Source: Escherichia coli (lineage in GTDB: Bacteria > Pseudomonadota > Gammaproteobacteria > Enterobacterales > Enterobacteriaceae). Taken from it: a stretch of DNA of 64,000 nt. Where the stretch lies: NCBI RefSeq assembly GCF_030013205.1, contig NZ_CP122649.1. One strand, written 5' to 3'. This document shows, one piece after another, positions 1 to 64,000 of this stretch; position 1 is the first letter of the stretch; the number at the start of each line of letters is the position of its first letter. The position numbers and the translations under genes were made by a program. The notes under the pieces are model-generated. The model searched no databases and was not told the DNA's origin. It worked only from the letters and a program-made list of their open reading frames with translations.

Positions 1-315
1 ATGGATCACGAAAAGGTTGCAGCCAGCTTAGCTGAGCTAGGGAATAGTCACCGACTGTCCGTGTTCCGCTTTCTGGTCAAAGCTGGCCATGATGGGGCTT
101 CGGTCGGAGATATCCAGAAGGGGCTGGGTATTCCTGCTTCGACGCTATCACATCACCTTGCGCGCATGGCCAAGGTAGGGCTGATCCGGCAGGAGAAACA
201 TAGCCGCACGATTGTCTGTATACCCGAGTATGGGCACCTAGAGAATTTGATCGGTTTCTTACAAGAGGAATGTTGTGCAGGTGTCCGGATTGCGCATGAA
301 CCAGAACCGCTTTGA
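1..315 (+). CDS. ArsR/SmtB-family winged-HTH regulator (104 aa)
   Basis: Track ORF; HTH signature around GIPASTLSHHLARMAKVGLI; sits in the accessory segment upstream of tetR(B). Confidence 0.6.
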   Translation: MDHEKVAASLAELGNSHRLSVFRFLVKAGHDGASVGDIQKGLGIPASTLSHHLARMAKVGLIRQEKHSRTIVCIPEYGHLENLIGFLQEECCAGVRIAHEPEPL

Positions 316-775
316 CGCTTGCCCAGCTCTCGCTGTCCTCCCTAGTCAGCATCGCTATGAAGACTCAGGCGAAGGTGGAAACAGAAAATTGGCAGTAGAG
401 TAGGCTGAAGAGGATCAATCAGATAATCCGCTGAGAAAGATTTTCTTCTTTACATCTTTGACATTTTATCAACCAGAAATTCCGGATACCCGAAATATTA
501 AAAAGATTAAAATAACAACAATGGTATTTAATGATGGGTAAACCTAAATACCATGCGGGATCCGCACTATTTTCGGTGATAGCAAAAAATAAAAAAGTAT
601 AAATAATAAACAAAATTATAAGAGAAGGAGAACATGATAAGCGCAGGCCGAGCAATTTAAAGAAGTGTGATATACAACATAAAACAGCAGCATGACCTTT
701 CTATATTTCGTTGCTTATCGAAGTGTTAATTTTCGGGTGGATTACTCTGTTTGTTGATTAATAACGGAGAAAAAT

Positions 776-1475
<700 letters not shown>

Positions 1476-1482
1476 ACTTGCG

Positions 1483-2779
<1,297 letters not shown>

Positions 2780-2789
2780 CTAATTTTTG

Positions 2790-2845
2790 TTGACACTCTA
2801 TCATTGATAGAGTTATTTTACCACTCCCTATCAGTGATAGAGAAA
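2790..2845. promoter_or_regulatory. tetA/tetR divergent promoter with tetO2 and tetO1 operators
   Basis: TTGACA at about 2790; palindromes ACTCTATCATTGATAGAGT (about 2795-2813) and TCCCTATCAGTGATAGAGA (about 2825-2843) just upstream of tetA ATG. Confidence 0.9.
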
Positions 2846-2851
2846 AGTGAA

Positions 2852-4057
2852 ATGAATAGTTCGACAAAGATCGCATTGGTAATTACGTTACTCGATGCCA
2901 TGGGGATTGGCCTTATCATGCCAGTCTTGCCAACGTTATTACGTGAATTTATTGCTTCGGAAGATATCGCTAACCACTTTGGCGTATTGCTTGCACTTTA
3001 TGCGTTAATGCAGGTTATCTTTGCTCCTTGGCTTGGAAAAATGTCTGACCGATTTGGTCGGCGCCCAGTGCTGTTGTTGTCATTAATAGGCGCATCGCTG
3101 GATTACTTATTGCTGGCTTTTTCAAGTGCGCTTTGGATGCTGTATTTAGGCCGTTTGCTTTCAGGGATCACAGGAGCTACTGGGGCTGTCGCGGCATCGG
3201 TCATTGCCGATACCACCTCAGCTTCTCAACGCGTGAAGTGGTTCGGTTGGTTAGGGGCAAGTTTTGGGCTTGGTTTAATAGCGGGGCCTATTATTGGTGG
3301 TTTTGCAGGAGAGATTTCACCGCATAGTCCCTTTTTTATCGCTGCGTTGCTAAATATTGTCGCTTTCCTTGTGGTTATGTTTTGGTTCCGTGAAACCAAA
3401 AATACACGTGATAATACAGATACCGAAGTAGGGGTTGAGACGCAATCGAATTCGGTATACATCACTTTATTTAAAACGATGCCCATTTTGTTGATTATTT
3501 ATTTTTCAGCGCAATTGATAGGCCAAATTCCCGCAACGGTGTGGGTGCTATTTACCGAAAATCGTTTTGGATGGAATAGCATGATGGTTGGCTTTTCATT
3601 AGCGGGTCTTGGTCTTTTACACTCAGTATTCCAAGCCTTTGTGGCAGGAAGAATAGCCACTAAATGGGGCGAAAAAACGGCAGTACTGCTCGGATTTATT
3701 GCAGATAGTAGTGCATTTGCCTTTTTAGCGTTTATATCTGAAGGTTGGTTAGTTTTCCCTGTTTTAATTTTATTGGCTGGTGGTGGGATCGCTTTACCTG
3801 CATTACAGGGAGTGATGTCTATCCAAACAAAGAATCATCAGCAAGGTGCTTTACAGGGATTATTGGTGAGCCTTACCAATGCAACCGGTGTTATTGGCCC
3901 ATTACTGTTTGCTGTTATTTATAATCATTCACTACCAATTTGGGATGGCTGGATTTGGATTATTGGTTTAGCGTTTTACTGTATTATTATCCTGCTATCG
4001 ATGACCTTCATGTTAACCCCTCAAGCTCAGGGGAGTAAACAGGAGACAAGTGCTTAG
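2852..4057 (+). CDS. tet(B): tetracycline efflux MFS transporter TetA, class B
   Basis: 401-aa product starting MNSSTKIALVITLLDAMGIGLIMPVLPTLLREF...; the track ORF has a 16-codon upstream extension. Confidence 0.95.
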   Translation: MNSSTKIALVITLLDAMGIGLIMPVLPTLLREFIASEDIANHFGVLLALYALMQVIFAPWLGKMSDRFGRRPVLLLSLIGASLDYLLLAFSSALWMLYLGRLLSGITGATGAVAASVIADTTSASQRVKWFGWLGASFGLGLIAGPIIGGFAGEISPHSPFFIAALLNIVAFLVVMFWFRETKNTRDNTDTEVGVETQSNSVYITLFKTMPILLIIYFSAQLIGQIPATVWVLFTENRFGWNSMMVGFSLAGLGLLHSVFQAFVAGRIATKWGEKTAVLLGFIADSSAFAFLAFISEGWLVFPVLILLAGGGIALPALQGVMSIQTKNHQQGALQGLLVSLTNATGVIGPLLFAVIYNHSLPIWDGWIWIIGLAFYCIIILLSMTFMLTPQAQGSKQETSA

Positions 4058-4099
4058 TTATTTCGTCACCAAATGATGTTATTCCGCGAAATATAATGA

Positions 4100-4129
4100 C
4101 CCTCTTGATAACCCAAGAGGGCATTTTTT
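4100..4129. terminator. rho-independent terminator between convergent tetA and tetC remnant
   Basis: Stem CCCTCTTG / CAAGAGGG followed by a T-run. Confidence 0.6.
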
Positions 4130-4169
4130 ACGATAAAGAAGATTTAGCTTCAAATAAAACCTATCTATT

Positions 4170-4481
4170 TTATTTATCTTTCAAGCTCAATAAAAAGCCG
4201 CGGTAAATAGCAATAAATTGGCCTTTTTTATCGGCAAGCTCTTTTAGGTTTTTCGCATGTATTGCGATATGCATAAACCAGCCATTGAGTAAGTTTTTAA
4301 GCACATCATCATCATAAGCTTTAAGTTGGTTCTCTTGGATCAATTTGCTGACAATGGCGTTTACCTTACCAGTAATGTATTCAAGGCTAATTTTTTCAAG
4401 TTCATTCCAACCAATGATAGGCATCACTTCTTGGATAGGGATAAGGTTTTTATTATTATCAATAATATAATCAAGATAATG
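4170..4481 (-). pseudogene. tetC: 3' remnant of Tn10 tetC (TetR-family-like regulator), 5' end removed by IS1
   Basis: C-terminal 85+ aa ORF convergent with tetA, ending exactly at the IS1 boundary; identification rests on Tn10 gene order. Confidence 0.5.
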
Positions 4482-4536
4482 GGTGATGCTGCCAACTTAC
4501 TGATTTAGTGTATGATGGTGTTTTTGAGGTGCTCCA

Positions 4537-4812
4537 GTGGCTTCTGTTTCTATCAGCTGTCCCTCCTGTTCAGCTACTGACGGGGTGGTGCGTAACGGCA
4601 AAAGCACCGCCGGACATCAGCGCTATCTCTGCTCTCACTGCCGTAAAACATGGCAACTGCAGTTCACTTACACCGCTTCTCAACCCGGTACGCACCAGAA
4701 AATCATTGATATGGCCATGAATGGCGTTGGATGCCGGGCAACCGCCCGCATTATGGGCGTTGGCCTCAACACGATTTTCCGCCATTTAAAAAACTCAGGC
4801 CGCAGTCGGTAA
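4537..4812 (+). CDS. insA: IS1 InsA
   Basis: 91-aa product [40 protein letters not shown]... Confidence 0.92.
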
Positions 4813-5234
4813 CCTCGCGCATACAGCCGGGCAGTGACGTCATCGTCTGCGCGGAAATGGACGAACAGTGGGGATACGTCGGGGCTAAATCGCGCCAGCG
4901 CTGGCTGTTTTACGCGTATGACAGGCTCCGGAAGACGGTTGTTGCGCACGTATTCGGTGAACGCACTATGGCGACGCTGGGGCGTCTTATGAGCCTGCTG
5001 TCACCCTTTGACGTGGTGATATGGATGACGGATGGCTGGCCGCTGTATGAATCCCGCCTGAAGGGAAAGCTGCACGTAATCAGCAAGCGATATACGCAGC
5101 GAATTGAGCGGCATAACCTGAATCTGAGGCAGCACCTGGCACGGCTGGGACGGAAGTCGCTGTCGTTCTCAAAATCGGTGGAGCTGCATGACAAAGTCAT
5201 CGGGCATTATCTGAACATAAAACACTATCAATAA
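4731..5234 (+). CDS. insB: IS1 InsB reading frame (expressed as an InsAB fusion by -1 frameshift)
   Basis: Track ORF in -1 frame relative to insA, overlapping its 3' end. Confidence 0.85.
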
Positions 5235-5266
5235 GTTGGAGTCATTACCTATTTTTTTTACTACTC

Positions 5267-6073
5267 TCAAATTATTTTAATTCGAGGGAGAGCATAATCC
5301 ATTGTTTTGACGGTTCCATTTTCTTTAATTATATAGTGATGCCAACTATCTGATTTTGCGATTGCATCATCATATATACTTTGTGTAATTGCTAAAAAAT
5401 CTATGTTCATCCATGAAAATATCCCTTCATCAACAAATTCTTTTGATATTAATTCATAGTGACTATTTTTTTTCACTCCAACATATAACTTATATTTTTT
5501 CTCTATATTTTCAGCCAAACTATCAAATGAAATTATTGAGAAGTCACTTCGCTGTTGCCCTCTGATTAGTGCAGTTTTCTGTGTATTATTTTCATATTCT
5601 GATCTACGACCATGAACAAGGACATACTTGAAATTAAATGGATTTCTCCCCATATGTGCCGGTTCTATAAATCCCTGCAATATATTGTTTTTAAAGTGAT
5701 TTCTGTTTGATTCATCATCAAACCAAGCCCTCCATGTGTTCATTTGCTGCAAAGCAAGATTGAAGTCTGCATGAAAAGTTGTAGAGTTGTTTTTAAAATA
5801 TTTCGACGATGGTTTTTCAATTTCAACTAATACTACATTCCAGTTATCCGAGCTTTTTGATAAATATACGAAATCAGGTTTATAATCGCTTGATAGAGGC
5901 AACTTTCTAAATACCGTACTGAAGTGAATTCCATGGTTTTGCTCGAATTCTCTTGGTATGAACATTGTATTTTCTTCAAGGTATGTTTGATAAATCTGTT
6001 CATTCTCTTCTCGATCTAGTAATTCAAGATACTCTTTCTTTTTATCGTTTATTTCTTGACCAGTCATATACAT
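5267..6073 (-). CDS. hypothetical protein, 268 aa, AT-rich orphan gene with possible PD-(D/E)xK-like motif
   Basis: Clean 807-bp ORF, about 30 percent GC, between IS1 and the transposase remnant; motif KPDFVYL...VVLVEIEK. Confidence 0.6.
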   Translation of the reverse strand: MYMTGQEINDKKKEYLELLDREENEQIYQTYLEENTMFIPREFEQNHGIHFSTVFRKLPLSSDYKPDFVYLSKSSDNWNVVLVEIEKPSSKYFKNNSTTFHADFNLALQQMNTWRAWFDDESNRNHFKNNILQGFIEPAHMGRNPFNFKYVLVHGRRSEYENNTQKTALIRGQQRSDFSIISFDSLAENIEKKYKLYVGVKKNSHYELISKEFVDEGIFSWMNIDFLAITQSIYDDAIAKSDSWHHYIIKENGTVKTMDYALPRIKII

Positions 6074-6335
6074 AATTTACCATCTTTAAATTTAAGGCTC
6101 TGATTAGATTCATATCTACGCAATAAATTTTACATAGACTTGGTTTGTGGTAAGAAGTCACCGCGAAGCGGTTCGGGGTTCTGTGACACCCGGACTTTAC
6201 CCCGGCTACCCGACGTTTCTCTTTGTATATAATATCATTGAAGTTATTTGCATTTCTCAGAATTTTTTTCAGGCTTTGATTGCATTAACTGCAACACAGC
6301 GCTGCTGGTCAGTGAGTGCGAGGTTTCCGACAAGT

Positions 6336-7009
6336 TCACCTTTTACCAAAGATGGCCTCAGAGCTTCCTTGAAGCTTTATTATGGCTTCAAGCAGGTCAT
6401 CTTCGTTCAGCGAGCGCTGGGATTTGTTGATGCCTGGAGCATGTCGTCTGCGGGAAGGCTCATCTCCTGAAGGTAGCGACTGGGAGCGATTATTGTCCCT
6501 TTTTTTCTGGACCTGGCGGGCAACATCCAATACATGGCCCAGTCTTTTGTTATCAACAATCGCGACAGGATCGACTTCAGACAATCGGTCGTAGGTGGAG
6601 TAGGGCAGTAGCACGCCATTCAACCGCAGTTCCTTATGTCCGTCAGGATAGTGCCAGACATCAATATACTTGCCGATAGCCCTTCTACTGTATTCGCTGT
6701 CTTCAATCAGATAGAGCATTTTGTCATATTGTACGGTCAGACTTTTTGATACACGACGGGGCTCTCGCCAGGTAAATTCCGCATCCAGGTCATCGTCTAA
6801 TGCCAGCGGCCGATGTGCGTTAAAATCATGCAGGGGGGCTTTGGCGAAGCGCCGGTTATAATCCGCCATGTATTCCTCAGCAAATGCATTCGCGGCTTCT
6901 ATCGTACTGATCCCTTTAAGCCTGAGCTCCTTAACCAGCCGGTCCTGAAGTGTCAGGTGGGCGCGTTCCACACGGCCCTTTGCCTGGCTGGTCTCCGCAC
7001 ATAGCGGGG
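6336..7009 (-). pseudogene. 3' half of an integrase-type (rve, ISNCY/IS1202-like) transposase gene interrupted by the IS26-bounded insertion
   Basis: Reading frame is continuous with 24078-24851 once the insertion and one copy of the 8-bp repeat are removed (...NITPL | CAETSQAKGRVERAHL...). Confidence 0.75.
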
Positions 7010-8095
<1,086 letters not shown>

Positions 8096-8207
8096 TACGC
8101 CTATTTTTATAGGTTAATGTCATGATAATAATGGTTTCTTAGACGTCAGGTGGCACTTTTCGGGGAAATGTGCGCGGAACCCCTATTTGTTTATTTTTCT
8201 AAATACA

Positions 8208-8236
8208 TTCAAATATGTATCCGCTCATGAGACAAT
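8208..8236 (+). promoter_or_regulatory. blaTEM promoter (P3-type -35 TTCAAA / -10 GACAAT)
   Basis: TTCAAA, 17-bp spacer, GACAAT upstream of blaTEM. Confidence 0.7.
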
Positions 8237-8265
8237 AACCCTGGTAAATGCTTCAATAATATTGA

Positions 8266-9138
<873 letters not shown>

Positions 9139-9238
9139 CTGTCAGACCAAGTTTACTCATATATACTTTAGATTGATTTAAAACTTCATTTTTAATTTAA
9201 AAGGATCTAGGTGAAGATCCTTTTTGATAATCTCATGA

Positions 9239-9796
<558 letters not shown>

Positions 9797-9813
9797 GGAC
9801 AAGGAGGTGTGCG

Positions 9814-10176
9814 ATGAGCGCCTACACGGTATCGCAACTGGCCCATAACGCTGGGGTGAGCGTACATATCGTGCGCGACTACCTGGTGCGCGGCTTGTTA
9901 CGGCCGGTGGCCTGCACCACGGGCGGCTACGGCGTGTTCGACGATGCGGCCTTGCAACGGCTGTGCTTCGTGCGCGCGGCCTTCGAGGCGGGTATCGGCC
10001 TGGATGCCCTGGCGCGGCTGTGCCGTGCGCTCGACGCAGCGGACGGCGCACAAGCCGCAGCGCAGCTTGCCGTGCTGCGCCAGTTGGTCGAGCGGCGGCG
10101 CGCGGCGTTGGCCCATCTGGACGCGCAACTGGCCTCCATGCCAGCCGAGCGGGCGCACGAGGAGGCATTGCCGTGA
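9814..10176 (+). CDS. merD: MerD co-regulator
   Basis: [40 protein letters not shown]...; AAGGAGG RBS; the track ORF has an upstream extension. Confidence 0.88.
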
Positions 10177-10409
10177 ACGCCCCTGACAAACTGCCGCCCG
10201 AGACGCGCCAACCCGTTTCCGGCTACCTGTGGGGTGCGCTGGCCGTGTTGACCTGCCCCTGCCATCTGCCGATTCTCGCCGCCGTGCTGGCCGGGACGAC
10301 CGCCGGTGCCTTCCTTGGCGAGCATTGGGGTGTTGCCGCGCTCGCGCTGACCGGCTTGTTCGTTCTGGCCGTAACGCGGCTGCTGCGCGCCTTCCGGGGC
10401 GGATCATGA
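10173..10409 (+). CDS. merE: MerE mercury transporter
   Basis: GTG start overlapping merD stop; 78-aa product [41 protein letters not shown]... Confidence 0.85.
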
Positions 10410-11113
10410 CGAGTTCGCAGCCCGCCGGATGGACGGCGGCCGAGTTGGCGCAGGCGGCGGCGCGCGGACAGCTTGACCTGCATTACCAGCCGCTGGTCGA
10501 TCTGCGCGATCACCGGATCGCTGGCGCGGAAGCGTTGATGCGCTGGCGGCATCCGAGGCTTGGCCTGTTGCCGCCCGGCCAGTTCCTGCCGCTGGCCGAG
10601 TCGTTCGGCCTGATGCCGGAAATAGGCGCGTGGGTGCTGGGCGAGGCCTGTCGCCAGATGCACAAGTGGCAAGGACCGGCATGGCAACCGTTCCGTCTTG
10701 CCATCAATGTGTCCGCCAGCCAGGTTGGGCCAACGTTCGACGACGAGGTAAAGCGGGTGCTGGCCGATATGGCCCTGCCCGCCGAGCTTCTGGAGATCGA
10801 ACTGACCGAATCGGTCGCATTCGGCAATCCAGCCCTGTTCGCCAGTTTCGACGCCTTGCGCGCCATCGGCGTGCGCTTCGCCGCCGACGACTTCGGCACC
10901 GGCTATTCCTGCCTGCAACATCTGAAATGCTGCCCCATCACCACATTGAAAATCGACCAATCCTTTGTCGCCAGGCTCCCGGATGATGCCCGTGACCAAA
11001 CTATCGTGCGGGCGGTGATCCAGCTCGCGCACGGGCTGGGCATGGATGTCATTTTCAGAAGACGACTGCACCAGTTGATTGGGCGTAATGGCTGTTGTGC
11101 AGCCAGCTCCTGA
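10406..11113 (+). CDS. urf2: Tn21 urf2 (EAL-domain protein fragment reading into the integron IRt)
   Basis: [50 protein letters not shown]...; ATG overlaps the merE stop (ATGA). Confidence 0.8.
   Translation: MTSSQPAGWTAAELAQAAARGQLDLHYQPLVDLRDHRIAGAEALMRWRHPRLGLLPPGQFLPLAESFGLMPEIGAWVLGEACRQMHKWQGPAWQPFRLAINVSASQVGPTFDDEVKRVLADMALPAELLEIELTESVAFGNPALFASFDALRAIGVRFAADDFGTGYSCLQHLKCCPITTLKIDQSFVARLPDDARDQTIVRAVIQLAHGLGMDVIFRRRLHQLIGRNGCCAASS
11047..11071. repeat. IRt, 25-bp terminal inverted repeat of the Tn402-type integron tni end
   Basis: TGTCATTTTCAGAAGACGACTGCAC followed by the tniA start. Confidence 0.75.
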
Positions 11114-11187
11114 CAGTTCAATATCAGAAGTGATCTGCACCAATCTCGACTATGCTCAATACTCGTGTGCACCAAAGCGAGGTGAGC

Positions 11188-12439
11188 ATGGCGGCGGACA
11201 CCCCACGGATTCCAGAACAAGGCGTGGCCACTCTGCCTGATGAGGCTTGGGAGCGTGCGCGCCGTCGTGCGGAGATCATCAGTCCGTTGGCGCAGTCGGA
11301 GACGGTCGGGCACGAAGCGGCCGATATGGCGGCTCAGGCGCTGGGCTTGTCTCGGCGCCAGGTATACGTTCTGATCCGGCGTGCCCGGCAAGGCAGCGGC
11401 CTCGTGACGGATCTGGTGCCCGGCCAGTCCGGTGGAGGTAAAGGTAAGGGGCGCTTGCCGGAACCGGTCGAGCGCGTCATCCACGAGCTACTGCAAAAGC
11501 GGTTCCTGACCAAGCAGAAGCGCAGCCTAGCGGCCTTTCACCGCGAAGTCACTCAGGTGTGCAAGGCTCAAAAACTGCGAGTGCCGGCGCGCAATACCGT
11601 GGCCTTACGGATCGCTAGCCTTGACCCGCGCAAGGTCATCCGCCGGCGGGAAGGCCAGGATGCCGCTCGTGACCTACAAGGTGTGGGCGGCGAGCCTCCT
11701 GCCGTGACCGCGCCGCTGGAGCAGGTGCAGATAGACCATACGGTCATCGACCTGATCGTGGTCGATGACCGCGACCGGCAACCTATTGGCCGCCCGTACC
11801 TGACCCTCGCCATCGACGTGTTCACCCGCTGCGTGCTCGGCATGGTCGTCACGCTGGAAGCGCCGTCTGCCGTTTCGGTTGGCCTGTGCCTCGTGCATGT
11901 CGCCTGCGACAAGCGCCCTTGGCTGGAAGGACTGAACGTGGAAATGGATTGGCAGATGAGCGGCAAGCCCTTGCTGCTCTACCTAGACAACGCGGCCGAG
12001 TTCAAGAGCGAGGCCCTGCGCCGGGGTTGCGAGCAGCATGGCATCCGGCTGGACTATCGCCCGCTGGGACAGCCGCACTATGGCGGCATCGTGGAACGGA
12101 TCATCGGCACGGCGATGCAGATGATTCACGACGAACTGCCGGGAACGACCTTCTCCAACCCTGACCAGCGCGGCGACTACGATTCCGAAAACAAGGCCGC
12201 CCTGACGCTGCGCGAGCTAGAGCGCTGGCTCACATTGGCGGTCGGCACCTACCACGGTTCGGTGCACAACGGCCTGCTCCAACCGCCGGCCGCGCGCTGG
12301 GCCGAGGCCGTGGCGCGTGTCGGCGTACCGGCCGTCGTCACACGCGCTACTTCGTTCCTGGTCGATTTTCTGCCGATCCTCCGGCGCACGCTGACCCGCA
12401 CCGGCTTTGTCATCGACCACATCCACTACTACGCCGATG
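11188..12439 (+). pseudogene. tniA: tniA (Tn402/Tn5053-family transposase), 3' end truncated by IS26
   Basis: MAADTPRIPEQGVATLPDEAWERARRRAEIISPLAQ...; frame runs into the IS26 terminal repeat at 12440. Confidence 0.85.
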
Positions 12440-13259
12440 GGCACTGTTGCAAATAGTCGGTGGTGATAAACTTATCATCCCCTTTTGCTGATGGAGCTGC
12501 ACATGAACCCATTCAAAGGCCGGCATTTTCAGCGTGACATCATTCTGTGGGCCGTACGCTGGTACTGCAAATACGGCATCAGTTACCGTGAGCTGCAGGA
12601 GATGCTGGCTGAACGCGGAGTGAATGTCGATCACTCCACGATTTACCGCTGGGTTCAGCGTTATGCGCCTGAAATGGAAAAACGGCTGCGCTGGTACTGG
12701 CGTAACCCTTCCGATCTTTGCCCGTGGCACATGGATGAAACCTACGTGAAGGTCAATGGCCGCTGGGCGTATCTGTACCGGGCCGTCGACAGCCGGGGCC
12801 GCACTGTCGATTTTTATCTCTCCTCCCGTCGTAACAGCAAAGCTGCATACCGGTTTCTGGGTAAAATCCTCAACAACGTGAAGAAGTGGCAGATCCCGCG
12901 ATTCATCAACACGGATAAAGCGCCCGCCTATGGTCGCGCGCTTGCTCTGCTCAAACGCGAAGGCCGGTGCCCGTCTGACGTTGAACACCGACAGATTAAG
13001 TACCGGAACAACGTGATTGAATGCGATCATGGCAAACTGAAACGGATAATCGGCGCCACGCTGGGATTTAAATCCATGAAGACGGCTTACGCCACCATCA
13101 AAGGTATTGAGGTGATGCGTGCACTACGCAAAGGCCAGGCCTCAGCATTTTATTATGGTGATCCCCTGGGCGAAATGCGCCTGGTAAGCAGAGTTTTTGA
13201 AATGTAAGGCCTTTGAATAAGACAAAAGGCTGCCTCATCGCTAACTTTGCAACAGTGCC
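12440..13259 (+). mobile_element. IS26 copy 2 (820 bp, Tnp26 with G at position 184)
   Basis: Terminal repeats GGCACTGTTGCAAA; position-184 codon is GGC, unlike copies 1 and 3. Confidence 0.95.
12503..13207 (+). CDS. tnp26: IS26 transposase Tnp26
   Basis: Same 234-aa product as the other copies except residue 184. Confidence 0.95.
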   Translation: MNPFKGRHFQRDIILWAVRWYCKYGISYRELQEMLAERGVNVDHSTIYRWVQRYAPEMEKRLRWYWRNPSDLCPWHMDETYVKVNGRWAYLYRAVDSRGRTVDFYLSSRRNSKAAYRFLGKILNNVKKWQIPRFINTDKAPAYGRALALLKREGRCPSDVEHRQIKYRNNVIECDHGKLKRIIGATLGFKSMKTAYATIKGIEVMRALRKGQASAFYYGDPLGEMRLVSRVFEM

Positions 13260-13519
13260 CATTTATGAATGTTCCTGTTATGGCTTATGTTCAAGAAAGC
13301 ATTGCCCCTGAAATGATGGGCAAGGTGTTTTCCCTTTTGATGACCGCCATGACTCTTTCTATGCCGATAGGCTTACTTGTTGCAGGTCCGGTTGTTGAGG
13401 TTATAGGTGTTAATACATGGTTTTTCTGGTCTGGTGTTGCGTTGATAGTAAACGCTGTTCTCTGCCGCATTCTGACACGACGCTATGACAAAGTAACAAT
13501 GAAACCGCAAGTGGACTGA
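13260..13519 (+). pseudogene. mef(B): 3' remnant (260 bp) of macrolide efflux MFS gene mef(B), truncated by IS26
   Basis: Hydrophobic MFS C-terminus abutting IS26; matches the known IS26 / mef(B) remnant / sul3 arrangement. Confidence 0.55.
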
Positions 13520-13664
13520 AAAAAGGACCGGGTTGATGATAATTTGTAGTGGTGAGCTTCTGGGAGTACAAAACAAAGTGCTCAAAATTGTCGGGCTCAT
13601 GGCGTTTAACGGTATTAATTTCGCTTATAATAATCTTTCTATAATAGCCTAAAGGAGAATATCT

Positions 13665-14528
13665 ATGATACCTAATAGCGAAAATAAAAGAGTATGGTTT
13701 ATTACCGGAGCAAGCAAGGGGCTTGGCTATGCTTTTACATGCGCCGCCTTGAAAGCCGGGGATAAAGTTGTTGCAGTTGCAAGGACTATCGATAATTTGG
13801 CGAAGCTAGAAGAAACATATCAAGAGAGCTTACTGCCATTAAACCTCGATGTTACAGATAGGGAGGCTGTTTTTTCTACGGTTGAAACAGCAGTTAAACA
13901 TTTCGGTAGGCTTGATATTGTTGTTAATAATGCGGGTATCATGACTATGGGTATGATTGAAGAACTAAACGAATCCGATGCTCGGAAACTAATGGACACA
14001 AACTTTTTTGGAGCTCTTTGGGTTTGTCAGGCAGTGATGCCCTATTTGAGGTCGCAGCGTTCTGGACATATCATACAGATTACAAGCATTGGCGCTATTA
14101 TCTCGGGTCCGATGTCTGGTATTTACAGTGCAAGTAAATTTGCGCTGGAAGGAATGAGTGAAGCCTTAGCAAAAGAAGCGGAACATTTCGGAGTGAAACT
14201 CACTATGGTGGAACCAGGAGGATATTGGACAGATTTATACACTTCGATGAGTTACAGCAATCCATTAGATTCATACGGTACACTGCGCGATGAGCTGGCG
14301 AAACAGTATTCCGAAGATTCGGTCGATAGTGATCCTTCCTTGGCAGCGGAAGCCCTTATGAAATTAGTAGCCAGCAATAATCCGCCTTTGAGGCTTATCC
14401 TTGGCAGCATGGTATACGATTTGGCGATGGATACCTTAAAAGCACGGATGGCTACCTGGGAAGAATGGGAAGCTGTTAGCCGTGCATCAGAAAAGGCTAT
14501 TCCTGCACCGGAGAGATATGGAGTATAA
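13665..14528 (+). CDS. SDR-family short-chain dehydrogenase/reductase
   Basis: 287 aa; glycine-rich NAD(P)-binding motif FITGASKGLG, NNAG, catalytic Y..K (YSASK). Confidence 0.75.
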   Translation: MIPNSENKRVWFITGASKGLGYAFTCAALKAGDKVVAVARTIDNLAKLEETYQESLLPLNLDVTDREAVFSTVETAVKHFGRLDIVVNNAGIMTMGMIEELNESDARKLMDTNFFGALWVCQAVMPYLRSQRSGHIIQITSIGAIISGPMSGIYSASKFALEGMSEALAKEAEHFGVKLTMVEPGGYWTDLYTSMSYSNPLDSYGTLRDELAKQYSEDSVDSDPSLAAEALMKLVASNNPPLRLILGSMVYDLAMDTLKARMATWEEWEAVSRASEKAIPAPERYGV

Positions 14529-14565
14529 TACCAAACATGGTTTTTGAGGCAAGGACGAAACTATC

Positions 14566-14811
14566 ATGAAAATTGAAATTATGGAATATAACCCGGATTG
14601 GACAAAGAATTTTGAAGAAGAGAAAATAAAATTGCTCCATTTTTTCGGTTCTCATGCCGTAGCCATTGAACATATCGGAAGCACGGCGATACCCAATCAA
14701 CGGGCGAAACCGGTTATAGATATATTTATTGGCGTTTCGCCTTTTGCTGAACTACCTTTTATCAGCGCATTTTTAATGCAAAGGAGTATCACCACACTCC
14801 GACAGATATGA
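14566..14811 (+). CDS. GrpB-family-like small ORF (probably a truncated fragment)
   Basis: 81-aa ORF with GrpB-like N-terminus; too short for a full GrpB protein. Confidence 0.4.
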   Translation: MKIEIMEYNPDWTKNFEEEKIKLLHFFGSHAVAIEHIGSTAIPNQRAKPVIDIFIGVSPFAELPFISAFLMQRSITTLRQI

Positions 14812-15279
14812 CAGGCAGATATTTGTTTGCAAAATATACAAATGAAGTTTGGACCCATAATCTTCTTGCTTTGGTGTAGGTATAATACCCAAAAACGAAG
14901 TTTATGCGGAACAGGATAACACCTCGAAATCGGAGTTTATATGGCTTCGTGGGGGAGTTATGTGTTTGAGCTTTGTCGCATTAACGCGAATCAGGGGTTG
15001 ACGGCAGAAATAGACTGGAATTACACTTCTTGGAGTCGGCGTTGCCGGAAAATTCTGATTGGATTAGTTGTTCGGGGTGCGAAAACAGTCGTAGTTCGGG
15101 GAAAAAACCGAATTTTGACCCAAAACCGCGAAAAACTCGAAATGACAGTTCCTATCAGTTTTCATAATGAATTAAAACAAAAAAATTAGGCTGCAAAGAT
15201 AGGGAAAATGTGTCAATTTGCGTAAGTGATAATTAGTCAATTAAGATAAATGCTACTTTTGTAATCAAAGCAAAATGAT

Positions 15280-16071
15280 ATGAGCAAGATTTTTGGAATC
15301 GTAAATATAACCACCGATAGTTTTTCCGATGGAGGACTTTATTTAGATACAGATAAGGCAATTGAGCATGCTCTGCATTTGGTTGAAGATGGAGCAGATG
15401 TGATTGATTTGGGAGCCGCTTCCAGTAATCCTGATACAACTGAAGTGGGCGTTGTGGAAGAAATCAAAAGACTCAAACCTGTCATTAAGGCTTTAAAAGA
15501 AAAAGGCATTTCTATTTCTGTTGATACATTTAAACCTGAGGTTCAGAGTTTTTGCATAGAACAAAAGGTTGATTTTATTAATGATATTCAAGGTTTTCCT
15601 TATCCTGAGATTTATTCAGGCTTGGCAAAGTCAGATTGCAAACTTGTGTTGATGCACTCCGTTCAGCGAATTGGTGCAGCTACTAAAGTTGAAACGAATC
15701 CGGAAGAGGTTTTTACTTCCATGATGGAATTTTTTAAAGAAAGAATTGCTGCTTTAGTTGAGGCTGGTGTAAAGCGTGAACGAATTATTCTTGATCCGGG
15801 TATGGGCTTCTTTTTAGGCTCTAATCCAGAAACATCTATTCTTGTTTTGAAGCGTTTCCCTGAAATTCAAGAAGCTTTTAATTTGCAAGTAATGATTGCA
15901 GTGTCACGGAAATCATTCTTAGGTAAAATAACTGGAACCGATGTGAAATCTCGTTTAGCACCAACTCTTGCAGCAGAAATGTATGCATACAAAAAAGGTG
16001 CAGATTATCTCCGCACCCATGATGTTAAGTCTTTATCAGATGCCTTGAAAATATCCAAAGCCCTAGGTTAG
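15280..16071 (+). CDS. sul3: sulfonamide-resistant dihydropteroate synthase Sul3
   Basis: 263-aa product MSKIFGIVNITTDSFSDGGLYLDTDKAIEHALHLVEDGADVIDLGAASSNPDTTEV...; typical qacH-IS440-sul3 context. Confidence 0.85.
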   Translation: MSKIFGIVNITTDSFSDGGLYLDTDKAIEHALHLVEDGADVIDLGAASSNPDTTEVGVVEEIKRLKPVIKALKEKGISISVDTFKPEVQSFCIEQKVDFINDIQGFPYPEIYSGLAKSDCKLVLMHSVQRIGAATKVETNPEEVFTSMMEFFKERIAALVEAGVKRERIILDPGMGFFLGSNPETSILVLKRFPEIQEAFNLQVMIAVSRKSFLGKITGTDVKSRLAPTLAAEMYAYKKGADYLRTHDVKSLSDALKISKALG

Positions 16072-16317
16072 TTTTATTTTTTTAGCTTTCTAAATGAATA
16101 TGCTATACTTGCTCTGAAGTTGTGTTGGCGTACTTGACTTAGGTCTGGATCTTTCGAACTGTTACTAAGAGGGTAATCATAGCCAAACATAAACTGGAAA
16201 TGTCCTAATTCTAAACCTGTTCCAATACCTACACTATAATCAAGAGGACTTAAACTTCCATCACTTCCAAAAGGTTTTGTGTACTTCTCTTGAGTTTTCG
16301 TAGCTAAATAGTAGTGT

Positions 16318-17004
16318 TTGTTGGTAAATCCAAATAATCCAATATTCAATCTTGCGACCGGGAAAGTCCTCTTGAAAGTACCACAAGTTCGCGGGATGGA
16401 GTTTTATCCCAGCTGCATCGAGAAAGGCATGCGCAGTGAGCGTGCTCTCAAGCTCGCCATCGCCGAAATGTATGTCAAAGGAGTAAGTACCCGCAGGGTC
16501 TCGGATATCGTCGAAATTCTTTGTGGCACCGAAGTCAGCTCGTCCCAGGTCAGCAGGCTGGCAAAGGAGCTCGATGAAGAGATTACGTCTTGGAAGGCGC
16601 AGCCTGTCGGACAGATTCAATACTTGGTACTTGATGCGACCTATGAATCGGTTCGCGTCGGTTCCCATGTGGTCAAGCAGGCGCTTCTAGTGGCTATTGG
16701 CGTTGATTACAGCGGGAATCGGCATATTCTTGACGCCGAAGTCGCGAACAGTGAGGCAGAGGTAAACTGGCGTTCCTTTCTCGAGGGTCTCGTACGACGA
16801 GGGATGCACGGCCTGCGAATGATCACCAGTGATGACCACTCAGGACTGCGCGCGGCAATCGATGCTGTCTTCCCTGGAATTCTGTGGCAACGCTGCCAGT
16901 TTCATCTGCAGCAGAATGCCCACTCCTACGTCACGAAAAAAGATGAGATCCCGCTGATAGCCGCTGATATTCGGAAGGTGTTCAATCGGAATATGTCAAG
17001 ATAG
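16318..17004 (+). pseudogene. IS256-family transposase fragment (IS440-like), N-terminus missing
   Basis: C-terminal DDE region ...ERALKLAIAEMYVKGVSTRRVSD...WQRCQFHLQQNA...; fragment length only. Confidence 0.55.
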
Positions 17005-17250
17005 TTTATGCCAGATTTTTGAGAGGTTTGCATCAAGCAGCCTTCGAAAGAGGACGGCATGACATTGAGACCGGCAAGGCGTCGTAGATACGCACTTTCC
17101 CAGTACGCCACCGTAAGGGGTTTTTCTCTTTGGCAGCAAGAATGGTTTGGTTTCTTTTTTCCTCGGCGCCGTAGGCGTCCGACTAACACCTGAATTAAGC
17201 CGCGCCGCGAAGCGGCGTCGGCTTGAATGAACTGTTAGATGCCAGCCCGA

Positions 17251-17583
17251 TCAATGTGCGCTGACCTTGGATAGCAGATTTAGAACGGCGACGCCACTAA
17301 CGATAAGTCCCATGCCAACGAACGCCCACAAGTCTAGTTTCTGGCCATGGAAGATCCAAGCGATAGCTGCCACAAGTACGATGCCGAGGCCAGCCCAAAC
17401 AGCATAAGCAATGCCGACCGGGATGGACTTGAGTGCGAGAGAGAGGAAATAGAACGCAAGCCCGTAGCCAGCCACAACTACAACAGAAGGAACTAACTTG
17501 GTGAATCCATGGCTGGACTTCAGTGCGGAAGTTGCGACGACCTCACCAAATATTGCAATAGCCAGAAAGAGCCAGTTCTTCAC
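17251..17583 (-). CDS. qacH: SMR-family quaternary ammonium compound efflux protein (qacH/qacL type)
   Basis: 110-aa product from GTG start [24 protein letters not shown]...; four TM segments. Confidence 0.75.
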
Positions 17584-17752
17584 GTGCAATCTCCTCTACG
17601 GTATGAAGGATAAATAGTGGTGGCTATGAGTTGCCAAAAACAGTCTTGCGGCTGTCGATTTTCTGTGAGCATACGCAACGCCAAATCTGGCATCTAACGC
17701 TTGAGTTAAGCCGCGCCGCGAAGCGGCGTCGGCTTGAACGAATTGTTAGACA

Positions 17753-18544
17753 TTATTTGCCGACTACCTTGGTGATCTCGCCTTTCACGTAGTGAACAAA
17801 TTCTTCCAACTGATCTGCGCGGGAGGCCAAGCGATCTTCTTCTTGTCCAAGATAAGCCTGTCTAGCTTCAAGTATGACGGGCTGATACTGGGCCGGCAGG
17901 CGCTCCATTGCCCAGTCGGCAGCGACATCCTTCGGCGCGATTTTGCCGGTTACTGCGCTGTACCAAATGCGGGACAACGTAAGCACTACATTTCGCTCAT
18001 CGCCAGCCCAGTCGGGCGGCGAGTTCCATAGCGTTAAGGTTTCATTTAGCGCCTCAAATAGATCCTGTTCAGGAACCGGATCAAAGAGTTCCTCCGCCGC
18101 TGGACCTACCAAGGCAACGCTATGTTCTCTTGCTTTTGTCAGCAAGATAGCCAGATCAATGTCGATCGTGGCTGGCTCGAAGATACCTGCAAGAATGTCA
18201 TTGCGCTGCCATTCTCCAAATTGCAGTTCGCGCTTAGCTGGATAACGCCACGGAATGATGTCGTCGTGCACAACAATGGTGACTTCTACAGCGCGGAGAA
18301 TCTCGCTCTCTCCAGGGGAAGCCGAAGTTTCCAAAAGGTCGTTGATCAAAGCTCGCCGCGTTGTTTCATCAAGCCTTACGGTCACCGTAACCAGCAAATC
18401 AATATCACTGTGTGGCTTCAGGCCGCCATCCACTGCGGAGCCGTACAAATGTACGGCCAGCAACGTCGGTTCGAGATGGCGCTCGATGACGCCAACTACC
18501 TCTGATAGTTGAGTCGATACTTCGGCGATCACCGCTTCCCTCAT
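17753..18544 (-). CDS. aadA1: aminoglycoside 3''-adenylyltransferase AadA1
   Basis: 263-aa product MREAVIAEVSTQLSEVVGVIERHLEPTLLAVHLYGSAVDGGLKPHSDIDLLV... Confidence 0.9.
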   Translation of the reverse strand: MREAVIAEVSTQLSEVVGVIERHLEPTLLAVHLYGSAVDGGLKPHSDIDLLVTVTVRLDETTRRALINDLLETSASPGESEILRAVEVTIVVHDDIIPWRYPAKRELQFGEWQRNDILAGIFEPATIDIDLAILLTKAREHSVALVGPAAEELFDPVPEQDLFEALNETLTLWNSPPDWAGDERNVVLTLSRIWYSAVTGKIAPKDVAADWAMERLPAQYQPVILEARQAYLGQEEDRLASRADQLEEFVHYVKGEITKVVGK

Positions 18545-18636
18545 GATGTTTAACGCCTGAGCTCAGCCGACCGAAACCGCGTAGCGGTTTTGGGTCGGCT
18601 GCAGCGATTTGTTGGGCGATAGCTTGCCACATTCTC

Positions 18637-19893
18637 TCAACGATTGGGATTTGATGTACTTTCCGCACTTTGTAGCGCGACCACATCATGCTCCCCCTGG
18701 CCGCGAGAGCCCTTCACTCGGGAAACACAAGACAGACCGAGCACGACTGTTGCAAGGGTCAAACAGTACACGACAACCGGCCAAGCCGTGTTGCGCGGCA
18801 ACAGCGAAATGATCAACGTTCCGATGCTTCCTAGCAGTACACCGCCCAAGCAGAAGTAGACTGCCGTGACCGTTCCAGCAACATGGTCGAATCCTCGAAG
18901 AGCGCCATTGGGCGCCACAGATACCGCTGTGGCGACACCAATACCCACTAGCCACATTGGAGCAATAAAGCCTAACACGGACTGCAAAGCCCATATTTCG
19001 GTGATGGCAAGCAATACTGCTCCAGCTATCAGGCATCCCATTCCCATTCGCAAGACACTTGGGCTGCCCCACTTGGGTATCACACGCCCCATAAAACGAG
19101 CCGTAAACACCATGGCAATTGCCACTGTGGCGAACAGCAGGCTGAAGCCAAGCTGAGACACACCTTGCCTGCCCATCATTAGTCCGGGCGCAATGGAGAA
19201 AAAGACGAAGAAGCTACCCATTCCAGCGGCGTAACACAACGTGTACAACCAGAAGTTCAGGCACTTAACGGGGAGTAGCAGCTGCGACCATTGCAAGCCC
19301 GCAACTCGTTGCACCCGGGTTTCAGGCCAGAATCGCCACGCTGCTGCAGATGCAGCGATCATGCCCAAACCTAGAAACGCAAAGATAGCCCGCCACCCAA
19401 GCCACATGTCGACGAGCGCTCCGAGCAATGGGCCTACCGCCGGGACCATGGCCAGCATGGATCCGAGTATGCCGTAAATGACATTACTTTCCTCGCGACC
19501 TGCGTAAATGTCACGTACTGTTGCAAATGTGGAAACAAGGCACGCCGAGGCACCACAAGCCTGAAGAATCCGAAGCCCCAGAAAGACTTCAGCCGATGAC
19601 GTAAGAGCGAGGCCCATTGACGCCACAACGTAGGCGAGGCCACCTCCCAGTAGAACGGGGCGGCGCCCCAGTCGGTCCGATAGCGGTCCAAACAAGAGCT
19701 GACCGGCACCAATCATGACCAAGTACGTTGTCAGCGTAAGCTGAATTGTGCTCGCTGTCGTACCAAGCGCGTTTGGCATAAACGGCACTGCTGGCAAGTA
19801 CATGTCCATGCCGAGTGATGCCAATAAATCGAACGGTGATAACAACAACACCGTGGCGGCAAGGGAGTACCGCCAACTAAAGTTTTTTGAGCT
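18637..19893 (-). CDS. cmlA1: chloramphenicol efflux MFS transporter CmlA1
   Basis: 419-aa product from GTG start (V)SSKNFSWRYSLAATVLLLSPFDLLASLGMDMYLPAVPFM...; the track ORF includes a 16-codon leader. Confidence 0.85.
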   Translation of the reverse strand, partial: SSKNFSWRYSLAATVLLLSPFDLLASLGMDMYLPAVPFMPNALGTTASTIQLTLTTYLVMIGAGQLLFGPLSDRLGRRPVLLGGGLAYVVASMGLALTSSAEVFLGLRILQACGASACLVSTFATVRDIYAGREESNVIYGILGSMLAMVPAVGPLLGALVDMWLGWRAIFAFLGLGMIAASAAAWRFWPETRVQRVAGLQWSQLLLPVKCLNFWLYTLCYAAGMGSFFVFFSIAPGLMMGRQGVSQLGFSLLFATVAIAMVFTARFMGRVIPKWGSPSVLRMGMGCLIAGAVLLAITEIWALQSVLGFIAPMWLVGIGVATAVSVAPNGALRGFDHVAGTVTAVYFCLGGVLLGSIGTLIISLLPRNTAWPVVVYCLTLATVVLGLSCVSRVKGSRGQGEHDVVALQSAESTSNPNR

Positions 19894-20157
19894 CACGAAA
19901 CCATCTCCTTGAACAAAGGATTTGGCGGCGCTCCCGTAGAGCAAAAGGATTCATGAGAACGCCGCAACAACCGAAAAATGAAGGTTGCTGCGGCTTACTT
20001 GTCTGCGTTCTTGGAAGTGCTCATCTGCTGACTATCTCATGATTGAATTTGAATCGTAACAACTTTCAAGCAACTCTGCAAGGAGCCTTATTGTGCGCCC
20101 AACGCCGGAGTTAAGCCGCCGCGCGTAGCGCGGTCGGCTTGAACGAATTGTTAGACA

Positions 20158-20949
20158 TCATTTACCAACTGACTTGATGATCTCGCCTTTCACAAAGCGA
20201 ATAAATTCTTCCAAGTGATCTGCGCGTGAGGCCAAGTGATCTTCTTTTTGTCCCAGATAAGCTTGCTTAGCTTCAAGTAAGACGGGCTGATACTGGGCAG
20301 GTAGGCGTTTTATTGCCCAGTCGGCAGCGACATCCTTCGGCGCGATTTTGCCGGTTATTGCGCTGTACCAAATGCGGGACAACGTAAGCACTACATTTCG
20401 CTCATCGCCGGCCCAGTCGGGCTGCGAGTTCCATAGCTTCAAGGTTTCCCTCAGCGCCTCGAATAGATCCTGTTCAGGAACCGGGTCAAAGAATTCCTCC
20501 GCTGCCGGACCTACCAAGGCAACGCTATGTTCTCTTGCTTTTGTAAGCAGGATAGCTAGATCAATGTCGATCATGGCTGGCTCGAAGATACCCGCAAGAA
20601 TGTCATTGCGCTGCCATTCTCCAAATTGCAGCTCGCGCTTAGCCGGATAACGCCACGGGATGATGTCGTCATGCACGACAAGGGTGACTTCTATAGCGCG
20701 GAGCGTCTCGCTCTCGCCAGGGAAAGCCGAAGCCTCCATAAGGTCATTGAGCAATGCTCGCCGCGTCGTTTCATCAAGCTTTACGGCCACAGTAACCAAC
20801 AAATCAATATCGCTGTATGGCTTCAGGCCGCCATCCACTGCGGAGCCGTACAAATGCACGGCCAGCAACGTTGATTCCAGATGGCGCTCAATGACGCTTA
20901 GCACCTCTGATAGTTGGTTCGAAATTTCGATGGTCACCGCTACCCTCAT
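20158..20949 (-). CDS. aadA2: aminoglycoside 3''-adenylyltransferase AadA2
   Basis: Product MRVAVTIEISNQLSEVLSVIERHLESTLLAVHLYGSAVDGGLKPYSDIDLLV... Confidence 0.9.
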   Translation of the reverse strand: MRVAVTIEISNQLSEVLSVIERHLESTLLAVHLYGSAVDGGLKPYSDIDLLVTVAVKLDETTRRALLNDLMEASAFPGESETLRAIEVTLVVHDDIIPWRYPAKRELQFGEWQRNDILAGIFEPAMIDIDLAILLTKAREHSVALVGPAAEEFFDPVPEQDLFEALRETLKLWNSQPDWAGDERNVVLTLSRIWYSAITGKIAPKDVAADWAIKRLPAQYQPVLLEAKQAYLGQKEDHLASRADHLEEFIRFVKGEIIKSVGK

Positions 20950-21006
20950 GATGTCTAACACCAGAATTAAGCCGCGCCGCGAAGCGGCGTCGGCTTGAAT
21001 GACTTG

Positions 21007-21615
21007 TTAGCGCCCACCTGCGACGCCAACCTCTTGCCACTGATAGTACTGCTTAGTAGCAATGGCCAGCATATCCAGGTCCTCCGGCGTGTCTCCGTAC
21101 GCGTAGATGGTCGGATATGTCGCCAGGTCGTAGCGCTCACGGACCAAGCGAGCCTTCTCCGTCAAGACGCACTGCCGCCCTTCATAGCGGCCCGTTAGGA
21201 TTCCGTCCGACTGTTGCAAGGAAGAACAGATGAGCTCAACGCCGTGCGAGTCGCACCACGGCTCCAAGTAAGCCTCAAGTCCGCCGGAAACAACGACAAC
21301 CTTGTGCCCCTGCGCTTTGTGCCATGCGATGCGCTGCATTGCCTCGCCGCGGAGGGTATTGGGCAGGTAGCTCTGAGCGAAGTCACGACCTTGGGCCTCC
21401 AGGACCGAGGCCGGGATGCCGCTGTAAGCGAAGCGAACGATGACGCGACGGATCAGGGTGCCAGACAAGATCCCAATCTTATACCCAAGCACGAGCGGCG
21501 CCAGAAGCAGTTGTCCCACAAGCAGTCGACGTCGGCTCACGGACCGCCGCACAAAATCCGGCATCGTCTCGCGAGTGGTAATTGTGCCATCGAAGTCAAA
21601 GAGTGCGAGAGACAT
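21007..21615 (-). CDS. psp: HAD-family phosphatase cassette gene (psp)
   Basis: 202 aa, N-terminal DxDGT motif (LFDFDGTIT); sits between estX and aadA2 as in sul3-linked arrays. Confidence 0.7.
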   Translation of the reverse strand: MSLALFDFDGTITTRETMPDFVRRSVSRRRLLVGQLLLAPLVLGYKIGILSGTLIRRVIVRFAYSGIPASVLEAQGRDFAQSYLPNTLRGEAMQRIAWHKAQGHKVVVVSGGLEAYLEPWCDSHGVELICSSLQQSDGILTGRYEGRQCVLTEKARLVRERYDLATYPTIYAYGDTPEDLDMLAIATKQYYQWQEVGVAGGR

Positions 21616-21710
21616 GCGTTGTGGGCGCTAACGCCTTGCTCACCGGAAAATTGCGAGCGCAGCGAGTAATTTTTCCGGTGCAGCAACTTGTTGTACGGTG
21701 CAACCGATAG

Positions 21711-22553
21711 CTATGACGTTTGCCCCTTAATCGCCTGGATAATCCTCGGCCAGTCTTCATGATGCAACTCATGTCCCGTGCCTTCGAGTGTCAGCATTTT
21801 TGAACCACGAATCGCATCTTTCAGTGCCAACCCATGCACATAAGGAAGTACAGGATCCTCCGTGCCGTGAATGATCAAAGTTGGTACAGCTATCTCATTT
21901 AATCTCCCGAGCCATCTCTCGCCACCACCTAAAGTAGTGTGGTTGAATGTTGTCAGGATATTCGGAGTGCGATCAAAATTTAACTCAGCGATGTTTTGTA
22001 TCTTCTCAGCGTCAAAAGCATGCGCAGTACCTGAGTTGATTCGCCACGCTCCGACCTGATACGCGACGACAGCATCTCTATCAGACCAATCCAGCGATTC
22101 CGCCCGTTGGTGATACTCAATGATGGCAGGATCAAAAGCGGGCATATCCGGATCTGCATCTGCAAGCCGTTCTGAAGCAATCAGCGTCAAGCTCTTCACA
22201 CGTTTCGGATACTTGAGAGCTACAAGCTGGGAAAGAAATCCCCCCAAAGACATGCCGACTAAATGAGCAGCTTCCAGACCATAACCATCAATGACGCGAA
22301 CCACATCATCTGCTAATTCTTCAACGGAATATGGAGCCTGACCTGGCTCATAGCTTGTTGATTTCCCGGTATCACGGTGGTCGTACCGGATCACATAGCG
22401 ACCCATTTTGGCAAGTTGGGAACAAAACTCATCAGGCCACCACACCGCAGACGACATTGCCCCCATGATCAGAATAATGGGTTCATGGGCCGGGTCGCCG
22501 AATGATTCGGTATAGAGTGAAATCGCTTTATCAACAACTACCTTTTCTTTCAT
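21711..22553 (-). CDS. estX: alpha/beta-hydrolase cassette gene (estX putative esterase)
   Basis: GxSxG-type nucleophile elbow (GMSLGG); first cassette after attI1; start chosen at MKEKVVV, the track ORF extends further upstream. Confidence 0.7.
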
Positions 22554-22583
22554 ACTTAAATTGCCTTCGAGTTCTACGTACAA

Positions 22584-22650
22584 CTTTGTTTTAGGGCGAC
22601 TGCCCTGCTGCGTAACATCGTTGCTGCTCCATAACATCAAACATCGACCC
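22584..22650 (-). other. attI1 recombination site of the class 1 integron
   Basis: Reverse complement of the 5'-conserved segment ...GCAGTCGCCCTAAAACAAAGTT at the cassette junction. Confidence 0.7.
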
Positions 22651-22719
22651 ACGGCGTAACGCGCTTGCTGCTTGGATGCTCGAGGCATAGACTGTACAAA
22701 AAAACAGTCATAACAAGCC

Positions 22720-23257
22720 ATGAAAACCGCCACTGCGCCGTTACCACCGCTGCGTTCGGTCAAGGTTCTGGACCAGTTGCGTGAGCGCATACGCTACTTG
22801 CATTACAGTTTACGAACCGAACAGGCTTATGTCCACTGGGTTCGTGCCTTCATCCGTTTCCACGGTGTGCGTCACCCGGCAACCTTGGGCAGCAGCGAAG
22901 TCGAGGCATTTCTGTCCTGGCTGGCGAACGAGCGCAAGGTTTCGGTCTCCACGCATCGTCAGGCATTGGCGGCCTTGCTGTTCTTCTACGGCAAGGTGCT
23001 GTGCACGGATCTGCCCTGGCTTCAGGAGATCGGAAGACCTCGGCCGTCGCGGCGCTTGCCGGTGGTGCTGACCCCGGATGAAGTGGTTCGCATCCTCGGT
23101 TTTCTGGAAGGCGAGCATCGTTTGTTCGCCCAGCTTCTGTATGGAACGGGCATGCGGATCAGTGAGGGTTTGCAACTGCGGGTCAAGGATCTGGATTTCG
23201 ATCACGGCACGATCATCGTGCGGGAGGGCAAGGGCTCCAAGGATCGGGCCTTGATGT
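22720..23257 (+). pseudogene. intI1: class 1 integron integrase intI1, truncated after about 179 codons by IS26
   Basis: [53 protein letters not shown]... running into the IS26 terminal repeat at 23258. Confidence 0.9.
22806..22835 (-). promoter_or_regulatory. integron cassette promoter Pc, weak variant (PcW: TGGACA, 17 bp, TAAACT)
   Basis: Reverse complement reads TGGACATAAGCCTGTTCGGTTCGTAAACT inside the intI1 coding region; no TGN extension. Confidence 0.7.
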
Positions 23258-24077
23258 GGCACTGTTGCAAATAGTCGGTGGTGATAAACTTATCATCCCC
23301 TTTTGCTGATGGAGCTGCACATGAACCCATTCAAAGGCCGGCATTTTCAGCGTGACATCATTCTGTGGGCCGTACGCTGGTACTGCAAATACGGCATCAG
23401 TTACCGTGAGCTGCAGGAGATGCTGGCTGAACGCGGAGTGAATGTCGATCACTCCACGATTTACCGCTGGGTTCAGCGTTATGCGCCTGAAATGGAAAAA
23501 CGGCTGCGCTGGTACTGGCGTAACCCTTCCGATCTTTGCCCGTGGCACATGGATGAAACCTACGTGAAGGTCAATGGCCGCTGGGCGTATCTGTACCGGG
23601 CCGTCGACAGCCGGGGCCGCACTGTCGATTTTTATCTCTCCTCCCGTCGTAACAGCAAAGCTGCATACCGGTTTCTGGGTAAAATCCTCAACAACGTGAA
23701 GAAGTGGCAGATCCCACGATTCATCAACACGGATAAAGCGCCCGCCTATGGTCGCGCGCTTGCTCTGCTCAAACGCGAAGGCCGGTGCCCGTCTGACGTT
23801 GAACACCGACAGATTAAGTACCGGAACAACGTGATTGAATGCGATCATGGCAAACTGAAACGGATAATCAACGCCACGCTGGGATTTAAATCCATGAAGA
23901 CGGCTTACGCCACCATCAAAGGTATTGAGGTGATGCGTGCACTACGCAAAGGCCAGGCCTCAGCATTTTATTATGGTGATCCCCTGGGCGAAATGCGCCT
24001 GGTAAGCAGAGTTTTTGAAATGTAAGGCCTTTGAATAAGACAAAAGGCTGCCTCATCGCTAACTTTGCAACAGTGCC
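23258..24077 (+). mobile_element. IS26 copy 3 (820 bp, Tnp26 with N at position 184)
   Basis: Terminal repeats GGCACTGTTGCAAA; followed by TAGCGGGG, identical to the 8 bp preceding copy 1. Confidence 0.95.
23321..24025 (+). CDS. tnp26: IS26 transposase Tnp26
   Basis: 234-aa product; AAC codon at position 184. Confidence 0.95.
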   Translation: MNPFKGRHFQRDIILWAVRWYCKYGISYRELQEMLAERGVNVDHSTIYRWVQRYAPEMEKRLRWYWRNPSDLCPWHMDETYVKVNGRWAYLYRAVDSRGRTVDFYLSSRRNSKAAYRFLGKILNNVKKWQIPRFINTDKAPAYGRALALLKREGRCPSDVEHRQIKYRNNVIECDHGKLKRIINATLGFKSMKTAYATIKGIEVMRALRKGQASAFYYGDPLGEMRLVSRVFEM

Positions 24078-24851
24078 TAGCGGGGTAATGTTGAGGCAGC
24101 GCATGGCTCGGGCAAACTGGGTTTCACCGGGACCAGTGGTAGCGTGCTTATTATTGACTCTGAATACGCTGGCTTTATCGCTGTAAAGGATCATGGGCTT
24201 ACCGTATTTCTCGATATAGCCACGGGTCGCTTCAAAATAGCTAAAGGTGGACTCAGATTTAACAAACAGCAGGTGCATCAGACGACTGGTGGCATCGTCG
24301 ACATATACAAGTGCCGTACAAGGCCGACCCCGGTTTTCAAACCAGTGATGGTCACAGCCGTCAATCTGTATAAGCTCGCCAGTACAGGGCCGCCGGTAAC
24401 GGGGCTGATGAATTTTCGGTGCGCGTTGTCTTCGGGGGATCCAGAGTCCGGCTTTTATCATAAGGCGTCTGATGGTTTCCTTGCCCAGGACCAGACCGTG
24501 AACTTCCTCCAGTTTTTCCCGGGCCAGCGTGGGGCCAAAATCGCGGTAGCGTTCTCGTATGATACTCAGTGCCTGGTCAGTCAGTGATGTGGGCAACAGG
24601 CGGTTGCCAGTGCGACCGCGACTCTGGTTGTTCATACCAAGCGGCCCGGACTGGCGATAACGCTTCAGCAGACGGCTGCAATGACGTGGCGTGATGCCGA
24701 GCATCTCGGCAGCCTGGCCAGGACGCAGGTTACGTTCAACGACATCCTGAAGAATTTTGAGGCGGTTGATTTCTTTCACGGTGAACATCCCGGCGTCATG
24801 TATAGCCATAGAAAACTCCTCATCAGGAAAAGCGAGTCGTTGACTAGGCAT
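24078..24851 (-). pseudogene. 5' half of the integrase-type (ISNCY/IS1202-like) transposase gene split by the IS26-bounded insertion
   Basis: N-terminal HTH plus start of rve core (...ELIQIDGCDHHWFENRGRPCTALVYVDDATSRLMHL...); frame-continuous with 6336-7009; boundaries of the element itself not determined. Confidence 0.75.
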
Positions 24852-25303
24852 ACAGGTTTGAAAACTATAGCCTGGACATTCCTAATGAGCCACAAATAGA
24901 CATTAGCATTGAGCCTCTACACTTAGTGCGTATAAGATGGATTATGTTAAATATGGTGGGTTTGCTCTTAAGTTCATAAGACACTCCCACTAACTGATAA
25001 ATCAATACGTTAGGATTTCTGATCTCCCCTCTCGTTTCTTGCATTAGGTACAGAGTACATTCTCTTCATGTTGTTCTGAGGTGAGCATATCACCTCTGTT
25101 CAGGTGGCCAAATTCAGTGTGCCACTTCAGTATTGATCGGAAGGTCGTTAGTGAACACTCGCACGAAGCGAAATAATTTGCACTATTTTGAAAAGCCAAC
25201 CTGTCGGTTTTTTTGTTATGCGCGCCATTCGCCACTCAGCGCTTTCTTCTGACAGCATGTTGCTTTAATGTAAAATATACTCAGCCTTCTCCGGAGAATC
25301 GAA

Positions 25304-26230
25304 ATGGAACTTCGCCAGTTACGTTATTTTGTCCGTATTGTGGAAACCGGCAGTATGGGCAGCGCGGCGCTTGATCTCGACATCGGTGTCTCAGCGCTCA
25401 GTCAACAGATGACAAGGCTGGAAAATGAACTCGCCATTCGTCTGTTGCAACGAACCTCGCGTGGTGTAACGCCAACTAACTCGGGTCTGGCCTTTTACTC
25501 ACAGGCACAGCTGGCGTTGCGTCATGCTGATGATGCCATTCTTGCTGCGCGCGATGCGCGTCTGTCCGGACACGTCAGCGTCGGTATGGCCCCCAGTACA
25601 GCCTCCGTCCTGGGTGTGCCGTTTATTCATGCCATGCGGGCACATTACGCCGACGTTCGCCTGCATGTGGTGGAAAGCCTGTCAGGTAATCTGGAACGGA
25701 TGATCAACACCCGTCAGATTGATCTGGCCGTTGTTTTTCGGAAAGAAAAGCACCTGCGCTGGAGCGCCAGGCCAGTTCTCGAAGAGCAGCTTTTTCTGAT
25801 TGGCACACATGATCTGCTGACGGATATTCCGGATGACACCATAACCCCTGCTCAACTGGCGAATATTCCCCTGATCATGCCAAGCTCAGGCCACGGCTTG
25901 CGCGGCCTACTGGAGGCTATTAGTCAGGAACACGGGCTGAAGGTTGATATCGCCACGGAAATTGACGGCCTGGCGTTACTGATGCGCGCCGTTGGCAGCG
26001 GACTCGGCGCAACATTACAACCCGGAGCAGCCATTTCGCATCTTGAGAGTGAATCATTAAGAGTGATCGGCATCCATAATCCCATACTCAGTCGCCCCAA
26101 TTTTCTGGTCAGCCTATCGGACGATGAACTCCCACCCGCCGCTCTTGCAGCCCGCGTGATACTTACAAAAGTCATGCGTAAACTTGTTGAAATCGGCCAT
26201 TGGCCGGGCGCAACCATTTACGCTCCCTAA
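25304..26230 (+). CDS. tcuR: LysR-family transcriptional regulator of the tricarballylate/citrate locus
   Basis: 308 aa with LysR HTH (MELRQLRYFVRIVETGSMGSAA...); immediately upstream of tcuABC. Confidence 0.8.
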   Translation: MELRQLRYFVRIVETGSMGSAALDLDIGVSALSQQMTRLENELAIRLLQRTSRGVTPTNSGLAFYSQAQLALRHADDAILAARDARLSGHVSVGMAPSTASVLGVPFIHAMRAHYADVRLHVVESLSGNLERMINTRQIDLAVVFRKEKHLRWSARPVLEEQLFLIGTHDLLTDIPDDTITPAQLANIPLIMPSSGHGLRGLLEAISQEHGLKVDIATEIDGLALLMRAVGSGLGATLQPGAAISHLESESLRVIGIHNPILSRPNFLVSLSDDELPPAALAARVILTKVMRKLVEIGHWPGATIYAP

Positions 26231-26327
26231 ACCCCCCTTTAGTTATTCGTTATAGCGCTTACACAACACATAAATATACACTTCATTTACAAATTTAACA
26301 GACAGTTAAAAGGTAGTGGAGTAGACG

Positions 26328-27729
26328 ATGGTTGATGTACTGGTGATTGGCGGTGGTAATGCCGCGCTATGCGCCGCCTTAACCGCTCGTGAGGCAGGAG
26401 CTTCCGTGCTGCTGTTAGAGGCTGCGCCTAGGGAATGGCGCGGCGGGAATTCCCAACACACGCGCAATTTACGCTGTATGCACGATGCACCACAGGATGT
26501 GCTGGTCGAGAGTTATCCCGAAGAGGAATTCTGGCAGGATCTCTGGCGTGTCACCGAAGGCAATACCAATGAAGCGTTGGCGCGCTTGGTGATTCGAACC
26601 TCTTCCCAGTGTCGTGACTGGATGCGTAAGCATGGGGTTAATTTTCAGCCTCCGCTTTCCGGCGCGCTGCATGTGGCGCGCACCAATGCCTTCTTCATGG
26701 GCGGTGGTAAAGCCCTCGTGAACGCCTATTACCGCAGTGCAGAAAAGCTGGGGGTACAGATTCGCTACAGCACGCCGGTACAGGCGCTTGAATTGCACAA
26801 CGGCAAATTCGTCGCAGCCCTGGCAGGTCACGAACGCATTGAGGCGAAAGCCTGCGTACTCGCCGCCGGCGGGTTTGAATCCAACCGTGAATGGCTACGC
26901 GACGCCTGGGGAGAGAACACTCGTGGCGAATGGCCAGCCGATAATTTCCTTATCCGCGGCACCCGCTTTAATCAGGGCGTCTTGCTCAAATTTATGATCA
27001 ATGCCGGGGCAGACATTATCGGTGATCCGTCTCAGTCCCACTGTGTGGCGATCGACGCACGGGCACCGTTGTACGACGGCGGAATTTGTACCCGCGTGGA
27101 TTGTGTCTCACTGGGTGTGGTAGTTAACCGGGATGCAGAACGCTTTTACGATGAAGGGGAAGATTTTTGGCCGAAACGCTATGCCATCTGGGGACGACTG
27201 GTTGCCCACCAACCGGGGCAGATTGGCTACTCCATTATCGACAGCAAAGCGATCGGTCACTTTATGCCGCCAGTTTTCCCCGGCGCACAGGCCAATACGC
27301 TAAGAGATCTGGCCCGCCAGTTGGGGCTGGATCCCGAACACTTTACCCACACCGTGGAACACTACAATCAGGCCTGTCAGCTGGGTCAGTTTGATCACAC
27401 TAAGCTGGACAACTGCGCGACGCAGGGCCTGACGCCACCGAAAACTCACTGGGCACGGCCTATTGATACCCCCCTACTACGGTTATGCCCTGCGACCAGG
27501 GATCACCTTTACCTATCTCGGACTGAAAGTGAATGAACACGCTGCGGTCCATTTCGCAGGCACGCCCAGCTGTAACCTTTTCGTTGCCGGTGAAATGATG
27601 GCTGGCAACGTACTGGGCAAGGGCTATACCGCCGGGGTCGGCATGTCCATTGGCACCACGTTTGGTCGCATCGCAGGTAAAGAAGCCGCGCAGGCAGCAC
27701 GCAAGGAGGCGCATCATGAAGCAGCTTGA
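26328..27729 (+). pseudogene. tcuA: FAD-dependent tricarballylate dehydrogenase TcuA, reading frame shifted near 27469-27474
   Basis: FAD-binding N-terminus VLVIGGGNAALCAALTA; C-terminal 88 aa continue in the +1 frame (track ORF 27463-27729) after a run of six C. Confidence 0.75.
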
Positions 27730-28855
27730 AAAGTTGATTATCGAGGCCAAAATTCTCACCGAACCAGAGGCTGAAGTCGAGCGGGTGATGCAGGTTTGTA
27801 ACGCATGTCGCTACTGTGAAGGATTTTGCGCCGTGTTCCCGGCAATGACTCAACGACTGGAATTTGGCAAAGCCGACATTAACTATCTGGCAAACCTGTG
27901 CCATAACTGCGGCGCTTGCCTGCACGCCTGCCAGTATGCTCCACCCCATGAGTTTGCGATCAACGTGCCGAAAGCAATGGCGGAAGTGCGTCTGGAAACG
28001 TATCAACACTACGCGCAACCGGCGGCCTTCGGAGCGCTGTATCGCCAGGCTGGCGTTACCGTGACGCTGGCACTGGTCTTTAGTCTGATCCTCTTTTTAC
28101 TCCTCGCGATGGGGCTAAAGGGATCGCTACTCCATCCGCCGCTGGCCGGTGATTTCTACCAAATCTTCCCGCACAACCTGCTGGCATGGATGTTTGGATC
28201 GGTTTTCATGCTGGCGATCGGTTTACTAATGGCAGGGGTGATCCGCTTCTGGCGCGAGATCTCTCCCGTCGGGCCGCGTCCGGCGGAAATTGCCGAAGCG
28301 TCGCACAACGCGCTGACGCTGAAATACCTCGACGGCGGACATGGAAAAGGCTGCAACGAGGCGGACGATGCTTTCACATTGATGCGTCGTCGTTTCCACC
28401 ATTTCACCTTCTACGGCTTTATGCTCTGTTTCGCCGCGACCGTGGTGGCGACGGGTTACCACTACTTCGCCGGCTGGGAAGCCCCCTACCCGTTCTTCAG
28501 CGTGCCGGTCATGCTTGGCACGCTCGGAGGAATCGGTTTAATTGTCGGCCCGGCAGGCCTGCTGTGGTTAAACCTTAAGCGCTCGTCACTGCATGGCGAC
28601 GCGCGACAGAAACCGATGGATCGCGGTTTTATTTTACTGCTGCTCCTGACCAGCCTGACCGGTATAGGTTTGCTGGCGGGAAGAGACACCTCATGGATGG
28701 GGATCCTGCTTGCCATCCATCTTGGTGTGGTCATGGCGCTTTTTTTGACCATTCCATACGGAAAATTTGCCCACGGATTTTACCGCTGCGCGTCTTTACT
28801 CAAATGGGCGATTGAGAAGCGACGTGGAAAACAGGCGGGGGTCGCAGGCGACTAA
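27716..28855 (+). CDS. tcuB: TcuB (membrane iron-sulfur protein; plasmid CitB homolog)
   Basis: 379-aa product [42 protein letters not shown]... with Cys clusters and TM segments. Confidence 0.8.
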
Positions 28856-28909
28856 CCCGCAAACTCTTACCTCTATACATAATTATGATAAGACAGTGGA
28901 GCAACTTCA

Positions 28910-30205
28910 ATGACTCAACAACCATCGCGCGCTGGCACGTTCGGCGCAATACTGCGTGTGACCAGCGGTAATTTTCTCGAACAGTTCGATTTTTTCCTGT
29001 TTGGTTTTTACGCCACTTATATCGCAAAGACGTTTTTTCCTGCCGAAAGTGAGTTTGCCGCATTAATGCTTACTTTTGCCGTTTTTGGCTCCGGATTTTT
29101 AATGCGCCCTATCGGGGCCGTGGTGTTGGGCGCATATATCGACAGGATCGGCCGACGGAAAGGGCTGATGATCACCCTGGCGATTATGGGCTGCGGCACG
29201 TTGCTCATCGCCCTCGTGCCGGGTTATCAGACTATCGGCCTGCTGGCTCCCGTGCTGGTCCTGGTGGGGCGTCTGCTACAGGGATTTTCTGCTGGCGTCG
29301 AACTGGGCGGCGTCTCTGTTTATCTTTCTGAGATCGCCACGCCAGGCAATAAAGGCTTTTACACCAGTTGGCAATCGGCCAGCCAGCAGGTGGCGATTGT
29401 CGTCGCAGCGCTGATCGGCTACGGTCTGAATGTCACGCTGGGACACGATGAAATCTCCGAATGGGGTTGGCGAATCCCGTTCTTCATTGGCTGCATGATT
29501 ATTCCGCTGATTTTTGTTCTTCGACGTTCGCTACAGGAAACTGAAGCCTTTTTACAACGTAAACACCGTCCGGACACCCGGGAAATTTTTACCACCATTG
29601 CTAAAAACTGGCGCATCATCACCGCGGGTACCCTGCTGGTGGCGATGACGACCACGACCTTTTATTTTATTACTGTCTATACCCCCACTTACGGGAGAAC
29701 GGTGTTGAACCTGAGCGCACGTGACAGCCTAGTAGTCACCATGCTGGTAGGGATTTCTAACTTCATCTGGCTGCCGATTGGCGGCGCTATCTCTGATCGG
29801 ATCGGGCGACGCCCGGTGCTGATGGGCATCACCTTGCTCGCCCTCGTCACCACCTTGCCGGTGATGAACTGGCTTACCGCTGCCCCTGACTTCACCCGCA
29901 TGACGCTGGTGCTGCTCTGGTTCTCGTTCTTTTTTGGCATGTATAACGGCGCGATGGTGGCGGCCCTGACTGAAGTGATGCCGGTTTATGTCCGAACTGT
30001 GGGTTTTTCGCTGGCCTTTAGTCTCGCCACGGCGATTTTCGGCGGCCTGACACCAGCCATCTCCACCGCATTGGTCCAGTTGACTGGAGATAAAAGTTCT
30101 CCTGGATGGTGGCTAATGTGCGCTGCGCTGTGCGGACTCGCTGCGACGACAATGCTGTTTGCTCGTCTCAGTAGTGGTTATCAGACAGTAGAGAATAAGC
30201 TCTGA
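28910..30205 (+). CDS. tcuC: citrate/tricarballylate-proton symporter (MFS; TcuC/CitA)
   Basis: 431-aa MFS product [43 protein letters not shown]... Confidence 0.85.
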
Positions 30206-30210
30206 AACGC

Positions 30211-30245
30211 AAGCAGGCAGAGAAATATCTCTGCCTGCTTTCTCC
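30211..30245 (+). terminator. rho-independent terminator after tcuC
   Basis: Perfect stem AAGCAGGCAGAG / CTCTGCCTGCTT followed by TCTCC. Confidence 0.7.
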
Positions 30246-30601
30246 AGTGCGCCGTAAAACCGTGGCCACCGTGACACGGGAGTTACGTAACCGGGCTATA
30301 TGCCAACACTTCAGTGAGTTCGCCGGTGCATCGATGACTGGTTATGCCAGCAATGTTCAGAGGGAAGAATAATAATTGCGCAGGTAACGTAATATTCTCT
30401 TCAGAGATATATCATTTATGAATGAATAAGCTAAGTACTACCGCCTCCGGATGTGGATAAACATGTTCTGTGGCCCTGACAAAGCCTCAGAAGCGCCCCA
30501 CGGCATTTTCAGCAGTTTACAGTACCCGGGGTATCACTATGAGCCGTTTAAGCCAGCACCGGGTAATCGGCTAAATCCAAATTTACTCGATTTAGTTACC
30601 G

Positions 30602-30931
30602 ATGGTTTCGCCTCGAAGATCTGCATCCCTGACTCTACGTTGTCATGGTATTCGACAGGAAAACTATAATGATGCATCTATAGTTGCGATTTTAAACTCA
30701 ACTCAGTTAATGACTCTCATCGTCTCACCGAATCTTCTATCTGAGCTGAAAAATCTATCCATTCAGGAAGGATACATGCTAAAAATAGAAAATGTACTGC
30801 CGCCAAATTTTAGAGTATTCCTGGTCCGCGAAGGTTTCATTTTCCCGGGCGAATCATGGGTGTGTGGTTCCGGGTACTGGTTGCCTGAAAGTGAAGTACT
30901 CAAAAACGGAATCAACTCATTGCTTGTTTAA
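30602..30931 (+). CDS. hypothetical small protein (likely start at internal ATG near 30776, about 51 aa)
   Basis: Track ORF; internal ATG preceded by AGGAAGG; 30-bp gap to the next ORF. Confidence 0.3.
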   Translation: MVSPRRSASLTLRCHGIRQENYNDASIVAILNSTQLMTLIVSPNLLSELKNLSIQEGYMLKIENVLPPNFRVFLVREGFIFPGESWVCGSGYWLPESEVLKNGINSLLV

Positions 30932-30964
30932 TTAGCCGTTCCATCATACCGGAGACATTCTTTC

Positions 30965-31390
30965 ATGACTGACCAGGCCTCTATTCCCGTTGATACTCCA
31001 GTTCTGGCACTCGCAACTGATGCTTATTCATCACTAAAAAATATCCTCAATGACAATGGGACAAGCGACACCACAGGAACATGCATGTTCGCCAGTCTGC
31101 TGGTTTGTGAATTTGCGCACCGCAGAGGTATGTCCGCAGCTGTGCGAGGCGGGAACGGAACAGATGATGGTGGTATTTTCAATGAGTCTGGCGGGCACGG
31201 CCATTACTGGTGTGAGGTAAGTGCCGGTGAAATGATTTTTTATATCGATATTGCGGCCGAGCAGTTCGGCTACCCTTCGTTTATCATCAAAAATGCAAAT
31301 GACGTGTCAGGGTGGCCGCGATATATCCCCGGCGACCAGGTTACAGTAGATGAACACGTCAGGATTACGTTGTCTGGAGGCATTAGATAG
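30965..31390 (+). CDS. hypothetical protein, 141 aa
   Basis: ORF with GGAGA RBS; Cys/His-containing (TGTCMF..., GGHGHYWCEV); no family recognised. Confidence 0.5.
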   Translation: MTDQASIPVDTPVLALATDAYSSLKNILNDNGTSDTTGTCMFASLLVCEFAHRRGMSAAVRGGNGTDDGGIFNESGGHGHYWCEVSAGEMIFYIDIAAEQFGYPSFIIKNANDVSGWPRYIPGDQVTVDEHVRITLSGGIR

Positions 31391-31591
31391 TCCAGCCTTG
31401 TTTAACCAGTGAAGCCTAGAATATTGAGATTCAGCCAGGAATAAGGCTGACAACATCATAATTACTGTTAATTAAATGATAGACATTTAGAGTCAAACAT
31501 CCAAGATTTAAAAGCGGCGTCACAGAACTATTAAGGAATGAATTTTTTTACCCTTAAACAAAACCACCGCTTCAGAATGGATAGGCGAATC

Positions 31592-31813
31592 TTACATTAC
31601 AGGAGTTTTTTTCCAGCTGCCAATTTGTTCATGAATCTGCCTTTCAATTCTTTCCACATGAGCTAATAGCTCAGTGTAACCAGGCAGATTGGCGCCAATA
31701 TCACCTTCCCACTGACGGGTTAGCAGGCGGACTTTATCTTTTAGTGTTGAAAGCTGAGTGAGTTGCTTTTTGGCAATCACAATCTCTTCAGAGTATAAAT
31801 TCTTCTTTGGCAT
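31592..31813 (-). CDS. hypothetical protein, 73 aa
   Basis: Track ORF; predicted helical small protein. Confidence 0.35.
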   Translation of the reverse strand: MPKKNLYSEEIVIAKKQLTQLSTLKDKVRLLTRQWEGDIGANLPGYTELLAHVERIERQIHEQIGSWKKTPVM

Positions 31814-31953
31814 ACATTATAAAATTTAACTTAGGTAATGAAGCCTACCTTTTAACACAACCTCGCTTTATTGCAACATTTAATTACATTTACATTCCAC
31901 AGGAACTATAAATTGACCAATATCCAGCACTGCTCCCGTGATTTAGGTTAGCA

Positions 31954-32382
31954 TCATTCCCGGAGTGCAGAGGGATCTTGCAGAGTTTCCGTAAGACGCA
32001 TTTGCAGGTCAGCGACCTCATCCTGAATGCCTTTGAGCTCCGACTGACGGATAATTTCATGGTCGGGCTGATATTCAAACAACGCGAGGAAATCGGCCGT
32101 CAGAAACCGATGCTCATTCAGTCTCTTGTCTTTCGTTGATTTTGAACCGTTCTCAGCGACGATTTCAACGCTTACCCATTCCCCGTAATGCCGGGGGTGA
32201 GCGCGAAGGATGACGGTATGCAGATTGTTATCCACGTACCGCAACGAGTTAATGAGGAGAGTGTCCCCGGCCACAATCGCCTCAGCCGGAATATCGACGA
32301 GCGCAGACCAATACTGCCCTGCCAGCAGAGAATGAAATCGTTCAAGGCGATCGATATTATTTTTACTGACCAGGTCCCCCAT
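31954..32382 (-). CDS. hypothetical protein, 142 aa
   Basis: Track ORF; no recognised motif. Confidence 0.45.
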   Translation of the reverse strand: MGDLVSKNNIDRLERFHSLLAGQYWSALVDIPAEAIVAGDTLLINSLRYVDNNLHTVILRAHPRHYGEWVSVEIVAENGSKSTKDKRLNEHRFLTADFLALFEYQPDHEIIRQSELKGIQDEVADLQMRLTETLQDPSALRE

Positions 32383-32657
32383 AAACTATACCTTCCGAAT
32401 TTGTTTGTTATAAACATCATACCATATTGGCTGTTCACCCAAATAACCTGGCATGCGGAAACAGGTGATTCATTTAAAACAGAGCCTGTCCATTTTAAAT
32501 GGTGGAATCCAGCAAATTAAATACAGCCATTATCAAACGAGTTGAGGATTAAAGCATGTATTGCAGGAGTATGGATTTAATTGCCCATTAAGCCACGCGC
32601 CTTTAAAGACATAGACCTAATGAGCGTTTTGTATTATAAATCTCACGCAAATTTATG

Positions 32658-33011
32658 TTATTTATTTGGCTGAACTATTTCCCAGTATCTTTCATAAACA
32701 CTGAACTGGCATTTAGATATGTCATCTGAAGAGGATCTTGTTCGTGTAACAAATGCTTCTATTGTATCTTCTGATTGTTTAGATAGTTTATCACCTGGTT
32801 GTTTGTGAAGAATCATTAGTAATGTTTCAGTAGCTTTCTTTCTCATCTCCACTGGATCAGTTAAACCACCAGCATCTATGCACATGTTTGAAGTAACTGC
32901 GTCGTACCCTAAATAAGGTATTGGGTCCCTTTTTATATTCTGCTTATCGCTGGCATGAACAGAAAATACCAATGAAATTATTCCTGCCAATACAATGTTT
33001 TTAATTTTCAT
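32658..33011 (-). CDS. hypothetical secreted protein (signal peptide)
   Basis: Start at MKIKNIVLAGIISLVFSVHA with GGAG RBS; the track ORF extends 10 codons upstream. Confidence 0.5.
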   Translation of the reverse strand: MKIKNIVLAGIISLVFSVHASDKQNIKRDPIPYLGYDAVTSNMCIDAGGLTDPVEMRKKATETLLMILHKQPGDKLSKQSEDTIEAFVTRTRSSSDDISKCQFSVYERYWEIVQPNK

Positions 33012-33158
33012 ATGTTTCTCCATTACTATCACCAAGTTCAAAACATAATTTTTATATCACAAATCTTTCTAAGCAATAAACAGCTAATTCCTGTTGTGAA
33101 GCATCATTTTTCATCCCGGCGTACAAATGACACCGGGAACAGAATCCGTCAGGAATTT

Positions 33159-33773
33159 TCAAGGCATAGATAAATTGTTATCACACCAATATTGATGCAG
33201 GCCTGCAATCCATACTTTCGAGACTGCCGACAGCGTCTGCGCCAGATCACGCATACATTCAGGTGTGAATAACCGGACTGGCTCCCCCATACCGTCACTC
33301 GCAGTGATGATGTGCTCCAGGATGTTCCCGTGACATAAATTGTGCCGAACCCTCACGATTTCCGCATAGGGTAGTTTCGGGGCGCCGTCCGCAATCTTGG
33401 TCAGCAGATCCTGCTCGTCGGGAAAGGCCAGCAGTGTCACCGGCATACCGGCCTGGTGAGCCCTTCTTAGCAGAGCATTACTGAGTGTGGCCATATCGCT
33501 TAAGTCCACCAGCGGTGTTGGTGCCTGCGGTTGTGCCTGCGACGCCTTCAGCTTCATCGTCACCCTCAGTGAGGTCTCAATCCCGTTCAGGAAAGTCGTA
33601 CAGGCGGCTAGCCACAACTCACCGTGAATGGCCCGGGTAGCCTGGTCAAAGAACCAGTCAATCGCAGCTGTCGTTCGGTACGCCCTGTATGCCTCCAGTT
33701 CCCGTAACTGTGCCAGGTACTTCTCGCACGCCTCTGCGTCTACCGGATCGTTATCGTCGGTATCGATAGCCAT
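33159..33773 (-). CDS. hypothetical protein, 204 aa
   Basis: Track ORF, higher GC than neighbours; no recognised motif. Confidence 0.45.
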   Translation of the reverse strand: MAIDTDDNDPVDAEACEKYLAQLRELEAYRAYRTTAAIDWFFDQATRAIHGELWLAACTTFLNGIETSLRVTMKLKASQAQPQAPTPLVDLSDMATLSNALLRRAHQAGMPVTLLAFPDEQDLLTKIADGAPKLPYAEIVRVRHNLCHGNILEHIITASDGMGEPVRLFTPECMRDLAQTLSAVSKVWIAGLHQYWCDNNLSMP

Positions 33774-33912
33774 AGGGAATTCCTGTTGTCATGTTCGTGA
33801 ATGAAAATCCGCTGAACCATATCATACCGTTACATAAATTACGGCTTAGTGCCGGGATATCTTTCCCGAATGCTGAGCCATTGAAATTTGATCTTTTCTC
33901 TTTATCTGGTAA

Positions 33913-33932
33913 TACTGGTTAAATATCCAGTA
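33913..33932 (+). promoter_or_regulatory. LexA (SOS) box upstream of umuD-like gene
   Basis: TACTGGTTAAATATCCAGTA fits the CTG-N10-CAG consensus, about 20 bp before the ATG. Confidence 0.7.
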
Positions 33933-33950
33933 TTGAATCCGAGTGTGCTC

Positions 33951-34385
33951 ATGTCTGTATTCCCTGAACGTTTTGCATCCCCTCCTCGTGATACAACCCC
34001 TTTTTTCAGTGACCTACTGAGTTGCGGGGTGATGAGTCCGTGCGCCGGACACGAAGACAATGAGCTGAATTTACATGATTTTGTGGTTCGTAATCGCCCC
34101 GCGACTTTCTTTGTCAGGGCCTCAGGTCTCAGCATGGTAGACGCCGGAATAAACGACGGCGCCATACTGGTTGTGGATCGGTCACTGACTGCGGAGCACG
34201 GCTCAATCGTCGTTGCGCTGGTTGACGGCGAGTTTACCGTGAAGATTTTGCAGACCTTCCCGAAACTGATGTTGATGCCCTCCAACCCCGCCTTCAAGCC
34301 GATACCTGTTAACCCGGACACTCTTGAAATCTGGGGCGTTGTCACCTTTGCGTTGAATCAGTTTCCTCATGTACATGCACGTTGA
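33951..34385 (+). CDS. umuD: UmuD/MucA-family SOS mutagenesis protein (S24 LexA-like peptidase)
   Basis: Cleavage-site CG, Ser (ASGLSMVDAGI) and Lys (EFTVKIL) dyad conserved; the track ORF has an upstream extension. Confidence 0.8.
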   Translation: MSVFPERFASPPRDTTPFFSDLLSCGVMSPCAGHEDNELNLHDFVVRNRPATFFVRASGLSMVDAGINDGAILVVDRSLTAEHGSIVVALVDGEFTVKILQTFPKLMLMPSNPAFKPIPVNPDTLEIWGVVTFALNQFPHVHAR

Positions 34386-35628
34386 TATCAATGGAGCCTA
34401 CGCGGCATTTGAATGCGCCATGGACCCCAAACTTGCCAAATCCCCGCTCATCATCGCGAGCAACAACGATGCCACCATTATCGCCATGAACAGGCTCGCC
34501 AAAAATACAGGGCTCAAACGCGGGATGCCTATCTTCAAATGCCGGGATCTGATTGAGCAGCATCATATTGCGGTACGGAGCTCCAACTTTACGTTGTACG
34601 AAGATTATTCCAACCGGTTTCATGAAACGCTGGAGGGGTTTGCCGAGGATACCGATCGTTACAGCGTGGATGAAAGCTTCATGCTACTGAAAAACATGGA
34701 CAAAATAGTAGATTTTGAAGAGTACGGATGCCTGATCAGACGAACGCTGCTACACAATCTTTCGCTCACCTGCGGGATTGGAGTATCGACCACGAAAACG
34801 CTCGCAAAATTATGCACCTACGCCAGTAAGCGATGGGCAGCAACTGGTGGTGTGGTCGTCCTTACAGACCCATTCCGAATTAAAAAACTGCTGAGTCTCA
34901 TCAGTACCCGGGAAATCTGGGGCATTGGCCGCAAAATCAGTGAGCGGCTGGCTGCGTACGGGATCATCACGGCCTGCGACTTTTATGACAGCGATGTGCG
35001 GTTTTTACGAAAGGCATTCGGTGTTGAAATGGAACGTACCTGGCGGGAGCTGCATGGCGAGTCCTGTTTCCGGTTGCATGAATCCCCTCCTGTCAGACAA
35101 CAAATTATCGTCTCACGGAGCTTTGGCCAGCGCCTTAATACATTCAGCAAGATGCATGAGGCAGTGTCATTCTTTACCGGCCGTGCCGCTGAACAGCTTC
35201 GAAACGATGGCTCCTGGACTCGCCAAATCACCGTGTTTATCCAGAGCAGCCCGTTTGCCAGAGCTGAAACCCGGTACAGCAGCTGCGGTATTGAGCCGCT
35301 TACTGCGACGCAGGACACCCGCGACCTGGTCAGTGCGGCAGGCGCCATACTGACCCGAATCTACAAACCCGGCATAGATTATGCGAAGGCGGGCGTGATG
35401 CTTTCGTCAATGACCGATGGCACTGAGCAGCTATCCCTGTTCGATGAACGTCCCGCCAGGCGAGGCAGTGAAGCACTGATGAAGGTGATGGATCGGTTTA
35501 ACAAAGAGCATCGAGGTTCTCTGTTTCTGGCTTGCGAAGGGATTCATCAGGATTTCCGGGGGAAGCAGGCCATGCTGTCCCCACGGTATACCACTCGCTG
35601 GAATGAGTTACTTGTCGTCAAAGCCTGA
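34369..35628 (+). CDS. umuC: UmuC/MucB-family Y-family DNA polymerase subunit
   Basis: 419 aa; N-terminus HVDINGAYAAFEC...IIASNNDATIIA...YSVDESF parallels the UmuC catalytic motifs but is divergent; overlaps umuD 3' end. Confidence 0.8.
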   Translation: MYMHVDINGAYAAFECAMDPKLAKSPLIIASNNDATIIAMNRLAKNTGLKRGMPIFKCRDLIEQHHIAVRSSNFTLYEDYSNRFHETLEGFAEDTDRYSVDESFMLLKNMDKIVDFEEYGCLIRRTLLHNLSLTCGIGVSTTKTLAKLCTYASKRWAATGGVVVLTDPFRIKKLLSLISTREIWGIGRKISERLAAYGIITACDFYDSDVRFLRKAFGVEMERTWRELHGESCFRLHESPPVRQQIIVSRSFGQRLNTFSKMHEAVSFFTGRAAEQLRNDGSWTRQITVFIQSSPFARAETRYSSCGIEPLTATQDTRDLVSAAGAILTRIYKPGIDYAKAGVMLSSMTDGTEQLSLFDERPARRGSEALMKVMDRFNKEHRGSLFLACEGIHQDFRGKQAMLSPRYTTRWNELLVVKA

Positions 35629-35679
35629 CGTTCATGCCGGTGTTACCCGGCATGGCCAGTTTCGGAAGGAAAAGTAACT

Positions 35680-36510
35680 TTAGCCTCCACGGGCCTTCTG
35701 GATTGCGTATTTCAGGGTGGCCTCGTCAACAGCGCCCGGGATGAATGACGTCGTTGCAGCGTCGGGTTTTTGCATGTTCATAATAATGAACCCTGGCGTA
35801 CCGTTAATCCCGAGAGCTTCCCCCAGCTGCATGTTTCCGGAGATAACGTTCTCATAGCGGCTTTTCTCCCGATCGCCGAATGAGCTGTTGAACCCGGATT
35901 TGTTCACAACCATGTCTAAATCATTGAGTGTAAACGCACGCTGGTTGTTGAAGAATACATACGCACTGGTCATCAGATTGTTGTGATACTTACGATACGC
36001 TTCCGCACCGAATGTCTGATACACATGCAGGCCTGTCGCCGCCCCCATTGCGGAAACAGGTTTTGAGCCAGCGAAGATCGGAAATTCTTTAAAGAAGAAC
36101 TTTACATCAGTGCTTTGGCTCAACACAGATTCAACAACCGGCGCTACCTGCATACAGAAATGACACTGGTAGTCGAAAAACTCAATAACAGCGACGGCCG
36201 CATTATCAGGTCCGATATTGGGTGTCTCTTTGGTCTCGAAGAGTGCCGGTGCGTAGGGGATAATCCGCTCAAGGGAAGCGTTAGTATTTTCTTTTTCTAG
36301 CGCCTTACCTGCTTCGAGAAGATACTGGGGATTTTTTACCAGATAGGAAGCAGCTACTCGTCCTATTTCGTCGTTACCCGGTACATCGGGTTTTAGATAT
36401 TTCGACGTAATATACACAGAGCCAGCCGTCGCAATCACCGCAGAAATTAAAACAGACGCCACGGGTTTTAAATAATTTAATTTAATCATAGCCACCTTTA
36501 CGCATTTCAA
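35680..36510 (-). CDS. DsbA-like thiol:disulfide oxidoreductase (thioredoxin fold, CHFC)
   Basis: FDYQCHFCMQ active-site motif; N-terminal hydrophobic segment. Confidence 0.7.
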   Translation of the reverse strand: MKCVKVAMIKLNYLKPVASVLISAVIATAGSVYITSKYLKPDVPGNDEIGRVAASYLVKNPQYLLEAGKALEKENTNASLERIIPYAPALFETKETPNIGPDNAAVAVIEFFDYQCHFCMQVAPVVESVLSQSTDVKFFFKEFPIFAGSKPVSAMGAATGLHVYQTFGAEAYRKYHNNLMTSAYVFFNNQRAFTLNDLDMVVNKSGFNSSFGDREKSRYENVISGNMQLGEALGINGTPGFIIMNMQKPDAATTSFIPGAVDEATLKYAIQKARGG

Positions 36511-36595
36511 CTTGTTAGTTATCAGCCTGCGTTCGATTATACTGGCACGGTATATCGGAATTATTCATTAAAGAACCCTTTTTGGAGGATTTAGA

Positions 36596-37207
36596 ATGTT
36601 ACGGCAATTTTTCTTACTAACAGCCACAACGTTCTTATGTGGATGCGGTTATCATTTTGGAAATGACGTTGATGCGTACGATTTACTGCCCCGCCCGGTA
36701 GGCAGCAAGAAATTTGAAATTGTTGCTCCGGATGACAGTATTCAGTCGCGAATGTTTGCAGCCCGGTTTGCGAGCGGATTAACGGGTAAGGGGTTTAATA
36801 TTTCCAGCCATCAGCCCGAATATATTCTCAGATTCAGTTACAGCAAGACCCAGGAGAATCTGCAATACAGTGAACTACCGGTGACGGGAATAACCGGATA
36901 TGTTATCGAGAAGAAAACAACGCGAAAAGATAAGCACGGGCAAACTGAGACGGACTATGACTATAAGCCGGTCAGTGGGATCGTAGGAACAGAGACGGTA
37001 TCACAAAGACATTTCTGGCGTCGTCTTGATGTGGAAGTCTACCCTGCGGGAAAAAATGCACAGCAGGTGCTAAAAGTCAGTATGCAGAGCAATGCGCCGA
37101 TCCCATCGGACAGCGTGGCGTATTCCGCAATGATTGACGCTTTGACCGGGAATCTGGATGCCCCGCTGCGCTCCGGAAACTACGTCGCCTCGGTCCCCTG
37201 GAACTGA
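36596..37207 (+). CDS. hypothetical lipoprotein
   Basis: Signal peptide with lipobox (LTATTFLCGCG). Confidence 0.55.
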   Translation: MLRQFFLLTATTFLCGCGYHFGNDVDAYDLLPRPVGSKKFEIVAPDDSIQSRMFAARFASGLTGKGFNISSHQPEYILRFSYSKTQENLQYSELPVTGITGYVIEKKTTRKDKHGQTETDYDYKPVSGIVGTETVSQRHFWRRLDVEVYPAGKNAQQVLKVSMQSNAPIPSDSVAYSAMIDALTGNLDAPLRSGNYVASVPWN

Positions 37208-37265
37208 TGACCGGCACTGTAACGACCAACCACAAATTAACTTTTCTCACCTGCATGCCACGTCT

Positions 37266-37688
37266 TTACCGGCCTCCTCTGTTGAAATCATAGAGTCGGT
37301 ACAGATCACCGATGGTCAGCTCATCCACTTTGGTCACGAAGAGATATTCAAACTGAGCTTTCTGAATATCTGAGACTGACGCATCGTCCAGCACCGTTTG
37401 GTAAAATTTGGCATTGATACATCTTTCCGGATGCATGAACTGGTACCGCCCCTGGAGCACCACCATCAGAAAGATCAATATCAGCAGAACGAGAAGTAAC
37501 ATCTGGTTGGAAAGATCCAGTCCCAGCGACACACCAATGGTTGCCATGAAACAGAGAGTCCATCCCACCAGGGCGTAAGGAGCCTTTTGGATCTTTTGTT
37601 GGTAATAACGGAGGATCACCGGATCATTTAAATACCGCTTATCCGGCAATCCCGTTGCCCGGGTGACAATGCTGAGCCAAAGCGACAT
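37266..37688 (-). CDS. hypothetical membrane protein, 140 aa
   Basis: Track ORF with two hydrophobic segments. Confidence 0.45.
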   Translation of the reverse strand: MSLWLSIVTRATGLPDKRYLNDPVILRYYQQKIQKAPYALVGWTLCFMATIGVSLGLDLSNQMLLLVLLILIFLMVVLQGRYQFMHPERCINAKFYQTVLDDASVSDIQKAQFEYLFVTKVDELTIGDLYRLYDFNRGGR

Positions 37689-37710
37689 CTTCTAACCCCC
37701 AGCGACGCAC

Positions 37711-38103
37711 TCAGGCCAGACGTTCATAGAACGCAACAATGGGCTGGAAGATGGGTGTTTGTACCAGCTCGGGGCGAATGGCTTTCAGCTGCCTTACCGG
37801 CGCCAACTCATCCCTCGGCTTAGCGATTTCATTGCTAGGGCCTTTCTTGGTACTGTCGGTGTTCACCTTTAACCTGTCATTGCTCAGATACGACTCAAAC
37901 CGTTTCGACATCACGTCGCTGCGGGATGTCGCATCATTGAGTTTTTTTAAAACTGCGTCTTTATCTGTCTGAGCAGCAGATACCAGACTCTCACTGCTGG
38001 CCACAGTGTCGGCGTCGCAGGCCCCGAACTGGCATTTGGCAGCAAAGACGGGTTGAGAACCAACCGCCACCAGCATTAACGTTGTCAGTATTGCAGATTT
38101 CAT
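37711..38103 (-). CDS. hypothetical secreted protein
   Basis: Start at MKSAILTTLMLVAVGSQPVFA (signal peptide); the track ORF extends 14 codons upstream. Confidence 0.5.
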   Translation of the reverse strand: MKSAILTTLMLVAVGSQPVFAAKCQFGACDADTVASSESLVSAAQTDKDAVLKKLNDATSRSDVMSKRFESYLSNDRLKVNTDSTKKGPSNEIAKPRDELAPVRQLKAIRPELVQTPIFQPIVAFYERLA

Positions 38104-38128
38104 AAACACCTCTTGCAGTCGTGGAAAG

Positions 38129-38878
38129 TCACTTTTGTTCGGCACCCATGCGGGTCACCAGATTTTCCGGGCTCATCCAACCGGTGAATAGCTGAGGTTT
38201 CCCCGACAGCGTTACCATCGTTGGCGTACCCTGAAGCGGAATAGTTGAAGCTACCTGGAAATGCGATTTGATGGTATCGAGGCAGGCCTCGTCAGGCCGT
38301 CCTTCCGGAATGGTTGATGTCGGGCTCATTGCGGCATCCAGTGCATCATTAGGTTTTGCCGCACACCATATTTTTGCCATATTCCCCGCGACAACGGAGT
38401 TGAGACCTGCACGTGGAAAGGCGAGGAATTTGATTGAGATCCCGGCGTCGAGATAGGATTGAAGATCTTGATGCAATTTCTGGCAAAAGCCGCATGTAAT
38501 ATCCGTAAACACTGCCAGACGGTATTTTTCATTCGCCGACTTATATTCGATGGATTTTGTTTTAGTGGCGAACTCCCTGACACCTTTCAGAATAGCCTGC
38601 TCAGTTGTGTTCTCCACATCTTTCCCGTTCACATGAAACAAGCTCCCGGTGAAAATGTAATCGCCATCTTTGCTGACGTAGCTCACGCCCTCTCTTGAAA
38701 TGACGGTATAAATATCTTTTACCGGCGATGGTTCAATATGCTCGATAGACAAGCCCACTTCTCTTAATTTCTTCAGTGCAGCATCGGGAAGCACGTCAGT
38801 GTTCGCTGTCTGGGCATTCATACTCAAGGCCGTACAGGATGCCAGTAAAAATAATGATGCCTTGATAGTCTTATTCAT
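38129..38878 (-). CDS. dsbC: DsbC-like periplasmic disulfide isomerase (CGFC)
   Basis: Signal peptide; FTDITCGFCQKLH active-site motif. Confidence 0.75.
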   Translation of the reverse strand: MNKTIKASLFLLASCTALSMNAQTANTDVLPDAALKKLREVGLSIEHIEPSPVKDIYTVISREGVSYVSKDGDYIFTGSLFHVNGKDVENTTEQAILKGVREFATKTKSIEYKSANEKYRLAVFTDITCGFCQKLHQDLQSYLDAGISIKFLAFPRAGLNSVVAGNMAKIWCAAKPNDALDAAMSPTSTIPEGRPDEACLDTIKSHFQVASTIPLQGTPTMVTLSGKPQLFTGWMSPENLVTRMGAEQK

Positions 38879-38896
38879 TTCAGCTCCTTTAATGGA

Positions 38897-39541
38897 GTGT
38901 TAATACTATCATGCGAAAAAATCTGCCTAATTCGCTTAAGGGGAAAAATTCCCCCCTATAGCAAAAAAAATTTTGACGACGATATGGGAGAATATCCAGA
39001 ACGTAATTCCAGCGGAGATTATCTCGTGTTTATACCACCAGTAGACGATGTGAAACCTATTCCCGTTCCTGTTGAGATCTACACGCAGTGCATTACCGAT
39101 GCCTCCCGTTTTTTCGGGATTGATGCGGAGTTGGTCTTTACGCTTTTTGATAATGAGGGCGGAAAAGTCGGGACGTTCAGCCGTAATAAAAATGGCACTT
39201 ATGATATTGGGCCTATGCAGATCAATTCGTCCAACCTGCCGGAAATACGCGACCATTTTCCGTCTGTTACGTGGCGGGTGCTGGCCTATGACGCCTGTGC
39301 CAGTTTCTGGGTGGGCACCTGGTGGCTTTACCGGAAGATTGTTGACCGGAAGGGTAACGTATTTGAAGGGATTGCCGATTACAACAGCAAAACCCCTAAG
39401 GTCCGGGCGACGTATATCTTCAACTTCATGATCAAATACAATCGCCGGATTCAGCGCCGAAATGGAATGGACGAATTATATCAGTGGACGCAACCTAAGC
39501 CCCAGTACAACGGGCATATTGTAAAAAATCTTCCTGAATAA
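38897..39541 (+). CDS. lytic transglycosylase (SLT domain), transfer-associated
   Basis: NEGG...GTYDIGPMQINSSNL resembles the E-S...G-L-M-Q-I SLT motif; start codon uncertain. Confidence 0.6.
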   Translation: MLILSCEKICLIRLRGKIPPYSKKNFDDDMGEYPERNSSGDYLVFIPPVDDVKPIPVPVEIYTQCITDASRFFGIDAELVFTLFDNEGGKVGTFSRNKNGTYDIGPMQINSSNLPEIRDHFPSVTWRVLAYDACASFWVGTWWLYRKIVDRKGNVFEGIADYNSKTPKVRATYIFNFMIKYNRRIQRRNGMDELYQWTQPKPQYNGHIVKNLPE

Positions 39542-39592
39542 AATACGACCCTACTCTCCAATTTTTTATTAGTTGTTTCGTAGCCATAAACA

Positions 39593-40204
39593 ATGCGGCT
39601 CTTAGAGAATGAAAACGTCCTGAGAAAAAGGTTAACGATGCTCCAGTCAATTTATAAATTCCTGTTCAATTTATGCAGTTCACCGCAGCTGCCCAAAAAT
39701 AAAGACGTGGATGGGATATTGTCTCATGAAGAAATAACCGCTGGATTATGGGGTCCTTTGCCATCAATCCATGTTGTTCTTTTCCTGGATTTTGATGGTG
39801 TAGTCCACAAATGTCAGAATGAATCGTTCGAGAGGATGCATTTGATTGAGAGGTTACTTGACGCGAGTCCTTCAATGTTCATCGTTATATCAAGCTCATG
39901 GAGAGAGTGCGGCAGTATCACTTACCTAAAGTCACTTTTCCGCTCGCCATACAGAGACAGGGTAATTGGAGCAACCCCATCCCTGTATCTCCCCTCAGGA
40001 AGTATAGGAGTCCGTGCAGCTGAATGTGAGGACTTCGTCACCAGACACAAAGTAAAAGCCTTTATCTGCCTTGATGACGATGCGACCCTGTTTCCTCCAG
40101 AGTACCCGCACCTGTTTCGTACAGATTATTACACCGGGGTTAATGAAAAGGATCTAACGGACCTGATAGCCAGATATAATGTGCTGATGACCCGCTTTTA
40201 TTGA
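39593..40204 (+). CDS. HAD-like hydrolase family protein
   Basis: VVLFLDFDGVVH motif (DxDG); start codon uncertain. Confidence 0.5.
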   Translation: MRLLENENVLRKRLTMLQSIYKFLFNLCSSPQLPKNKDVDGILSHEEITAGLWGPLPSIHVVLFLDFDGVVHKCQNESFERMHLIERLLDASPSMFIVISSSWRECGSITYLKSLFRSPYRDRVIGATPSLYLPSGSIGVRAAECEDFVTRHKVKAFICLDDDATLFPPEYPHLFRTDYYTGVNEKDLTDLIARYNVLMTRFY

Positions 40205-40450
40205 AAAAGTAACTTTTCCACACCCTCCATACAACCAAAGCCTCTGATGCGCTATAGCCTAGGCACTAAAGCATCAGTCGATTCAGAAAAGTTACTTTTC
40301 TCTCAATTTTCATTTTGAACAGAAGAAATGCACATTTTCTTAGTGTGCCGGGTGACCTGTATTTGGTGAGGAAATTTGAATCAGGGTGATGCAAGCAAAA
40401 AAAGACCGTACTCAAAAGAGAGTACGGCCTTTATCAGCTACTACTTACTT

Positions 40451-43400
40451 TTACTTCTTATTTTCATTCAGCCAGCTTTTAGCTTTCTCAATTCTCGACT
40501 GATATGGTTCATTTGTATTATTCAGGTTTGACTTCATAAAGCTCACGAATGCATCTGCTTTATCCGGCCCAAAACGTGGATCATCGGTCAGTTGCTGACG
40601 AATCGCACGTTCTGAGTTTTGTGATGCAGTCTCATACGCCTTGATCCCATCCCCCCCCATATCCTTATACCTGCTGGTCACCTCGCTAACACCATCTGAC
40701 ATTTGCAGGTGATTTCCAACCTTGCCCAATAGCGAGCTCGGCATATTTTGTGGATTCGAAGCATCGTTTGCCAAAGATGAAGGGGTGGTCAGGATACCCA
40801 TACCTGAGAGCATGTCGTTTACAGGTTTAGCTCCGATAACGTCAAGTCCTCTGGCAACACTCTCCTGCCCCGATAAAAGCGTACTACCAATAACACCACG
40901 TTCTGTATTGGACTCAATTTTATTACCAACAAGGAGATCCGTCGTGGTTTGGGTTCGTTGCCCAACGAGCCCGCCGCCAGAACCACCTTCCCCAAGATTC
41001 GCCCTCACAACTGAGTCAAGAGAACCTGAAGCCTTGTTATGCATGTTGAAACCTTCATGGATATTCTGGAGATCGTTCATCCCCCAGCGAACGTTATAGT
41101 GACTCAGTTCGGAGAGGATATTTTGAGTATCCGCTTTCAGTTGTTCTTTCTCAGCGCCGGTTGCCATTGTACTGGCGCCATAGGTAAACACAGCTTGTGC
41201 GGCCAGTTCCGCACGTTTGTCATCCGGCTTTTTGGTAGGATCATTTGCAATCCTGCCAAAATAATTCGGGAGGTTGCCTGATATACCGCGTATCTGGTTA
41301 TCTCCGTACATATTATTCAGTTTGTCGCTGATAGTACCCATGCCCGAAGTCGCATGCTTACCGCCCGAACCAGCCTGTAACTGGTCGAAAGTTTGGTTGG
41401 CGTGCTGAACGTCCACCCCAGCCCCCTGAACTCTTCCCACAGTTTCATTCGTCACAACAGGGGTATTCTTCTCCAATGACGAGAGCACATTCTGGTTCTC
41501 TTCGCTATAGGATTTATTTACATTACCTTGATGAATGCCCTGAATATCTTCTTTGCTGATCTTGTCCACATTGTACGGAGTTACACCAGACTCAGTTTGT
41601 CCACCAACATGCTGGTTAGCATTTTGTTGGTTTTGTACCAGCCCGGCTTTTGCCTGAGCATCCATACTTTGCCCCACGTCAGCAACACGATCAGCGCTCA
41701 TTACGCTGGACGTATTTACATGTTCTGGGGTGCGATCCTGCGCCTGTGCAATCGTGTTAATACCCGAGGCATCACCAGTGATTCGGTCAAGCTGATTAGT
41801 AATCGGCAGCATCTGTTGAGCGTTACCGCCAAAGTCAGCAACCAGCCCTTTAAGCAGGCTGGAAGTTTCACGCAGATCCTGTTTATTGCTCTCAGCCGTT
41901 TCACCTCGGGCAGTATCAATCGCTATTTTTTGCTCACTAAAGTCACGTGTCGTTGCCACCAGCGCATCTGTACGTTGGAGTTGTGAACCCAACTGAGTGC
42001 TGGCCTTAAATGTGTCATTATAGGAATTGAACTTCTCCATAAAGGCATTCTCATCAAGACCATTTTTCCGTGCAAAATTACGCACATCTTCATCGCTAAA
42101 GTTTTTATTACGGATAGAATCGGAGAATCTGTCCAGGTTGATAGCCTGTCTTGAGTCGAGTGTCATGCCAGTATTGGCGCTGGCGTTCGTTGAAAGTGAC
42201 GTCGACAAGTTTTCGGCCATTGTCTGTGTGGACTGGTTCATTTTTGTTGCAGCTTCTTTGAATGCATTGGTCTGTGCAAACTGATCACTGTTTATCTGAG
42301 CAGCCGCTTTAGTCATTTGGTCAGTCAGTCCTGAGTTTTCAGTCAATTGAGTCGTAATAGCTTTACTCAAATCAGTTAAGAGACTTTCATTCCCAGAATT
42401 ACTTTTCGTGATCCCTGATCCAACTTGCCCCCCCGCTTTTATTCCTAGGCTATCCATTACTTTCTGAGCGAGACCTCCTCCTCCTCCTTTTCCAAGTTTT
42501 TCTTCACCACCAAGTCCCAAACTGCCATTGAGCAGAAGATTTGACACCACGCCAGCTAATTGCTGCGAATTAATTCCATGCTTCGCCCCTACGCTATTCG
42601 CGATGTTTGCACCGGCCTGGTCAGTAAATGATTTCAAGCTTTGCAGGTTGGAGGTAAATTGCTGGCCTGATTGCCCCGTTCGGCCAACTTCACTCATCTG
42701 GTTGAAGGCCTGCTGGAATGTGTTACTTGCTGCGCTCATGGCTGAAGAGGTAAATGCTGCCCCTTGCCCCTGGCTTGACGCGATACTTGAACCGGCATTC
42801 CACGTACCGAGTCGGAAATTACTGGAGTCCATGGCCCCGCCACCACTGAATCCTTGGCCGGTGCTTGTCAGCGCGGTACGATTCACATCCCCAAACGATG
42901 ATTTTCCGCTGTTTGGCGCATCCCACACTTTCGGCGTGAGGTGGCTGGAGTCCACTGGCGCTGGTGGTGTGACTCCTTTCATCGCGTTCATCATTGGATG
43001 AATGGATTGCGTCATCAGGAACAGCGTCAATACAGGGATAAGAGCATAGAGTGCTGATGCTACTGATAAATAAGAGCTGTATGTTTCGGCAAGCCCTGGC
43101 AAACCCATCCATGTCACCGCGTTACTCTGACTATTCAATGTGCTCCATGTATCAAGATCTGCGGTCGCCACTTTCTTCACGTAGGCATTCACCATAACCG
43201 CAGTAATAGGCCACATATTTACGAAAAGAATAAGCTGGAGATATTTTGCAGCAGCGGCCACACCATTTCCCCCGAGAGCCAAAAGCATGAGCAATGCAAA
43301 TGGGGCAACCATGTACGCAAACATCTCAAGAAACGCGATGGCTGCACCGGACAATTGCAGCCAGAGCTGCCCCTGAGATGCCATGGTATTCGTACGCTTT

Positions 43401-44440
43401 AATGATGCCTCAAACAACTGCATATCCGAGGCCAGCCCGAGTGGGGTTTTGTACTTGCTGGCACCATTACGGAGTTCATTCATGATGAACAAACTAAGCG
43501 TCGCGTCATAAGCACCAATAGCTTTGCCGTACATGCCATTCGCCGACGCCATTACATCCGTGAAGCTCGCTCCTGATGCTGCACCTCCCGCCTCATCTGG
43601 AGCAAGGATACCGTTTGTTTGCCCAATCAATGCAATCGTCTGCCGAGCCTCTGGGGTGCTCGTTACCTGTTTAACGGTCGACCAGACCTCTTCACAAGTA
43701 GCAGACTTTGAGCTATTCACACCGACAATGTTGGCAGAGGCGTTCTTCAGCGAACCTTTCATCGCCTGATTAATGCGTTCCATGCTATCCACGATATTTG
43801 CAGAGAAAATATCGTTAAAAATGGTTTCTTTCCCAGCAATTTTTGCGCTTGAGTTTTGGGTTCCCTTGAGACAGTTATAGGCCAGTGATTGTACTGTCGC
43901 GCACACATTCATCGCACCTAACCCGCTGGCTGGTTCGGGAAACGCAGAACAATAGCCCTGGCTGTCACCACCCCATTGTAAGAATTTAACGAAACGAATC
44001 ATCGGACCAAGAGTAATGTCATCATCAAGCGTCGTTGCGGCAAAGTCGATCGGCGCCAGTGGATCAAATGCCGTTTTGTAGTCTTTGAGTAAGCCCTGGC
44101 TAAGGTTCGTGGTGACAGTTCCCATCGCCGCAATAAAAATAGGAATGCCATCGACATTTCTCACTTCACCAGACTTAACTGATTCAATCGTCACATCCAC
44201 ACGAACAATTGCCATCGAAAATAGAATCAGCCCAAGAATCCATGAAAATATCGGCACTTCTGCTTTTGTCGGGTTCAACAGCCAAAGCCACGTTTTATAA
44301 AACAGGCTGGCTCCAGCCAGTACCGCTGCCGTCGTTAGAAATGCTTTTACACCGGTGTATTGTGAGAAAATCAGGGCAATCCCGTTCAGGGCGGACCACA
44401 CAAATTCAATATCGCCAACTGTATAGATGTTGTAATCCAT
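40451..44440 (-). CDS. trhG: F-type TraG-family mating-pair stabilisation protein (TrhG-like), 1329 aa
   Basis: Multi-TM TraG_N-like N-terminal half, long Q/N/S/G-rich C-terminal half; last gene of the trhF-trhH-trhG operon. Confidence 0.8.
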   Translation of the reverse strand: MDYNIYTVGDIEFVWSALNGIALIFSQYTGVKAFLTTAAVLAGASLFYKTWLWLLNPTKAEVPIFSWILGLILFSMAIVRVDVTIESVKSGEVRNVDGIPIFIAAMGTVTTNLSQGLLKDYKTAFDPLAPIDFAATTLDDDITLGPMIRFVKFLQWGGDSQGYCSAFPEPASGLGAMNVCATVQSLAYNCLKGTQNSSAKIAGKETIFNDIFSANIVDSMERINQAMKGSLKNASANIVGVNSSKSATCEEVWSTVKQVTSTPEARQTIALIGQTNGILAPDEAGGAASGASFTDVMASANGMYGKAIGAYDATLSLFIMNELRNGASKYKTPLGLASDMQLFEASLKRTNTMASQGQLWLQLSGAAIAFLEMFAYMVAPFALLMLLALGGNGVAAAAKYLQLILFVNMWPITAVMVNAYVKKVATADLDTWSTLNSQSNAVTWMGLPGLAETYSSYLSVASALYALIPVLTLFLMTQSIHPMMNAMKGVTPPAPVDSSHLTPKVWDAPNSGKSSFGDVNRTALTSTGQGFSGGGAMDSSNFRLGTWNAGSSIASSQGQGAAFTSSAMSAASNTFQQAFNQMSEVGRTGQSGQQFTSNLQSLKSFTDQAGANIANSVGAKHGINSQQLAGVVSNLLLNGSLGLGGEEKLGKGGGGGLAQKVMDSLGIKAGGQVGSGITKSNSGNESLLTDLSKAITTQLTENSGLTDQMTKAAAQINSDQFAQTNAFKEAATKMNQSTQTMAENLSTSLSTNASANTGMTLDSRQAINLDRFSDSIRNKNFSDEDVRNFARKNGLDENAFMEKFNSYNDTFKASTQLGSQLQRTDALVATTRDFSEQKIAIDTARGETAESNKQDLRETSSLLKGLVADFGGNAQQMLPITNQLDRITGDASGINTIAQAQDRTPEHVNTSSVMSADRVADVGQSMDAQAKAGLVQNQQNANQHVGGQTESGVTPYNVDKISKEDIQGIHQGNVNKSYSEENQNVLSSLEKNTPVVTNETVGRVQGAGVDVQHANQTFDQLQAGSGGKHATSGMGTISDKLNNMYGDNQIRGISGNLPNYFGRIANDPTKKPDDKRAELAAQAVFTYGASTMATGAEKEQLKADTQNILSELSHYNVRWGMNDLQNIHEGFNMHNKASGSLDSVVRANLGEGGSGGGLVGQRTQTTTDLLVGNKIESNTERGVIGSTLLSGQESVARGLDVIGAKPVNDMLSGMGILTTPSSLANDASNPQNMPSSLLGKVGNHLQMSDGVSEVTSRYKDMGGDGIKAYETASQNSERAIRQQLTDDPRFGPDKADAFVSFMKSNLNNTNEPYQSRIEKAKSWLNENKK

Positions 44441-44448
44441 ATCAGACC

Positions 44449-45870
44449 TCAGTTACCTGTGCCACGAAGACTTTCCATGAACGCTTTTCTCTTTAATCGG
44501 CGATCATCCCATGCAGAAATGACGTCAGAGCTGTTGCCCACCTGGCTACGGGTTAGCTCATAGGCAGCTTTTACCTGATTGGTCAGGTTTTCAGATAACC
44601 TAGTCAGGTCCTGCCGCCGCCCGGAAAGAGATTCGCTGGGTATATTCATAGCGCTGATCTTTGCTTCAACTTGCCGAAGCATGTTAATAACAAGGCTGGT
44701 GGCCGCTATCGCACTGATATCCTGGATATAGGCGTAGCCTTCAGGGACATCAAACGTCTGAAGTGAATCAAGAATAGTTGGGATGCCAATATAAGAAATA
44801 ATGCGTAATTCATCATCAGAGATCCTGACATCACTAATTGCCTTTGTCTGAACCTGAATAAGGAGGTCCGAGATTGTATCCTTCAAACCTTTGAAACCAC
44901 CATCCGTCACTTCAGACATAACCAGGCATTGCGACTTTCTAGCTGAAGCTGGATCGGGGGCAGGCGAACATTTGAGCATTTTTATGGAACCACCAGCCGG
45001 TGGGCCCATGATGAAATCCGATACCGTCATCGTCGACGGGCGAACTTCCATCCCCGCTTTTTCACCTTTAGCGTCCCAGTTGATAATTACAGTACCGACA
45101 AGCGACATCAGCTGCTCAGCAAGTCTGTAGCCAGATAGCTCAGTCACGCCACCGATATTCATTGACCCTTTATCGATGTCCATAAATGACATATAGAAAA
45201 GGTTTCCACTGAATTTTTCAGCAAACTCTTCAGGGTCTTTTGCTTTTACCTGGGAAGTCACGGTTTCCGGCGACTTTGTCATTGATGAACCAAAATCAGG
45301 CAACAGTCCATTAAGAGTGCCAAGCATTGAAGCAGGGCCGGAACTGACAGCATTCGCAAACTGGCTAGGTGGACCAACATTTTCAGTAAGAAACGAATAA
45401 GTAGCGTTGCATGAATCTTTGGCAAATTTATTCAGCGCCTGCAATTTATTCTGGATATCGTTAATAGTCGCAGCACAGTCAGCACAGATTGCCGATACCG
45501 CGACATTGAATGCATAAATTGCAGCCCCCTGTGCAATACCGCGAGCAACCTGAACCAGCTGATCTCCGTTAATCATACTGAAGGAACCAAGGAAAACATC
45601 GATTCCGTTGCAGCCTACGGAAGCTTTGGGAAAAGACATTGACACTAAATTGGTATTCACGTTTGTCGTGCGGTAGGAAAATGAGCCGCCAACCACTCCG
45701 GTACGGGTGGCCGTTTCAAAACTAGCTGGGCTCGTAGTCGTCATCATGCCATTGAAAATATTACGCATGGCGTTATCGGCAACGGCATTTGGCGCAATCA
45801 TCGCCGTGCAAACGGCTAACGATAAAAGTAACTTTTTTGCACAAACATGGAAATCAGCGCGCATATGCAC
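44449..45870 (-). CDS. trhH: F-type TraH-family pilus assembly protein (TrhH-like)
   Basis: Signal peptide; motifs GGSFSYRT and VGCNGIDVFLGSFSMINGDQLVQ typical of TraH. Confidence 0.8.
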   Translation of the reverse strand: MHMRADFHVCAKKLLLSLAVCTAMIAPNAVADNAMRNIFNGMMTTTSPASFETATRTGVVGGSFSYRTTNVNTNLVSMSFPKASVGCNGIDVFLGSFSMINGDQLVQVARGIAQGAAIYAFNVAVSAICADCAATINDIQNKLQALNKFAKDSCNATYSFLTENVGPPSQFANAVSSGPASMLGTLNGLLPDFGSSMTKSPETVTSQVKAKDPEEFAEKFSGNLFYMSFMDIDKGSMNIGGVTELSGYRLAEQLMSLVGTVIINWDAKGEKAGMEVRPSTMTVSDFIMGPPAGGSIKMLKCSPAPDPASARKSQCLVMSEVTDGGFKGLKDTISDLLIQVQTKAISDVRISDDELRIISYIGIPTILDSLQTFDVPEGYAYIQDISAIAATSLVINMLRQVEAKISAMNIPSESLSGRRQDLTRLSENLTNQVKAAYELTRSQVGNSSDVISAWDDRRLKRKAFMESLRGTGN

Positions 45871-46900
45871 CTCCTAAACTTCCACCCACATTCAGATAGT
45901 TCACTGGGTCCGCCGTTGGCATATCGTACCCTTCCAGTTTCTTATCCATTATTCGTTGCAATAAGAACGGGTCAGAGTCCATTTCTGATTTATTCACAGT
46001 AATTACGCCATCCTCGCCAATGGTATATTGGCGCTTAATATCTAAAGTGGACTGGAAAGAGGCATCATCAATCAGCTTCATGCCTTTTGCAGCCAGAATA
46101 ATAGTATTCTTGAGCTCCTCAGCAGTGATCATGCCTTCGCTTATTCGTTGCGCTGATGACCCATCTTTTGAGACAAGGAAAATAGTTGGAACTTCACGGA
46201 TTTTAAATTGATCAATAATCTGCGCATTAGGTACAGAGAAATCCTGGAACAACCCATTCTGTAGTGGTCTGCCGTCCATGCTGACAGGAAGAATGTCGAC
46301 AGAATAGTAATTCTCCATAAACTGGAGTATTTGACTTTCTTCGTGGCAGAACTGACAAGTACTCTGGAAAAAGAAAAACAGCCCGGATTTAGTGAAAATA
46401 TCTTTCATAACCGACTGCTGATTTTTCTCGACCACCGTACGATGTGCATCGAGCGCTACCTTTTCAACCGGTTGCCTGCGTTTTTCAGACATCATTGGAT
46501 TTTTAAGGAAATAATCTTTCGATTTATCCGAAAACCGCGTACCGATATCCAGCATTAAACGTTGTGCTGTATAAAATCTCGATAAATTTTCAGGGGTCGG
46601 ATTATCCATAGCCTTGGTCAAAAGCTGAGGCATATTGTCCTTTAGCCACTTTGAATTAAGCTCAATCTTTTCTTCTTGTTCTGGCTGGGTCGAAGATGCA
46701 ACAGGAGGCTTGGTCTCTGTAATTTCTTCCTCAGTTTTCCTTGTCGGGTCGTCATACCAGAAAAAGCCTTTCTTGAAGGCCTGTCCTGATACAAAGGGAG
46801 TGTCTTTGATAAGGGCCTGCTCTTCATTTGCATGGACCCCAGTAATAAACAAAGACAGCAGCACTAACATCTTTGAAGGTATTAACGTTAATCGAGTCAT
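45854..46900 (-). CDS. trhF: F-type TraF/TrbB-like thioredoxin-fold pilus assembly protein (TrhF-like, CQFC)
   Basis: Signal peptide; C-terminal thioredoxin-like region with CQFC; overlaps trhH start. Confidence 0.75.
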   Translation of the reverse strand: MTRLTLIPSKMLVLLSLFITGVHANEEQALIKDTPFVSGQAFKKGFFWYDDPTRKTEEEITETKPPVASSTQPEQEEKIELNSKWLKDNMPQLLTKAMDNPTPENLSRFYTAQRLMLDIGTRFSDKSKDYFLKNPMMSEKRRQPVEKVALDAHRTVVEKNQQSVMKDIFTKSGLFFFFQSTCQFCHEESQILQFMENYYSVDILPVSMDGRPLQNGLFQDFSVPNAQIIDQFKIREVPTIFLVSKDGSSAQRISEGMITAEELKNTIILAAKGMKLIDDASFQSTLDIKRQYTIGEDGVITVNKSEMDSDPFLLQRIMDKKLEGYDMPTADPVNYLNVGGSLGGAYAR

Positions 46901-47511
46901 TTACCGATCTCCTCATGGAATAGAGGTATGATGGCATAGAAAAAAACTTCATGAGCTCGGTAACGGGGTAGATTTCAAACGTTAAAAAGTCATAAATGTG
47001 ACTACTAGAAAGACCCTGAAAGGGCTGTTGAACTTCTGTGTGCAGGGAAGGTATGGGAGCTAAAAAGGTGGGAAAATAGTTATCAGCATAGTTAATTGAA
47101 TCTGAATTCAATTCCAGACGATACTTTTAAAAATTTCTAGATGAGCGCCGCATTCGATTGATTTTCGAATCGGGAATTTTCGATAAATTAAAAAAACTGA
47201 GGATATATTATTTGGCAAGAAAACGGTTTAATGTGTTTATATCATATGCAGTATTGACCTAAAAAATGCCATTTCATGTTAGTCATACTTATGCAGAGAA
47301 AAGTTAGGCAGAATTGACTGGGTAATGAGCAACTACGGTTGAAAATAATATTAGCATAATCGTTTCAGTTACGTTAGGCCGGAAGCTGTCTGAAGAAAAC
47401 AGCAACATGTAGTCTATTTTGCAGTGAAGTAAGTAAAGAAATTTTGTAGTTAACGAAGAAACATCCCTGGGAATTTTGACCTCTACTTAAATCACTCACA
47501 TAAAATAACAG

Positions 47512-48030
47512 CTAATCTAACTCTTCCTGGGAATACCGTGCTATTGCCGATGACGTGGACGACAATCTGCATCGAGGACAATGAGTATCATTGGTATACG
47601 GGACAATATAAGGGCGCTTACATTTCGCACAAGTTTCAAGCTCCTCGATTTCTTTCATTGACGTTAGAATCTCAATGATTTTATTTACCTCAGGAGCGCA
47701 GACGAAATATCCAAGGTTATGCAGCACACTCATGATGCGGTTGAAGTCAATATTTCGAAAACTGGATTCCGGGTGAATAGGATCAAAACCGAAATAGTTT
47801 ACAGCGACATCAATAACCGCAGAAAAAGCCCTGCGGTTATCCGTGCGGCGACTCCACCCACGAATCCCTTTTTTAAAGTTTTGTTGAGGTTCAGACCTGA
47901 AGTCTATATTTTCGGCAACATGATTTCCATAGAGTATCCTTATGGAATTTTTATTGGCACCAAGAGACATCGTTTTTGTAGCGCTCAATAACATGTTAGC
48001 TTTAGTTTGATCGACTTTAGCCATATTCAA
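47512..48030 (-). CDS. hypothetical protein with C-terminal CxxC-x(n)-CxxC zinc ribbon, possible transfer regulator
   Basis: 172 aa; CAKCKRPYIVPYTNDTHCPRC; 4-bp overlap with the upstream gene, next to oriT. Confidence 0.55.
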   Translation of the reverse strand: MNMAKVDQTKANMLLSATKTMSLGANKNSIRILYGNHVAENIDFRSEPQQNFKKGIRGWSRRTDNRRAFSAVIDVAVNYFGFDPIHPESSFRNIDFNRIMSVLHNLGYFVCAPEVNKIIEILTSMKEIEELETCAKCKRPYIVPYTNDTHCPRCRLSSTSSAIARYSQEELD

Positions 48031-48854
48031 TAATCCTTCAAGAGCACTTTATTTGCCAAAGTATTGAACACATCCTGACGGTGGCATGTAAACATAGTGT
48101 CGTAACGCAGTAATTCCATTAAATCGTCACTAATTTTACCCAAACGAATATCGGCAGATATTTCGTATGCCCAAGCAAATACCTTTGATTTTAGCGTAGC
48201 ACTGTCATCCCCCAGACCTGGCGTAAAGGGAATTGTTCGTGGAAAGAGAACGACATCATTAATTAATTTAAGTGATGACATCCCGACATCTTTTATTGCT
48301 TCAACGGTGGCAGGTTTTAATCCAAAAAAGATACTAACAAACTCAGGTGCAAGCATTGACATAAAGAAAACTTGCATTAAGTAATCATTTTGAATGTCTA
48401 CACACTTAGAACGTAGTTGCTGAATTTTTCTCGGATTATAAAATTCCTCCTGCCCGCTGAGCAAAGTTACTTTTTCACCTTCATTGTAAATGCCGAAGTC
48501 AGTATCTTCACTGTCATATTCTCGAATGACGTTAGTGTCGCCATCAACTACAGCTACAAAGAATTTGTCCCAAGAGATCTCTTTACTTAAAGAACGAGGA
48601 ACGAGGAAGCTTCCTGGCCGAGTTTCAACTTCAAATGCATTATCAATCATAGCTCCAAATCCATTACCAAATAGTCGGCGTTGGAGGAGTGGTGATCCAG
48701 TTTGATACTTAGAAGATCCATGAAGAGGCAATAACATTAAGAAGGCACGGTAACTACGAATAATCGAAATCTCGGTACGTAATAGTTTACCGAGTAAATT
48801 ACGCGTGATGTTATCTGATTCTGACATGTGCGGATTGTCCTTGCGCCAATACAA
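48027..48854 (-). CDS. hypothetical protein, 275 aa, first gene leftward of oriT (possible transfer regulator)
   Basis: Track ORF; the 15-bp palindrome lies about 47 bp upstream of its start. Confidence 0.55.
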   Translation of the reverse strand: MYWRKDNPHMSESDNITRNLLGKLLRTEISIIRSYRAFLMLLPLHGSSKYQTGSPLLQRRLFGNGFGAMIDNAFEVETRPGSFLVPRSLSKEISWDKFFVAVVDGDTNVIREYDSEDTDFGIYNEGEKVTLLSGQEEFYNPRKIQQLRSKCVDIQNDYLMQVFFMSMLAPEFVSIFFGLKPATVEAIKDVGMSSLKLINDVVLFPRTIPFTPGLGDDSATLKSKVFAWAYEISADIRLGKISDDLMELLRYDTMFTCHRQDVFNTLANKVLLKDY

Positions 48855-48900
48855 TTGTACGAATCTTCTACATGAAATTAAGGTCTGGATTCTGAAGGAT

Positions 48901-48915
48901 GAAAAGTAACTTTTG
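48901..48915. repeat. 15-bp palindrome GAAAAGTAACTTTTG (recurrent transfer-region motif)
   Basis: 7-1-7 inverted repeat; one of about 10 copies between 35.6 and 60.6 kb. Confidence 0.7.
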
Positions 48916-49154
48916 GAATTTTAATACTGCCGCTTTGAACCTTAAAACTAACCTTTCAGCCATTACCCTTACTTGTAACACTTTTTAACCAAACTAACCA
49001 GAATTTTATCAAAAAACCCTGACCTTGCTAACGAAATGTGAACCGTATAAAAAAACCTCAAAGCCTGAGTCGTTATCGGCATTAAGTAGCAATAACCTTA
49101 GGGAAAAATGCGCGTAAGCATGATTATTTTTTCGATTGTTTAACATGACTACTA

Positions 49155-49318
49155 CATAGGGTCACTTTTTGCTGAAAAGTGGCCCTATGCACCATCGACA
49201 TAGGGTCACTTCTTGATGAAAAGTGACCCTATGTAATCACGACATAGGGTCACTTTTTTTAAAAGTGGCACTATGCGTCAAAATCATAGGGTCACTTTCC
49301 TTTAAAAAGTGGCACTAG
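49155..49318. repeat. four tandem 42-44-bp units, each a 33-35-bp palindrome (CATAGGGTCACTT-N-AAGTGRCCCTATG); putative oriT / relaxosome or regulator binding array
   Basis: Units at about 49155-49189, 49199-49233, 49243-49275 and 49285-49318 between divergent transfer operons. Confidence 0.75.
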
Positions 49319-49385
49319 ATAGATGTATAACTTAGTAGGTAAAACAGTTCTTTTCAGATCACGATCTCAGCAATAAGCATTGCTG

Positions 49386-49400
49386 GAAAAGTTACTTTTC
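49386..49400. repeat. 15-bp palindrome GAAAAGTTACTTTTC (recurrent transfer-region motif)
   Basis: Perfect 7-1-7 inverted repeat about 185 bp upstream of the first gene of the relaxase operon. Confidence 0.7.
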
Positions 49401-49584
49401 TTCCACGATAAAATGCGGACCTTTTGGCCGTTCCCGTTTACATCTGATGTCACTCACTCTCAGTGCTTCCTCCATTCTTAAATTTGCCATGCAAAATTCT
49501 CGAAAAAATTCACAGAAAAAAGTCCCGTTCGTGAAAAAAAATTGAAAATCACTTCGGTATAGTGATTTCACATCAGGAGGCCCC

Positions 49585-50070
49585 ATGTCTAAATCGAAGC
49601 TATTAAAGTCATTGGAGATTTCACGTACTTTATTGCGCTCACAAATCGATGTTCTTCGAGAAGAGGCTGAAGAACTGATCACCAATTATTGGATCGAGTG
49701 GAAAGAACGGAATCACATTGAGAGGAATTTACCCAGGGATAGCAAAACTCTAAAGAAGGAGTATCTGGGTTCATATGCACCAAAAGTTGAGCTAATTGGT
49801 AATGCCAGGAAAGTCACCATTACCTGGCATCAGTTTAGCCCGTATAAAAACAGGCCACCTAGTCACATGTCGAAACGGATTTCACCGATGAAAAGTGGAA
49901 AATATACGAAAAGCTGCTTTGTTAATCATGCCAGCTGGGAATATGAAATGATTGAAAAAACGGAGGGATTACTGGAACCCTACAGAGAATTACTTGAGTT
50001 CTACCATGCTGCATATATCGAACTGGGACGAAAAGTCCGTCAATACTCAAAATCAGAGGTGGCACAATGA
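49585..50070 (+). CDS. hypothetical protein, 161 aa, first gene of relaxase operon (possible relaxosome accessory protein)
   Basis: Track ORF with GGAGG RBS; 4-bp overlap with the next ORF. Confidence 0.55.
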   Translation: MSKSKLLKSLEISRTLLRSQIDVLREEAEELITNYWIEWKERNHIERNLPRDSKTLKKEYLGSYAPKVELIGNARKVTITWHQFSPYKNRPPSHMSKRISPMKSGKYTKSCFVNHASWEYEMIEKTEGLLEPYRELLEFYHAAYIELGRKVRQYSKSEVAQ

Positions 50071-50789
50071 CCGATGTAACAATGAATGAAAGCGAGCATA
50101 AGGTACCTGACGTAAATACCCGCTCCCCTCATGCGTCCGATAATAGCCGTAGGGTCGTGCAAAGTAAAAATGAACATTACGGCATGGCTACAGTAACTAT
50201 TACCCCAGGCACGCCAGACTTTAACCGATTTCTCACGGCACGTAATCGTTCCGTAATAAGAGGGTTTGATGATGTCAGTATTGCCATTTCATCCTTATTC
50301 AGAACGGTCAATGCAGTTAAGCACCCCGAACTAGTGCAGGCAATTCAAGACTGGTTCAATGAATTGCACGAAGAAAATAATCTAATGAAGAACAATCTGG
50401 AGCGCCACATTGCCACCATCCATATCGATGAAAGCGATCCGTTCTTCTCATCAACTGAGTTTTCACCGTTCAGATTTGAACCTGTACAGTTAAACTTCAA
50501 CAATCAAAACACGATGCGCTTTTATAAGCACATCTTTGAAATGAACAACCTTCTGACACAGATGCACAAATTCAACTCTCTGGGTCAATTACCGGTTAGC
50601 GATTACAACGTTATGGCCCACAATATTATCCGGAGCCTTAATATGTATATCGAACGGGTCAAGAAAACACTTAACGTTTCCCGCCGCGCAAAAGGTGCTT
50701 ACAGTCCTGATGAGTTCATCGAAAAGGTAAAGCAGTATAAAAGCGTGCAAGCATATATTGCTGCGGAACTGTCTGGTAAACGCCGGTAA
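50067..50789 (+). CDS. hypothetical protein, 240 aa
   Basis: Track ORF, translationally coupled to the upstream gene; ends just before the relaxase start. Confidence 0.5.
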   Translation: MTDVTMNESEHKVPDVNTRSPHASDNSRRVVQSKNEHYGMATVTITPGTPDFNRFLTARNRSVIRGFDDVSIAISSLFRTVNAVKHPELVQAIQDWFNELHEENNLMKNNLERHIATIHIDESDPFFSSTEFSPFRFEPVQLNFNNQNTMRFYKHIFEMNNLLTQMHKFNSLGQLPVSDYNVMAHNIIRSLNMYIERVKKTLNVSRRAKGAYSPDEFIEKVKQYKSVQAYIAAELSGKRR

Positions 50790-50799
50790 GGATTATTTG

Positions 50800-53700
50800 A
50801 TGAATTTCAGGGCACTCTTCTTAAGTATGCAACGAGTTTTTGGCATTTTCTCCAGAAGGGAGAATGATGTATCTGAGTTAATGATGAAGGATGCAGCGAA
50901 CTTCTCGCCATTTGCTCAGATTATAGGAGAGCAGAAATACACTGTGCCGGACCACCCGAATCCTGAAGTCCTGAAATTCATTGAATACCCAACCAGGCCT
51001 GCGGGGATACAGACATTTAATGAGCAGTCTATTCTTTCGTTGTACAGAGACAAGCTGCACTCTATTTCTATGATGCTGGCAATAAGTGATGGAGACATTC
51101 GGGAGGATGCCTATACCTTCACTAATCTGGTGTTAAAACCATTGATTGAATACATCCGCTGGATTCATTTACTTCCTGCGTCAGAGAATCATCACCATAA
51201 TGGTATTGGAGGATTGTTGTCTCACAGCCTGGAAGTGGCGATGATCTCTTTAAAAAATGCCAATCACTCTGAATTACGTCCGATTGGCTATCAGGATGAA
51301 GAAGTGGTTCGCCGAAAAGTTTATCTGTATGCCGCTTTTATCTGCGGCCTAGTACATGATGCAGGGAAGGTATATGACCTTGATATAGTTAGTCTCAACT
51401 TGAGTGAAACATTAACATGGGCGCCAAGCTCGCAAAGCCTTCTTGACTGGGCACGAGAAAACAATGTTGTTGAATATGAAATACATTGGCGAAAACGTAT
51501 TCATAACCAACATAATATATGGTCCAGCGTATTTCTTGAGAGGATTTTAGATCCTGTCTGTATGTCATTCCTTGACCGAGTCAAAAAGGAGCGTGTCTAT
51601 GCAAAAATGGTTACGGCACTTAATGTCTATAACGACGGCAATGACTTTTTATCAAAATGTGTAAGAACTTCTGATTATTACTCTACAGGTACTGATCTTA
51701 ATGTGTTGAGGGACCCGATAATGGGTCTTCGTTCGAATGATGCTGCGGCTAGGGCAATAGGTACCATTAAGCATAACTTTACTAGCATTAATATTAATAA
51801 CTATAAAACTAAACCCATGCACATCATTATTGTAAACGGTGAAGTTTACCTCAATGAAAACGCCTTTCTCGACTTTGTACTGAGTGATTTTGCAGCCCAT
51901 AAGTTCAACTTCCCGCAGGGAGATGCAGGCAAAACAGTACTTGTCGAATCTCTGGTGCAACGGGGTTATGTTGAACCTTACGACGATGAACGTGTGGTTC
52001 ATTACTTTATTCCCGGGACATATTCGGAAAATGAAATTGCAAGCATCTTCCGGAACGGTATTGGTAAGCTGGAATTTTATAACCTCTTAAAACTGCGTTG
52101 GATCGGGTTAATTTTTGATTCATATAAAATCCCGGATTCAGTTCCTGGTCTGTTCAGCGTTAATGCGAATAAAGATTTCATCTATATTGATGAGCAGAAA
52201 ACTGTAACGGAATACAGAAGGCCGGTCCCGGGTCGTGAGTCTGTTACCAGAGTAACGGACACTGTCAATGACGCCATTGAGAATACCCCACAGTATGGAC
52301 TTCAGCTCGTAAACGGCCCTGATGCCGACAGTAACAATATTATTAGCAGTGAAAATACTGAATCCATTACGGATAGTTTGGAAGAGTCTGGCGCGGATAT
52401 CTCAAACGAGATTTTTGAAACGCAAGTTGTTACGGCAATTGATACTGCCGAAACGGTAAACGCGGATGAGCCAGAACAGGTAGAAGAGCATGACGACCGG
52501 AGCCAGATTTATCTGGTTGAACAACTTCATGAAATGCTGTTGAGCGCCCCACTGCCCCATCATGCCGTCATTAATATTGATTCCGTACCTTACCTGGATC
52601 TCGATGCTGCGATTGCGTTAATCCCGGGTATAGATGAGGCGGCATTTTGTAATGGGCCATTTTTCCAGTTGACATACCGTGATGGGTCTCTAGATGGTAT
52701 GTGGATAGTCCGTGATGTAAACAATCTACGCCTGATACAGCTGGGGGATAACTGCGCCGGTATGCAAGTAAGCACATCGGAACCACGAAACACGTCATCG
52801 CTGAAATCACTATTTGATACGTCAATGTACCAACCGTTGGATATCCCTGAAGCTCCATCAGTAAACGAAGCTGCTTCGCCTCCACAAACACCGCTTGAAC
52901 TCCCCCAACCACGACTGAATGCACCTGTGGCTGAAGAGGCCAGCTCGGTAGCTGAACAGACTAACGCCCACTCCGAACCGGATTCCGTCATCGCTACTGA
53001 GTATGAGCAATATGGTCATTTGCTGGAAGAGACCCTTGATAGCGATGGTGAGGCATATTCTGATTTAATTGCCTCTGACAGTACTGAGGCAGAATACCCC
53101 GCCACTGATCCGCAGAGCAGCGATTTTGCCCAATTACCTCGTGAAACGGCCCTGTCCGTTGCGCCCGGTGATTTGGATTACTCAGAGGGTGCCATTAAGC
53201 CACCAGCACCCGATGCAACCGGAAAAGAAACAATACTAACAAGTCCTGAACCAGCAGAGGATGTCCGAGAAACGGTAGCCGCCGTGGAGAAAGCGAGTCA
53301 TCTTTCTCCGGCATTGGCTCGACTCTTTGCTGTAAGCACCCATGCTGAGAAGAAGCATGAAAAAACGCAGGAACCCTCCCCTGTTAAAGAGGTTAAAAAT
53401 CCAACCTCCTCTACCACAGTTAAGGCTCCTATTTCCATTGAACCACCAGGCGCTGAAGAGAAAGAGGCGGTGGAAGAATTCACCCTGTTAAACGACGGTG
53501 AAGTCACAGAACTCGAATATGTCGAGATTGCCACCATGCTCCACCAAATTCTGACGAAGTTATCTGGGTCGTTCAAAAGAAAGAGGAAAAACCGGTTCAT
53601 GGTTTTGACCCAGAACACCTTTTATCTGACGCAGTCATGTATTGAAAAGTACGGAACGCAGCTAAATGCGCCTGAGCTTTTTAACCAACTTCCTCAGTAC

Positions 53701-53835
53701 CAGGTCACATCCGGTGCCGTAGTCAATACAAAATGCATTGCATTCAACATACCAACTCTGGTCGCCGCATCAGACCGGGCAAAGGTCGATATTGAGTTAA
53801 TTATTAACAAGCTAAAAGAGGTCGGGAATCTGTAA
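50800..53835 (+). CDS. traI: MOBH-family conjugative relaxase (HD-domain type), TraI-like
   Basis: HD-like signature HHHNGIGGLLSHSLEVA; start chosen at MNFRALF (1011 aa); long acidic, Pro-rich linker in the C-terminal half. Confidence 0.7.
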   Translation: MNFRALFLSMQRVFGIFSRRENDVSELMMKDAANFSPFAQIIGEQKYTVPDHPNPEVLKFIEYPTRPAGIQTFNEQSILSLYRDKLHSISMMLAISDGDIREDAYTFTNLVLKPLIEYIRWIHLLPASENHHHNGIGGLLSHSLEVAMISLKNANHSELRPIGYQDEEVVRRKVYLYAAFICGLVHDAGKVYDLDIVSLNLSETLTWAPSSQSLLDWARENNVVEYEIHWRKRIHNQHNIWSSVFLERILDPVCMSFLDRVKKERVYAKMVTALNVYNDGNDFLSKCVRTSDYYSTGTDLNVLRDPIMGLRSNDAAARAIGTIKHNFTSININNYKTKPMHIIIVNGEVYLNENAFLDFVLSDFAAHKFNFPQGDAGKTVLVESLVQRGYVEPYDDERVVHYFIPGTYSENEIASIFRNGIGKLEFYNLLKLRWIGLIFDSYKIPDSVPGLFSVNANKDFIYIDEQKTVTEYRRPVPGRESVTRVTDTVNDAIENTPQYGLQLVNGPDADSNNIISSENTESITDSLEESGADISNEIFETQVVTAIDTAETVNADEPEQVEEHDDRSQIYLVEQLHEMLLSAPLPHHAVINIDSVPYLDLDAAIALIPGIDEAAFCNGPFFQLTYRDGSLDGMWIVRDVNNLRLIQLGDNCAGMQVSTSEPRNTSSLKSLFDTSMYQPLDIPEAPSVNEAASPPQTPLELPQPRLNAPVAEEASSVAEQTNAHSEPDSVIATEYEQYGHLLEETLDSDGEAYSDLIASDSTEAEYPATDPQSSDFAQLPRETALSVAPGDLDYSEGAIKPPAPDATGKETILTSPEPAEDVRETVAAVEKASHLSPALARLFAVSTHAEKKHEKTQEPSPVKEVKNPTSSTTVKAPISIEPPGAEEKEAVEEFTLLNDGEVTELEYVEIATMLHQILTKLSGSFKRKRKNRFMVLTQNTFYLTQSCIEKYGTQLNAPELFNQLPQYQVTSGAVVNTKCIAFNIPTLVAASDRAKVDIELIINKLKEVGNL

Positions 53836-55919
53836 TGACAAAATCAAAAAGAACCAACCTGCACGCTCAGGAAAACTTTTACAGGCCGATACTGGAGTAC
53901 AGAAGTGCCTCAGTGCTTTTAATTTGCGCCGTCATAATGCTGGTTATGGGCTTTCGTTCAGATGGGGTGAATATTGCCCCTATCATTCTTTATACCGCTG
54001 TTTTCCTGCTTTTGGTTTGTTTGTACCGTTGTAAAACGGCACACCCCTATTTGATGGCACACTGGCGCGTATTTCAGCGCCAGATAATGTTTATTAGCCT
54101 CAAGTCGCTCAGGACGATCAATAAAAGTAACTTTTTCTCGAACGAGCGAAAGTATCGCCAGCTGGTACAAGAGTATAAAAAAAATAACCGACCAGTACCG
54201 GATAGAAAAACCTACTTTTGTAACGGCTTTGAATGGGGTCCCGAGCATGCAGACCGCGCATATCAAATTGCTAATCTCTCAAGTGACAAAAGAGAGATAG
54301 CCCTGCCATTTGTTCTAAGCCCTATAGCGCGACATTTTGAAACAATGGCCAGATCCATGGGGGGCAATAACGCCATCTTTGCTGTTGACCGGCGGGCACC
54401 CATTTTTGTGACCGAAGATAACTGGTTCGGACATACCCTCATTACCGGAAACGTCGGTACCGGTAAAACGGTACTTCAGCGCTTACTGAGCATCAGCATG
54501 CTGCATTTGGGCCATGTCATTGTGGTTATTGACCCGAAGAATGACGCTGAGTGGCGACAGTCACTGATGGATGAAGCGTCAGAACTGGGGTTGCCATTTT
54601 ATAAATTTCACCCAGCCCAGCCGTCTTCATCGGTGTGTATTGATGTATGCAATGCTTACACAAATGTTTCGGACCTCACCTCACGACTTCTTAGTCTGGT
54701 TTCGGTTCCCGGGGAAGTTAACCCATTCGTGCAATATGCCGAAGCTCTCGTCTCAACGGTGATCACTGGTCTGTCTTACACGGATAAAAAACCGTCGATA
54801 TATCTCATCCACAAAAACATGAAAAGCCATATGTCTGTTGTGAACCTAACGATAAAAGTAATGGAATGCTGCTTTGCACGACACTACGGGCCTGATGTCT
54901 GGATGGAAAAGGTGAAATACGCTTCGAATGACACTCTTCAGGTTCGATTTAAGCGCCTGACAGAATGGTTTAATGCCCATTTTCTTAATTATGAAGGCGC
55001 CGAGCCCATTGAATGGATTGATACCGTCGGTCGGTTAGTGGATTACTCCATGTCTGATCCTGAACACATGTCTAAAATGACGGCGGGTATTATGCCGCTA
55101 TTTAGTCGACTGACTGAACAACCACTGAATGAATTGCTTTCGCCGTCTCCTAATACACTCACTTCGCGTGAAATAGTCACTTCAGATGGGATGTTCAGTA
55201 CCGGCGGAGTTCTGTATATCTCGCTCGATGGCCTTTCCAACCCGGAATCAGCCCGGGCCATTTCGCAGTTGATAATGTCAGATCTTACGTCTTGTGCGGG
55301 TAGTCGTTATAACGCTGACGATGGTGATATGTCTTCCCATTCAAGAATCAGTATTTTCGTCGACGAAGCACACTCTGCCATAAACAATTCAATGATAAAC
55401 TTACTCGCACAGGGTCGTGCCGCTCAAATTGCATTATTTATCTGCACGCAAACTATTTCCGACTTTATTGCAGCAGCGAACGCTGAGACGGCAAACCGTA
55501 TTACAGGTCTATGTAACAACTACATTAGCCTGCGGGTAAACGACACACCAACACAAACGCTGGTCGTAGAAAACTTTGGTAAGAGTCCAATTAGTACAAA
55601 TATGGTCACGTATACGACAGGATCTGAAACCACTTTGCCGCATAATAACTTCTCTGGGTCAATATCAGAAAGAAAGCAAACAACGCTGGAAGAAAGTATT
55701 CCAAAAGAGCTTTTGGGCCAGGTCCCCAAATTCCATATTGTGGCCAGACTTCAGGATGGTCGTAAAGTTGTCGGGCAGATCCCGATTGCCGTAAGTGAAA
55801 AAGCGATGAAACCCAATACGACGTTACTGGAGATGTTCCTGAAACCCGCCGGAAAAGTAACTTTGCGCCAGAATGTGGGTTTAAGCTATTTAAATAAATA
55901 TCTAAGGAAATTGCATTGA
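53835..55919 (+). CDS. traG: type IV coupling protein (TraG/TraD/VirD4 family ATPase)
   Basis: 694 aa; two N-terminal TM helices, Walker A GNVGTGKT, Walker B-like ISIFVDEAHS; start overlaps relaxase stop. Confidence 0.8.
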   Translation: MTKSKRTNLHAQENFYRPILEYRSASVLLICAVIMLVMGFRSDGVNIAPIILYTAVFLLLVCLYRCKTAHPYLMAHWRVFQRQIMFISLKSLRTINKSNFFSNERKYRQLVQEYKKNNRPVPDRKTYFCNGFEWGPEHADRAYQIANLSSDKREIALPFVLSPIARHFETMARSMGGNNAIFAVDRRAPIFVTEDNWFGHTLITGNVGTGKTVLQRLLSISMLHLGHVIVVIDPKNDAEWRQSLMDEASELGLPFYKFHPAQPSSSVCIDVCNAYTNVSDLTSRLLSLVSVPGEVNPFVQYAEALVSTVITGLSYTDKKPSIYLIHKNMKSHMSVVNLTIKVMECCFARHYGPDVWMEKVKYASNDTLQVRFKRLTEWFNAHFLNYEGAEPIEWIDTVGRLVDYSMSDPEHMSKMTAGIMPLFSRLTEQPLNELLSPSPNTLTSREIVTSDGMFSTGGVLYISLDGLSNPESARAISQLIMSDLTSCAGSRYNADDGDMSSHSRISIFVDEAHSAINNSMINLLAQGRAAQIALFICTQTISDFIAAANAETANRITGLCNNYISLRVNDTPTQTLVVENFGKSPISTNMVTYTTGSETTLPHNNFSGSISERKQTTLEESIPKELLGQVPKFHIVARLQDGRKVVGQIPIAVSEKAMKPNTTLLEMFLKPAGKVTLRQNVGLSYLNKYLRKLH

Positions 55920-64000: not shown

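Follow-up and report, generated by a model that had tools for sequence, protein, structure and literature searches.

Introduction

The insertion sequence IS1 prefers AT-rich sites. Adjacent deletions promoted by IS1 were reportedly described by Reif and Saedler in 1975, and replicative intramolecular transposition of IS1 is said to have been described by Turlan and Chandler in 1995. In the classical behaviour of an r-determinant, the IS1-bounded segment is lost by recombination and one IS1 remains.

A Tn10 that lacks tetD and IS10R and that adjoins the IS1 of a composite element has been published (PMC3139670; bioRxiv 10.1101/334409; PMC4861720). The tetC-delta::IS1 configuration of pHCM1-type IncHI1 plasmids has been described with junction PCRs (PMC3139670; also bioRxiv 10.1101/334409). 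The junction PCR markers are 'insA-tetA' and 'cat-HCM1.203' (PMC3139670), and the 'tetC-delta' PCR is an epidemiological marker (PMC4861720). The isolation dates are 1984-85 for pB71 and 1993 for pHCM1 (PMC3139670; bioRxiv 10.1101/334409), and isolates from 1972 already show cat together with the loss of tetD (PMC3139670, Table 5). The RR3 / MREL of monophasic Salmonella 4,[5],12:i:- has the order IS1 - tetC(B)-delta - tetA(B) - tetR(B) - ... - truncated IS10L and also contains IncHI1 backbone ORFs (PMC4861720).

The window analysed in this work is a stretch of 64,000 bp that covers positions 1-64000 of a closed circular plasmid of 216,724 bp (216.7 kb), record NZ_CP122645.1, which is plasmid unnamed2 of E. 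coli ETEC4079 and has an IncHI1 backbone. The configuration in the window is a reduced variant of the pHCM1-type IncHI1 tetC-delta::IS1 configuration. Both of its IS1 junctions are an old and published hallmark of pHCM1-type IncHI1 resistance plasmids; the finding is real, is already known and holds no new biology. The features of the locus are listed in Table 1.

Table 1. Features around the tetC-IS1-sduA junctions, with positions in the window.
Feature	Position	Strand	Basis and remarks
Right end of 4,097-bp insertion in Tn10, between gltS and jemA	1..491	.	Tn10 homology restarts at 492; remainder at record 213119-216724
Tn10 remnant: jemA/B/C-like genes, tetR(B), tet(B), tetC 3' part	492..4481	+	Ungapped R100 Tn10 alignment; annotation
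tetR(B), intact	2147..2770	-	Annotated, 100% identity
tet(B) efflux gene, intact, private S328N substitution (base 3834)	2852..4057	+	Annotation, sequence comparison
tetC remnant, C-terminal 103 codons and stop of 197-codon gene	4170..4481	-	Exact suffix of R100 TetC
Left 9-bp flank AAGATAATG, tetC sequence	4473..4481	.	Same flank at IS1a of pKV7 and pHCM1 and at single IS1 of CP123651.1
IS1, 768 bp (IS1B/IS1R type)	4482..5249	+	IRL GGTGATGCTGCCAACTTACTGAT 4482-4504, IRR 5227-5249, insA 4537-4812, insB' frame to 5234
Right 9-bp flank TATTTTTTT, 17 bp past sduA stop codon	5250..5258	.	Same flank at IS1b of pKV7, pHCM1 and pMAK1
sduA (Shedu immune nuclease, DUF4263), intact	5267..6067	-	PADLOC SduA E = 1.7e-115; Pfam SduA_C E = 1.1e-24; annotation
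35-bp hairpin-capable repeat upstream of sduA	6162..6196	.	Sequence comparison
3' part of ISNCY-family transposase gene, broken at 7009, resumes at 24078-24809	6336..7009	-	ORFs, homology
IS26-bounded 17,068-bp resistance segment within ISNCY gene	7010..24077	.	8-bp duplication TAGCGGGG at 7002-7009 and 24078-24085; homologies; annotation

Loss of the tetD side of Tn10

The window at 492-4481 was aligned without gaps to the Tn10 of R100 (L002 2993-6982) with three mismatches in 3,990 bp (99.9% identity), and the Tn10 homology ends exactly at 4481/4482. This alignment to complete Tn10 had been proposed in the preliminary description of the window, and it bears out the claim made there that the truncated ORF is tetC and ends exactly at the IS1 boundary. 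The translated minus strand of the remnant is identical to the last 103 residues and stop of the 197-aa R100 TetC. The N-terminal 94 codons (282 nt), including the HTH region, have been lost. The remnant retains a weak TetR_C Pfam match and is annotated as a TetC pseudogene in RefSeq. The tetC gene is dead because its DNA-binding half is gone, and tetR and tet(B) remain intact.

Tn10 positions 1-7036 are present as window 492-4481 and record 210065-213118, which are collinear with the reference Tn10 and near-identical to it. Tn10 positions 7037-9147 (2,111 bp: the tetC 5' part, tetD, and IS10R) are missing from all 216,724 bp of the plasmid, so that 2,111 bp of Tn10 or more have truly been deleted. 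The plasmid does not carry a complete transposable Tn10, as it has IS10L only and lacks tetD and IS10R throughout. The IS10-left copy is located at record 210065-211393, approximately 5.3 kb upstream of the window and across the record origin. The earlier statement that no IS10 is present was thus accurate for the window, where a BLAST search with the R100 Tn10 region returned 492-4481 only, but misleading for the plasmid. The loss of the tetD side is a real deletion with one end at the IS1 terminus, as is typical of adjacent deletions associated with IS1: the IS is kept, the deletion starts exactly at the IS terminus, and the deleted DNA is gone from the replicon.

An intramolecular inversion mediated by IS1, or an inversion between inverted IS1 copies, would have moved the tetD side beside a second, inverted IS1. 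IS1-associated inversions have been reported for other IncHI1 plasmids, and in pHCM1 the sduA-to-Tn10 block lies between two IS10 copies in the opposite orientation to that in pKV7 and pMAK1. However, the inversion of pHCM1 is bounded by IS10 and is unrelated to the IS1 junctions, and the reciprocal junction was found in none of the collections searched (PLSDB, genome contigs, and metagenome contigs). The reciprocal product (tetC 5' part, tetD, and IS10R) is missing from the entire plasmid, which refutes an inversion for the window plasmid and leaves this explanation with hardly any weight.

In comparison with the intact Tn10 of R100 and R27, the likeness of 99.9% identity extends from jemA to tetC position 7036. 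The window plasmid differs in the absence of 7037-9147 and in a 4.1-kb insertion with lnu(G) that separates gltS from jemA. The cargo of this 4,097-bp insertion consists of lnu(G), a permease gene, and an ArsR-type HTH gene (1-315; HTH_20/ArsR Pfam matches). Its termini are imperfect inverted repeats of about 24 bp, and it is flanked by an 8-bp duplication GAAATATT at record 213111-213118 and window 492-499. A truncation of Tn10 on its left side at 491/492 was considered and rejected on account of this insertion and its duplication, with gltS and IS10L lying beyond the origin.

The IS1 element and its flanks

The element has the 768-bp length of IS1, imperfect terminal inverted repeats of roughly 23 bp, and the insA and insB' frames (ORFs at 4537-4812 and 4731-5234) with an A6C frameshift site TTTAAAAAAC near 4786. 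The region at 4537-5234 is annotated as an IS1B-family transposase. IRL and IRR have one exact match each in the window, where none is expected by chance. The copy at 4482-5249 is the sole IS1 within the window, and the whole plasmid holds four IS1 copies. In the search for a primary insertion with its duplication intact, the IS1 near corA gave a partial hit that was due to a chance T-rich flank. The window IS1 is identical over 768/768 bp to both Tn2670 IS1 copies in R100 and to IS1a and IS1b of pKV7 and pHCM1.

The 9-bp flanks of IS1 had been claimed to differ, and re-inspection of 4473-4481 and 5250-5258 found no matching repeat. No direct repeat of 8-10 bp exists across IS1 (AAGATAATG versus TATTTTTTT), and AAGATAATG is unique in the window. 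Since the expected target duplication of 9 bp (8-11 bp) is missing, the present flanks did not arise from one simple insertion; the membership of the element in IS1 is unaffected. The remaining IS1 copies of the plasmid were considered as recombination partners, and their flanks match neither AAGATAATG nor TATTTTTTT.

The locus resembles IS1-promoted adjacent deletions in that the IS is kept, the deletion runs from the exact IS1 terminus, the endpoint is AT-rich, and no flanking duplication is present. It differs in that the event is read here from its end product, and recombination between two IS1 copies gives the same product. Two independent insertions of IS1 (or of Tn2670 and IS1), one in tetC and one by sduA and each with a 9-bp duplication, could have been followed by RecA recombination that removed approximately 2.6 kb or more. 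The product of such recombination is identical in sequence to that of a deletion made by the transposase, both sites are AT-rich, and IS1 is abundant in such plasmids, as the four copies here illustrate. However, this route would require two equally oriented insertions only a few kb apart, followed by a recombination, versus one transposition. No record with either insertion and an intact duplication was found in PLSDB or, for the tetC site, in genome and metagenome contigs. We consider this explanation quite improbable.

Junctions in related plasmids

At least 67 PLSDB plasmids, among them pHCM1, pMAK1, pO111_1, pEQ1/2, and pKV7, share the tetC-IS1 junction base-for-base; the 600-bp probe used had to match over 80% or more of its length. 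The probe is 100% identical in pHCM1, pMAK1, pO111_1, pKV7, and others. The IS1-sduA (IS1-right-flank) junction was found in about 50 records. A comparison with IncHI plasmids that carry intact Tn10 had also been proposed; an intact Tn10 at this DUF3800 site was looked for in PLSDB and not found. The IS10R junction was likewise found in neither genome nor metagenome contigs.

The Tn10 insertion point lies in the backbone DUF3800 gene (flank AGCAGAACA) and was mapped against R27. The backbone left of IS10L is identical to those of pKV7 and pHCM1 at 8,664 of 8,664 positions up to the IS10L end, with the same Tn10 site. The tetC breakpoint, the IS1, the DUF3800 Tn10 site, and the IS1-sduA junction are all identical to those of the pHCM1-type (PST1, 'Tn10 insertion B') IncHI1 plasmids pHCM1, pMAK1, pO111_1, pEQ1/2, pB71, and pKV7. 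However, those plasmids have two IS1 copies and a catA1/Tn21/Tn6029 region of 10-22 kb, while the window plasmid has a single IS1 at the locus and no catA1, which was looked for across the complete plasmid. The RR3 / MREL of Salmonella differs in being chromosomal, bounded by IS26, and joined to Tn21 mer instead of sduA.

In most of the relatives, two identical, direct IS1 copies carry one junction each and bracket a Tn2670-type element (catA1 and Tn21), with 10-22 kb of resistance genes between the two copies. Both pKV7 and pHCM1 have the layout tetC-delta-IS1a...IS1b-sduA, with direct IS1 copies that are 100% identical to the window IS1. The preliminary description had proposed an IS1-mediated adjacent deletion of the tetD side that joined the tet module to the gene on the right. 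The tetD side is indeed gone from the whole plasmid, and the breakpoint lies exactly at the IS1 end without a duplication. However, many pHCM1-type plasmids share both junctions to the base, so the event is no peculiarity of the window plasmid. The relatives have these junctions on two IS1 copies, and the simplest reading of the window IS1 is therefore that two copies were fused.

On the inner side, IS1a and IS1b of pHCM1 have the same flanks as the IS1 copies of Tn2670 in R100, and the IncHI1 composite shares its inner junctions with R100. The R100 composite has a 9-bp duplication AAACAGGGA, whereas the outer flanks in the IncHI1 lineage are mismatched. The inner flank of IS1a in pKV7 differs from those in pHCM1 and R100, which shows that these IS1 ends do make adjacent deletions at this locus. 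The outer junctions are invariant in every relative and the interior is variable.

The bridge with a single IS1 was found in only nine PLSDB records (the window plasmid and eight others) and in three of the 5,426 complete E. coli genomes. The single-IS1 records examined carry extra insertions, lnu(G) or IS903B, which are not in pHCM1 and pKV7. The plasmid pPNCS014881.1 has a clean single IS1 and an otherwise complete backbone. An assembly artefact, in which two IS1 copies collapsed to one and the intervening DNA was dropped, is scarcely credible. Short-read assembly can collapse repeats with a length of 768 bp; however, the same bridge is present in the nine PLSDB records and in two more E. 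coli plasmids, both from chicken, and these records come from several host sources and at least four countries (Belgium, USA, and Canada among them), catA1 is nowhere in the plasmid, and the record is a closed circle.

The right side of IS1

The gene right of IS1 had been called an AT-rich orphan gene. This description has to be replaced, as the gene is a Shedu (SduA) predicted anti-phage nuclease gene. Its product matched PADLOC PDLC00378 at residues 1-267 (full length) and Pfam PF14082, with the E-values in Table 1. sduA is an accessory gene seen in IncHI1 plasmids of two lineages. In the window it is intact but has lost its native 3' flank. The IS1-free flank of sduA in pCO_Eco4457-1 reads ...ACCCGAACTCAATT|TATTTTTTTTACTAC at the site. 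IS1-free plasmids have a second copy of the 35-bp repeat 5 bp left of the IS1 insertion point, which is missing from the window plasmid. R27 is unsuitable as a guide to the backbone lost at this locus because it lacks sduA and is too divergent, its ISNCY gene being only about 70% identical.

The IS26-bounded segment lies 1.8 kb from the locus and contains blaTEM-1, merA'-merD-merE-urf2-tniA' of Tn21, mef(B), and integron parts. Its blaTEM-1 DNA matches the composite of pHCM1 and its merA'-tniA' piece matches Tn21 of R100. This composite-like DNA suggests that the lineage once carried the composite.

Proposed history of the locus

We favour, with a probability of roughly 0.6, a history of two steps in which an old deletion at an IS1 end was followed by the loss of a Tn2670-type segment through recombination between two IS1 copies. 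The window IS1 would then be an IS1 of the Tn2670-type composite (the IS1-catA1-Tn21-IS1 r-determinant of R100) in a pHCM1-type IncHI1 plasmid. In the starting state, Tn10 would have been inserted in the backbone DUF3800 gene, a short distance from sduA. In the first and old step, an intramolecular transposition, one IS1 terminus, belonging either to a lone IS1 or to the composite, would have attacked an AT-rich site close by. The 5' 282 bp of tetC, tetD, and IS10R (2,111 bp of Tn10) would have been removed together with the backbone as far as 17 bp downstream of the sduA stop codon. The step would have left unmatched outer flanks, AAGATAATG at the left end of an IS1 and TATTTTTTT at the right end of an IS1. 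In the second and later step, homologous recombination between the two direct IS1 copies would have excised the segment, as in the classical loss of the r-determinant, and one IS1 bridging tetC-delta to sduA would have been the outcome.

The order of the two steps is the one that we infer, and the sequences hold no discriminating SNPs. In the comparison of SNP polarity between double- and single-IS1 plasmids, 0 SNPs were found in approximately 17 kb of backbone among the window plasmid, pHCM1, and pKV7, and all variants in the Tn10 remnant are private. IS1a, IS1b, and the window IS1 were also compared for a hybrid scar; the recombination would be scarless because the copies are identical. Searches of PLSDB, of genome contigs, and of metagenome contigs did not turn up the intermediate IS1(R end)-AAGATAATG-tetC 5'. 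The intermediate ...TATTTTTTT-IS1(L end) and the 5' part of DUF3800 adjoining sduA were not found in PLSDB.

The single IS1 may instead be ancestral. A lone IS1 would have inserted at one of the two sites and made one adjacent deletion to the other decades ago, and would then have served as a 'landing pad' for a circular Tn2670 r-determinant that came into other lineages by homologous recombination; the window lineage would never have had the r-determinant at this position. If true, this would explain the missing target duplication of the composite in the IncHI1 lineage. The invariant outer junctions and varying interior of the relatives, the identity with the Tn2670 IS1 that would make the integration of the circle seamless, the clean single IS1 of pPNCS014881.1, and the absence of contradicting SNPs are consistent with it. 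The window plasmid also keeps an R27-like tricarballylate operon beside ISNCY, which pHCM1, pKV7, and pMAK1 lack. However, the early sequenced members pB71, pHCM1, pMAK1, and pO111_1 all have two IS1 copies, and cat and tetD loss were already combined in the 1972 isolates. The single-IS1 records are also few, those examined have the extra insertions, and the composite-like and Tn21-like DNA sits close by in the window plasmid. An ancestral single IS1 is therefore rather unlikely, and the two-step history is preferred.

A single IS1 read as a collapsed Tn2670 site would explain the presence of tet(B) without catA1 at the locus. Under the same reading, one backbone would both gain and lose its resistance block through IS1.

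Junctions as lineage markers

For annotation and epidemiology, the tetC-delta::IS1 and IS1-sduA junctions can serve as stable markers of the pHCM1-type IncHI1 plasmid lineage. The tetC-delta::IS1 junction is also present in plasmids of Proteus and Providencia and in derived resistance islands on the chromosome of monophasic Salmonella.

IS1 and the truncated Tn10

The window covers positions 1-64000 of NZ_CP122645.1, a circular plasmid of 216,724 bp from porcine enterotoxigenic E. coli (Belgium). The backbone was typed as IncHI1 (trh transfer genes and MOBH relaxase). The left and right terminal inverted repeats of IS1 each have one exact match in the 64-kb window where none is expected by chance, thus this IS1 is the only one in the window. 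In the record annotation, 4537-5234 is an IS1B-family transposase. The 9-bp flanks of IS1 are unequal as previously described, namely AAGATAATG on the left (4473-4481) and TATTTTTTT on the right (5250-5258), and AAGATAATG is unique within the window. The three further IS1 copies of the plasmid likewise have no matching 9-bp flanks. One of them is 735 bp with an internal deletion and two of them flank repE.

The alignment of 492-4481 to Tn10 of R100 is gap-free with 3 mismatches in 3,990 bp and stops precisely at the IS1 edge (4481/4482). This alignment and the exact C-terminal match to TetC of R100 confirm that the truncated reading frame is tetC, ending at the IS1 boundary. The N-terminal 94 codons are missing, and with them the DNA-binding part of TetC, which belongs to the TetR family. 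A private G-to-A change at window position 3834 results in Tet(B) S328N and is not found in the five other Tn10 copies covering that position (R100, R27, pHCM1, pKV7, and CP123651.1).

BLAST with the R100 Tn10 region identified no IS10, tetD, or tetC 5' sequence in the window. The window was thus correctly described as having no IS10, although IS10-left is located outside it. All elements of the preliminary observation hold. The DUF3800 gene, IS10-left (record 210065-211393), and gltS are found upstream of the record origin, so the left side of Tn10 is not truncated. A left truncation at 491/492 was rejected because the break in homology is an insertion of 4,097 bp. The remainder of the plasmid was retrieved and assembled, and BLAST of the whole plasmid identified only one IS10 and no tetD, tetC 5' part, or catA1. 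Since tetD and the tetC 5' part are absent from the entire plasmid, the tetD side of Tn10 (positions 7037-9147, 2,111 bp, counted on the 9,147-bp Tn10 copy of R27) is deleted and not relocated. The missing DNA consists of Tn10 from position 7037 onwards and the backbone as far as 17 bp past sduA. Each edge of it is occupied exactly by an IS1 terminus.

Coordinates of features in the window, in the rest of NZ_CP122645.1 (fetched pieces L013, L015, and L016), and in pCO_Eco4457-1 (L011) and R27 (L012)
Feature	Position	Strand	Basis
IS1, complete, 768 bp	4482-5249	+	direct reading of region
insA frame of IS1	4537-4812		ORF listing
insB' frame of IS1	4731-5234		ORF listing
tetC remnant, C-terminal 103 of 197 TetC residues, exact match	4170-4481	-	translation against R100 TetC
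sduA, intact Shedu nuclease gene	5267-6067	-	PADLOC and Pfam
35-bp hairpin-capable repeat CGCGAAGCGGTTCGGGGTTCTGTGACACCCGGACT	window 6162-6196; L011 14972-15006
Other IS1 copies of NZ_CP122645.1	68174-68908, 168944-169711, 171367-172134 (L013 4174-4908; L015 4944-5711, 7367-8134)
Insertion in Tn10 between gltS and jemA, 4,097 bp	window 1-491 and NZ_CP122645.1 213119-216724 (L016 13119-16724)
IS26-bounded resistance segment, 17,068 bp, in ISNCY-family transposase gene	window 7002-24085
R27-like tricarballylate operon, directly after ISNCY gene	window 24978-30715
Thermonuclease-ISNCY stretch	record 206255-210064 and window 5250-7009; R27 L012 30926-35917; L011 13307-17495

The right-hand neighbour of IS1

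The right-hand neighbour is not an AT-rich orphan gene as had been suggested. It is the Shedu gene sduA, whose product matches PADLOC SduA over the full length (E = 1.7e-115) and Pfam SduA_C with E = 1.1e-24. Its stop codon is 17 bp from IS1. The IS1-free site in pCO_Eco4457-1 was read directly as ...ACCCGAACTCAATT/TATTTTTTTTACTAC. The CGCGAAGCGGTTCGGGGTTCTGTGACACCCGGACT repeat is found on both sides of sduA in that plasmid. The downstream copy, 5 bp away from where IS1 is inserted, is missing in the window. The 35-bp repeats may delimit a small sduA cassette beside the ISNCY element.

The stretch from the thermonuclease gene to ISNCY is a variable, defence-island-like spot in IncHI1 backbones, adjoined by a DNA cytosine methyltransferase gene. 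R27 has a PLD-family gene and a full DUF3800 gene there, pCO_Eco4457-1 has only sduA, and the pHCM1 type combines the PLD gene with a 687-bp insert, the DUF3800 gene interrupted by Tn10, and sduA.

Junctions shared with other plasmids

A 600-bp probe of the tetC-IS1 junction matched 67 PLSDB records with a coverage of at least 80%. Identity is 100% for pHCM1 (S. Typhi CT18), pMAK1, pO111_1, pEQ1/2, pKV7, and many others. The sduA segment was found in 58 PLSDB records, and in about 50 of these the segment begins exactly at an IS1 right end. The sduA site appears to be IS1-free in eight records of the other IncHI1 lineage, as confirmed directly for pCO_Eco4457-1.

The structure of the tetC remnant joined to IS1 is inherited, and it has already been published as a hallmark of IncHI1 plasmids of the pHCM1 type. 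The 'insA-tetA' and 'cat-HCM1.203' PCRs have been used to type the configuration in PST1 plasmids as 'insertion B' of both Tn10 and Tn9, and tetD-negative, cat-positive IncHI1 plasmids have been recorded since 1972 (Holt et al., 2011, PMC3139670). A comparative preprint (10.1101/334409) describes that Tn10 adjoins the IS1 of the composite with tetD and IS10R lost on that side, and credits this observation to Wain et al. (2003). The order IS1, truncated tetC(B), tetA(B), and tetR(B) has also been reported in a chromosomal resistance region of monophasic Salmonella, where a PCR for the truncated tetC was run on 144 strains (García et al., 2016, PMC4861720).

Plasmids of Proteus, Providencia, and Morganella match the probe at 98.8% identity, which shows that the module has spread outside IncHI1. 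In Proteus vulgaris pZN3-cfr-121kb (L018, aligned at 4289-4300), Tn21 merR comes after the junction, and the IS1 left end has lost its terminal G to a 7-bp microdeletion (ATAATGG).

Origin of the single IS1

The pHCM1-type plasmids exhibit the same two outer junctions as the window, but on two separate, directly repeated IS1 copies. The order in pKV7, pHCM1, and pMAK1 is truncated tetC, IS1a, resistance genes, catA1, IS1b, and sduA. IS1a, IS1b (pKV7 and pHCM1), and the window IS1 are 100% identical. The inner flanks of IS1a and IS1b in pHCM1 are the same as in Tn2670 (the r-determinant of R100, bounded by IS1), and the IS1 copies of Tn2670 likewise match the window IS1 at 768/768 positions. 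Tn2670 has a proper 9-bp duplication (AAACAGGGA), whereas the IncHI1 composite has no target duplication. The matching inner flanks and unequal outer flanks thus indicate a Tn2670-type composite between the tetC remnant and sduA without target duplication, and the window IS1 is the Tn2670 IS1.

Classical IS1 adjacent deletions keep the IS, start at its terminus, and leave unmatched flanks. The preliminary description proposed such a deletion of the tetD side. The IS1-associated deletion is sound, but it is inherited, and the most likely reading of the single IS1 is a two-IS1 composite that collapsed, with the direction inferred. Tn10 entered the DUF3800 gene, where its insertion point was mapped against R27 at the flank AGCAGAACA. 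An IS1 end, with either of the two sites as the original insertion, would have deleted the tetD side by intramolecular transposition; RecA may instead have made this first deletion. The IS1a inner flank in pKV7 differs from pHCM1 and R100, so IS1 ends at this locus have made further adjacent deletions, in support of this step. Homologous recombination between IS1a and IS1b would later have excised the composite and left one IS1, as in r-determinant loss. Recombination could leave no scar because the IS1 copies are identical.

The single-IS1 form is rare, being found in 9 PLSDB records and in 3 of 5,426 complete E. coli genomes. Three observations argue for the two-to-one direction. Two copies are present in all early sequenced members. 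Few records have a single IS1, and those that were read bear additional insertions (lnu(G) or IS903B) that are absent from pHCM1 and pKV7. In the window plasmid, blaTEM-1 DNA that matches the pHCM1 composite and a Tn21 piece that matches Tn21 of R100 are located 1.8 kb away. About 17 kb of flanking backbone exhibits no SNPs among the window plasmid, pHCM1, and pKV7, and the variants of the Tn10 remnant are all private. In pPNCS014881.1, IS903B interrupts the tetC remnant that separates tet(B) from the single IS1 (L017 14245-15310). Four sibling Salmonella plasmid records list IS903B under the same match, and these siblings are probably a sub-lineage within the single-IS1 plasmids.

The sduA-to-Tn10 block of pHCM1 is inverted relative to pKV7 and pMAK1, so an IS1-mediated inversion that spared tetD elsewhere was considered first. 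It was excluded by the whole-plasmid BLAST, which found no tetD, and by the absence of a reciprocal junction from PLSDB, genome contigs, and metagenome contigs. The inversion in pHCM1 is between two IS10 copies and is separate from the IS1 junctions. Searches for every intermediate that could be defined gave no hit. Neither the IS1 right end with AAGATAATG and the tetC 5' part nor IS10R with AGCAGAACA and the DUF3800 5' part was found in PLSDB, genome contigs, or metagenome contigs. TATTTTTTT with the IS1 left end and the DUF3800 5' part beside sduA were not found in PLSDB. With no sduA and an ISNCY gene of only about 70% identity, R27 is unfit as a template for the lost backbone. The in-situ evolution of the IncHI1 resistance region has reportedly been analysed by Cain and Hall in J Antimicrob Chemother in 2012.

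Other insertions around the locus

The 4,097-bp insertion carries lnu(G), a permease gene, and an ArsR-type HTH regulator gene; the annotation table lists no transposase within it. An 8-bp target duplication (GAAATATT) flanks it, and its terminal inverted repeats of about 24 bp are imperfect (GGGTATACGGATTTAATGGTTGAT and GGGTATCCGGAATTTCTGGTTGAT). It appears to be common to CP123651.1, MW800634.1, and MW800636.1, judging from sequence matches that all start at window position 1.

The IS26-bounded segment has a perfect 8-bp duplication (TAGCGGGG), and its site is 1.8 kb from IS1. It contains blaTEM-1, merA'-merD-merE-urf2-tniA', mef(B), and integron parts. The blaTEM-1 DNA matches the pHCM1 composite and the merA'-tniA' piece matches Tn21 of R100. 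Within the segment, a Tn2 remnant adjoins merA at position 2931 of R100 Tn21.

The tricarballylate operon consists of genes for a LysR regulator, an FAD dehydrogenase, and an MFS transporter, and a third ORF without Pfam match. It is missing in pHCM1, pKV7, and pMAK1, which have an unrelated 1.1-kb stretch in its place. The two-IS1 plasmid pB71 has a 'citrate operon' (preprint 10.1101/334409); if this is the tricarballylate operon, the operon does not decide the direction of IS1 copy number. A 3.3-kb hypothetical gene of pHCM1, pKV7, and pMAK1 is mostly deleted in the window with the join near 31957-31968.

What the first reader, a model, noticed from the sequence alone, without database searches (positions are those of the whole stretch)
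5267..6073. AT-rich orphan gene with nuclease-like motif between IS1 and a split transposase
A clean 268-aa ORF of about 30 percent GC, far below every neighbour, sits alone between IS1 and the transposase remnant. Its N-terminal third has a PD-(D/E)xK-like arrangement (KPDFVYL ... VVLVEIEK), as seen in restriction-like and single-gene defence nucleases. The context looks like horizontally acquired cargo. The motif assignment is weak and family membership is unknown.
Basis: inference. Interest (0 to 1): 0.5.

Follow-up and report, generated by a model that had tools for sequence, protein, structure and literature searches.

The report
Known minimal Shedu anti-phage nuclease gene
The AT-rich orphan gene is a real, intact copy of a known single-gene bacterial anti-virus nuclease (a "minimal" Shedu), already named in public databases and already tested against phages, so it is ordinary, although it arrived as cargo inside a jumping gene that is now wrecked.

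Summary

The window is identical over its first 9 kb to RefSeq NZ_CP122645.1, where this gene is already called "Shedu immune nuclease family protein". GenBank BAI39103.1 is identical to residues 37-268 of this protein. It was reported in 2025 to protect E. coli from T4, P251 and T7.

Three minor points go beyond the annotation:
- An 80-aa C-terminal domain has no recognisable relative.
- The gene is the passenger of an IS1202-family insertion sequence that targets Xer/dif sites. Here IS1 and a 17-kb IS26-bounded insertion have disabled that element.

The parts
5267..6073 (-). sduA-type gene: minimal (type II / Type 2) Shedu nuclease, 268 aa including the stop codon at 5267-5269. RefSeq starts it two codons later, at 6067.
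   Evidence: ORF. PADLOC SduA PDLC00378 E 1.7e-115 over residues 1-267. RefSeq WP_223201583.1 'Shedu immune nuclease family protein' at the same coordinates of NZ_CP122645.1. The orthologue P0017 begins 'MYI', so M1 rather than M3 is the conserved start.
5516..6007 (-). DUF4263 / SduA_C nuclease core, residues 23-186. Motif I is E25 (5999-6001) with Q29. Motif II is D67 (5873-5875). Motif III is E84 (5822-5824) and E86 (5816-5818). Motif IV is Q110 (5744-5746). K57 (5903-5905) is a candidate relocated lysine.
   Evidence: Pfam PF14082 E 1.1e-24. Profile alignment to 8ti9_E maps E25/D67/E84/E86/P88/Q110 onto B. cereus E204/D249/E264/K266/P268/Q295 (residue numbers from PMC10441436).
5270..5515 (-). 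C-terminal domain of about 80 aa (residues 187-268), absent from B. cereus Shedu and conserved within this clade. Function unknown; a candidate regulatory or sensor module.
   Evidence: Full-length coverage in about 120 homologues of about 267 aa. The domain modelled alone has pLDDT 88.8. No Pfam match. No PDB fold match; best Foldseek E is 2.3.
6074..6158 (-). 85-bp AT-rich leader that belongs to the cargo and contains the ribosome-binding region (AAAGATGG, 6 nt before the ATG). No strong sigma-70 consensus found.
   Evidence: Sequence read. Homology to the same IS backbone carrying a different cargo (pAPEC-1) begins at 6159. The promoter scan found no minus-strand site upstream of the ATG.
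6162..6195 (.). One copy of a 35-nt GC-rich repeat (CGCGAAGCGGTTCGGGGTTCTGTGACACCCGGAC). In the intact element this repeat brackets the Shedu cassette on both sides. The downstream copy is deleted in this window.
   Evidence: Direct repeat at L017 4944-4978 and 5896-5930, 94% identical. Single copy in the window, none expected by chance. No Rfam match and no unusual fold.
6336..7009 (-). 3' fragment (about aa 237-465) of the IS1202-family ('ISNCY') transposase gene of the element that carries the Shedu gene.
   Evidence: tblastn against the intact pHCM1 transposase WP_000974326.1. RefSeq pseudogene 'ISNCY family transposase, missing N-terminus'.
7010..24077 (.). 17-kb resistance region bounded by IS26 copies (7010-7829 and 23258-24077) and inserted into the transposase gene. 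An 8-bp target duplication lies at 7002-7009 and 24078-24085.
   Evidence: IS26 copies and the overlap of pHCM1 positions 10803-10810 at both junctions. IS26 terminus GGCACTGTTGCAAA at 7010.
24078..24921 (-). 5' fragment of the transposase gene (aa 1-244, 24078-24809) plus the left end of the IS. The terminus TGT is at 24921 and the 20-nt IR motif TGGCTCATTAGGAATGTCCA is at 24873-24892.
24925..24952 (-). dif-like Xer recombination site (ATTTAACATAA-TCCATC-TTATACGCACT) abutting the left IS end, 3 nt from the XerC arm. This is the target of the IS.
   Evidence: The same arrangement occurs at five other copies. The Serratia site is the reverse complement of the E. coli dif sequence as I recall it; that dif sequence was not checked with a tool.
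4482..5249 (+). IS1 (768 bp). It replaces about 180 bp of the carrier IS that contained the terminator hairpin, the internal dif-like sequence, the second 35-nt repeat and the right inverted repeat. It also truncates tetC on its other side.
   Evidence: IS1 termini read. Comparison with the intact copy L017 4819-5000. RefSeq annotation.

Best explanation
The gene encodes a minimal Shedu immune nuclease. This class is called type II by Loeff et al., Type 2 by Gu et al. and 'Type I' by Zhang et al.

Shown here: the protein consists of a DUF4263 PD-(D/E)xK-fold nuclease core (residues about 23-186) with no N-terminal sensor domain, followed by an uncharacterised 80-aa C-terminal domain. It stands alone as a one-gene system.

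Inferred mechanism: like the characterised Shedu enzymes, it assembles through its nuclease domains (a homotetramer is predicted for the class) and cuts invading phage DNA with a divalent-metal site. That site is built from E25 (motif I), D67 (motif II), E84 and E86 (motif III) and Q110 (motif IV). In this clade the canonical motif III lysine is replaced by an invariant glutamate. The general-base or lysine role is then probably taken by E86 itself, as in BamHI, or by the clade-specific K57 at the end of strand beta-1 next to D67. With no N-terminal sensor, self/non-self control probably comes from low expression, from the C-terminal domain, or from a host factor.

Shown here: the gene reached this plasmid as the passenger of an IS1202-family (ISAba32-subgroup) insertion sequence that inserts beside Xer/dif sites. 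In this window the element can no longer move, because its transposase gene is split by an IS26-bounded insertion and its right end was removed by IS1. The Shedu gene itself is intact.
For: Family:
- PADLOC SduA matches full length, E 1.7e-115. Pfam SduA_C E 1.1e-24.
- 848 cluster representatives match at E<=1e-3, mostly 260-290 aa.
- AF2 pLDDT 94.3, pTM 0.91.
- A profile of distant relatives hits 8ti9_E at E 6.6e-4 and aligns all four motifs.

Active site: E25, D67, E84, E86 and Q110 are each kept in at least 54 of 57 (E25 in all 57) sequences down to about 25% identity.

Selection: dN/dS 0.055-0.085.

Single-gene system: there is no shared neighbour in Serratia, Edwardsiella, Vibrio, Enterobacter, Aeromonas or Acinetobacter. 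One Vibrio copy sits beside genes with Gabija-like domains.

Function: BAI39103.1, identical to residues 37-268 and from the 100% identical locus in pO111_1, conferred resistance to T4, P251 and T7 in E. coli (PMC12577705). Mutating the canonical motifs abolishes defence in EcSduA, and motif II is described as required for anti-phage activity in BcSduA.

IS cargo: the inverted repeats enclose transposase plus Shedu, with 5-bp target duplications CATGT (Serratia), ATATT (E. coli NCTC9040) and AACAT (pAPEC-1, different cargo). Transposase remnants also lie upstream of the Edwardsiella and Enterobacter copies.
Against: - I could read no biochemical nuclease assay for any member of this minimal clade. 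Loeff et al. state that the type II mechanism is 'presently unclear'. Zhang et al. report that an enzyme-function predictor scores their minimal class as having lost nuclease function.
- Motif III lacks the canonical lysine.
- The tested accession BAI39103.1 starts at M37 and so lacks motif I (E25/Q29). If that exact ORF was expressed and still protected, the canonical active site may not be required. The paper does not say which sequence was cloned.
- No sigma-70-like promoter was found in the 85 bp upstream. The transposase promoter region is now 17 kb away, so expression from this particular copy is unproven.
- A type II orthologue from Klebsiella was toxic in E. coli.
Confidence: 0.85

Rival explanations
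1. The protein is a DUF4263-fold protein that no longer cuts DNA. It would protect, or act otherwise, by binding DNA or by recruiting a host nuclease.
For: The canonical motif III lysine is replaced by glutamate in the whole clade. Zhang et al. report predicted loss of nuclease function in their minimal class. The protective accession BAI39103.1 lacks motif I as annotated. Loeff et al. suggest host co-factors for type II.
Against: All four acidic or polar metal-site positions (E25, D67, E84, E86) and Q110 are each kept in at least 54 of 57 (E25 in all 57) relatives down to 25% identity. Such conservation is hard to explain without catalysis. E-x-E is a working variant in BamHI (established knowledge, not tested here). 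The predictor result is not an assay.
Confidence: 0.1
2. The gene serves the insertion sequence, for example as a transposition helper or as the factor that directs insertion to Xer sites, rather than serving the host.
For: It sits inside the IS, co-oriented with the transposase, in E. coli, Salmonella, Serratia, Edwardsiella and Enterobacter.
Against: The same IS backbone (transposase 96% identical) carries an unrelated gene in pAPEC-1 and other genes in Cedecea, and still shows a target duplication next to a dif-like site. Orthologues at 77-80% identity in Aeromonas and Acinetobacter have no transposase nearby. Most xrs-targeting IS of this subgroup have no passenger gene (10.1101/2022.12.17.520857).
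Confidence: 0.03
3. On this plasmid the nuclease mainly acts in competition between mobile elements, attacking incoming plasmids or linear DNA, rather than in phage defence.
For: The gene is carried almost only on large conjugative plasmids in E. coli and Salmonella: 24 of 30 E. coli copies are plasmid-borne, and the plasmid records examined are pHCM1 and pO111_1. EcSduA blocks propagation of linear DNA (abstract). The gene is essentially absent from phage genomes.
Against: The only experimental data I found are for phage resistance. This reading does not exclude phage defence.
Confidence: 0.12
4. In this particular window the gene is a silent relic: intact, but no longer expressed because the carrier IS was dismantled.
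For: The transposase 5' half and its promoter are 17 kb away. No consensus promoter lies in the cargo leader. The terminator and right end are deleted.
Against: The ORF and its 85-bp leader are 100% identical to those in at least 58 plasmids and 30 E. coli genomes, with no decay. In pHCM1 and pO111_1 the IS1 junction is the same while the transposase is intact, so the arrangement has persisted. AT-rich leaders often carry weak promoters that a consensus scan misses.
Confidence: 0.15

Closest known systems
BAI39103.1 / WP_223201583.1, the Shedu of IncHI1-type plasmids pO111_1 and pHCM1
   Same: The DNA is 100% identical over 5200-6200. WP_223201583.1 is residues 3-268. BAI39103.1 is residues 37-268. 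BAI39103.1 is reported to protect E. coli from T4, P251 and T7 (PMC12577705).
   Different: Nothing differs in the gene. Only the annotated start codons differ. In this window the neighbouring transposase is additionally split by an IS26-bounded insertion.
Bacillus cereus SduA (PDB 8ti8/8ti9; Gu et al., Type 1A Shedu)
   Different: The B. cereus protein has an N-terminal Whirly-like sensor and a linker that autoinhibit it. The window protein has neither, and instead has an extra 80-aa C-terminal domain. B. cereus K266 corresponds to E86 here.
E. coli SduA (PDB 8ps4/8ps5; Loeff et al., type I Shedu)
   Different: [quoted passage not shown] That clamp is absent here, so the trigger must differ.
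Type II / Type 2 minimal Shedu class (e.g. KpSduA of K. pneumoniae BIDMC47)
   Same: Length about 254-270 aa, with DUF4263 plus short extensions only. This is the class to which the window protein belongs.
   Different: No member has a published mechanism in the papers I could read. KpSduA was toxic in E. coli. I did not test its sequence relationship to the window protein.
BamHI-type PD-(D/E)xK active sites
   Same: An acidic residue at the position of the canonical lysine (E-x-E).
ISKpn21 and other passenger-carrying members of the IS1202 family, ISAba32 subgroup
   Same: Transposase of about 465 aa. Inverted repeats begin with TGT. 5-bp target duplication. The left end lies 5 bp from the XerC arm of a dif-like site. 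One passenger gene lies downstream of the transposase.
   Different: The element here is about 2.66-2.8 kb and its passenger is a Shedu gene. I could not check whether ISfinder has named it. The two IS1202-family papers I searched for passenger or cargo terms do not say what the passengers are.

Membership tests
Shedu (SduA, DUF4263, Pfam PF14082) | Significant match to the DUF4263 / SduA_C profile | tested here: met
   Pfam PF14082 E 1.1e-24, model positions 2-158 of 159. PADLOC SduA PDLC00378 E 1.7e-115, positions 1-284 of 287, plus eight further SduA models.
Shedu (SduA, DUF4263, Pfam PF14082) | PD-(D/E)xK fold closest to solved Shedu nuclease domains | tested here: met
Shedu (SduA, DUF4263, Pfam PF14082) | Catalytic motifs I (E), II (D) and IV (Q) | tested here: met
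   E25, D67 and Q110 align to B. cereus E204, D249 and Q295. They are kept in at least 56 of 57 relatives.
Shedu (SduA, DUF4263, Pfam PF14082) | Catalytic motif III as E-x-K | tested here: inconclusive
   E84 aligns to E264, but the K266 position holds E86, which is invariant in the clade. The neighbouring K87 is variable. This is a property of the whole minimal clade, which all published classifications and PADLOC still file under Shedu. Whether E-x-E is catalytically competent here was not testable.
Shedu (SduA, DUF4263, Pfam PF14082) | Single-gene system without a conserved partner | tested here: met
   Seven different neighbourhoods share nothing except, in four of them, the carrier transposase.
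Shedu (SduA, DUF4263, Pfam PF14082) | Confers phage resistance that depends on the nuclease site | not testable with these tools
   Resistance to T4, P251 and T7 is reported for BAI39103.1 (PMC12577705). I found no active-site mutants for this protein.
Shedu (SduA, DUF4263, Pfam PF14082) | Homotetramer through the nuclease domains | not testable with these tools
   Predicted for Type 2 proteins by Gu et al. as 'data not shown'. No multimer prediction is available here.
Minimal Shedu (type II of Loeff et al.; Type 2 of Gu et al.) | No N-terminal sensor domain; DUF4263 with short extensions only; about 250-270 aa | tested here: met
   The domain starts at residue 23 of 268. Homologues are 260-290 aa with full-length coverage. 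Caveat: the 80-aa C-terminal extension folds as a domain of its own.
IS1202 family, ISAba32 subgroup (carrier element) | Inverted repeats starting 5'-TGT, and a 5-6 bp target duplication | tested here: met
   TGTAG... on the left and TGTCAA... on the right. Duplications are CATGT, AACAT and ATATT in three independent copies. In the window itself the right end is deleted, so no duplication can be read.
IS1202 family, ISAba32 subgroup (carrier element) | Left end abuts the XerC arm of a Xer recombination site at about 5 bp | tested here: met
   dif-like sites with a 6-nt spacer lie next to the left end in the window (24926-24951), pHCM1, Serratia, Edwardsiella, pAPEC-1 and Cedecea. Spacing is 5 nt in Serratia, pAPEC-1 and NCTC9040, and 3 nt in the window and pHCM1.
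IS1202 family, ISAba32 subgroup (carrier element) | Transposase with N-terminal HTH and the family's DDE signature (extra DD, Q after E) | not tested
   HTH_23/28/29/32 hits are recorded on the Serratia orthologue and RefSeq names it 'ISNCY family transposase'. I did not check the DDE signature residues or compare it with named ISfinder entries.
Mrr-like / type II restriction endonucleases and NucS/EndoMS (considered) | Closer profile or fold match than to Shedu | tested here: not met

The most novel reading that the evidence does not exclude
This minimal Shedu clade may be mechanistically distinct from the solved Shedus in two ways. It would have an E-x-E metal site with the lysine supplied from elsewhere (K57), and a fold-orphan C-terminal domain acting as its sensor.

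It may also be one interchangeable payload of a family of Xer-site-targeting IS1202-type insertion sequences. Their cargo slot carries different genes. Those seen here are Shedu, a PADLOC PDC-S32 candidate, and a three-gene set that includes an RDD-family protein. The slot lies between the transposase gene and a conserved internal dif-like sequence. Such elements would deliver defence genes to chromosomal dif and to plasmid multimer-resolution sites.
Probability: 0.4. Interest if true: 0.45.

Novelty: already known. Interest (0 to 1): 0.15.

Why it matters
For the scan, this is a correct call on a gene that public annotation already names, so there is little to gain from it. It does show that sequence reading alone recovered a defence nuclease from composition and a partial motif.

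Three points could interest specialists:
- The published test construct for this very protein carries an annotated start that removes catalytic motif I. Conclusions drawn from it about "ancestral, nuclease-poor" Shedu may therefore rest on a truncated ORF.
- The minimal clade replaces the canonical lysine with glutamate, which bears on the still-unknown mechanism of type II Shedu.
- Multidrug-resistance plasmids of the pHCM1/pO111_1 (IncHI1-type) group in Salmonella Typhi and E. coli carry this phage-defence gene next to their resistance islands. That matters for phage therapy and for understanding why these plasmids persist.

Tried and rejected
- NCBIfam gave no match at E<=1.
- Single-sequence and close-family profile searches of PDB sequences found no Shedu. 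Only a profile of distant relatives reached 8ti9.
- The weak Pfam hits DUF6826 and SPC25 were ignored as sub-threshold overlaps.
- The C-terminal domain was modelled alone. It has no Pfam match and no PDB fold match, so its role stays open.
- The promoter and terminator scan found nothing convincing upstream of the gene. Rfam found nothing. The GC-rich repeat does not fold better than shuffles (z -0.87).
- My first search for terminal repeats in pHCM1 failed because the right end is deleted there. The ends were found only after comparing Serratia, pAPEC-1 and NCTC9040.
- I first read the 80%-identical 170-bp matches in about 400 plasmids as the IS end. They are the transposase-to-cargo spacer of related IS copies.
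- Wang et al. 2023 (J Virol, pmid 37306585 / PMC10308915), the first test of this protein, is not held in the library.
- No paper in the library links Shedu with IncHI1.
- The phage genome collection holds essentially no homologue.
- The Edwardsiella copy has an irregular left junction (9 extra nt) and an internally deleted transposase. I did not resolve it.
Full report
**Observation.** The ORF is present as described, on the minus strand at 5267-6073, starting with ATG and encoding 268 aa. Its GC content is 31.4%. The neighbours are far higher: IS1 53.6%, the transposase fragment 51.6%, IS26 52.1%, and the whole window 48%. A stop-free run of 269 codons was never reached in 2000 shuffles of this AT-rich segment (mean 69, maximum 204). 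dN/dS against the Serratia, Enterobacter and Aeromonas orthologues is 0.055-0.085. So this is a selected protein-coding gene and not a chance ORF.

**Surroundings.**
- IS1 is a complete 768-bp copy at 4482-5249. It ends 17 bp after the stop codon of the ORF, and on its other side it truncates tetC of a Tn10 remnant.
- Upstream of the ORF, after a 262-bp spacer, lies the 3' part of a transposase gene (6336-7009), cut by IS26 at 7010.
- The missing 5' part (aa 1-244) is at 24078-24809, next to another IS26 copy.
- The two junctions share an 8-bp duplication. A 17-kb IS26-bounded resistance region therefore inserted into the transposase gene. "Split transposase" is correct.

**Identity of the window.** The first 9 kb of the window are identical to RefSeq NZ_CP122645.1, plasmid unnamed2 of pig E. 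coli ETEC4079, at the same coordinates. RefSeq already annotates 5267-6067 there as "Shedu immune nuclease family protein" WP_223201583.1.

**What the gene is.**
- The PADLOC model SduA PDLC00378 matches the protein from end to end at E 1.7e-115, and eight other SduA models also match. Pfam SduA_C (PF14082, formerly DUF4263) covers residues 23-186 at E 1.1e-24.
- A search of 1.8 billion cluster representatives found 848 relatives at E<=1e-3, mostly 260-290 aa. The closer relatives cover the full length.
- An AlphaFold model built on 47 homologues is very confident (pLDDT 94.3, pTM 0.91).
- The protein has no N-terminal domain before the nuclease core. That places it in the minimal class: type II of Loeff et al., with mean length 254 aa, and Type 2 of Gu et al., 2,286 of 7,687 Shedu proteins.

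**It is already known and already tested.** The 1-kb region is 100% identical in pHCM1 of Salmonella Typhi CT18, in pO111_1 of E. coli O111:H- 11128, and in more than 50 other plasmids. It occurs in 30 of 5,426 complete E. coli genomes, always at >=99% identity, with 24 copies on plasmids. The exact 268-aa and 266-aa sequences are in the protein collection. Their 90% cluster of 305 members includes BAI39103.1 of pO111_1, which equals residues 37-268. Zhang et al. 2025 (PMC12577705) expressed "BAI39103.1" in E. coli BL21(DE3) and report resistance to T4, P251 and T7, in line with Wang et al. 2023. They use it as the type example of their minimal "Type I" Shedu. I could not read Wang et al..

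**Active site.** Gu et al. define the motifs as I (E204), II (D249), III (E264 and K266) and IV (Q295) in B. cereus Shedu. Loeff et al. give E226, Q230, D269, E283, K285 and Q314 in EcSduA. Alanine substitutions of the catalytic residues they tested abolish defence, and Q230A reduces it.

Close-family searches did not reach the solved structures by sequence. A profile of 57 distant relatives hit chain 8ti9_E at E 6.6e-4. That alignment is ungapped and has high posterior probability around motif III. It gives these correspondences:

| Window protein | B. cereus Shedu |
|---|---|
| E25 | E204 |
| D67 | D249 |
| E84 | E264 position |
| E86 | K266 position |
| P88 | P268 |
| Q110 | Q295 |

Conservation agrees with this mapping. 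E25, Q29, D67, E84, E86 and Q110 are invariant in 47 close relatives and are kept in at least 54 of 57 distant ones. K87 varies in the distant set (K 22, D 9, R 7, S 7, N 3, H 3).

K57 (55 of 57) and K73 (51 of 57) are conserved in the clade but are not matched in the B. cereus protein. K57 ends strand beta-1 (residues 49-56), and D67 precedes strand beta-2 (68-73), across an 11-residue hairpin loop. I therefore infer that K57 is the better candidate for a relocated lysine. I could not measure distances, because model coordinates are not exposed. An acidic residue at the lysine position is known from BamHI; I recall this and did not test it.

**Start codon.** Residues 14-36 are conserved across the family, including the invariant E25, Q26, Q29 and E33. 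One orthologue begins MYI, so M1 is the conserved start. A purine-rich stretch, AAAGATGG, lies 6 nt upstream. BAI39103.1, annotated from M37, therefore lacks motif I. The Zhang paper does not state which sequence was cloned for this protein. If it was the 232-aa ORF, either protection does not need the canonical site or the reported activity is a lower bound.

**C-terminal domain.** The B. cereus protein ends where Pfam's domain ends. The window protein continues for about 80 residues, which are conserved in the clade. Modelled alone, this part folds confidently (pLDDT 88.8). It has no Pfam match and no PDB fold match (best E 2.3). Its function is open. I propose it as a regulatory or sensor module by elimination only.

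**Context in other genomes.** No partner gene is conserved.
- The Enterobacter copy (94% identical) lies on an IncFII-type contig among toxin-antitoxin genes.
- The Aeromonas copy (80%) is isolated among housekeeping genes.
- The Acinetobacter copy (77%) is next to a RES-domain gene.
- One Vibrio copy (48%) is next to an OLD-TOPRIM ATPase plus a UvrD helicase, which are the domains of a Gabija-like pair.
- The gene is essentially absent from phage genomes.

**The carrier element.** A 465-aa "ISNCY family" transposase gene, or a remnant of it, lies directly upstream of the Shedu gene in the same orientation in five settings:
- pHCM1 and pO111_1;
- Serratia ureilytica (two copies; transposase 79% identical);
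- Edwardsiella tarda (Shedu only 55% identical);
- Enterobacter;
- the E. coli NCTC9040 chromosome.

A 20-nt motif, TGGCTCATTAGGAATGTCCA, occurs upstream of the transposase and, inverted and doubled, downstream of the Shedu gene. The ends read TGTAG... and ...CTTTGACA. Three independent copies have 5-bp target duplications that flank the whole unit:
- CATGT in Serratia (2656 bp);
- ATATT in NCTC9040 (2761 bp, with Shedu and transposase identical to the window's);
- AACAT in pAPEC-1.

In pAPEC-1 the transposase is 96% identical, but the passenger is an unrelated gene of the STM4504/CBY_0614 family that matches the PADLOC candidate PDC-S32 at E 4e-9. In a Cedecea plasmid the passengers are three other genes. 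The backbone homology stops at window position 6158/6159, 85 bp upstream of the Shedu ATG. So the Shedu gene is an exchangeable passenger of the IS and not part of its machinery.

**Target of the element.** Next to the left end of every copy lies a dif-like Xer site. In Serratia it reads ATTTAACATAATATACATTATGCGCAC, which is the reverse complement of E. coli dif as I recall that sequence. In the window it is at 24925-24952. In NCTC9040 the element sits next to hipBA with its left end 5 bp from a GGTGCGCATAA arm. This is the published behaviour of the ISAba32 subgroup of the IS1202 family: TGT ends, 5-6 bp duplications, the left end 5 bp from the XerC arm, and some members (ISKpn21 and others) carrying passenger genes (10.1101/2022.12.17.520857 and PMC10132070). 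The carrier is therefore also a known kind of element. In the two IS1202-family papers I searched for passenger or cargo terms I did not find what the passengers are, nor any mention of a defence-gene passenger.

**State in this window.** The element is dead here. Its transposase is split by the IS26-bounded insertion. The last 180 bp or so are replaced by IS1; they held the terminator hairpin, an internal dif-like sequence, the second copy of a 35-nt repeat and the right inverted repeat. The Shedu ORF and its leader are untouched. Whether it is transcribed is not known, and no consensus promoter was found.

**How it most likely works.**
- Shown: the family, the fold, the conserved metal-site residues, the stand-alone organisation, the passenger status, and a reported phage-resistance phenotype for a GenBank entry identical to residues 37-268.
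- Inferred: metal-dependent cleavage of phage DNA by an oligomer formed through the nuclease domains; an E-x-E site with help from K57; and control through the C-terminal domain, through expression level, or through a host factor.

The published view is that the type II mechanism is unclear, and Gu et al. suggest such enzymes may be constitutively active. I put 0.85 on the overall statement. I put about 0.97 on family membership and roughly 0.7 on the nucleolytic mechanism.

**Verdict.** The leftover value lies in three side points: the motif III variant, the probably truncated published construct, and the Xer-targeting IS that uses the gene as swappable cargo.

Noticed in passing
window 6159-7009 and 24078-24952; L017 4819-7579; L003 4275-6930; L015 2379-5179: The Shedu gene is the passenger of an IS1202-family (ISAba32-subgroup) insertion sequence of about 2.7 kb. 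It has TGT-ended inverted repeats and 5-bp target duplications (CATGT, ATATT, AACAT). Its left end abuts a dif-like Xer site in every copy examined.
   Followed up: yes
L015 2500-3441 (pAPEC-1); L016 2179-3450 (Cedecea plasmid): The same IS backbone (transposase 96% identical in pAPEC-1) carries other passengers in the same slot. One is an STM4504/CBY_0614-family gene that matches the PADLOC defence candidate PDC-S32 (E 4e-9). Another set has three genes, including an RDD-family protein. The cargo slot seems exchangeable and may favour defence genes.
   Followed up: partly
L017 4914-4938; L003 6812-6836; L015 2473-2497: Each intact IS copy contains an internal dif-like sequence (TTTAGCATAA-5 nt-TTATGCGCAC, spacer one base shorter than dif) between the cargo and a conserved hairpin next to the right end. 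It is in inverted orientation relative to the external Xer site. I did not find it mentioned in the parts of the IS1202 papers I read. It could bear on how these IS find Xer sites or swap cargo. It is deleted in the window.
   Followed up: partly
window 6162-6195; L017 4944-4978 and 5896-5930: In the intact E. coli element a 35-nt GC-rich direct repeat brackets the Shedu cassette. The window keeps only the upstream copy. It is not found around the cargo in Serratia, Edwardsiella or pAPEC-1. No Rfam match and no special fold.
   Followed up: partly
window 5966-6073 (residues 1-36): GenBank BAI39103.1, the accession used in the published phage assays, starts at M37. It therefore omits the conserved N-terminal helices, including catalytic motif I (E25, Q29). 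RefSeq starts at M3, and orthologues support M1.
   Followed up: partly
window 7010-24077: A 17-kb region bounded by IS26 copies in opposite orientation, with a third IS26 at 12440-13259. It carries blaTEM-1, mer and other genes. It is inserted in the IS1202-family transposase gene with an 8-bp target duplication (7002-7009 and 24078-24085).
   Followed up: partly
window 4170-4481: tetC of the Tn10-type tet(B) region is truncated at its 5' end by IS1. In pHCM1 and pO111_1 the same IS1-Shedu junction is instead preceded by catA1, so IS1 has mediated different rearrangements on one side only.
   Followed up: no
L003 and L004 (Serratia ureilytica JAFJAM010000002.1, 149374-162180 and 246316-259122): Two 100% identical copies of at least 6.9 kb end exactly at the right end of the IS. 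They contain ParDE, an integrase, MazE/PIN, the transposase and Shedu. Only one copy has a matching target duplication. This suggests duplication or recombination of a larger island rather than simple transposition.
   Followed up: no
L017 7580-7700 (E. coli NCTC9040 chromosome, next to hipBA): Just outside the left end of the IS, a XerC-arm sequence is followed by a second copy of the IS-internal hairpin plus dif-like sequence, and then by phage or plasmid replication genes. This may be a remnant of another such IS, or of a Xer-integrated element at dif. Unexplained.
   Followed up: no
L006 38-3605: A Vibrio parahaemolyticus orthologue of the Shedu gene lies 2.4 kb downstream of an OLD-TOPRIM ATPase plus a UvrD helicase pair (domains as in Gabija), which suggests a defence island.
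   Followed up: no

Follow-up and report, generated by a model that had tools for sequence, protein, structure and literature searches.

A canonical sul3 integron

A class 1 integron whose integrase gene is cut by an insertion sequence raises the question of whether its cassettes are fixed, how they are transcribed and what now moves them. Such a structure occupies positions 13260–23257 of a 64,000-nucleotide stretch of Escherichia coli DNA (the window). Its boundaries are two IS26 copies, as originally predicted; because these lie at 12440–13259 and 23258–24077, both on the plus strand, the 9,998 bp between them are exactly 13260–23257. The copies are directly oriented and of different variants, namely the reference sequence and IS26-v1. 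The array genes estX-psp-aadA2-cmlA1-aadA1-qacH lie on the minus strand, and an IS440 fragment, sul3, two orfs and 260 bp of mef(B) lie beyond them. The elements outside the cassettes and the intI1 region are:

12440–13259, plus strand: IS26 (reference sequence), left boundary of the segment, 820 bp, IS6-family transposase
13260–13519, plus strand: mef(B) 3′ remnant, 260 bp, Mef(B) model positions 324–409 of 409
13665–14528, plus strand: orfA, SDR oxidoreductase, in the sul3 module (13665–14811)
14566–14811, plus strand: orfB, GrpB-family fragment, in the sul3 module
15280–16071, plus strand: sul3, sulfonamide-resistant dihydropteroate synthase, not a cassette; Sul3 model 613.6 bits, full length
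16348–17004, plus strand: IS440 (tnp440) fragment, IS256-family transposase model positions 31–244 of 338
23258–24077, plus strand: IS26-v1 (G184N), right boundary and point of intI1 truncation, also the outer right terminus of a 17-kb unit

NCBIfam models match Mef(B), Sul3, an IS256-family transposase fragment (both termini of which are missing according to the RefSeq annotation), QacL, AadA1, CmlA, an AadA-family enzyme, a HAD-IB hydrolase, EstX and IntI1 residues 1–180. For the AadA-family enzyme, the record's AMRFinder call is aadA2 at 100%. QacL is the product of the gene named qacH or qacI in the integron literature. EstX is a 16-membered-macrolide esterase whose biochemistry has been described (PMC11214618).

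Family models thus name every gene of the predicted sul3-type class 1 integron, in the predicted order. A search for the 3′-conserved segment qacEdelta1-sul1 after the qacH attC found the IS440 fragment and sul3 there instead, which rules out a typical (sul1-type) class 1 integron; qacH, IS440, sul3, orfA, orfB, the mefB remnant and IS26 follow one another in order in place of that segment. The same structure with the 260-bp form of the mef(B) remnant has been published (PMC5761274), and pCVM19633_110, pCAZ590 and pCERC3 carry the canonical estX-psp-aadA2-cmlA1-aadA1-qacH/qacI-tnp440-sul3-orfA-orfB-mefB 260 bp-IS26 arrangement. The identity of the segment is no chance effect, because all 9,998 bp are 100% identical in pCVM19633_110 and many other plasmid records; at least 416 records contain at least 80% of the segment, and the IS26/mefB junction is common to at least 539 plasmids. 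We identify 13260–23257 as the canonical sul3-associated (‘atypical’) class 1 integron with this array, on a pig E. coli plasmid, and put the probability of the account given here as a whole at about 0.9. As a multi-drug-resistance array it is ordinary and already known. Canonical sul3 integrons share with it the mefB-260 bp::IS26 junction, the PcH1 promoter and a Tn21-type IRt/tniA side. They differ in having a complete 1,014-bp intI1; in the window the gene breaks off at nt 538, next to IS26-v1, and the Tn21 tnp region is missing, as IRi probably is too.

Loss of the integrase

The gene at 22720–23257 is unmistakably intI1, truncated and lacking most of its catalytic domain:

22720–23257, plus strand: intI1, truncated after 538 nt (179 codons); the reading frame continues through 5 codons of IS26 to a stop at 23274

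A full-length IntI1 query gave a single tblastn match (amino acids 1–179 at 100%, window 22720–23256), and the first base of IS26, 23258, directly follows the end of intI1, in agreement with the predicted cut after about 179 codons. The RefSeq annotation likewise records a missing C-terminus, and the Pfam profile of the catalytic domain is retained from position 2 to 69 of 172. The 179-residue fragment retains its N-terminal domain but no more than about 40% of the catalytic one; the C-terminal part with the catalytic tyrosine is lost, so that no self-encoded cassette movement should be possible. Judged from its sequence, the truncated IntI1 must be inactive, and the locus represents the remnant of a class 1 integron rather than a working one. 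The window forms the first part of the public 216.7-kb E. coli plasmid NZ_CP122645.1. The original prediction would have failed had an intact intI1 been present elsewhere in cis; no other copy was found in the window, in the rest of this plasmid or on the two other plasmids of strain ETEC4079, and the missing intI1 DNA is found nowhere on the 216.7-kb plasmid.

A misjoining of the six 820-bp IS26 repeats during assembly, leaving intI1 not truly truncated, is scarcely credible. Error-prone long reads are suggested by the many frameshift-type pseudogenes in the records of this strain and by a homopolymer at which window and record disagree, but 820-bp repeats are easily spanned by long reads, neither this plasmid as a whole nor the two others contain the missing intI1 half, the same nt-538 junction occurs in independent records, and the target-site duplication and empty site described below are internally consistent.

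Similar losses have been reported. Tn6242 (657 nt of intI1 left) and the porcine sul3 integron ‘j’ (197 bp left) have each lost the 3′ part of intI1 to IS26 while keeping Pc, attI1 and cassettes, as here, although breakpoint, array and flanks differ from those in the window. The authors describing them regarded the integrase as inactive and Pc as still driving the cassettes.

Cassettes and recombination sites

Six cassettes with RYYYAAC...GTTRRRY-type boundaries were read from the sequence downstream of attI1:

22584–22719, minus strand: attI1 region, crossover G22584/TT22583, canonical sequence ending ...GCCCTAAAACAAAG then TT
21632–22583, minus strand: estX cassette, gene 22553–21711, attC 21696–21626; EstX model 659 bits
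20959–21631, minus strand: psp cassette (HAD-IB hydrolase), gene 21615–21007, attC 21012–20953
20103–20958, minus strand: aadA2 cassette, 856 bp, gene 20949–20158, attC 20156–20097
18554–20102, minus strand: cmlA1 cassette, 1,549 bp, cmlA1 gene 19896–18637, attC 18617–18548
17698–18553, minus strand: aadA1 cassette, 856 bp, gene 18544–17753, attC 17751–17692
17187–17697, minus strand: qacH/qacL cassette, gene 17583–17251, attC 17240–17181; QacL model full length, boundaries read from sequence

The aadA1 and aadA2 boundaries reproduce the known 856-bp size of aadA cassettes. The attI1 stretch is 100% identical to that of pCVM19633_110, and fold computation gave imperfect hairpins for the bottom strands of all six attC sites, with z from −2.5 to −5.3, the last value being that of the qacH attC. 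With attI1 and every one of the six attC sites intact, the array would remain a substrate on which IntI1 provided in trans could act. The proposal that the array is probably fixed is therefore sound in cis, where the integrase is truncated, but overstated otherwise.

If a chromosomal IntI1, or one brought in on another plasmid, were still actively reshuffling the array, the truncation would matter little to function. The intact sites would permit such reshuffling, and plasmids with the same intI1 nt-538 breakpoint hold different arrays, which is compatible with exchange after truncation. However, none of the three ETEC4079 plasmids examined encodes IntI1 and the array is base-for-base canonical; the different arrays may instead reflect independent IS insertions or recombination in the 5′-conserved segment, as their Pc alleles and IS types differ. 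We regard such reshuffling as unlikely.

Promoters of the array

Pc lies inside the retained part of intI1:

22807–22835, minus strand: Pc promoter, variant PcH1, TGGACA-17-TAAACT, no TGN; promoter scan and direct reading

The hexamers predicted originally, TGGACA and TAAACT without a TGN extension, were the same on re-reading (TGGACA 22835–22830, a 17-nt spacer ending TCG, TAAACT 22812–22807) and were recovered independently by the promoter scan. Their description as the weak variant is the only error among the sequence statements: PcH1 is TGGACA/TAAACT and PcW is TGGACA/TAAGCT, each with a 17-nt spacer, and PcH1 is about 4.5 times stronger than PcW (PMC2791841). The −10 hexamer, TAAACT and not TAAGCT, rejects the PcW assignment, and the translated IntI1 has R32 and H39, as the definition of PcH1 requires. 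By its hexamers, Pc is of the intermediate PcH1 type, not of the weakest PcW type. PcH1 is also the usual partner of the estX-type array, having been found in most isolates of one study and in 22/22 of another. P2 is present in its inactive form (minus strand, TTGTTA 22716–22711, a 14-nt spacer, TACAGT 22696–22691), and a LexA box, CTGTACAAAAAAACAG, occupies 22692–22707; the context of P2 and LexA is described in PMC2791841.

The original reading taken exactly, a weak PcW promoter in front of an array frozen by the truncated integrase, is improbable. The −35 hexamer is of the PcW/PcH1 type, TGN and an active P2 are lacking, no IntI1 is encoded in cis, and several papers loosely count PcH1 among ‘weak’ promoters. 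Against this, the −10 hexamer TAAACT defines the 4.5 times stronger PcH1, so the name is already refuted, and with attI1 and attC intact the array is frozen only while the cell lacks IntI1.

Transcription of the cassettes would start at PcH1 and proceed from estX onward, its effect presumably falling off with distance. The expectation that distal cassettes rely on internal promoters such as that of the cmlA1 leader region is borne out to the extent that this cassette holds a probable promoter of its own, PcmlA, and a translational attenuator. The PcmlA hexamers (minus strand, TTGAAA 20069–20064 and TTCAAT 20047–20042) are our own assignment; they fit the published ‘145 bp upstream’ and were missed by the consensus promoter scan. 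A leader open reading frame, MSTSKNADK, lies at 20024–19995 on the minus strand, and the leader RNA folds into a 12-bp hairpin and a paired cmlA1 Shine–Dalgarno sequence, as expected of attenuator hairpins; leader, hairpins and Shine–Dalgarno pairing agree with the published cmlA description. The attenuator would be chloramphenicol-inducible. The qac cassette probably has its own promoter, and sul3, a non-cassette gene on the strand opposite to the cassettes, could not be transcribed from Pc. Promoter use, polarity and PcmlA read-through at this locus we infer from other integrons or from published identical sequences.

The IS26-v1-bounded unit

The integron backbone extends to the left of the reference IS26 and begins at IRt, which the original prediction had missed:

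7002–7009, no strand: 8-bp target-site duplication, left copy, TAGCGGGG, read directly
7010–7829, minus strand: IS26-v1 (Tnp26 G184N), outer left end of the 17,068-bp unit, exact reverse complement of 23258–24077
7830–11046, plus strand: Tn2 remnant (partial resolvase, blaTEM-1) joined to a Tn21-type mer remnant (merA fragment, merD, merE, urf2), RefSeq annotation
11047–11071, plus strand: IRt, 25-bp outer terminal repeat of the Tn402-type class 1 integron backbone, perfect match to TGTCATTTTCAGAAGACGACTGCAC, 0 expected by chance
11188–12439, plus strand: tniA, truncated by IS26, annotated transposase without C-terminus
24078–24085, no strand: 8-bp target-site duplication, right copy, TAGCGGGG, read directly

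A Tn21-derived backbone, comprising IRt, the tniA fragment, urf2, merE and merD, carries the integron. The 50-mer across the tniA/IS26 junction occurs in at least 1,359 plasmids. Between IRi and the IRt pattern there are 3 differences, and no second match to this pattern within 3 mismatches was found in the window. A lack of IRi would agree with this result and would follow from the truncation of intI1; insertion of IS26-v1 at intI1 nt 538 would have removed both the 3′ half of the gene and IRi.

Compared with the IS26 at 12440, IS26-v1 has changes at nt 459 (G>A) and nt 613–614 (GG>AA), the second of which gives G184N; this variant, with three nucleotide differences, is known (PMC9412624). 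Two identical IS26-v1 copies in inverted orientation form the ends of a 17,068-bp unit, 7010–24077, that encloses the integron and is flanked by the direct 8-bp duplication of TAGCGGGG. When the flanks of 7010–24077 are joined with one copy of TAGCGGGG, they match an empty site contiguously (399/399) in the IncHI1 plasmids pHCM1, pO111_1 and others, and RefSeq annotates ISNCY transposase halves at 6336–7004 and 24006–24809. The unit resembles a classical compound transposon in its terminal IS copies, its direct duplication and its empty site. These features suggest that the 17,068-bp block entered an IncHI1-type conjugative plasmid in a single insertion, within a gene for an ISNCY-family transposase and with duplication of 8 bp, in which case the truncation of intI1 would predate arrival in this plasmid. 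By the layout of its ends, the real mobile unit here is this 17-kb insertion with its target-site duplication, and the resistance genes would now be mobile through IS26 and the plasmid. The unit was found in one piece only in this plasmid, so it is solely the duplication and the empty site that argue for its movement; with one instance known, transposition is something that we infer, not an observed event.

It is far less probable that the truncation arose in place, a resident IS26 of the IncHI1 plasmid having deleted the DNA next to it, from the 3′ end of intI1 through IRi to the tnp genes of Tn21. Adjacent deletions are common for IS26, and the plasmid has six copies. However, the IS26 that cuts intI1 is flanked on its right by the second copy of an 8-bp duplication; the partner copy lies 17 kb away, next to the inverted IS26-v1 of identical sequence. 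In related plasmids, the flanks rejoin perfectly to give a gene with no interruption, a signature that a deletion in place would not leave.

Within the 17-kb insertion, two directly oriented IS26 copies surround the resistance segment, with no target-site duplication at that level, as in IS26 pseudo-compound transposons (PMC9412624), and the segment has the layout of such an element. Unlike in that model, the two copies are different variants and no translocatable unit is seen; PLSDB holds no second copy of the IS26-flanked segment or of its translocatable unit.

Recurrence of the intI1 breakpoint

The nt-538 breakpoint is rare, yet recurrent with different IS orientations. The IRL end of IS26 adjoins intI1 in the window, the IRR end does so in pS441 and in Acinetobacter plasmids, and a different IS6-family element does so in a third form. 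Each of the two IS26 orientations also has reciprocal half-junctions, and the breaks occur with three different Pc alleles. The Salmonella Typhimurium IncHI2 plasmid pS441 (NZ_CP061123.1) likewise has the leading cassettes estX-psp-aadA2-cmlA1, PcH1 and intI1 broken at nt 538, and its IS26 next to intI1 has the same three G184N-variant differences. That IS26 lies the opposite way round, with its IRR end against intI1, and pS441 keeps the other intI1 half about 16 kb away, inverted, as after intramolecular IS26 inversion; because of this orientation and the retained half, the break in pS441 is a separate event. That intI1 nt 531–538 (CTTGATGT) is a preferred target for IS26-family elements is a tentative proposal that we consider doubtful, together with a speculated SOS coupling of tnp26(G184N): in the orientation of the IS26 at 23258–24077, the LexA-controlled PintI1 reads into tnp26(G184N), which could, speculatively, couple IS26 activity to the SOS response.

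Results and Discussion

The sequence belongs to plasmid unnamed2 of E. coli ETEC4079 (NZ_CP122645.1, 216,724 bp), a conjugative IncHI-type plasmid with trh/htd transfer genes that comes from pig faeces in Belgium and of which the window is the first 64 kb. The sole difference from the stored record in these 64 kb is one C fewer in a C-homopolymer (~27468-27475) in tcuA, a gene that RefSeq flags as frameshifted (homopolymer site ~27,470, far from the integron). The 9,998-bp segment at 13260-23257 occurs at full length and 100% identity in many plasmid records of E. coli, Klebsiella and Salmonella and is covered to 80% or more by at least 416 records, thus indicating a real, common and already sequenced element. 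It belongs to the canonical sul3-associated type of class 1 integron, has a non-functional integrase, is not sul1-type and is already known; the defining features of the canonical type are all present apart from an intact intI1 and, probably, IRi. Curated family models and the annotation of the NZ_CP122645.1 record back every gene name listed here, which confirms the original prediction of an estX-psp-aadA2-cmlA1-aadA1-qacH array followed by an IS440 fragment, sul3 and a mef(B) remnant. Relative to the + strand, the genes run in the reverse of that order. Both ends of the segment are IS26 in direct orientation, as had been proposed for its boundaries.

Genes of the segment, with the left-hand IS26 (window coordinates, strand, feature)
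12440-13259, +, IS26
13260-13519, +, mef(B), final 260 bp
13665-14528, +, SDR-family orf
14566-14811, +, GrpB-family fragment
15280-16071, +, sul3
about 16348-17004, +, IS256-family (IS440) transposase fragment
17251-17583, -, qacL (qacH/qacI in the integron literature)
17753-18544, -, aadA1
18637-19896, -, cmlA1
20158-20949, -, aadA2
21007-21615, -, psp (HAD-IB hydrolase)
21711-22553, -, estX
22720 onward, +, intI1

On the minus strand, attI1 ends in ...CCCTAAAACAAAG|TT at 22584|22583, and six cassettes then follow, each ending in a complete attC. The bottom strands of all six attC sites fold as imperfect hairpins (z -2.5 to -5.3 vs shuffles). Beyond the qacH attC the usual 3'-conserved segment is absent, and the sequence leads to the IS440 fragment and sul3.

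Cassettes (window coordinates, strand, cassette)
22583-21632, -, estX
21631-20959, -, psp
20958-20103, -, aadA2 (856 bp)
20102-18554, -, cmlA1 (1,549 bp)
18553-17698, -, aadA1 (856 bp)
17697-17187, -, qacH

The integron confers resistance to streptomycin/spectinomycin, chloramphenicol, sulfonamides, quaternary ammonium compounds and also, as is now recognised of EstX, to 16-membered macrolides. NCBIfam names the estX product a macrolide esterase (659 bits), and biochemical work has demonstrated that EstX hydrolyses tylosin, tilmicosin, tildipirosin and leucomycin A5 (PMC11214618); the cassette gene nearest the cassette promoter Pc therefore confers resistance to veterinary macrolides, as makes sense in a pig isolate. 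In PLSDB, estX together with part of attI1 (21711-22688) carries the RGI/CARD label 'AAC(6')-Ib7' at 100% identity, and in other records the label is AAC(3)-Ib. This looks like a database mislabel, as the protein is EstX by NCBIfam. RefSeq/PGAP likewise puts a 'frameshifted' pseudogene label on aadA1 (17706-18544) and aadA2 (20111-20949). Neither ORF is shortened, each aligns with the AadA models over their entire length, and AMRFinder calls both at 100% identity, so the label is probably an annotation artefact.

Cassette promoters

On the cassette strand, Pc consists of TGGACA (22835-22830), a 17-nt spacer ending in ...GGTTCG, and TAAACT (22812-22807); a consensus promoter scan also arrived at this site, with no TG marked. 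The hexamers and the lack of a TGN extension were thus read correctly in the original prediction, but the name 'weak variant' does not hold, since a -10 of TAAACT defines PcH1. In standard nomenclature, PcW combines TGGACA with TAAGCT, PcH1 TGGACA with TAAACT, and PcS TTGACA with TAAACT (PMC2791841). Jové et al. measured the order PcW < PcH1 < PcW-P2 < PcW-TGN-10 < PcS, with strengths over PcW of 4.5-fold for PcH1, 7-fold for PcW-P2, 15-fold for PcW-TGN-10 and 25-fold for PcS (PMC2791841). As PcH1 is 4.5-fold above PcW, the Pc of the ETEC4079 integron is of intermediate-low strength rather than the weakest, and should be recorded as PcH1, not PcW. PcH1 is the variant commonly reported for exactly this array, being found in most E. 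coli isolates of one survey and in 22/22 Proteus isolates of another. The R32 and H39 residues of the encoded IntI1 are those that go with PcW or PcH1. P2 (TTGTTA, 14 nt, TACAGT) has the inactive spacing, and the LexA box CTGTACAAAAAAACAG (22692-22707) is undisturbed.

It had also been suggested that distal cassettes probably rely on internal promoters such as the cmlA1 leader region, a reasonable idea that is already in the literature. According to a review that also describes promoters in qacE and qacI cassettes, cmlA is transcribed from a promoter of its own, about 145 bp 5' of the start codon, and is controlled by chloramphenicol-inducible translation attenuation. The 206-nt 5' region of the cmlA1 cassette agrees with this description: it holds a nine-codon leader ORF (MSTSKNADK, ATG at 20024, stop at 19995), a 12-bp hairpin directly 3' of it, and a second RNA structure in which the cmlA1 Shine-Dalgarno AAGGAG (19909-19904) is paired (fold z = -2.4). 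A putative PcmlA, TTGAAA (20069-20064), 16 nt, TTCAAT (20047-20042), fits the published distance and is absent from the output of the consensus promoter scan. Read-through from this promoter into aadA1 and qacH would be a candidate route for their expression. sul3 lies on the opposite strand and so cannot be expressed from Pc.

The truncated integrase

A tblastn search of the window with full-length IntI1 gave one match, which covers residues 1-179 at 100% identity and stops at 23256. IS26 begins at 23258, and the open frame runs five codons further into it, to a stop at 23274; the predicted cut after about 179 codons is therefore exact. Pfam assigns residues 17-99 of intact IntI1 to an N-terminal SAM-like domain and residues 116-316 to the catalytic domain; of the 172 profile positions of the catalytic domain, the remnant keeps only 2-69. 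Tyrosine recombinases carry the nucleophilic tyrosine and the second Arg/His residues in the C-terminal part, which is missing here, so the fragment would be incapable of catalysing recombination. Looking for an intact intI1 elsewhere in cis, we found no other IntI1-coding DNA in the window or the 216.7-kb plasmid, nor in ETEC4079 plasmids unnamed1 and unnamed3. The array can accordingly be called fixed, as proposed, as far as an integrase in cis is concerned; with attI1 and all attC sites intact, this holds only for as long as no other class 1 integrase is present in the cell. Losing integrase function is a published route to lower fitness cost and greater integron stability, and the present case fits the published view that integrons rid themselves of an active integrase because it is costly. 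The agents of mobility are now IS26 and the conjugative plasmid.

IS26 context and entry of the resistance block

A specialist is unlikely to be surprised by this textbook livestock-associated multi-resistance integron on a public, annotated plasmid, and the value of the analysis is mostly bookkeeping. Only two points are mildly new, namely a target-site-duplication-flanked 17-kb unit and a recurrent breakpoint at intI1 nt 538.

The integron backbone extends to the left of IS26, with a perfect 25-bp IRt at 11047-11071 and then tniA, truncated by IS26 at 12439, a junction shared by at least 1,359 plasmids. Upstream of IRt lie urf2, merE, merD and a merA fragment in a Tn21-type context, then a Tn2 remnant with blaTEM-1. 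The junction of IS26 with the final 260 bp of mef(B) is equally canonical (at least 539 plasmids) and has been described in porcine and poultry isolates (PMC5761274).

The two IS26 copies flanking the segment differ, the right one being changed at nt 459, 613 and 614, which yields Tnp26 G184N and makes it IS26-v1, a variant reported to have enhanced activity (PMC9412624). An identical, inverted IS26-v1 copy lies at 7010-7829, and the 8-bp sequence TAGCGGGG occurs in direct orientation outside both IS26-v1 copies (7002-7009 and 24078-24085). Joined with one 8-mer, the outer flanks give a 399/399 contiguous match in an ISNCY-family transposase gene of IncHI1 plasmids; the uninterrupted site is found in pHCM1, pO111_1 and other IncHI1 plasmids, and RefSeq annotates the gene halves on either side of the unit. 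The duplication and the empty site argue that the 17,068 bp (7010-24077) entered as one unit with intI1 already truncated. The other half of intI1 is missing from the 216.7-kb plasmid, in agreement with truncation before entry. A single intramolecular IS26 inversion would instead predict the reverse complement of TAGCGGGG beside the inner end of the IS26 at 23258, where CTTGATGT is found, and was rejected. In one piece, the 17,068-bp unit was found in this plasmid only. The IS26 junctions at mefB-260 bp and intI1-538, together with the TAGCGGGG duplication, provide precise markers with which the resistance block can be tracked epidemiologically.

The intI1 promoter region with its LexA box reads via the 538-nt remnant into tnp26 of IS26-v1 (22692-23321), which has the same orientation as intI1 and starts at 23321. 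From this arrangement, SOS-dependent read-through into the transposase gene is conceivable.

Recurrence of the nt-538 breakpoint

Other IS26 truncations of intI1 leave 197 bp in a porcine sul3 integron (PMC5761274) and 657 nt in Tn6242, with two more sites in the same paper, and their authors likewise conclude that the integrase is inactive and that Pc still drives the cassettes. Junctions were searched with 25+25-nt 50-mers (a 600-bp query had merged separate intI1 and IS26 matches). In the orientation seen here, the exact nt-538/IS26 junction is carried by 4/72,556 plasmids and, among 5,426 complete E. coli genomes, by this one only. Two of the three other carriers were examined, and both have different arrays, PcW and reference IS26. 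IS26 in the opposite orientation joins the same nt 538 in about 13 plasmids, including the Salmonella Typhimurium IncHI2 plasmid pS441 (NZ_CP061123.1), which shares estX-psp-aadA2-cmlA1, PcH1, IS26-v1 and the breakpoint with the window. One further plasmid has a different IS6-family element there, and the breakpoint (intI1 nt 531-538, window 23250-23257) is seen in integrons with PcW, PcH1 or PcW-TGN-10.

Reciprocal junctions sharing the 8-bp target CTTGATGT are present for both IS26 orientations, and their geometry in pS441 is that of an intramolecular IS26 inversion. In pCVM19633_110, which carries an intact canonical sul3 integron, an IS26 end is joined to intI1 from nt 531 (NC_011092.1 37846-37895), about 14 kb from that integron; we read this junction as the reciprocal half of the window breakpoint. 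One ancestral insertion for both orientations was rejected, because in replicative transposition as in IS-IS recombination every IS copy retains one flank of its donor and the junction type cannot flip. As the flank stays with the same IS end, the two orientations reflect independent hits on the same 8 bp. Nucleotides 531-538 of intI1 may thus be an IS6-family insertion hot spot, or the recurrence may be coincidence. An anchored variable-gap scan for IS26 ends at intI1 nt 523-553 in 100,044 species-representative genomes gave no match and hence no background distribution, and a literature search found no claim of an IS26 hot spot in intI1.

Other resistance loci of ETEC4079

Tnp26 G184N (WP_001067858.1) is also encoded on the 77-kb IncFII plasmid unnamed1 (L009 19519-20223), which places IS26-v1 on two ETEC4079 replicons. 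A Tn10-type tetR(B)-tet(B) module with IS1B after it is found at 2147-4054, upstream of the unit bounded by IS26, which makes the region as a whole a composite island of resistance genes. A Shedu immune-nuclease-family gene (5267-6067), associated with anti-phage defence, neighbours the resistance block, with IS1B on one side of it and the interrupted ISNCY element on the other. A second IS26-rich island with floR, strAB and msr(E)-mph(E) lies outside the window at 182.9-196.3 kb of the plasmid (L007 37880-50000, L008 1-1270) and has three more IS26 copies, each one nucleotide off the reference; lnu(G) is found at about 214 kb of NZ_CP122645.1.

Follow-up and report, generated by a model that had tools for sequence, protein, structure and literature searches.

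Does the gene cluster at 25304–30205 of this Escherichia coli plasmid sequence encode a working tricarballylate/citrate utilisation system, and from where was it acquired? Analysis of the window (the whole stretch of 64,000 nucleotides) indicates that the segment is very probably a tcuRABC operon forming an IncHI1 accessory module, with an Escherichia-type allele, a frameshifted tcuA and an ISNCY-family neighbour split by an IS26-bounded unit. Clusters of this kind (tcuR-tcuA-tcuB-tcuC, alias citA/citB) are already known as citrate/tricarballylate utilisation cargo of IncHI1 resistance plasmids: a 'citrate operon' or citA/citB is listed among IncHI1 accessory genes (10.1101/334409; PMC5390554; PMC7366339), two of these sources (10.1101/334409; PMC5390554) describing it as variable cargo, and PMC6385356, citing Smith et al. 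1978, ties aerobic growth on citrate to H1 plasmids. The locus has little discovery value: the trait was recognised in the 1970s, and R27 and its relatives already have these genes annotated. Apart from the broken tcuA, the cluster on this plasmid is ordinary.

Gene content and layout

The original prediction was that a complete tcuR-tcuA-tcuB-tcuC arrangement is present. The genes, their order, their coordinates and their shared + strand were borne out (Table 1), but not the completeness, since the reading frame of tcuA is broken. The module as a whole extends over ~24969–30440 (5.5 kb) of an IncHI1 conjugative plasmid. Three products exceed the curated NCBIfam cut-offs (in brackets), with bit scores of 636 (369) for TcuA with NF006130, 709 (524) for TcuB with NF011607 and 729 (445) for TcuC with NF011656, and the TcuB translation contains two CxxCxxCxxxC (4Fe-4S) motifs. 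For the 25304–26230 product, none of the NCBIfam models specific to TcuR scored at or above its cut-off; the gene lies directly upstream of tcuA in the same orientation, and its product shares 83.4% amino acid identity with the chromosomal TcuR encoded at the equivalent position in Salmonella. The proposed alignment to Salmonella tcuRABC further gave 91.9% (TcuA), 89.4% (TcuB) and 92.6% (TcuC) amino acid identity, and 78–81% at the nucleotide level. In Salmonella enterica the chromosomal genes, located between fur/fldA and ybfN/chiP, have the order, orientation and overlaps seen in the window; protein lengths are equal for TcuR (308 residues), TcuA (467, intact in Salmonella) and TcuB (379), with 434 versus 431 residues for TcuC. 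In NZ_CP122645.1, a record almost identical to the window, RefSeq also assigns the names tcuR, tcuA and tcuB.

Table 1. Features of the locus and its surroundings (window coordinates).
Feature	Position	Strand	Description and basis
ISNCY transposase gene, 3′ part	6336–7009	-	RefSeq annotation and reconstruction
IS26-bounded multiresistance unit	7010–24077	.	17,068 bp; sits in the ISNCY transposase gene
IS26 copy	23258–24077	+	820 bp, with a 14-bp inverted repeat at each end; interrupts the ISNCY transposase gene and closes the unit on the right
ISNCY-family element, 5′ part	24078–24968	-	transposase N-terminal coding at 24078–24851; HTH domains; RefSeq 'ISNCY family transposase, incomplete'
Left flank travelling with the locus	24969–25303	.	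common to E. coli chromosomal PSJ-22 and TW10590; BLAST break-points
IS3-family left-end remnant	25069–25129	-	61 bp; ISEc52/IS911-like
tcuR	25304–26230	+	LysR-type regulator, 308 aa; Pfam HTH_1 and LysR_substrate; RefSeq name TcuR
tcuR–tcuA intergenic region	26231–26327	+	cross-genus conserved motifs; 11 loci aligned, representing 7 genera
tcuA	26328–27729	+	FAD-dependent tricarballylate dehydrogenase; as sequenced, a pseudogene with a broken frame
Poly-C tract	27469–27474	+	C6; site of the two-base loss in tcuA; premature stop downstream
tcuB/citB	27716–28855	+	membrane 4Fe-4S protein, 379 aa; NCBIfam NF011607
tcuC/citA	28910–30205	+	MFS (MHS-family) proton symporter for citrate/tricarballylate, 431 aa; last gene; NF011656
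Stem-loop	30212–30239	+	perfect 12-bp stem right after the tcuC stop; terminator-like, weak T tail; read from sequence

Candidate control elements occur around and between these genes. A promoter-like site lies at 25249–25276 in the left flank of tcuR, where native homology upstream of the gene starts near 25152–25201 (BLAST against fetched loci). The conserved motifs between tcuR and tcuA, namely CTAAA-N6/7-TTTAG across the tcuR stop, TTACAAATTTAAC and GTTAAA, suggest a putative TcuR-dependent tcuA promoter. The tcuB ATG at 27716 overlaps the end of the original tcuA frame (stop 27727–27729) and is preceded at 6 nt by its own ribosome-binding site, AAGGAGG. For the stem-loop beyond tcuC, an Rfam hairpin match was only at chance level and a simple terminator scan raised no flag.

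The functions of the tcu genes were defined in Salmonella, according to PMC10468695 and the work of Lewis et al. (2004, 2006) that it cites, and the pathway steps established there for tcuRABC are carried over to this plasmid by homology. TcuR would activate tcuABC, and TcuC would bring in tricarballylate or citrate by proton symport; TcuA, with its FAD, would convert tricarballylate to cis-aconitate, which would enter the TCA cycle, and membrane-bound TcuB, with its 4Fe-4S motifs, would reoxidise TcuA and pass the electrons to the respiratory chain. In E. coli, which has no aerobic citrate import of its own, the transporter alone would explain the classical plasmid Cit+ trait.

The tcuA frameshift and its predicted consequences

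TcuA ends early, at 27534–27536, because the poly-C tract is two bases short. The gene is read as two open reading frames, of 402 aa (26328–27536) and, in a different frame, 88 aa (27463–27729); on the TcuA model of 467 positions, residues 1–382 of the former correspond to 5–385 and the latter to 385–465. The disrupted product comprises 382 native and 20 foreign residues and has an FAD-binding domain truncated at its C-terminal end: Pfam FAD_binding_2 covers 3–429 in intact TcuA versus only 3–354 in this copy, which has no model positions past 342 of 414. Addition of CC to the tract yields a 467-aa TcuA identical to that of pB71. This copy therefore does not have the intact ~467-aa TcuA of a tcuRABC operon, although its family homology is clear. 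Relatives with the same tcuA allele are two bases longer and in frame in nine of nine cases, eight having C8 and pH226B having C7 plus an extra T; the pB71-type plasmids differ from the window in this same respect and carry an intact tcuA. The tract is C6 in the window, C7 in NZ_CP122645.1 and C8 in pB71. NZ_CP122645.1, an IncHI1-type plasmid from a pig ETEC whose tcuA is likewise annotated 'frameshifted' by RefSeq, equals the window over 64 kb, bar one C in this tract. In R27 the tract is interrupted and in frame (ACGCCCCCTT).

Several sequencing chemistries are notoriously prone to error in long homopolymers, and with C6 versus C7 as the sole difference between the window and NZ_CP122645.1, base calling could be uncertain at this position and the true tract C8. 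The locus would then be fully intact and would confer use of both citrate and tricarballylate, a reading that the in-frame tcuA of all nine relatives also favours; we consider it possible but doubtful. The tract is out of frame in both available versions, and no other homopolymer deviates from the relatives, even though the census region 24086–64000 holds 17 homopolymers of at least 7 bases, including another C8 and a C7. Over 34,001 bp within that region the window and pB71 are collinear, with 14 mismatches and 0 gaps (99.96%), and the aligned parts of the aadA/cmlA region (3,901 bp) and the ISNCY region (2,701 bp) also have 0 gaps; judged from these alignments, the tcuA frameshift is no symptom of a more widespread assembly fault. 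The occurrence of lengths 6, 7 and 8 among sequences otherwise 99.9–100% identical would also suit a slippage-prone on/off switch (contingency locus), as would the uninterrupted C8 of the pB71-type allele, compared with the G-interrupted tract of R27, UTME-7, TW10590 and an IncFII plasmid. Tricarballylate oxidation would be toggled while citrate import stays on, the C6/C7 disagreement would represent a real mixed population in the ETEC4079 culture, and plasmid populations would flip between the full tricarballylate/citrate module and a citrate-import-only state. That combination appears improbable: the variation is confined to one plasmid lineage, the other carriers being in frame (9/9), and a run of 8 bases is on the short side for phase variation to be efficient in Enterobacteriaceae.

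With the frameshift taken as genuine, tricarballylate oxidation has probably been lost in this copy, because the TcuA product is without the C-terminal FAD-binding part, and the mutation predicts no growth on tricarballylate. Since tcuR and tcuC/citA are intact, as is tcuB with a strong ribosome-binding site of its own, citrate uptake may persist, polarity effects permitting. The probable loss of tricarballylate oxidation alongside an intact citrate transporter gene is a useful correction: with tcuA a pseudogene here, tricarballylate use should not be assumed from a Cit+ phenotype. For annotation, citA/citB correspond to tcuC/tcuB, and this copy is to be recorded with a tcuA pseudogene.

The IncHI1 setting and the split transposase gene

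The suggested link to IncH plasmids agrees with the content of the window, which has trhH, a MobH relaxase, traG-like genes and a backbone syntenic with R27, the operon occupying its R27/pB71 position on the IncHI1 backbone. R27 (NC_002305) is alike in the four genes (annotated as tcuR, tcuA, tcuB and an MFS transporter) and in the flanks (~24992–30440), likewise beside an ISNCY-family element, with 97.8% nucleotide identity over 25000–30440. Its tcuA, which is intact, is only 94.8% identical to that of the window while its tcuR reaches 99.7%, and the alleles are therefore mosaic. R27 also differs in having an ISNCY element only ~72% identical to that of the window, and in being without both the IS26 unit and 489 bp corresponding to window positions 30441–30929. 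In pB71-type IncHI1 plasmids (KP899806, pH226B, p14ODMR, p10907_1, pSA20030575.1 and pEcoEC16b), nucleotide identity is 99.9–100% over the 5.5-kb query and the TcuR, TcuB and TcuC proteins are identical in most; the pB71 backbone is also common to the window over 34 kb.

A split transposase gene does lie beside the locus, as originally noted, in the form of a truncated gene 452 bp upstream of tcuR. The outer end of this 5′ part of the ISNCY element (24968) was set by the homology break against E. coli chromosomal copies; beyond the 3′ part, no outer end of the element could be located. The same transposase gene is unsplit in pB71, unlike in the window, where it harbours the 17-kb unit with TEM-1, a mer remnant, sul3, qacL, aadA1, cmlA1, aadA2, estX and a truncated intI1. 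An 8-bp target duplication, TAGCGGGG, is found at 7002–7009 and 24078–24085, and deletion of 7010–24085 in silico gives 2701/2701 identity to pB71 with the transposase intact. The tcu module adjoins the ISNCY-family element, which the IS26-bounded resistance unit later split; the transposase gene records a clean IS26-mediated 17-kb resistance insertion.

The citA/citB determinant and the origin of the allele

The transporter had been described as similar in style to the plasmid symporter CitA. By exact-sequence look-up, TcuC falls in the UniRef100 cluster of CITA_ECOLX ('Citrate-proton symporter') and TcuB in that represented by Swiss-Prot CITB_ECOLX; the proteins therefore belong to the same clusters, beyond mere likeness of style. 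Identity to the window proteins holds only given entry lengths of 431 aa (CITA_ECOLX) and 379 aa (CITB_ECOLX), which we assume. The citB and citA of the older literature are tcuB and tcuC, the last two genes of the operon. While the citA-citB determinant has the TcuC (431 aa) and TcuB (379 aa) clusters in common with the window, the latter also displays the upstream tcuR and the frameshifted tcuA.

Acquisition from an enterobacterial chromosome, also part of the original prediction, gains support from GC content (51–58% within the locus versus 36–47% in the adjacent downstream backbone) and from chromosomal homologues, the nearest of which are in E. coli and not in Salmonella. Nucleotide identity to E. 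coli chromosomal copies is 95.8% for UTME-7 (hipA-ydeP region) and others, 98.5% for TW10590 and 99.6% for PSJ-22; it falls to 90–91% in the Citrobacter amalonaticus group and to ~80% in Klebsiella, Raoultella and other Citrobacter. Unlike the window, the E. coli chromosomal copies have an intact tcuA and no ISNCY element alongside. The left flank of the plasmid, with its IS3-family stub, recurs in TW10590 and PSJ-22; the TW10590 copy shares the plasmid extents 24969–30440 and still adjoins native E. coli sequence on the right. Carriage of the locus in E. coli is rare (32 of 5,426 complete genomes, on chromosome or plasmid).

Two other histories can be weighed against these comparisons. The CitA and CitB entries presumably represent the Tn3411 and pWR61 determinant, and this protein match, together with the IS3-family end remnant 175 bp upstream of tcuR, could place the locus inside an active Tn3411-type composite transposon, mobile as a unit between two IS3411 copies. 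We consider this highly improbable, as the IS3411-flanked structure of Tn3411 is absent from the window: a repeat search around the locus found no flanking direct or inverted repeats, and a window-wide search found no match to an assumed IS629/IS3411-like terminal-repeat pattern, leaving the determinant without two bracketing IS3411 copies in either search. Moreover, the sole IS3-family trace, the 61-bp stub, comes from a different IS3-family element, and the right side passes straight into IncHI1 backbone common to pB71. Capture from the chromosome of Salmonella, the classical IncHI1 host, would fit the shared tcuRABC order and the many Salmonella-derived carrier plasmids, but is extremely improbable given the nucleotide identity of only 78–81%, where alleles on E. 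coli chromosomes reach 94–99.8% gene by gene, and the occurrence of both plasmid flanks (24969–25303 and 30206–30440) in E. coli chromosomes. The module carries an Escherichia-type, not a Salmonella, allele, most likely captured from an E. coli chromosome, although the direction of transfer between the plasmid and the 98.5–99.6% identical chromosomal copies is not proven. The 61-bp remnant itself is widespread, with matches in ~2,450 plasmids and in 4,051 of 5,426 E. coli genomes, and at other sites an IS3-family transposase gene follows it immediately.

Gene content and identity with the plasmid citrate determinant

Four genes, tcuR, tcuA, tcuB and tcuC, were recovered from the ORF listing on the plus strand, in the order and at the positions of the original prediction, and the NCBIfam scores for TcuA, TcuB and TcuC (636, 709 and 729 bits) lie well above the respective curated cut-offs (369, 524 and 445 bits), with which the Pfam domain assignments are consistent. 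The arrangement had been described as complete; as sequenced it is not, tcuA being frameshifted at a poly-C tract, and this is the main correction to an otherwise already known feature. Specifically, tcuA is represented by two ORFs in different frames, which are halves of one broken gene, since the shorter matches positions 385-465 of the 467-position TcuA model.

Coordinates of the tcu genes and neighbouring mobile elements
Feature	Coordinates	Strand	Evidence or position
ISNCY-family transposase gene, 3′ part	6336-7009		
IS26 copy abutting ISNCY 3′ part	7010-7829		
IS26-bounded resistance unit, 17,068 bp	7010-24077		
Third IS26	12440-13259		Inside resistance unit
IS26 copy abutting ISNCY 5′ part	23258-24077		
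ISNCY-family transposase gene, 5′ part	24078-24851	-	Upstream of tcuR
IS3-family left-end stub (ISEc52/IS911 type), 61 bp	25069-25129	-	
tcuR, LysR-type, 308 aa	25304-26230	+	ORF listing; Pfam HTH_1 and LysR_substrate
tcuA main ORF, 402 aa	26328-27536	+	NCBIfam TcuA; Pfam FAD_binding_2
tcuA second ORF, 88 aa, other frame	27463-27729	+	NCBIfam TcuA
tcuB, 379 aa from ATG	27716-28855	+	NCBIfam TcuB
tcuC, MFS transporter, 431 aa	28910-30205	+	NCBIfam TcuC; Pfam MFS_1/Sugar_tr

The transporter had been likened in style to the plasmid symporter CitA. Exact-sequence look-up placed TcuC in the UniRef100 cluster 'Citrate-proton symporter' (RepID=CITA_ECOLX) and TcuB in 'Citrate utilization protein B' (RepID=CITB_ECOLX), so that the resemblance of the transporter holds at the level of sequence. 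The corresponding Swiss-Prot entries come from Tn3411 and pWR61, whose sequences date from 1985. RefSeq labels the window gene merely 'MFS transporter', despite its TcuC model score and cluster membership, and a 94% identical copy of the same transporter on IncFII plasmids carries the name TcuC.

In a passage of PMC10468695 citing Lewis et al. 2004, 2006, TcuA is described as tricarballylate dehydrogenase, TcuB as FADH2:quinone oxidoreductase and TcuC as transporter. By analogy with established tcu biology, TcuR would activate expression, TcuC would bring in citrate or tricarballylate together with protons, and TcuA and TcuB would oxidise tricarballylate to cis-aconitate. The tcuR-tcuA spacer (26231-26327) contains blocks that are invariant in an alignment of 11 loci from seven genera, Escherichia to Pluralibacter, namely CTAAA-N6/7-TTTAG across the stop codon of tcuR, and TTACAAATTTAAC. 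They are candidates for TcuR binding and promoter function, and their conservation across genera suggests that the regulatory region is intact. In addition, AAGGAGG lies 6 nt upstream of the tcuB ATG, and a perfect 12-bp hairpin follows tcuC (30212-30239). A search of the locus for structured RNAs or riboswitches returned only chance-level hairpin matches.

A frameshift in the tcuA poly-C tract

Alignment with relatives located the tcuA difference to a single site, the poly-C tract at 27469-27474. The tract is C6 in the window, C7 in the near-identical record NZ_CP122645.1, where RefSeq annotates tcuA as 'frameshifted', and C8 in the closely related plasmid pB71, where the gene is intact (1404 nt); in the IncHI1 plasmid R27, it is interrupted (ACGCCCCCTT) and the gene is in frame. 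Both C6 and C7 are thus out of frame relative to the C8 of relatives, and the same allele is in frame in all nine further carriers (six plasmids and the chromosomes of PSJ-22, P393-F10 and PSS-08-2). TcuA as sequenced comprises 382 native and 20 foreign residues before a stop, its FAD_binding_2 match ending at model position 342 of 414, and restoring CC to the tract yields a 467-aa protein identical to that of pB71. The frameshift leaves 179 untranslated bases ahead of tcuB, which may have a polar effect. The window copy would be expected to lack TcuA activity, and may possibly have retained citrate import.

A generally error-prone assembly was suspected because RefSeq flags aadA1, aadA2 and tcuA all as 'frameshifted'. 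This explanation was rejected: the aadA1-cmlA1-aadA2 region is identical to that of many plasmids over 3901/3901 positions with no gaps, the backbone shows 0 gaps against pB71 across 34,001 bp, and the reconstructed ISNCY region matches pB71 at 2701/2701 positions, which confines the lesion to the tcuA tract. A census of 24086-64000 counted 17 homopolymers of at least seven bases, another C8 among them. The tract length may nevertheless be an artefact or reflect a mixed population, insofar as two versions of one plasmid disagree there (C6 versus C7). On balance, we regard the tcuA lesion as probably real. The flags on aadA1 (17706-18544) and on the aadA2-type gene (20111-20949), both annotated as intact in many other plasmids whose DNA is identical over this region, look like an annotation quirk rather than lesions.

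Plasmid context and the divided ISNCY transposase

Over its positions 1-64001, NZ_CP122645.1 (plasmid unnamed2 of E. coli ETEC4079, pig faeces, Belgium, 216.7 kb) matches the window apart from one C that the window lacks, the sole difference, which lies in the tcuA tract. The plasmid is of IncHI1 type: the window carries trhH, a TraG-like gene and a MobH relaxase, its backbone is collinear with pB71 across 34 kb at 99.96% identity, and it is syntenic with R27. The proposed link between IncH plasmids and citrate utilisation agrees with the IncHI1 literature, in which a 'citrate operon' is variable cargo of R27, pB71 and others (10.1101/334409), citrate utilisation genes belong to the pan-genome (PMC5390554), and R27 carries named citA and citB (PMC7366339); a passage of PMC6385356 cites Smith et al. 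among the literature for this link. GC content is 51-58% across the locus versus 36-47% in the backbone immediately downstream, as expected for acquired cargo.

The split transposase noted beside the locus is an ISNCY-family gene cut by the IS26-bounded unit, as indicated by (i) an 8-bp target duplication, TAGCGGGG, at 7002-7009 and 24078-24085, and (ii) in-silico deletion of 7010-24085, which restores the exact pB71 sequence with an intact transposase gene. The unit carries TEM-1, a mer remnant, sul3, qacL, aadA1, cmlA1, aadA2, estX and a truncated intI1. No convincing inverted repeat was found to mark where the ISNCY element ends on its far side. Between that end and IS1 lies a minus-strand gene of the Shedu immune nuclease family (anti-phage defence; 5267-6067), also present in pB71. 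The ISNCY elements adjoining tcuR in the window (24086-24968) and in R27 (4448-5969) are only ~72% identical in nucleotide sequence, share the same junction and ~40 bp of terminal sequence (GATTATGTTAAATATGGTGGGTTTG...), and adjoin tcu DNA that is 97.8% identical; they could represent independent hot-spot insertions, or one could have replaced the other.

Boundaries and origin of the tcu module

Homology to E. coli chromosomal copies begins at 24969, and native tcuR-upstream homology at ~25152-25201. The 61-bp IS3-family stub, which contains the hairpin GAGGTGA-N5-TCACCTC, occurs in ~2,450 PLSDB plasmids and, among 5,426 complete E. coli genomes, in 4,051; it accompanies the module both on IncHI1 plasmids and in the chromosomes of TW10590 and PSJ-22. 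The possibility that this repeat is what remains of an IS3411 copy from Tn3411 was rejected, the sequence being an ISEc52/IS911-like element end. No IS629/IS3411-like terminal repeat was found in the window with the search pattern used, nor were transposon-defining repeats found bracketing the locus, which makes a Tn3411-type transposon very unlikely. At the right edge, a 489-bp segment (30441-30929) with small ORFs, in which the pB71 annotation has a 109-aa hypothetical protein, is present in the window and pB71 and absent from R27.

The Salmonella locus, reached through a TcuC protein search (cluster 93% identical to window TcuC) and exact-sequence contig look-up, was not among the 80 loci retained from a TcuB contig scan. 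It lies on the chromosome between fur/fldA and ybfN/chiP and comprises the same four genes, with lengths equal to those of the window except for TcuC (434 versus 431 aa). Alignment gave 78-81% nucleotide and 83-93% amino acid identity (tcuR, 78.4% and 83.4%; tcuA, 80.7% and 91.9%; tcuB, 80.8% and 89.4%; tcuC, 79.8% and 92.6%). The nearest chromosomal alleles are those of E. coli rather than Salmonella: PSJ-22 (99.6% nt), TW10590 (98.5%) and, in the hipA-ydeP region, UTME-7 and similar strains (95.8%). The Citrobacter amalonaticus group reaches 90-91%, and other Citrobacter, Klebsiella and Raoultella ~80%.

Together with the GC contrast, the 95.8-99.6% E. coli alleles support the predicted acquisition from an enterobacterial chromosome, probably that of E. 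coli. As the TW10590 copy has the exact plasmid extents (24969-30440) and continues on its right into native E. coli yde fimbrial genes, the plasmid probably acquired the module from a chromosome of this type; for island-borne E. coli copies, transfer may have run in the reverse direction. Identities to the window are mosaic, both for R27 (tcuR 99.7%, tcuA 94.8%, tcuB 97.5%, tcuC 99.4%) and for TW10590 (tcuR and tcuA ~97%, tcuB and tcuC 99.4-99.8%), which suggests recombination among Escherichia tcu alleles, judging from comparison of the 26328-28855 region with R27, TW10590 and UTME-7. A second, independent plasmid context is provided by pMB3176_2 (6120-11022) and ~15 similar E. coli plasmids, in which tcuRABC (94.3% nt) lies directly downstream of IncFII repA and is followed by a Tn3-family transposase remnant.

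Follow-up and report, generated by a model that had tools for sequence, protein, structure and literature searches.

The tricarballylate dehydrogenase gene tcuA is split at a run of six C in the window, the whole 64,000-nucleotide stretch of plasmid DNA that was analysed, and this split in a well-known gene is most likely a sequencing artefact. The plasmid probably carries eight C at this site together with an intact tcuA, the six C of the window and the seven C of the corresponding RefSeq record both being Nanopore under-calls. In nearly all of the scenarios weighed here, six C is not the true length of the tract.

The ORF list contains a 402-aa ORF (26328..27536, +) and an 88-aa ORF (27463..27729, +), exactly as the original prediction had described for a tcuA broken at a C6 tract, and the TcuA profile spans both of them. 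These two ORFs are one gene, truly split in the window sequence. The six C were read directly from the bases at 27469–27474, within GATACCCCCCTACTAC. The two ORFs differ in frame (26328 mod 3 = 0 and 27463 mod 3 = 1), which places the 3′ piece in the +1 frame, and the TTG at 27463 is merely a mechanical ORF start. When aligned to NCBIfam NF006130, the TcuA equivalog, the first ORF covers profile positions 5–385 and the second covers 385–465, so the pieces abut exactly at the C run. Pfam FAD_binding_2 is split alike, with positions 1–342 in the 5′ piece and 353–404 in the 3′ piece. The 402-aa ORF alone scores 636.4 bits against NF006130, and the protein repaired by a CC insertion scores 785.7 bits against NF006130 / TIGR02485, the cut-off being 369 in both cases. 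With a score above this curated cut-off, the identification of the gene as that of FAD-dependent tricarballylate dehydrogenase holds.

The 5′ part of tcuA (26328..27474, +) contains codons 1 to ~382, remains in frame through the C tract, and matches both NF006130 and FAD_binding_2. After the frameshift site (27469..27474, +), which is C8 in the intact allele copies and C7 in the RefSeq record, frame 0 continues into an out-of-frame tail, LLRLCPATRDHLYLSRTESE (27475..27536, +), with 20 unrelated residues and a premature TGA at 27534–27536. The 3′ part (27475..27729, +) continues in the +1 frame with codons ~385–467 and the stop, containing the C-terminal FAD-binding segment. One unbroken tcuA ORF of ~467 aa that includes this segment is thus absent from the window. 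The tract lies at codons 382–384 of 467, near the 3′ end of tcuA, and the strain has no second copy of the gene.

The other members of the tcu module are intact. The gene for the LysR-type regulator of the tcu genes, tcuR (25304..26230, +), is a 308-aa ORF, and its RefSeq accession, TcuR WP_050153619.1, is found also in intact relatives. The 4Fe-4S membrane protein that reoxidises TcuA is encoded by tcuB (27716..28855, +), which scores 709.5 bits against NF011607 (cut-off 524), and the tricarballylate/citrate:proton symporter of the MFS family by tcuC (28910..30205, +), which scores 729.5 bits against NF011656 (cut-off 445). Their products are WP_050153617.1 and WP_050153616.1, respectively, as in the relatives. 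Both scores exceed the NCBIfam cut-offs, in agreement with the earlier statement that tcuB and tcuC stay intact. The gene order tcuR-tcuA-tcuB-tcuC is the expected tcu context, and the RefSeq names agree with it. The sequence AAGGAGG comes before the tcuB ATG (27716), which has a 14-nt overlap with the end of tcuA at its natural stop. A search for inverted repeats on either side of the tcu module found none.

In PMC10468695, the Salmonella tcuABC system is described as consisting of the TcuA dehydrogenase, the TcuB FADH2:quinone oxidoreductase, and the TcuC transporter. The same paper cites Lewis and Escalante-Semerena (2006, PMC1540016) for TcuA of S. enterica LT2 as an FAD-dependent dehydrogenase that converts tricarballylate to cis-aconitate. 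The TcuA, TcuB, and TcuC of the window fall in the same NCBIfam equivalogs as their LT2 counterparts, and the operon layout is the same as that of LT2 tcuRABC. Unlike in LT2, the module of the window is plasmid-borne and lies beside an IS26-bounded resistance region, its tcuA frame is interrupted, and its activity is a predicted one.

The intact length of the tract can be read in close relatives. TcuA WP_050153618.1 is encoded by the IncHI1-type plasmids p14ODMR (MG904992), pB71 (KP899806), pH226B (KX129784), and pEcoEC16b (CP189736), whose nucleotides match the window outside the tract, and which share with it the order of the four tcu genes and identical TcuR, TcuB, and TcuC proteins. The tract is C8 in p14ODMR, pB71, and pEcoEC16b, where GAT ACC CCC CCC TAC encodes Asp-Thr-Pro-Pro-Tyr, and is the synonymous ACC CCC CCT (C7T) in pH226B. 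What sets the window apart from these four plasmids is its C6, which results in the 402-aa product without the C-terminal FAD-binding segment. When CC was inserted into the window tract, the product became 467 aa long and 100% identical to WP_050153618.1. The original prediction had named five C as the length that would restore a single ORF, but it is C8 that restores the known protein, whereas C5 would delete one proline. Because the intact copies carry C8, the window is 2 nt short (C8 to C6) rather than 1 nt over C5. No indel other than the tract separates the window from p14ODMR or pB71 in 21.4 kb; the contraction is confined to the homopolymer, the rest of the gene being identical to that of the intact relatives.

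Larger collections gave the same length. Identical TcuB was found in ~770 collection blocks, with a 467-aa TcuA alongside in 16 of 16 among the matches listed, and the tract was C8 in all six contigs carrying identical TcuB in which it was read directly. One metagenome contig of the same tcuA allele has C8 as well. Among the nine other complete records at ≥99% identity, none is frameshifted. The exact truncated 402-aa product of the window had no match in public assemblies, and a scan of genome contigs for the tract returned no match. Other tcuA alleles break the C run synonymously, with ACG CCC CCC in chromosomal E. coli and ACG CCC CCT in R27 and several F-type plasmids. The tract is therefore not kept across alleles, most of which have it interrupted (ACG CCC CCC, ACG CCC CCT, or ACC CCC CCT).

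A second version of the plasmid differs from the window at the tract. In a base-by-base comparison, the window equaled positions 1–64001 of NZ_CP122645.1 except at the tract, which is C6 in the window and C7 in the record. NZ_CP122645.1 is the 216,724-bp plasmid ‘unnamed2’, of IncHI1 type, from E. coli ETEC4079 of pig faeces in Belgium, and its tcuA is annotated as ‘frameshifted’ by PGAP. The plasmid is present in the sister strains ETEC 4077, 4078F, and 4079 with lengths of 216,724, 216,725, and 216,724 bp, respectively, a 1-nt difference (PMC10151945 and its supplement), and the window, which differs from the ETEC4079 record, probably comes from the copy of one of the sister strains. As the tract is C6 and C7 in two versions of one plasmid, either its length is misread in one or both of them, or no site but the tract varies.

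The genome of the strain was assembled from Nanopore reads of R9.4.1 flow cells at ~195x, using Bonito 0.4.0, Trycycler, and Medaka 1.5.0, without Illumina (PMC10151945). Residual errors in homopolymer length are documented for assemblies made with R9.4.1 only; they amount to ~15 in each Salmonella genome, over 3,002 loci, and recur at particular tracts (bioRxiv 10.1101/2022.05.03.490560). The present case resembles such assemblies in its ONT-only data, in an indel that shortens a long G/C homopolymer and nothing else, and in two versions that differ in length, but is unlike them in that the other C8 runs of this assembly are correct.

We propose that the plasmid DNA would have an eight-C run in the cell, where ACC CCC CCC would encode Thr-Pro-Pro and tcuA would be intact. 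R9.4.1 basecalling and Medaka polishing would have shortened this run to C6 in one version and to C7 in the other, with no short reads to correct it. A true C8 is favored because real frameshifts are rare among carriers, while R9.4.1 under-calling of an 8-nt G/C run is far commoner. On the other hand, C8 to C6 would be a −2 error, and such errors are not as common as those of −1, which speaks against an under-call. Between a homopolymer indel and a genuine inactivation, which had both been put forward for the split, the indel is better supported by the R9.4.1-only data, the C6/C7 disagreement, and C8 in the intact copies; inactivation stands as a serious rival, as C7 is present in an independent contig. 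With C8, tcuRABC would be functional. Tricarballylate would enter the cell through TcuC and be oxidised to cis-aconitate by TcuA, according to its predicted activity, and TcuB would pass on the electrons from TcuA.

Homopolymers elsewhere in the same assembly were compared with those of relatives. The traG-like conjugation gene of the window contains a C8 run (40651..40658) and a C7 run (42428–42434), both of which are in frame and match relatives, so that they are usable as internal controls. The window, the RefSeq record, p14ODMR, and pB71 do not differ in the length of this C8 run. Seven of the eight other G/C runs of at least 7 nt that were checked match relatives, including two C8 runs (40651–40658 in the window and 89771–89778 in CP122645.1). 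The concordance of C8 runs elsewhere indicates that under-calling is not general in the assembly. A 50-kb sample of the chromosome of the same assembly contained zero annotated frameshifts.

Some homopolymers of the plasmid record are shorter than their counterparts in other plasmids. Homopolymers of NZ_CP122645.1 are 1 nt shorter than in pHCM1 at four sites (~77608, 78949, 82788, and 94936). One of these changes gives G6 versus G7 in 214 of 220 plasmids (G6 in 6/220) and leaves a RepB gene of 615 bp in place of 882 bp, and another gives A8 versus A9 in 212 of 214 plasmids (A8 in 2/214) and shortens a small ORF; both are rare contractions that fit the pattern of under-calls. Reading all four contractions against the Sanger-sequenced pHCM1 as an ONT signature was partly withdrawn, since the indels between p14ODMR and pHCM1 are about as numerous. 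One of the four, a C7 to C6 change that splits a PAPS-reductase-family gene, was likewise rejected as an ONT error, because it is a natural allele found in 86 blocks of the collection, among them S. Typhi assemblies of the Illumina era. The wide spread of this C6 allele indicates that homopolymers of IncHI1 plasmids vary in nature. The other two ‘frameshifted’ plasmid genes were also discarded as ONT errors, their regions being 100% identical to pHCM1 and to CP030182.1, respectively.

Incidentally, the aadA genes of the window (17753–18544 and 20158–20961, −) are flagged as ‘frameshifted’ in RefSeq, yet their ORFs in the window are full length with 263 and 267 aa. Thus, the aadA1/aadA2 flags look like annotation artefacts, and they were not retained as a sign of poor assembly.

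Frameshifted copies of tcuA were found in other public data, and across public assemblies frameshifts recur at the tract in three or more allele backgrounds. A 42-kb Logan contig from run SRR12858220 encodes a C7-derived product of 399 aa and matches the window base for base along 12.6 kb save C7 versus C6. The cleanness of this contig implies that its reads were accurate, and hence that there is probably a real C7 allele of this exact sequence, the platform of the run being judged from contig quality. Searches with the small downstream fragment ORF returned C7 with the same flanking sequence in SRR26188678, C7 in three ENA metagenome assemblies that share a 99.2% identical allele, and C9, a +1 change, in SRR10682468. 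Two complete records have a −1 change, p417H-90 with C7 and pSCU-111-2 with ACG followed by C5; no usable literature was found on p417H-90 or on the sequencing method of SCU-111. ERR11040748, a visibly error-prone public contig, has C6 at the tcuA tract along with a C5-to-C4 contraction in tcuB. Public assemblies thus contain C6, C7, C8, and C9, a range confounded by sequencing error. Frameshifted copies are uncommon, making up well under a few percent of carriers, and only a handful were found.

Another variant on the plasmid bears on its lineage. In tet(B) (2852–4057), a G-to-A change at 3834 results in Tet(B) S328N, which is unique to this plasmid among 876 PLSDB tet(B) plasmids. An unrelated run, ERR2710939, has a short-contig assembly that also encodes this protein, which suggests that S328N is probably real and a lineage marker. 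SRR12858220 was absent among the carriers of Tet(B) S328N, and a link between this run and the ETEC lineage was not found. The lineage-marking SNPs are synonymous and start 1.2 kb past the retrievable SRR12858220 flank.

If the lineage has truly lost one C (C8 to C7), TcuA would be inactive, and the C6 of the window would be a further 1-nt Nanopore under-call. We consider this genuine pseudogene unlikely, though by no means negligible. C7 is found with identical flanks in SRR26188678 and in the SRR12858220 contig, which is independent and otherwise perfect, and −1 changes at the tract are found in other alleles, namely those of the three metagenome assemblies (99.2% allele), p417H-90, and pSCU-111-2. 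Because the −2 state of the window is easier to reach if a real C7 was under-called by one base, the probability of a pseudogene was raised somewhat; a single −1 step is more typical of ONT than −2, a G7 to G6 change is present elsewhere in the assembly, and the other C8 runs were called correctly. However, the frameshifted copies amount to a handful versus the ~770 blocks with identical TcuB, TcuA is intact in all of the matches listed, and 0/9 of the other complete records at ≥99% identity are frameshifted. Moreover, the SRR12858220 contig, whose platform was judged from its quality, comes from outside the S328N carriers, and no link to the ETEC lineage was found for it. If the frameshift were real, TcuR, TcuB, and TcuC would be kept while tricarballylate oxidation would be lost, which is a small metabolic change. 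The frame-0 product would then lack the C-terminal FAD-binding segment and would almost certainly be inactive, and tcuB would keep its own AAGGAGG and the ATG at 27716 but lose the 14-nt overlap coupling with tcuA.

The inactivation had also been called possibly phase-variable, for which nothing was found beyond the recurrent frameshifts at the tract in public assemblies, the tract being unconserved and near the 3′ end. Slipped-strand mispairing at C8 would in that case switch tcuA off and on, so that C6, C7, and C8 would coexist in the culture, and the assemblies would sample different majority states; we regard such a switch as very improbable. Equally hard to credit is a genuinely hypermutable C8 of plasmid tcuA, by which tricarballylate catabolism would be turned off time and again, and perhaps on again, in IncHI1-type plasmids of livestock-associated Enterobacteriaceae, with C6 and C7 as real heterogeneity. 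Slippage is feasible in a G/C run of this length (8), all of C6, C7, C8, and C9 have been seen at the site in public assemblies, and the two versions of the plasmid differ at the tract alone. Like the poly-G/C contingency loci of Neisseria, Haemophilus, and Campylobacter, tcuA has a G/C homopolymer in its coding region whose lengths differ among public sequences. Unlike those loci, its tract is near the 3′ end (codons 382–384 of 467), far from the 5′ end and the promoter, it is unconserved across alleles, and its variants are rare, several of the variant contigs coming from low-coverage or error-prone data. That most alleles break the run synonymously is the opposite of selection for a switch. 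Tricarballylate is a known metabolic inhibitor, and an OFF state with tcuC intact would import it without degradation. A real frameshift might otherwise be overcome in translation, if the ribosome slips by +1 on CCC-C ahead of the rare CUA, or in transcription, if RNA polymerase slips, and either would yield some full-length enzyme. Judging from the codons, tRNA-Pro shifting by +1 on CCC C while the rare CUA is in the A site could lead to DTPYYG... in the C6 version, and C CCC CCU in the C7 version fits X XXY YYZ, at which a −1 shift could lead to the wild-type peptide. The shift needed would, however, differ between two versions of the same plasmid. The homologues are in a single frame, so the frameshift is not conserved with the slippery site, and no stimulatory element was identified. 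C runs of 6–7 are poor substrates for transcriptional slippage. We therefore give recoding next to no credence.

An under-called C8 remains our preferred explanation, and the split is best treated as a quality flag. A loss of tricarballylate catabolism in porcine ETEC, if inferred from the window or from the RefSeq pseudogene call, would probably be misleading. For curators, the expected length of the tract is eight C, and the recurrence of frameshifts at this site is useful for curating tcuA pseudogenes.

The resistance region beside the tcu module was also delimited. It is a 17-kb multiresistance region (7010–24077) with IS26 copies at its bounds, and its cargo includes blaTEM-1, mer remnants, and a sul3-type class 1 integron, estX-psp-aadA2-cmlA1-aadA1-qacL. 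The region is inserted in an ISNCY-family transposase gene ~1.2 kb upstream of tcuR, and this ISNCY gene is intact in p14ODMR. An 8-bp direct duplication, TAGCGGGG, flanks the resistance region at 7002–7009 and 24078–24085.

Follow-up and report, generated by a model that had tools for sequence, protein, structure and literature searches.

Ancestral IncHI plasmid backbone beside umuDC, probably eroding by deletions, with two intact genes of predicted HEPN and papain/transglutaminase-like fold

The segment between umuDC and the tcu ("cit") genes is, with a probability of about 0.8, ancestral IncHI backbone that reaches from umuDC to a cargo-insertion site (here taken by tcu), that is eroding by deletions, and that holds two intact genes with an assignable fold. 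The segment lies within a stretch of 64,000 nucleotides of Escherichia coli DNA, referred to as the window, and its features are listed in Table 1. The order umuDC, 204-aa gene, 117-aa gene, 1,111-aa gene recurs in R27 and in IncHI2, and synteny of the segment is found in IncHI2, in IncHI1B, in the IncHI1A plasmid pYLPD7a and in R27. The full R27 order is umuDC, the HEPN protein, the small secreted protein, the 1,111-aa protein, a 73-aa protein, a 124-aa ORF, the 141-aa protein on the opposite strand and then cargo, and the comparisons show this to be the ancestral arrangement. The two bookend genes (204 aa and 141 aa) are intact in every lineage examined, including the L020/L021 type, which has lost the middle and adjoins a different cargo with a CitMHS symporter and a malic enzyme. 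IncHI1 plasmids are carriers of multidrug resistance in Enterobacteriaceae from typhoid and livestock, and over half of the IncHI1 core genes bear the label "hypothetical". The findings do not overturn the current understanding, and the predicted fold and catalytic motif of two core genes make these candidates for functions in plasmid-host or plasmid-phage conflict.

Table 1. Features of the segment, in window coordinates.
Feature	Position	Strand	Remark
Palindromic hairpin	30198..30251	.	Directly after the tcuC (MFS) stop; tcuC ends at 30205
3' stump of a 153-aa gene	30437..30669	+	Contains the 72-aa ORF, 30451-30669
51-aa PGAP ORF	30776-30931	+	Doubtful gene; lies in a 109-aa ORF that begins at 30602
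141-aa protein, predicted cytoplasmic, papain/transglutaminase-like	30965-31390	+	Putative Cys40-His80-Asp95 triad
73-aa conserved small protein	31592..31813	-	PGAP version 62 aa, 31592-31780, GTG start at 31780
142-aa ORF: codons 1-142, the 5' stump, of a conserved plasmid gene for 1,111 aa	31954..32382	-	100% match to WP_000502663 residues 1-142
Deletion junction	31957..31968	-	The only copy left of the 12-bp direct repeat, GCACTCCGGGAA; directly followed by the new stop TGA 31956-31954
117-aa secreted small protein	32658..33011	-	AT-rich, GC 0.345; Sec signal peptide
204-aa stand-alone protein of predicted HEPN fold, probable RNase, IncHI1 core gene	33159-33773	-	Invariant R143-x4-H148

The window belongs to an IncHI1 resistance plasmid; it matches the E. 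coli plasmid record NZ_CP122645.1 (window coordinate = record coordinate − 1) and the plasmid pB71 (KP899806) at 100%. The original prediction of short ORFs on both strands within about 3.3 kb holds, as does their uncharacterised status, with PGAP annotating six CDS in this segment of NZ_CP122645.1 (51, 141, 62, 142, 117, and 204 aa), all of them hypothetical. The predicted six or seven ORFs are all present, although three of them are not independent genes, being two stumps and one doubtful upstream ORF. Kubasova et al. (2016; PMC5390554) described the IncHI1 backbone of the R27/pHCM1 type and likewise left all genes of the segment "hypothetical"; gene content and order are identical to that backbone, and pB71 is 100% identical throughout the region. 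Scans of all ORFs of the segment against Pfam, NCBIfam, PADLOC and PHROGs returned nothing at a meaningful score, and no literature match was found for these protein accessions or for IncHI1 together with tricarballylate. The Rfam and repeat scans of the region gave no RNA family and no meaningful repeat, and the promoter and terminator scan gave no more sites than shuffled sequence. The earlier verdict that none of the ORFs is assignable is not supported, since two of the proteins do gain a fold and a catalytic motif.

The first of these is the 204-aa protein, the product of IncHI1 core gene #122 (PMC5390554), which shows the all-alpha up-down helical bundle of HEPN proteins. Its R-x4-6-H motif is conserved: across 33 homologues, the most distant at 38% identity, R143 and H148 are invariant and H144 and N145 nearly so. 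The closest named family of the HEPN superfamily is the MAE_28990/MAE_18760-like HEPN (PF18737), to which 5 of the 33 family members match weakly (best E 0.038) and after which UniRef names one homologue, whereas the window protein itself has no match at the Pfam gathering threshold of PF18737 (HEPN_MAE_28990), and the PDB sequence search with the family profile gave only noise. Structural neighbours are AF0298 (2hsb), the HEPN toxins of HEPN-MNT pairs (7ae2 and 5yep), LsoA/RnlA and Csm6. Compared with these relatives, the 204-aa protein has an insertion of about 55 residues that separates its third long helix from the motif helix, and it is the product of a conserved core gene of a conjugative plasmid, divergent from umuDC. 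Its most likely activity is that of an endoribonuclease independent of metal, which would act as a dimer by analogy with other HEPN nucleases. Some HEPN domains are non-catalytic. The protein is at detectable levels in growing cells according to published proteomics (PMC5390554 Table S3), and is therefore presumably latent or tightly specific and not freely toxic. The intergenic region between umuD and the HEPN gene has a CTGG-N8-CCAG palindrome beside umuD. Control of the HEPN gene by the SOS response was considered and rejected, with no LexA box at up to one mismatch in this intergenic region.

The similarity to HEPN-MNT toxins, LsoA/RnlA and AbiA raises the question of whether the protein acts as a toxin, in a toxin-antitoxin or abortive-infection module with a small neighbour (the 117-aa protein or another) as the antidote and a role in plasmid maintenance or phage defence. 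Some distant homologues do sit in defence or mobile-type settings, one in Vreelandella beside HsdR and a HEPN_Toprim_N protein, and one in Halieaceae beside CHAT, HNH and IS66 genes. We nevertheless consider this reading rather unlikely, as the gene differs from HEPN-MNT pairs in having no MNT or other partner gene: its neighbours are the divergent umuD and the gene of the 117-aa protein, an exported protein across a 147-bp gap, no ORF contains a nucleotidyltransferase domain as type II/VII HEPN-MNT modules would require, and no antitoxin-like gene is adjacent. In addition, the genomic contexts seen share no conserved partner, the L020 lineage deletes the neighbours and keeps the HEPN gene intact, PADLOC gives no match, and the detectable protein in growing cells also speaks against a toxin. 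A separate and unlikely reading is that the partner-less HEPN protein, perhaps together with the 1,111-aa protein encoded, as a rule, two genes away, forms an undescribed plasmid conflict system, for example a one-gene defence in which the RNase acts on phages or competing plasmids, or a factor for entry and establishment. Defence databases and domain libraries recognise neither the 204-aa nor the 1,111-aa protein, and if such a system were real, the large gene would have been lost time and again under selection that is relaxed or fluctuates.

The erosion of the backbone is best seen at the 142-aa ORF. Its full-length counterpart WP_000502663 is a 1,111-aa protein on pYLPD7a; the ORF is also 92% identical to a 1,113-aa protein of IncHI1B and 59% to a 1,111-aa protein of IncHI2, and nothing of the rest of the gene is left in the window. 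The three-way comparison of the junction places the two repeat copies of pYLPD7a at 3915-3926 and 6977-6988 (L007 numbering), and the comparison with R27, in which 3,062 bp (L018 4279-7340) are missing from the window, gives the same deletion. The alignments show the ORF to be the stump of the large gene in the pB71-type lineage: a deletion of 3,062 bp, with a 12-bp direct repeat at either end, took codons 143-1111 and left the 142-aa ORF. Among 72,556 plasmid records, just 4 cover the whole of a query that spans the junction, and the junction can serve as a simple lineage marker for pB71-type plasmids. The large gene is confirmed to be intact in R27. Like R27, pHCM1 (NC_003384) gives two separate matches to the junction query, so that it probably retains the gene at its two ends. 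The large gene also appears to be intact in p109-9, and that gene 169 of pB71 is a truncated copy went unremarked in the published description (PMC5390554). Other lineages have deleted the large gene independently, with 3,717 bp lost in the pSE81-1706 type and about 3.8 kb in the L020 type. The recognition of two annotated CDS as deletion stumps corrects the annotation. Searches of the 1,111-aa protein against Pfam, PADLOC and PDB sequences gave nothing, and the protein stands out in that it has no known domain, that homologues of its N-terminal part occur on about 1,600 plasmid records, and that it has been lost at least three times independently.

The 142-aa product was detected in pB71 with one peptide (2 PSMs), and this detection, together with a promoter, a Shine-Dalgarno sequence and first 142 codons that are 100% intact, would suit a stump retained by selection as an autonomous functional N-terminal domain; the N-terminal region is also the most conserved part measured (dN/dS 0.10). 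The low dN/dS, however, is a history that precedes the truncation, and the deletion is recent, with flanks 99-100% identical to those of intact plasmids, and rare, with four records, while other lineages lose the N-terminus entirely. A selected function of the stump is therefore quite unlikely.

On either side of the stump are two small proteins, both of them products of real genes under purifying selection. The 73-aa protein, whose gene comes after the 1,111-aa gene in R27, pYLPD7a and pRHBSTW-00435_2 (L006), is 90% identical to the L006 73-aa protein at the amino acid level where the DNA is about 73.5% identical (dN/dS 0.19), and a tblastn search finds it in 347 plasmid records. The 117-aa protein is indeed secreted as predicted, as read from its sequence, with a plain Sec signal peptide, MKIKNIVLAGIISLVFSVHA, and the residues SD following the predicted cleavage site. 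All its homologues, in 11 clusters, are on enterobacterial plasmids, and tblastn matches it in 971 plasmid records. Identity is 55-58% to the IncHI1B and 29% to the IncHI2 protein, with a dN/dS of 0.50, and the published proteomics has 4 unique peptides of it from pB71 and 6 from p109-9 (PMC5390554 Table S3).

Conservation across IncHI plasmids was thus borne out, with several ORFs kept and dN/dS values of 0.10-0.50 against the IncHI1B homologues, and expression is seen on the identical plasmid pB71, where peptides were reported for the 204-, 117-, 142- and 141-aa products (PMC5390554 Table S3). Several ORFs are therefore both conserved and expressed, and the worry in the original prediction that they might be not conserved or not expressed falls away. 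Its term "gene island", by contrast, does not fit a gene order that is old backbone common to R27, IncHI1B and IncHI2. GC content does differ between the genes as described, with extremes of 0.345 (117 aa) and 0.553 (204 aa), and could suggest a mosaic, horizontally acquired island of unrelated foreign small genes, all the more as the locus is indel-rich among IncHI1 plasmids and has cargo genes next to it and an IS26-bounded resistance region about 6 kb away. However, the heterogeneity is inherited with the orthologues, and the contrast of a high-GC HEPN gene with a low-GC secreted-protein gene is common to the relatives, being 0.516 versus 0.386 in IncHI1B and 0.445 versus 0.390 in IncHI2. 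The HEPN gene also belongs to the 122 IncHI1 core genes, and the search for an integrase, bounding repeats and a tRNA at the segment found none of these hallmarks of a genomic island. The mosaic island is largely refuted by the synteny already, and we regard it as very unlikely. Within the ancestral backbone, we infer the polarity of the 445-bp R27-specific and the 489-bp window-specific segments from a single outgroup, pRHBSTW-00435_2.

The second protein with an assignable fold is the 141-aa protein at the other end of the segment. It had been described as Cys/His-rich, a label that its 3 Cys and 4 His do not justify; C40, H80 and D95, however, are invariant in 43 sequences with 25-42% identity to the query, and the protein shows a papain-like alpha+beta fold. 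The invariance of these residues points to a putative Cys-His-Asp triad, and we take the protein to be a predicted minimal cytoplasmic enzyme of the papain/transglutaminase fold. Most likely its substrate is a protein or peptide, which it would cleave or else modify by deamidation or acylation. The nearest structures among the transglutaminase-like and papain-like enzymes (Pfam clan CA) are Atu2299 (2hly), the SseI catalytic domain (4g29), TglA and LapG. As in clan CA, the Cys is on an N-terminal helix and the His and Asp are on the following β-strands, all three being invariant, whereas with 141 residues and no accessory domains the protein is almost as small as the fold allows and, unlike SseI, LapG and PMT, it is cytoplasmic and has no signal peptide or secretion-signal domain. 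Pfam matches are restricted to a few members of the family of 43 (E 0.002-0.04), with two matching Transglut_core (best E 0.0018), one Transglut_core3 and three Tox-PLDMTX; the window protein itself has no match to Transglut_core or Transglut_core3 at threshold, and the PDB sequence search with the family profile returned only noise. A single peptide of the product was detected in pB71.

The 51-aa ORF upstream, which is probably not a gene, had been called a tiny ORF coupled to the 141-aa gene, yet the two do not overlap and are separated, in the same frame, by one stop codon and 11 codons. The 51/109-aa ORF is 41% identical to its L006 counterpart, in contrast to 71% for the 141-aa gene, and corresponds to pB71 gene 171 (identified by its GC of 0.415 over 330 nt), for which the proteomics has no peptides (PMC5390554 Table S3), although the good Shine-Dalgarno sequence AGGAAGG before the 51-aa ORF favours a real gene. 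That the ORF and the 141-aa protein form a peptide-maturation pair in the style of a lasso-peptide/RiPP precursor and its B2 leader peptidase is hardly credible, as the ORF is this poorly conserved, yields no peptides and is missing from R27-type plasmids that keep the 141-aa gene, two contexts of family members show no co-conserved small ORF upstream, distant homologues sit among toxin-antitoxin genes or small-ORF arrays and not in RiPP clusters, no exporter was found nearby, and a precursor, an RRE (B1) protein and an Asn-synthetase-like lasso cyclase (C) are absent within 15 kb and beside the distant homologues.

The backbone ends at the cargo genes, for which the name "cit" is that of the pB71 authors (citA/citB), while PGAP annotates tcuR, tcuB and an MFS gene of tricarballylate utilisation. 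DNA homology to pRHBSTW-00435_2 begins at 30437, and by tblastn the window positions 30439-30666 correspond to residues 77-152 of its 153-aa protein (L006 11692-12153) with 80% identity. The alignments show the 72-aa ORF to be the tail of the 153-aa gene, cut at the boundary of the tcu cargo, the N-terminal half being missing because the homology stops at the edge of the tcu module. Positions 30441-30929 are entirely absent from R27 and pSE81-1706. The idea that the 153-aa gene is a paralogue of the 141-aa enzyme was rejected as unsupported (hhalign probability 0.3). The hairpin after tcuC gives a self-complementary BLAST match at 30211-30240, was picked up by cmscan on both strands as a meaningless miRNA match, and is probably the terminator that closes the cargo module.

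The segment between the tcu genes and umuDC (window 30451-33773) lies on a conjugative, IncHI1-type plasmid (MOBH/MPF_F), and the 3.8 kb around it are 100% identical to the E. coli ETEC4079 plasmid unnamed2 (NZ_CP122645.1, where record position minus 1 gives window position) and to the Salmonella plasmid pB71 (KP899806). It is flanked by tcuR-(tcuA)-tcuB-MFS transporter on one side, named for tricarballylate utilisation (tcu) by PGAP and citA/citB by the pB71 authors, and by umuD/umuC on the other, past which come DsbA-like genes and the Tra1 genes trhG, trhH, and mobI. The ORFs of the original prediction exist as described, with PGAP listing six hypothetical CDS, and the GC content does change from gene to gene (0.345-0.553). 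The proposed gene island is contradicted by a shared gene order in R27, IncHI1B, and IncHI2 and by the lack of an integrase, tRNA, or bounding repeats at the segment. In R27, the IncHI1 prototype, DsbA, umuC, and umuD are followed by genes for 204, 117, 1,111, 62/73, 124, and 141 aa (the last on the opposite strand) and then by tcuC-tcuB-tcuA. The IncHI2 plasmids have the matching order umuDC, approximately 202 aa, 117 aa, and 1,111 aa, and the IncHI1B Citrobacter plasmid pRHBSTW-00435_2 carries genes for 209, 139, 1,113, 73, 199, 176, and 153 aa, of which the 199-aa gene is the 141-aa gene called with an N-terminal extension. The segment is ordinary IncHI backbone undergoing deletional decay. 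The contrast between the GC-rich 204-aa (HEPN) gene and the AT-rich 117-aa (secreted-protein) gene is an old, gene-specific property and no sign of recent mosaic acquisition, because their orthologues in IncHI1B (0.516/0.386) and IncHI2 (0.445/0.390) have it too. An extra piece of about 445 bp, encoding a 124/128-aa ORF, is found in R27- and pSE81-1706-type plasmids and is missing from the window and the IncHI1B outgroup.

Positions of the features discussed, in the window and in comparison sequences
Feature	Window (strand)	Comparison sequences
Shedu immune nuclease family CDS	5266-6066	
tcuA	26328-27536	
72-aa ORF	30451-30669 (+)	
51-aa ORF, part of 109-aa ORF	30776-30931 (+)	
141-aa gene	30965-31390 (+)	
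Region of 141-aa homologue, 43% identical		L015 2700-7672
CitMHS symporter and malic enzyme		L020/L021 7838-10606
Extra piece of ~445 bp	31421 (junction)	L018 (R27) 7877-8321; L002 3744-4188
73-aa gene (PGAP 62 aa)	31592-31813 (-)	
Large gene (1,111 aa)	stump 31954-32382 (-)	L018 (R27) 3853-7188; L007 (pYLPD7a) 3501-6836
GCACTCCGGGAA at deletion junction	31957-31968 (-)	
117-aa gene	32658-33011 (-)	
204-aa gene	33159-33773 (-)	
Region of Vreelandella profundi HEPN homologue		L008 2660-5587
Palindrome upstream of umuD	33911-33930	

Two of the annotated CDS are shown to be stumps. The 142-aa ORF is a deletion stump of the 1,111-aa gene: it matches residues 1-142 of the pYLPD7a protein at 100% identity and the orthologues of IncHI1B and IncHI2 at 92% and 59%, and no further part of the large gene is left in the window. 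The junction holds one copy of the repeat GCACTCCGGGAA, immediately followed by a TGA stop, where intact plasmids carry two copies 3,062 bp apart. The deletion is recent and lineage specific, since a query spanning the junction was fully covered in just 4 of 72,556 plasmid records. Plasmids of the pSE81-1706 type have also lost the gene, through a deletion of 3,717 bp that cut the secreted-protein gene to 83 aa as well. Another IncHI-like E. coli lineage has lost it through a deletion of about 3.8 kb, which took the secreted-protein gene and the first approximately 1,000 codons of the large gene and, in the HEPN gene, altered the last few codons. Counting the window's deletion, IncHI1-related lineages thus appear to have lost the large gene in at least three independent events. 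The plasmid records with an N-terminal homologue of its protein number 1,617 (among them IncHI1/2, Klebsiella, Moellerella, Xanthomonas, and Pseudomonas), and searches of Pfam, PADLOC, and PDB sequences gave no match. In published proteomics (PMC5390554), a p109-9 gene matched to this position by order and GC content alone yielded 4-5 peptides; the single peptide for the 142-aa product of pB71 is weak evidence of expression.

The 72-aa ORF is likewise a stump, with 80% identity to residues 77-152 of the IncHI1B 153-aa protein. Position 30437 marks the switch from similarity with the sequence that flanks tcu in R27 to homology with the 153-aa gene, and R27-type plasmids lack the whole 30441-30929 piece, keeping only 35 nt upstream of the 141-aa gene. 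The dN/dS values of the stumps against the IncHI1B plasmid (0.10 for the N-terminus of the large gene, 0.20 for the tail of the 153-aa gene) reflect pre-truncation history. The 51/109-aa ORF is doubtful as a gene: its 51-aa region is 41% identical to the IncHI1B counterpart, against the 71% that the 141-aa gene reaches; pB71 gene 171, equated with it by a GC content of 0.415 over 330 nt, has no reported peptide (PMC5390554); and the sole point in its favour is a good Shine-Dalgarno sequence.

The claim that none of the ORFs is assignable holds in that none matches Pfam, NCBIfam, PADLOC, or PHROGs, but two genes can be placed in known superfamilies, HEPN and papain/transglutaminase-like. These placements are new, although automated UniRef names already hinted at them. 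Overall, the original observation is confirmed and its interpretation partly supported.

The 204-aa protein has a HEPN fold. Its homologues form 73 clusters from IncHI1/IncHI2 plasmids and, at 40-50% identity, Halomonadaceae, Vibrio, Synechococcus, and marine metagenomes, one being named "MAE-28990/MAE-18760-like HEPN domain-containing" in UniRef, and five members weakly match PF18737. A 33-sequence alignment shows two invariant blocks, G64-x-E66-x-S68 and V140-R141-x-R143-(H-N)-x-C147-H148-G149-N150, the latter an R-x4-H motif whose Arg is followed by a polar residue. We infer a HEPN endoribonuclease, latent or specific. The gene, with a GC content of 0.5528 over 615 nt, is listed as IncHI1 core gene #122 in the proteomics of pB71, which is identical to the window across this region, and it yielded peptides under each of the three culture conditions and from all four plasmids studied (PMC5390554 Table S3). 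No conserved partner gene was found: in IncHI the gene is next to umuD and the gene of an exported protein, in Vreelandella it has HsdR and a HEPN_Toprim_N gene as neighbours, and in Halieaceae CHAT, HNH, and IS66 genes. In Vreelandella profundi, the homologue is part of a row of small uncharacterised genes (212, 180, 186, and 138 aa) between a type I restriction HsdR gene and the HEPN_Toprim_N gene, called as 154 aa there and as 435 aa in a related contig (L010); this setting looks like a defence island. A core HEPN protein without a partner and a widespread, repeatedly lost 1,111-aa protein without a recognisable domain are the least ordinary items here.

The 141-aa protein is predicted to be a papain/transglutaminase-like enzyme of minimal size. 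Its 198 representative homologues from a full HMMER scan mostly have 130-170 aa; an alignment of 43 sequences shows C40, G63, H80, W82, D95, and F101 to be invariant, a few members weakly match Transglut_core, Transglut_core3, and Tox-PLDMTX, and the UniRef name is "transglutaminase-like domain-containing". Since it has no signal peptide, it is presumably cytoplasmic. With only three Cys and four His, it is not Cys/His-rich as had been stated, and the "tiny coupled ORF" before it shares its reading frame, with one stop and 11 codons in between. One peptide of the pB71 product (PMC5390554) is weak evidence of expression. A lasso/RiPP reading, considered because a study of lasso peptides had used Atu2299 as a template for modelling, was rejected, there being no cyclase, RRE, or conserved precursor. 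The gene is intact in all IncHI lineages examined, each time bordering a cargo site, which holds tcu in R27 and pB71 types. The presence of a CitMHS symporter and malic enzyme in place of tcu in the other IncHI-like E. coli lineage suggests a recurrent insertion point for organic-acid metabolism cargo. The 43%-identical homologue, on a 64-kb contig, lies amid VapBC-, CcdAB-, and Phd/ParE-type toxin-antitoxin genes and a resolvase, a plasmid-maintenance neighbourhood.

Against the IncHI1B plasmid, dN/dS is 0.36 for the HEPN gene and 0.26 for the 141-aa gene. The 73-aa protein, present on 347 plasmid records and matching no family, keeps 90% identity to its IncHI1B orthologue despite a DNA identity of about 73.5% (dN/dS 0.19). 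The 117-aa protein was rightly described as secreted, having a clear Sec signal peptide; it is restricted to enterobacterial plasmids, evolves fast (dN/dS 0.50; 29% identity to IncHI2), and ranks with the better-detected products (4-6 unique peptides; PMC5390554).

The umuD-HEPN intergenic region has no canonical LexA box (CTGT-N8-ACAG, at most one mismatch), so this umuDC copy may be under SOS control through a variant operator or under none; about 20 nt before the umuD start there is a palindrome, TACTGG-N8-CCAGTA. On the other flank, tcuA appears interrupted, its longest ORF (402 aa) ending about 190 nt before tcuB, where an intact tcuA encodes 467 aa and runs into tcuB; the PLSDB gene table for this plasmid, which omits pseudogenes, does not list the gene. 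In the resistance region, a CDS named "Shedu immune nuclease family protein", between IS1 and IS26 copies, may represent only part of a defence gene.
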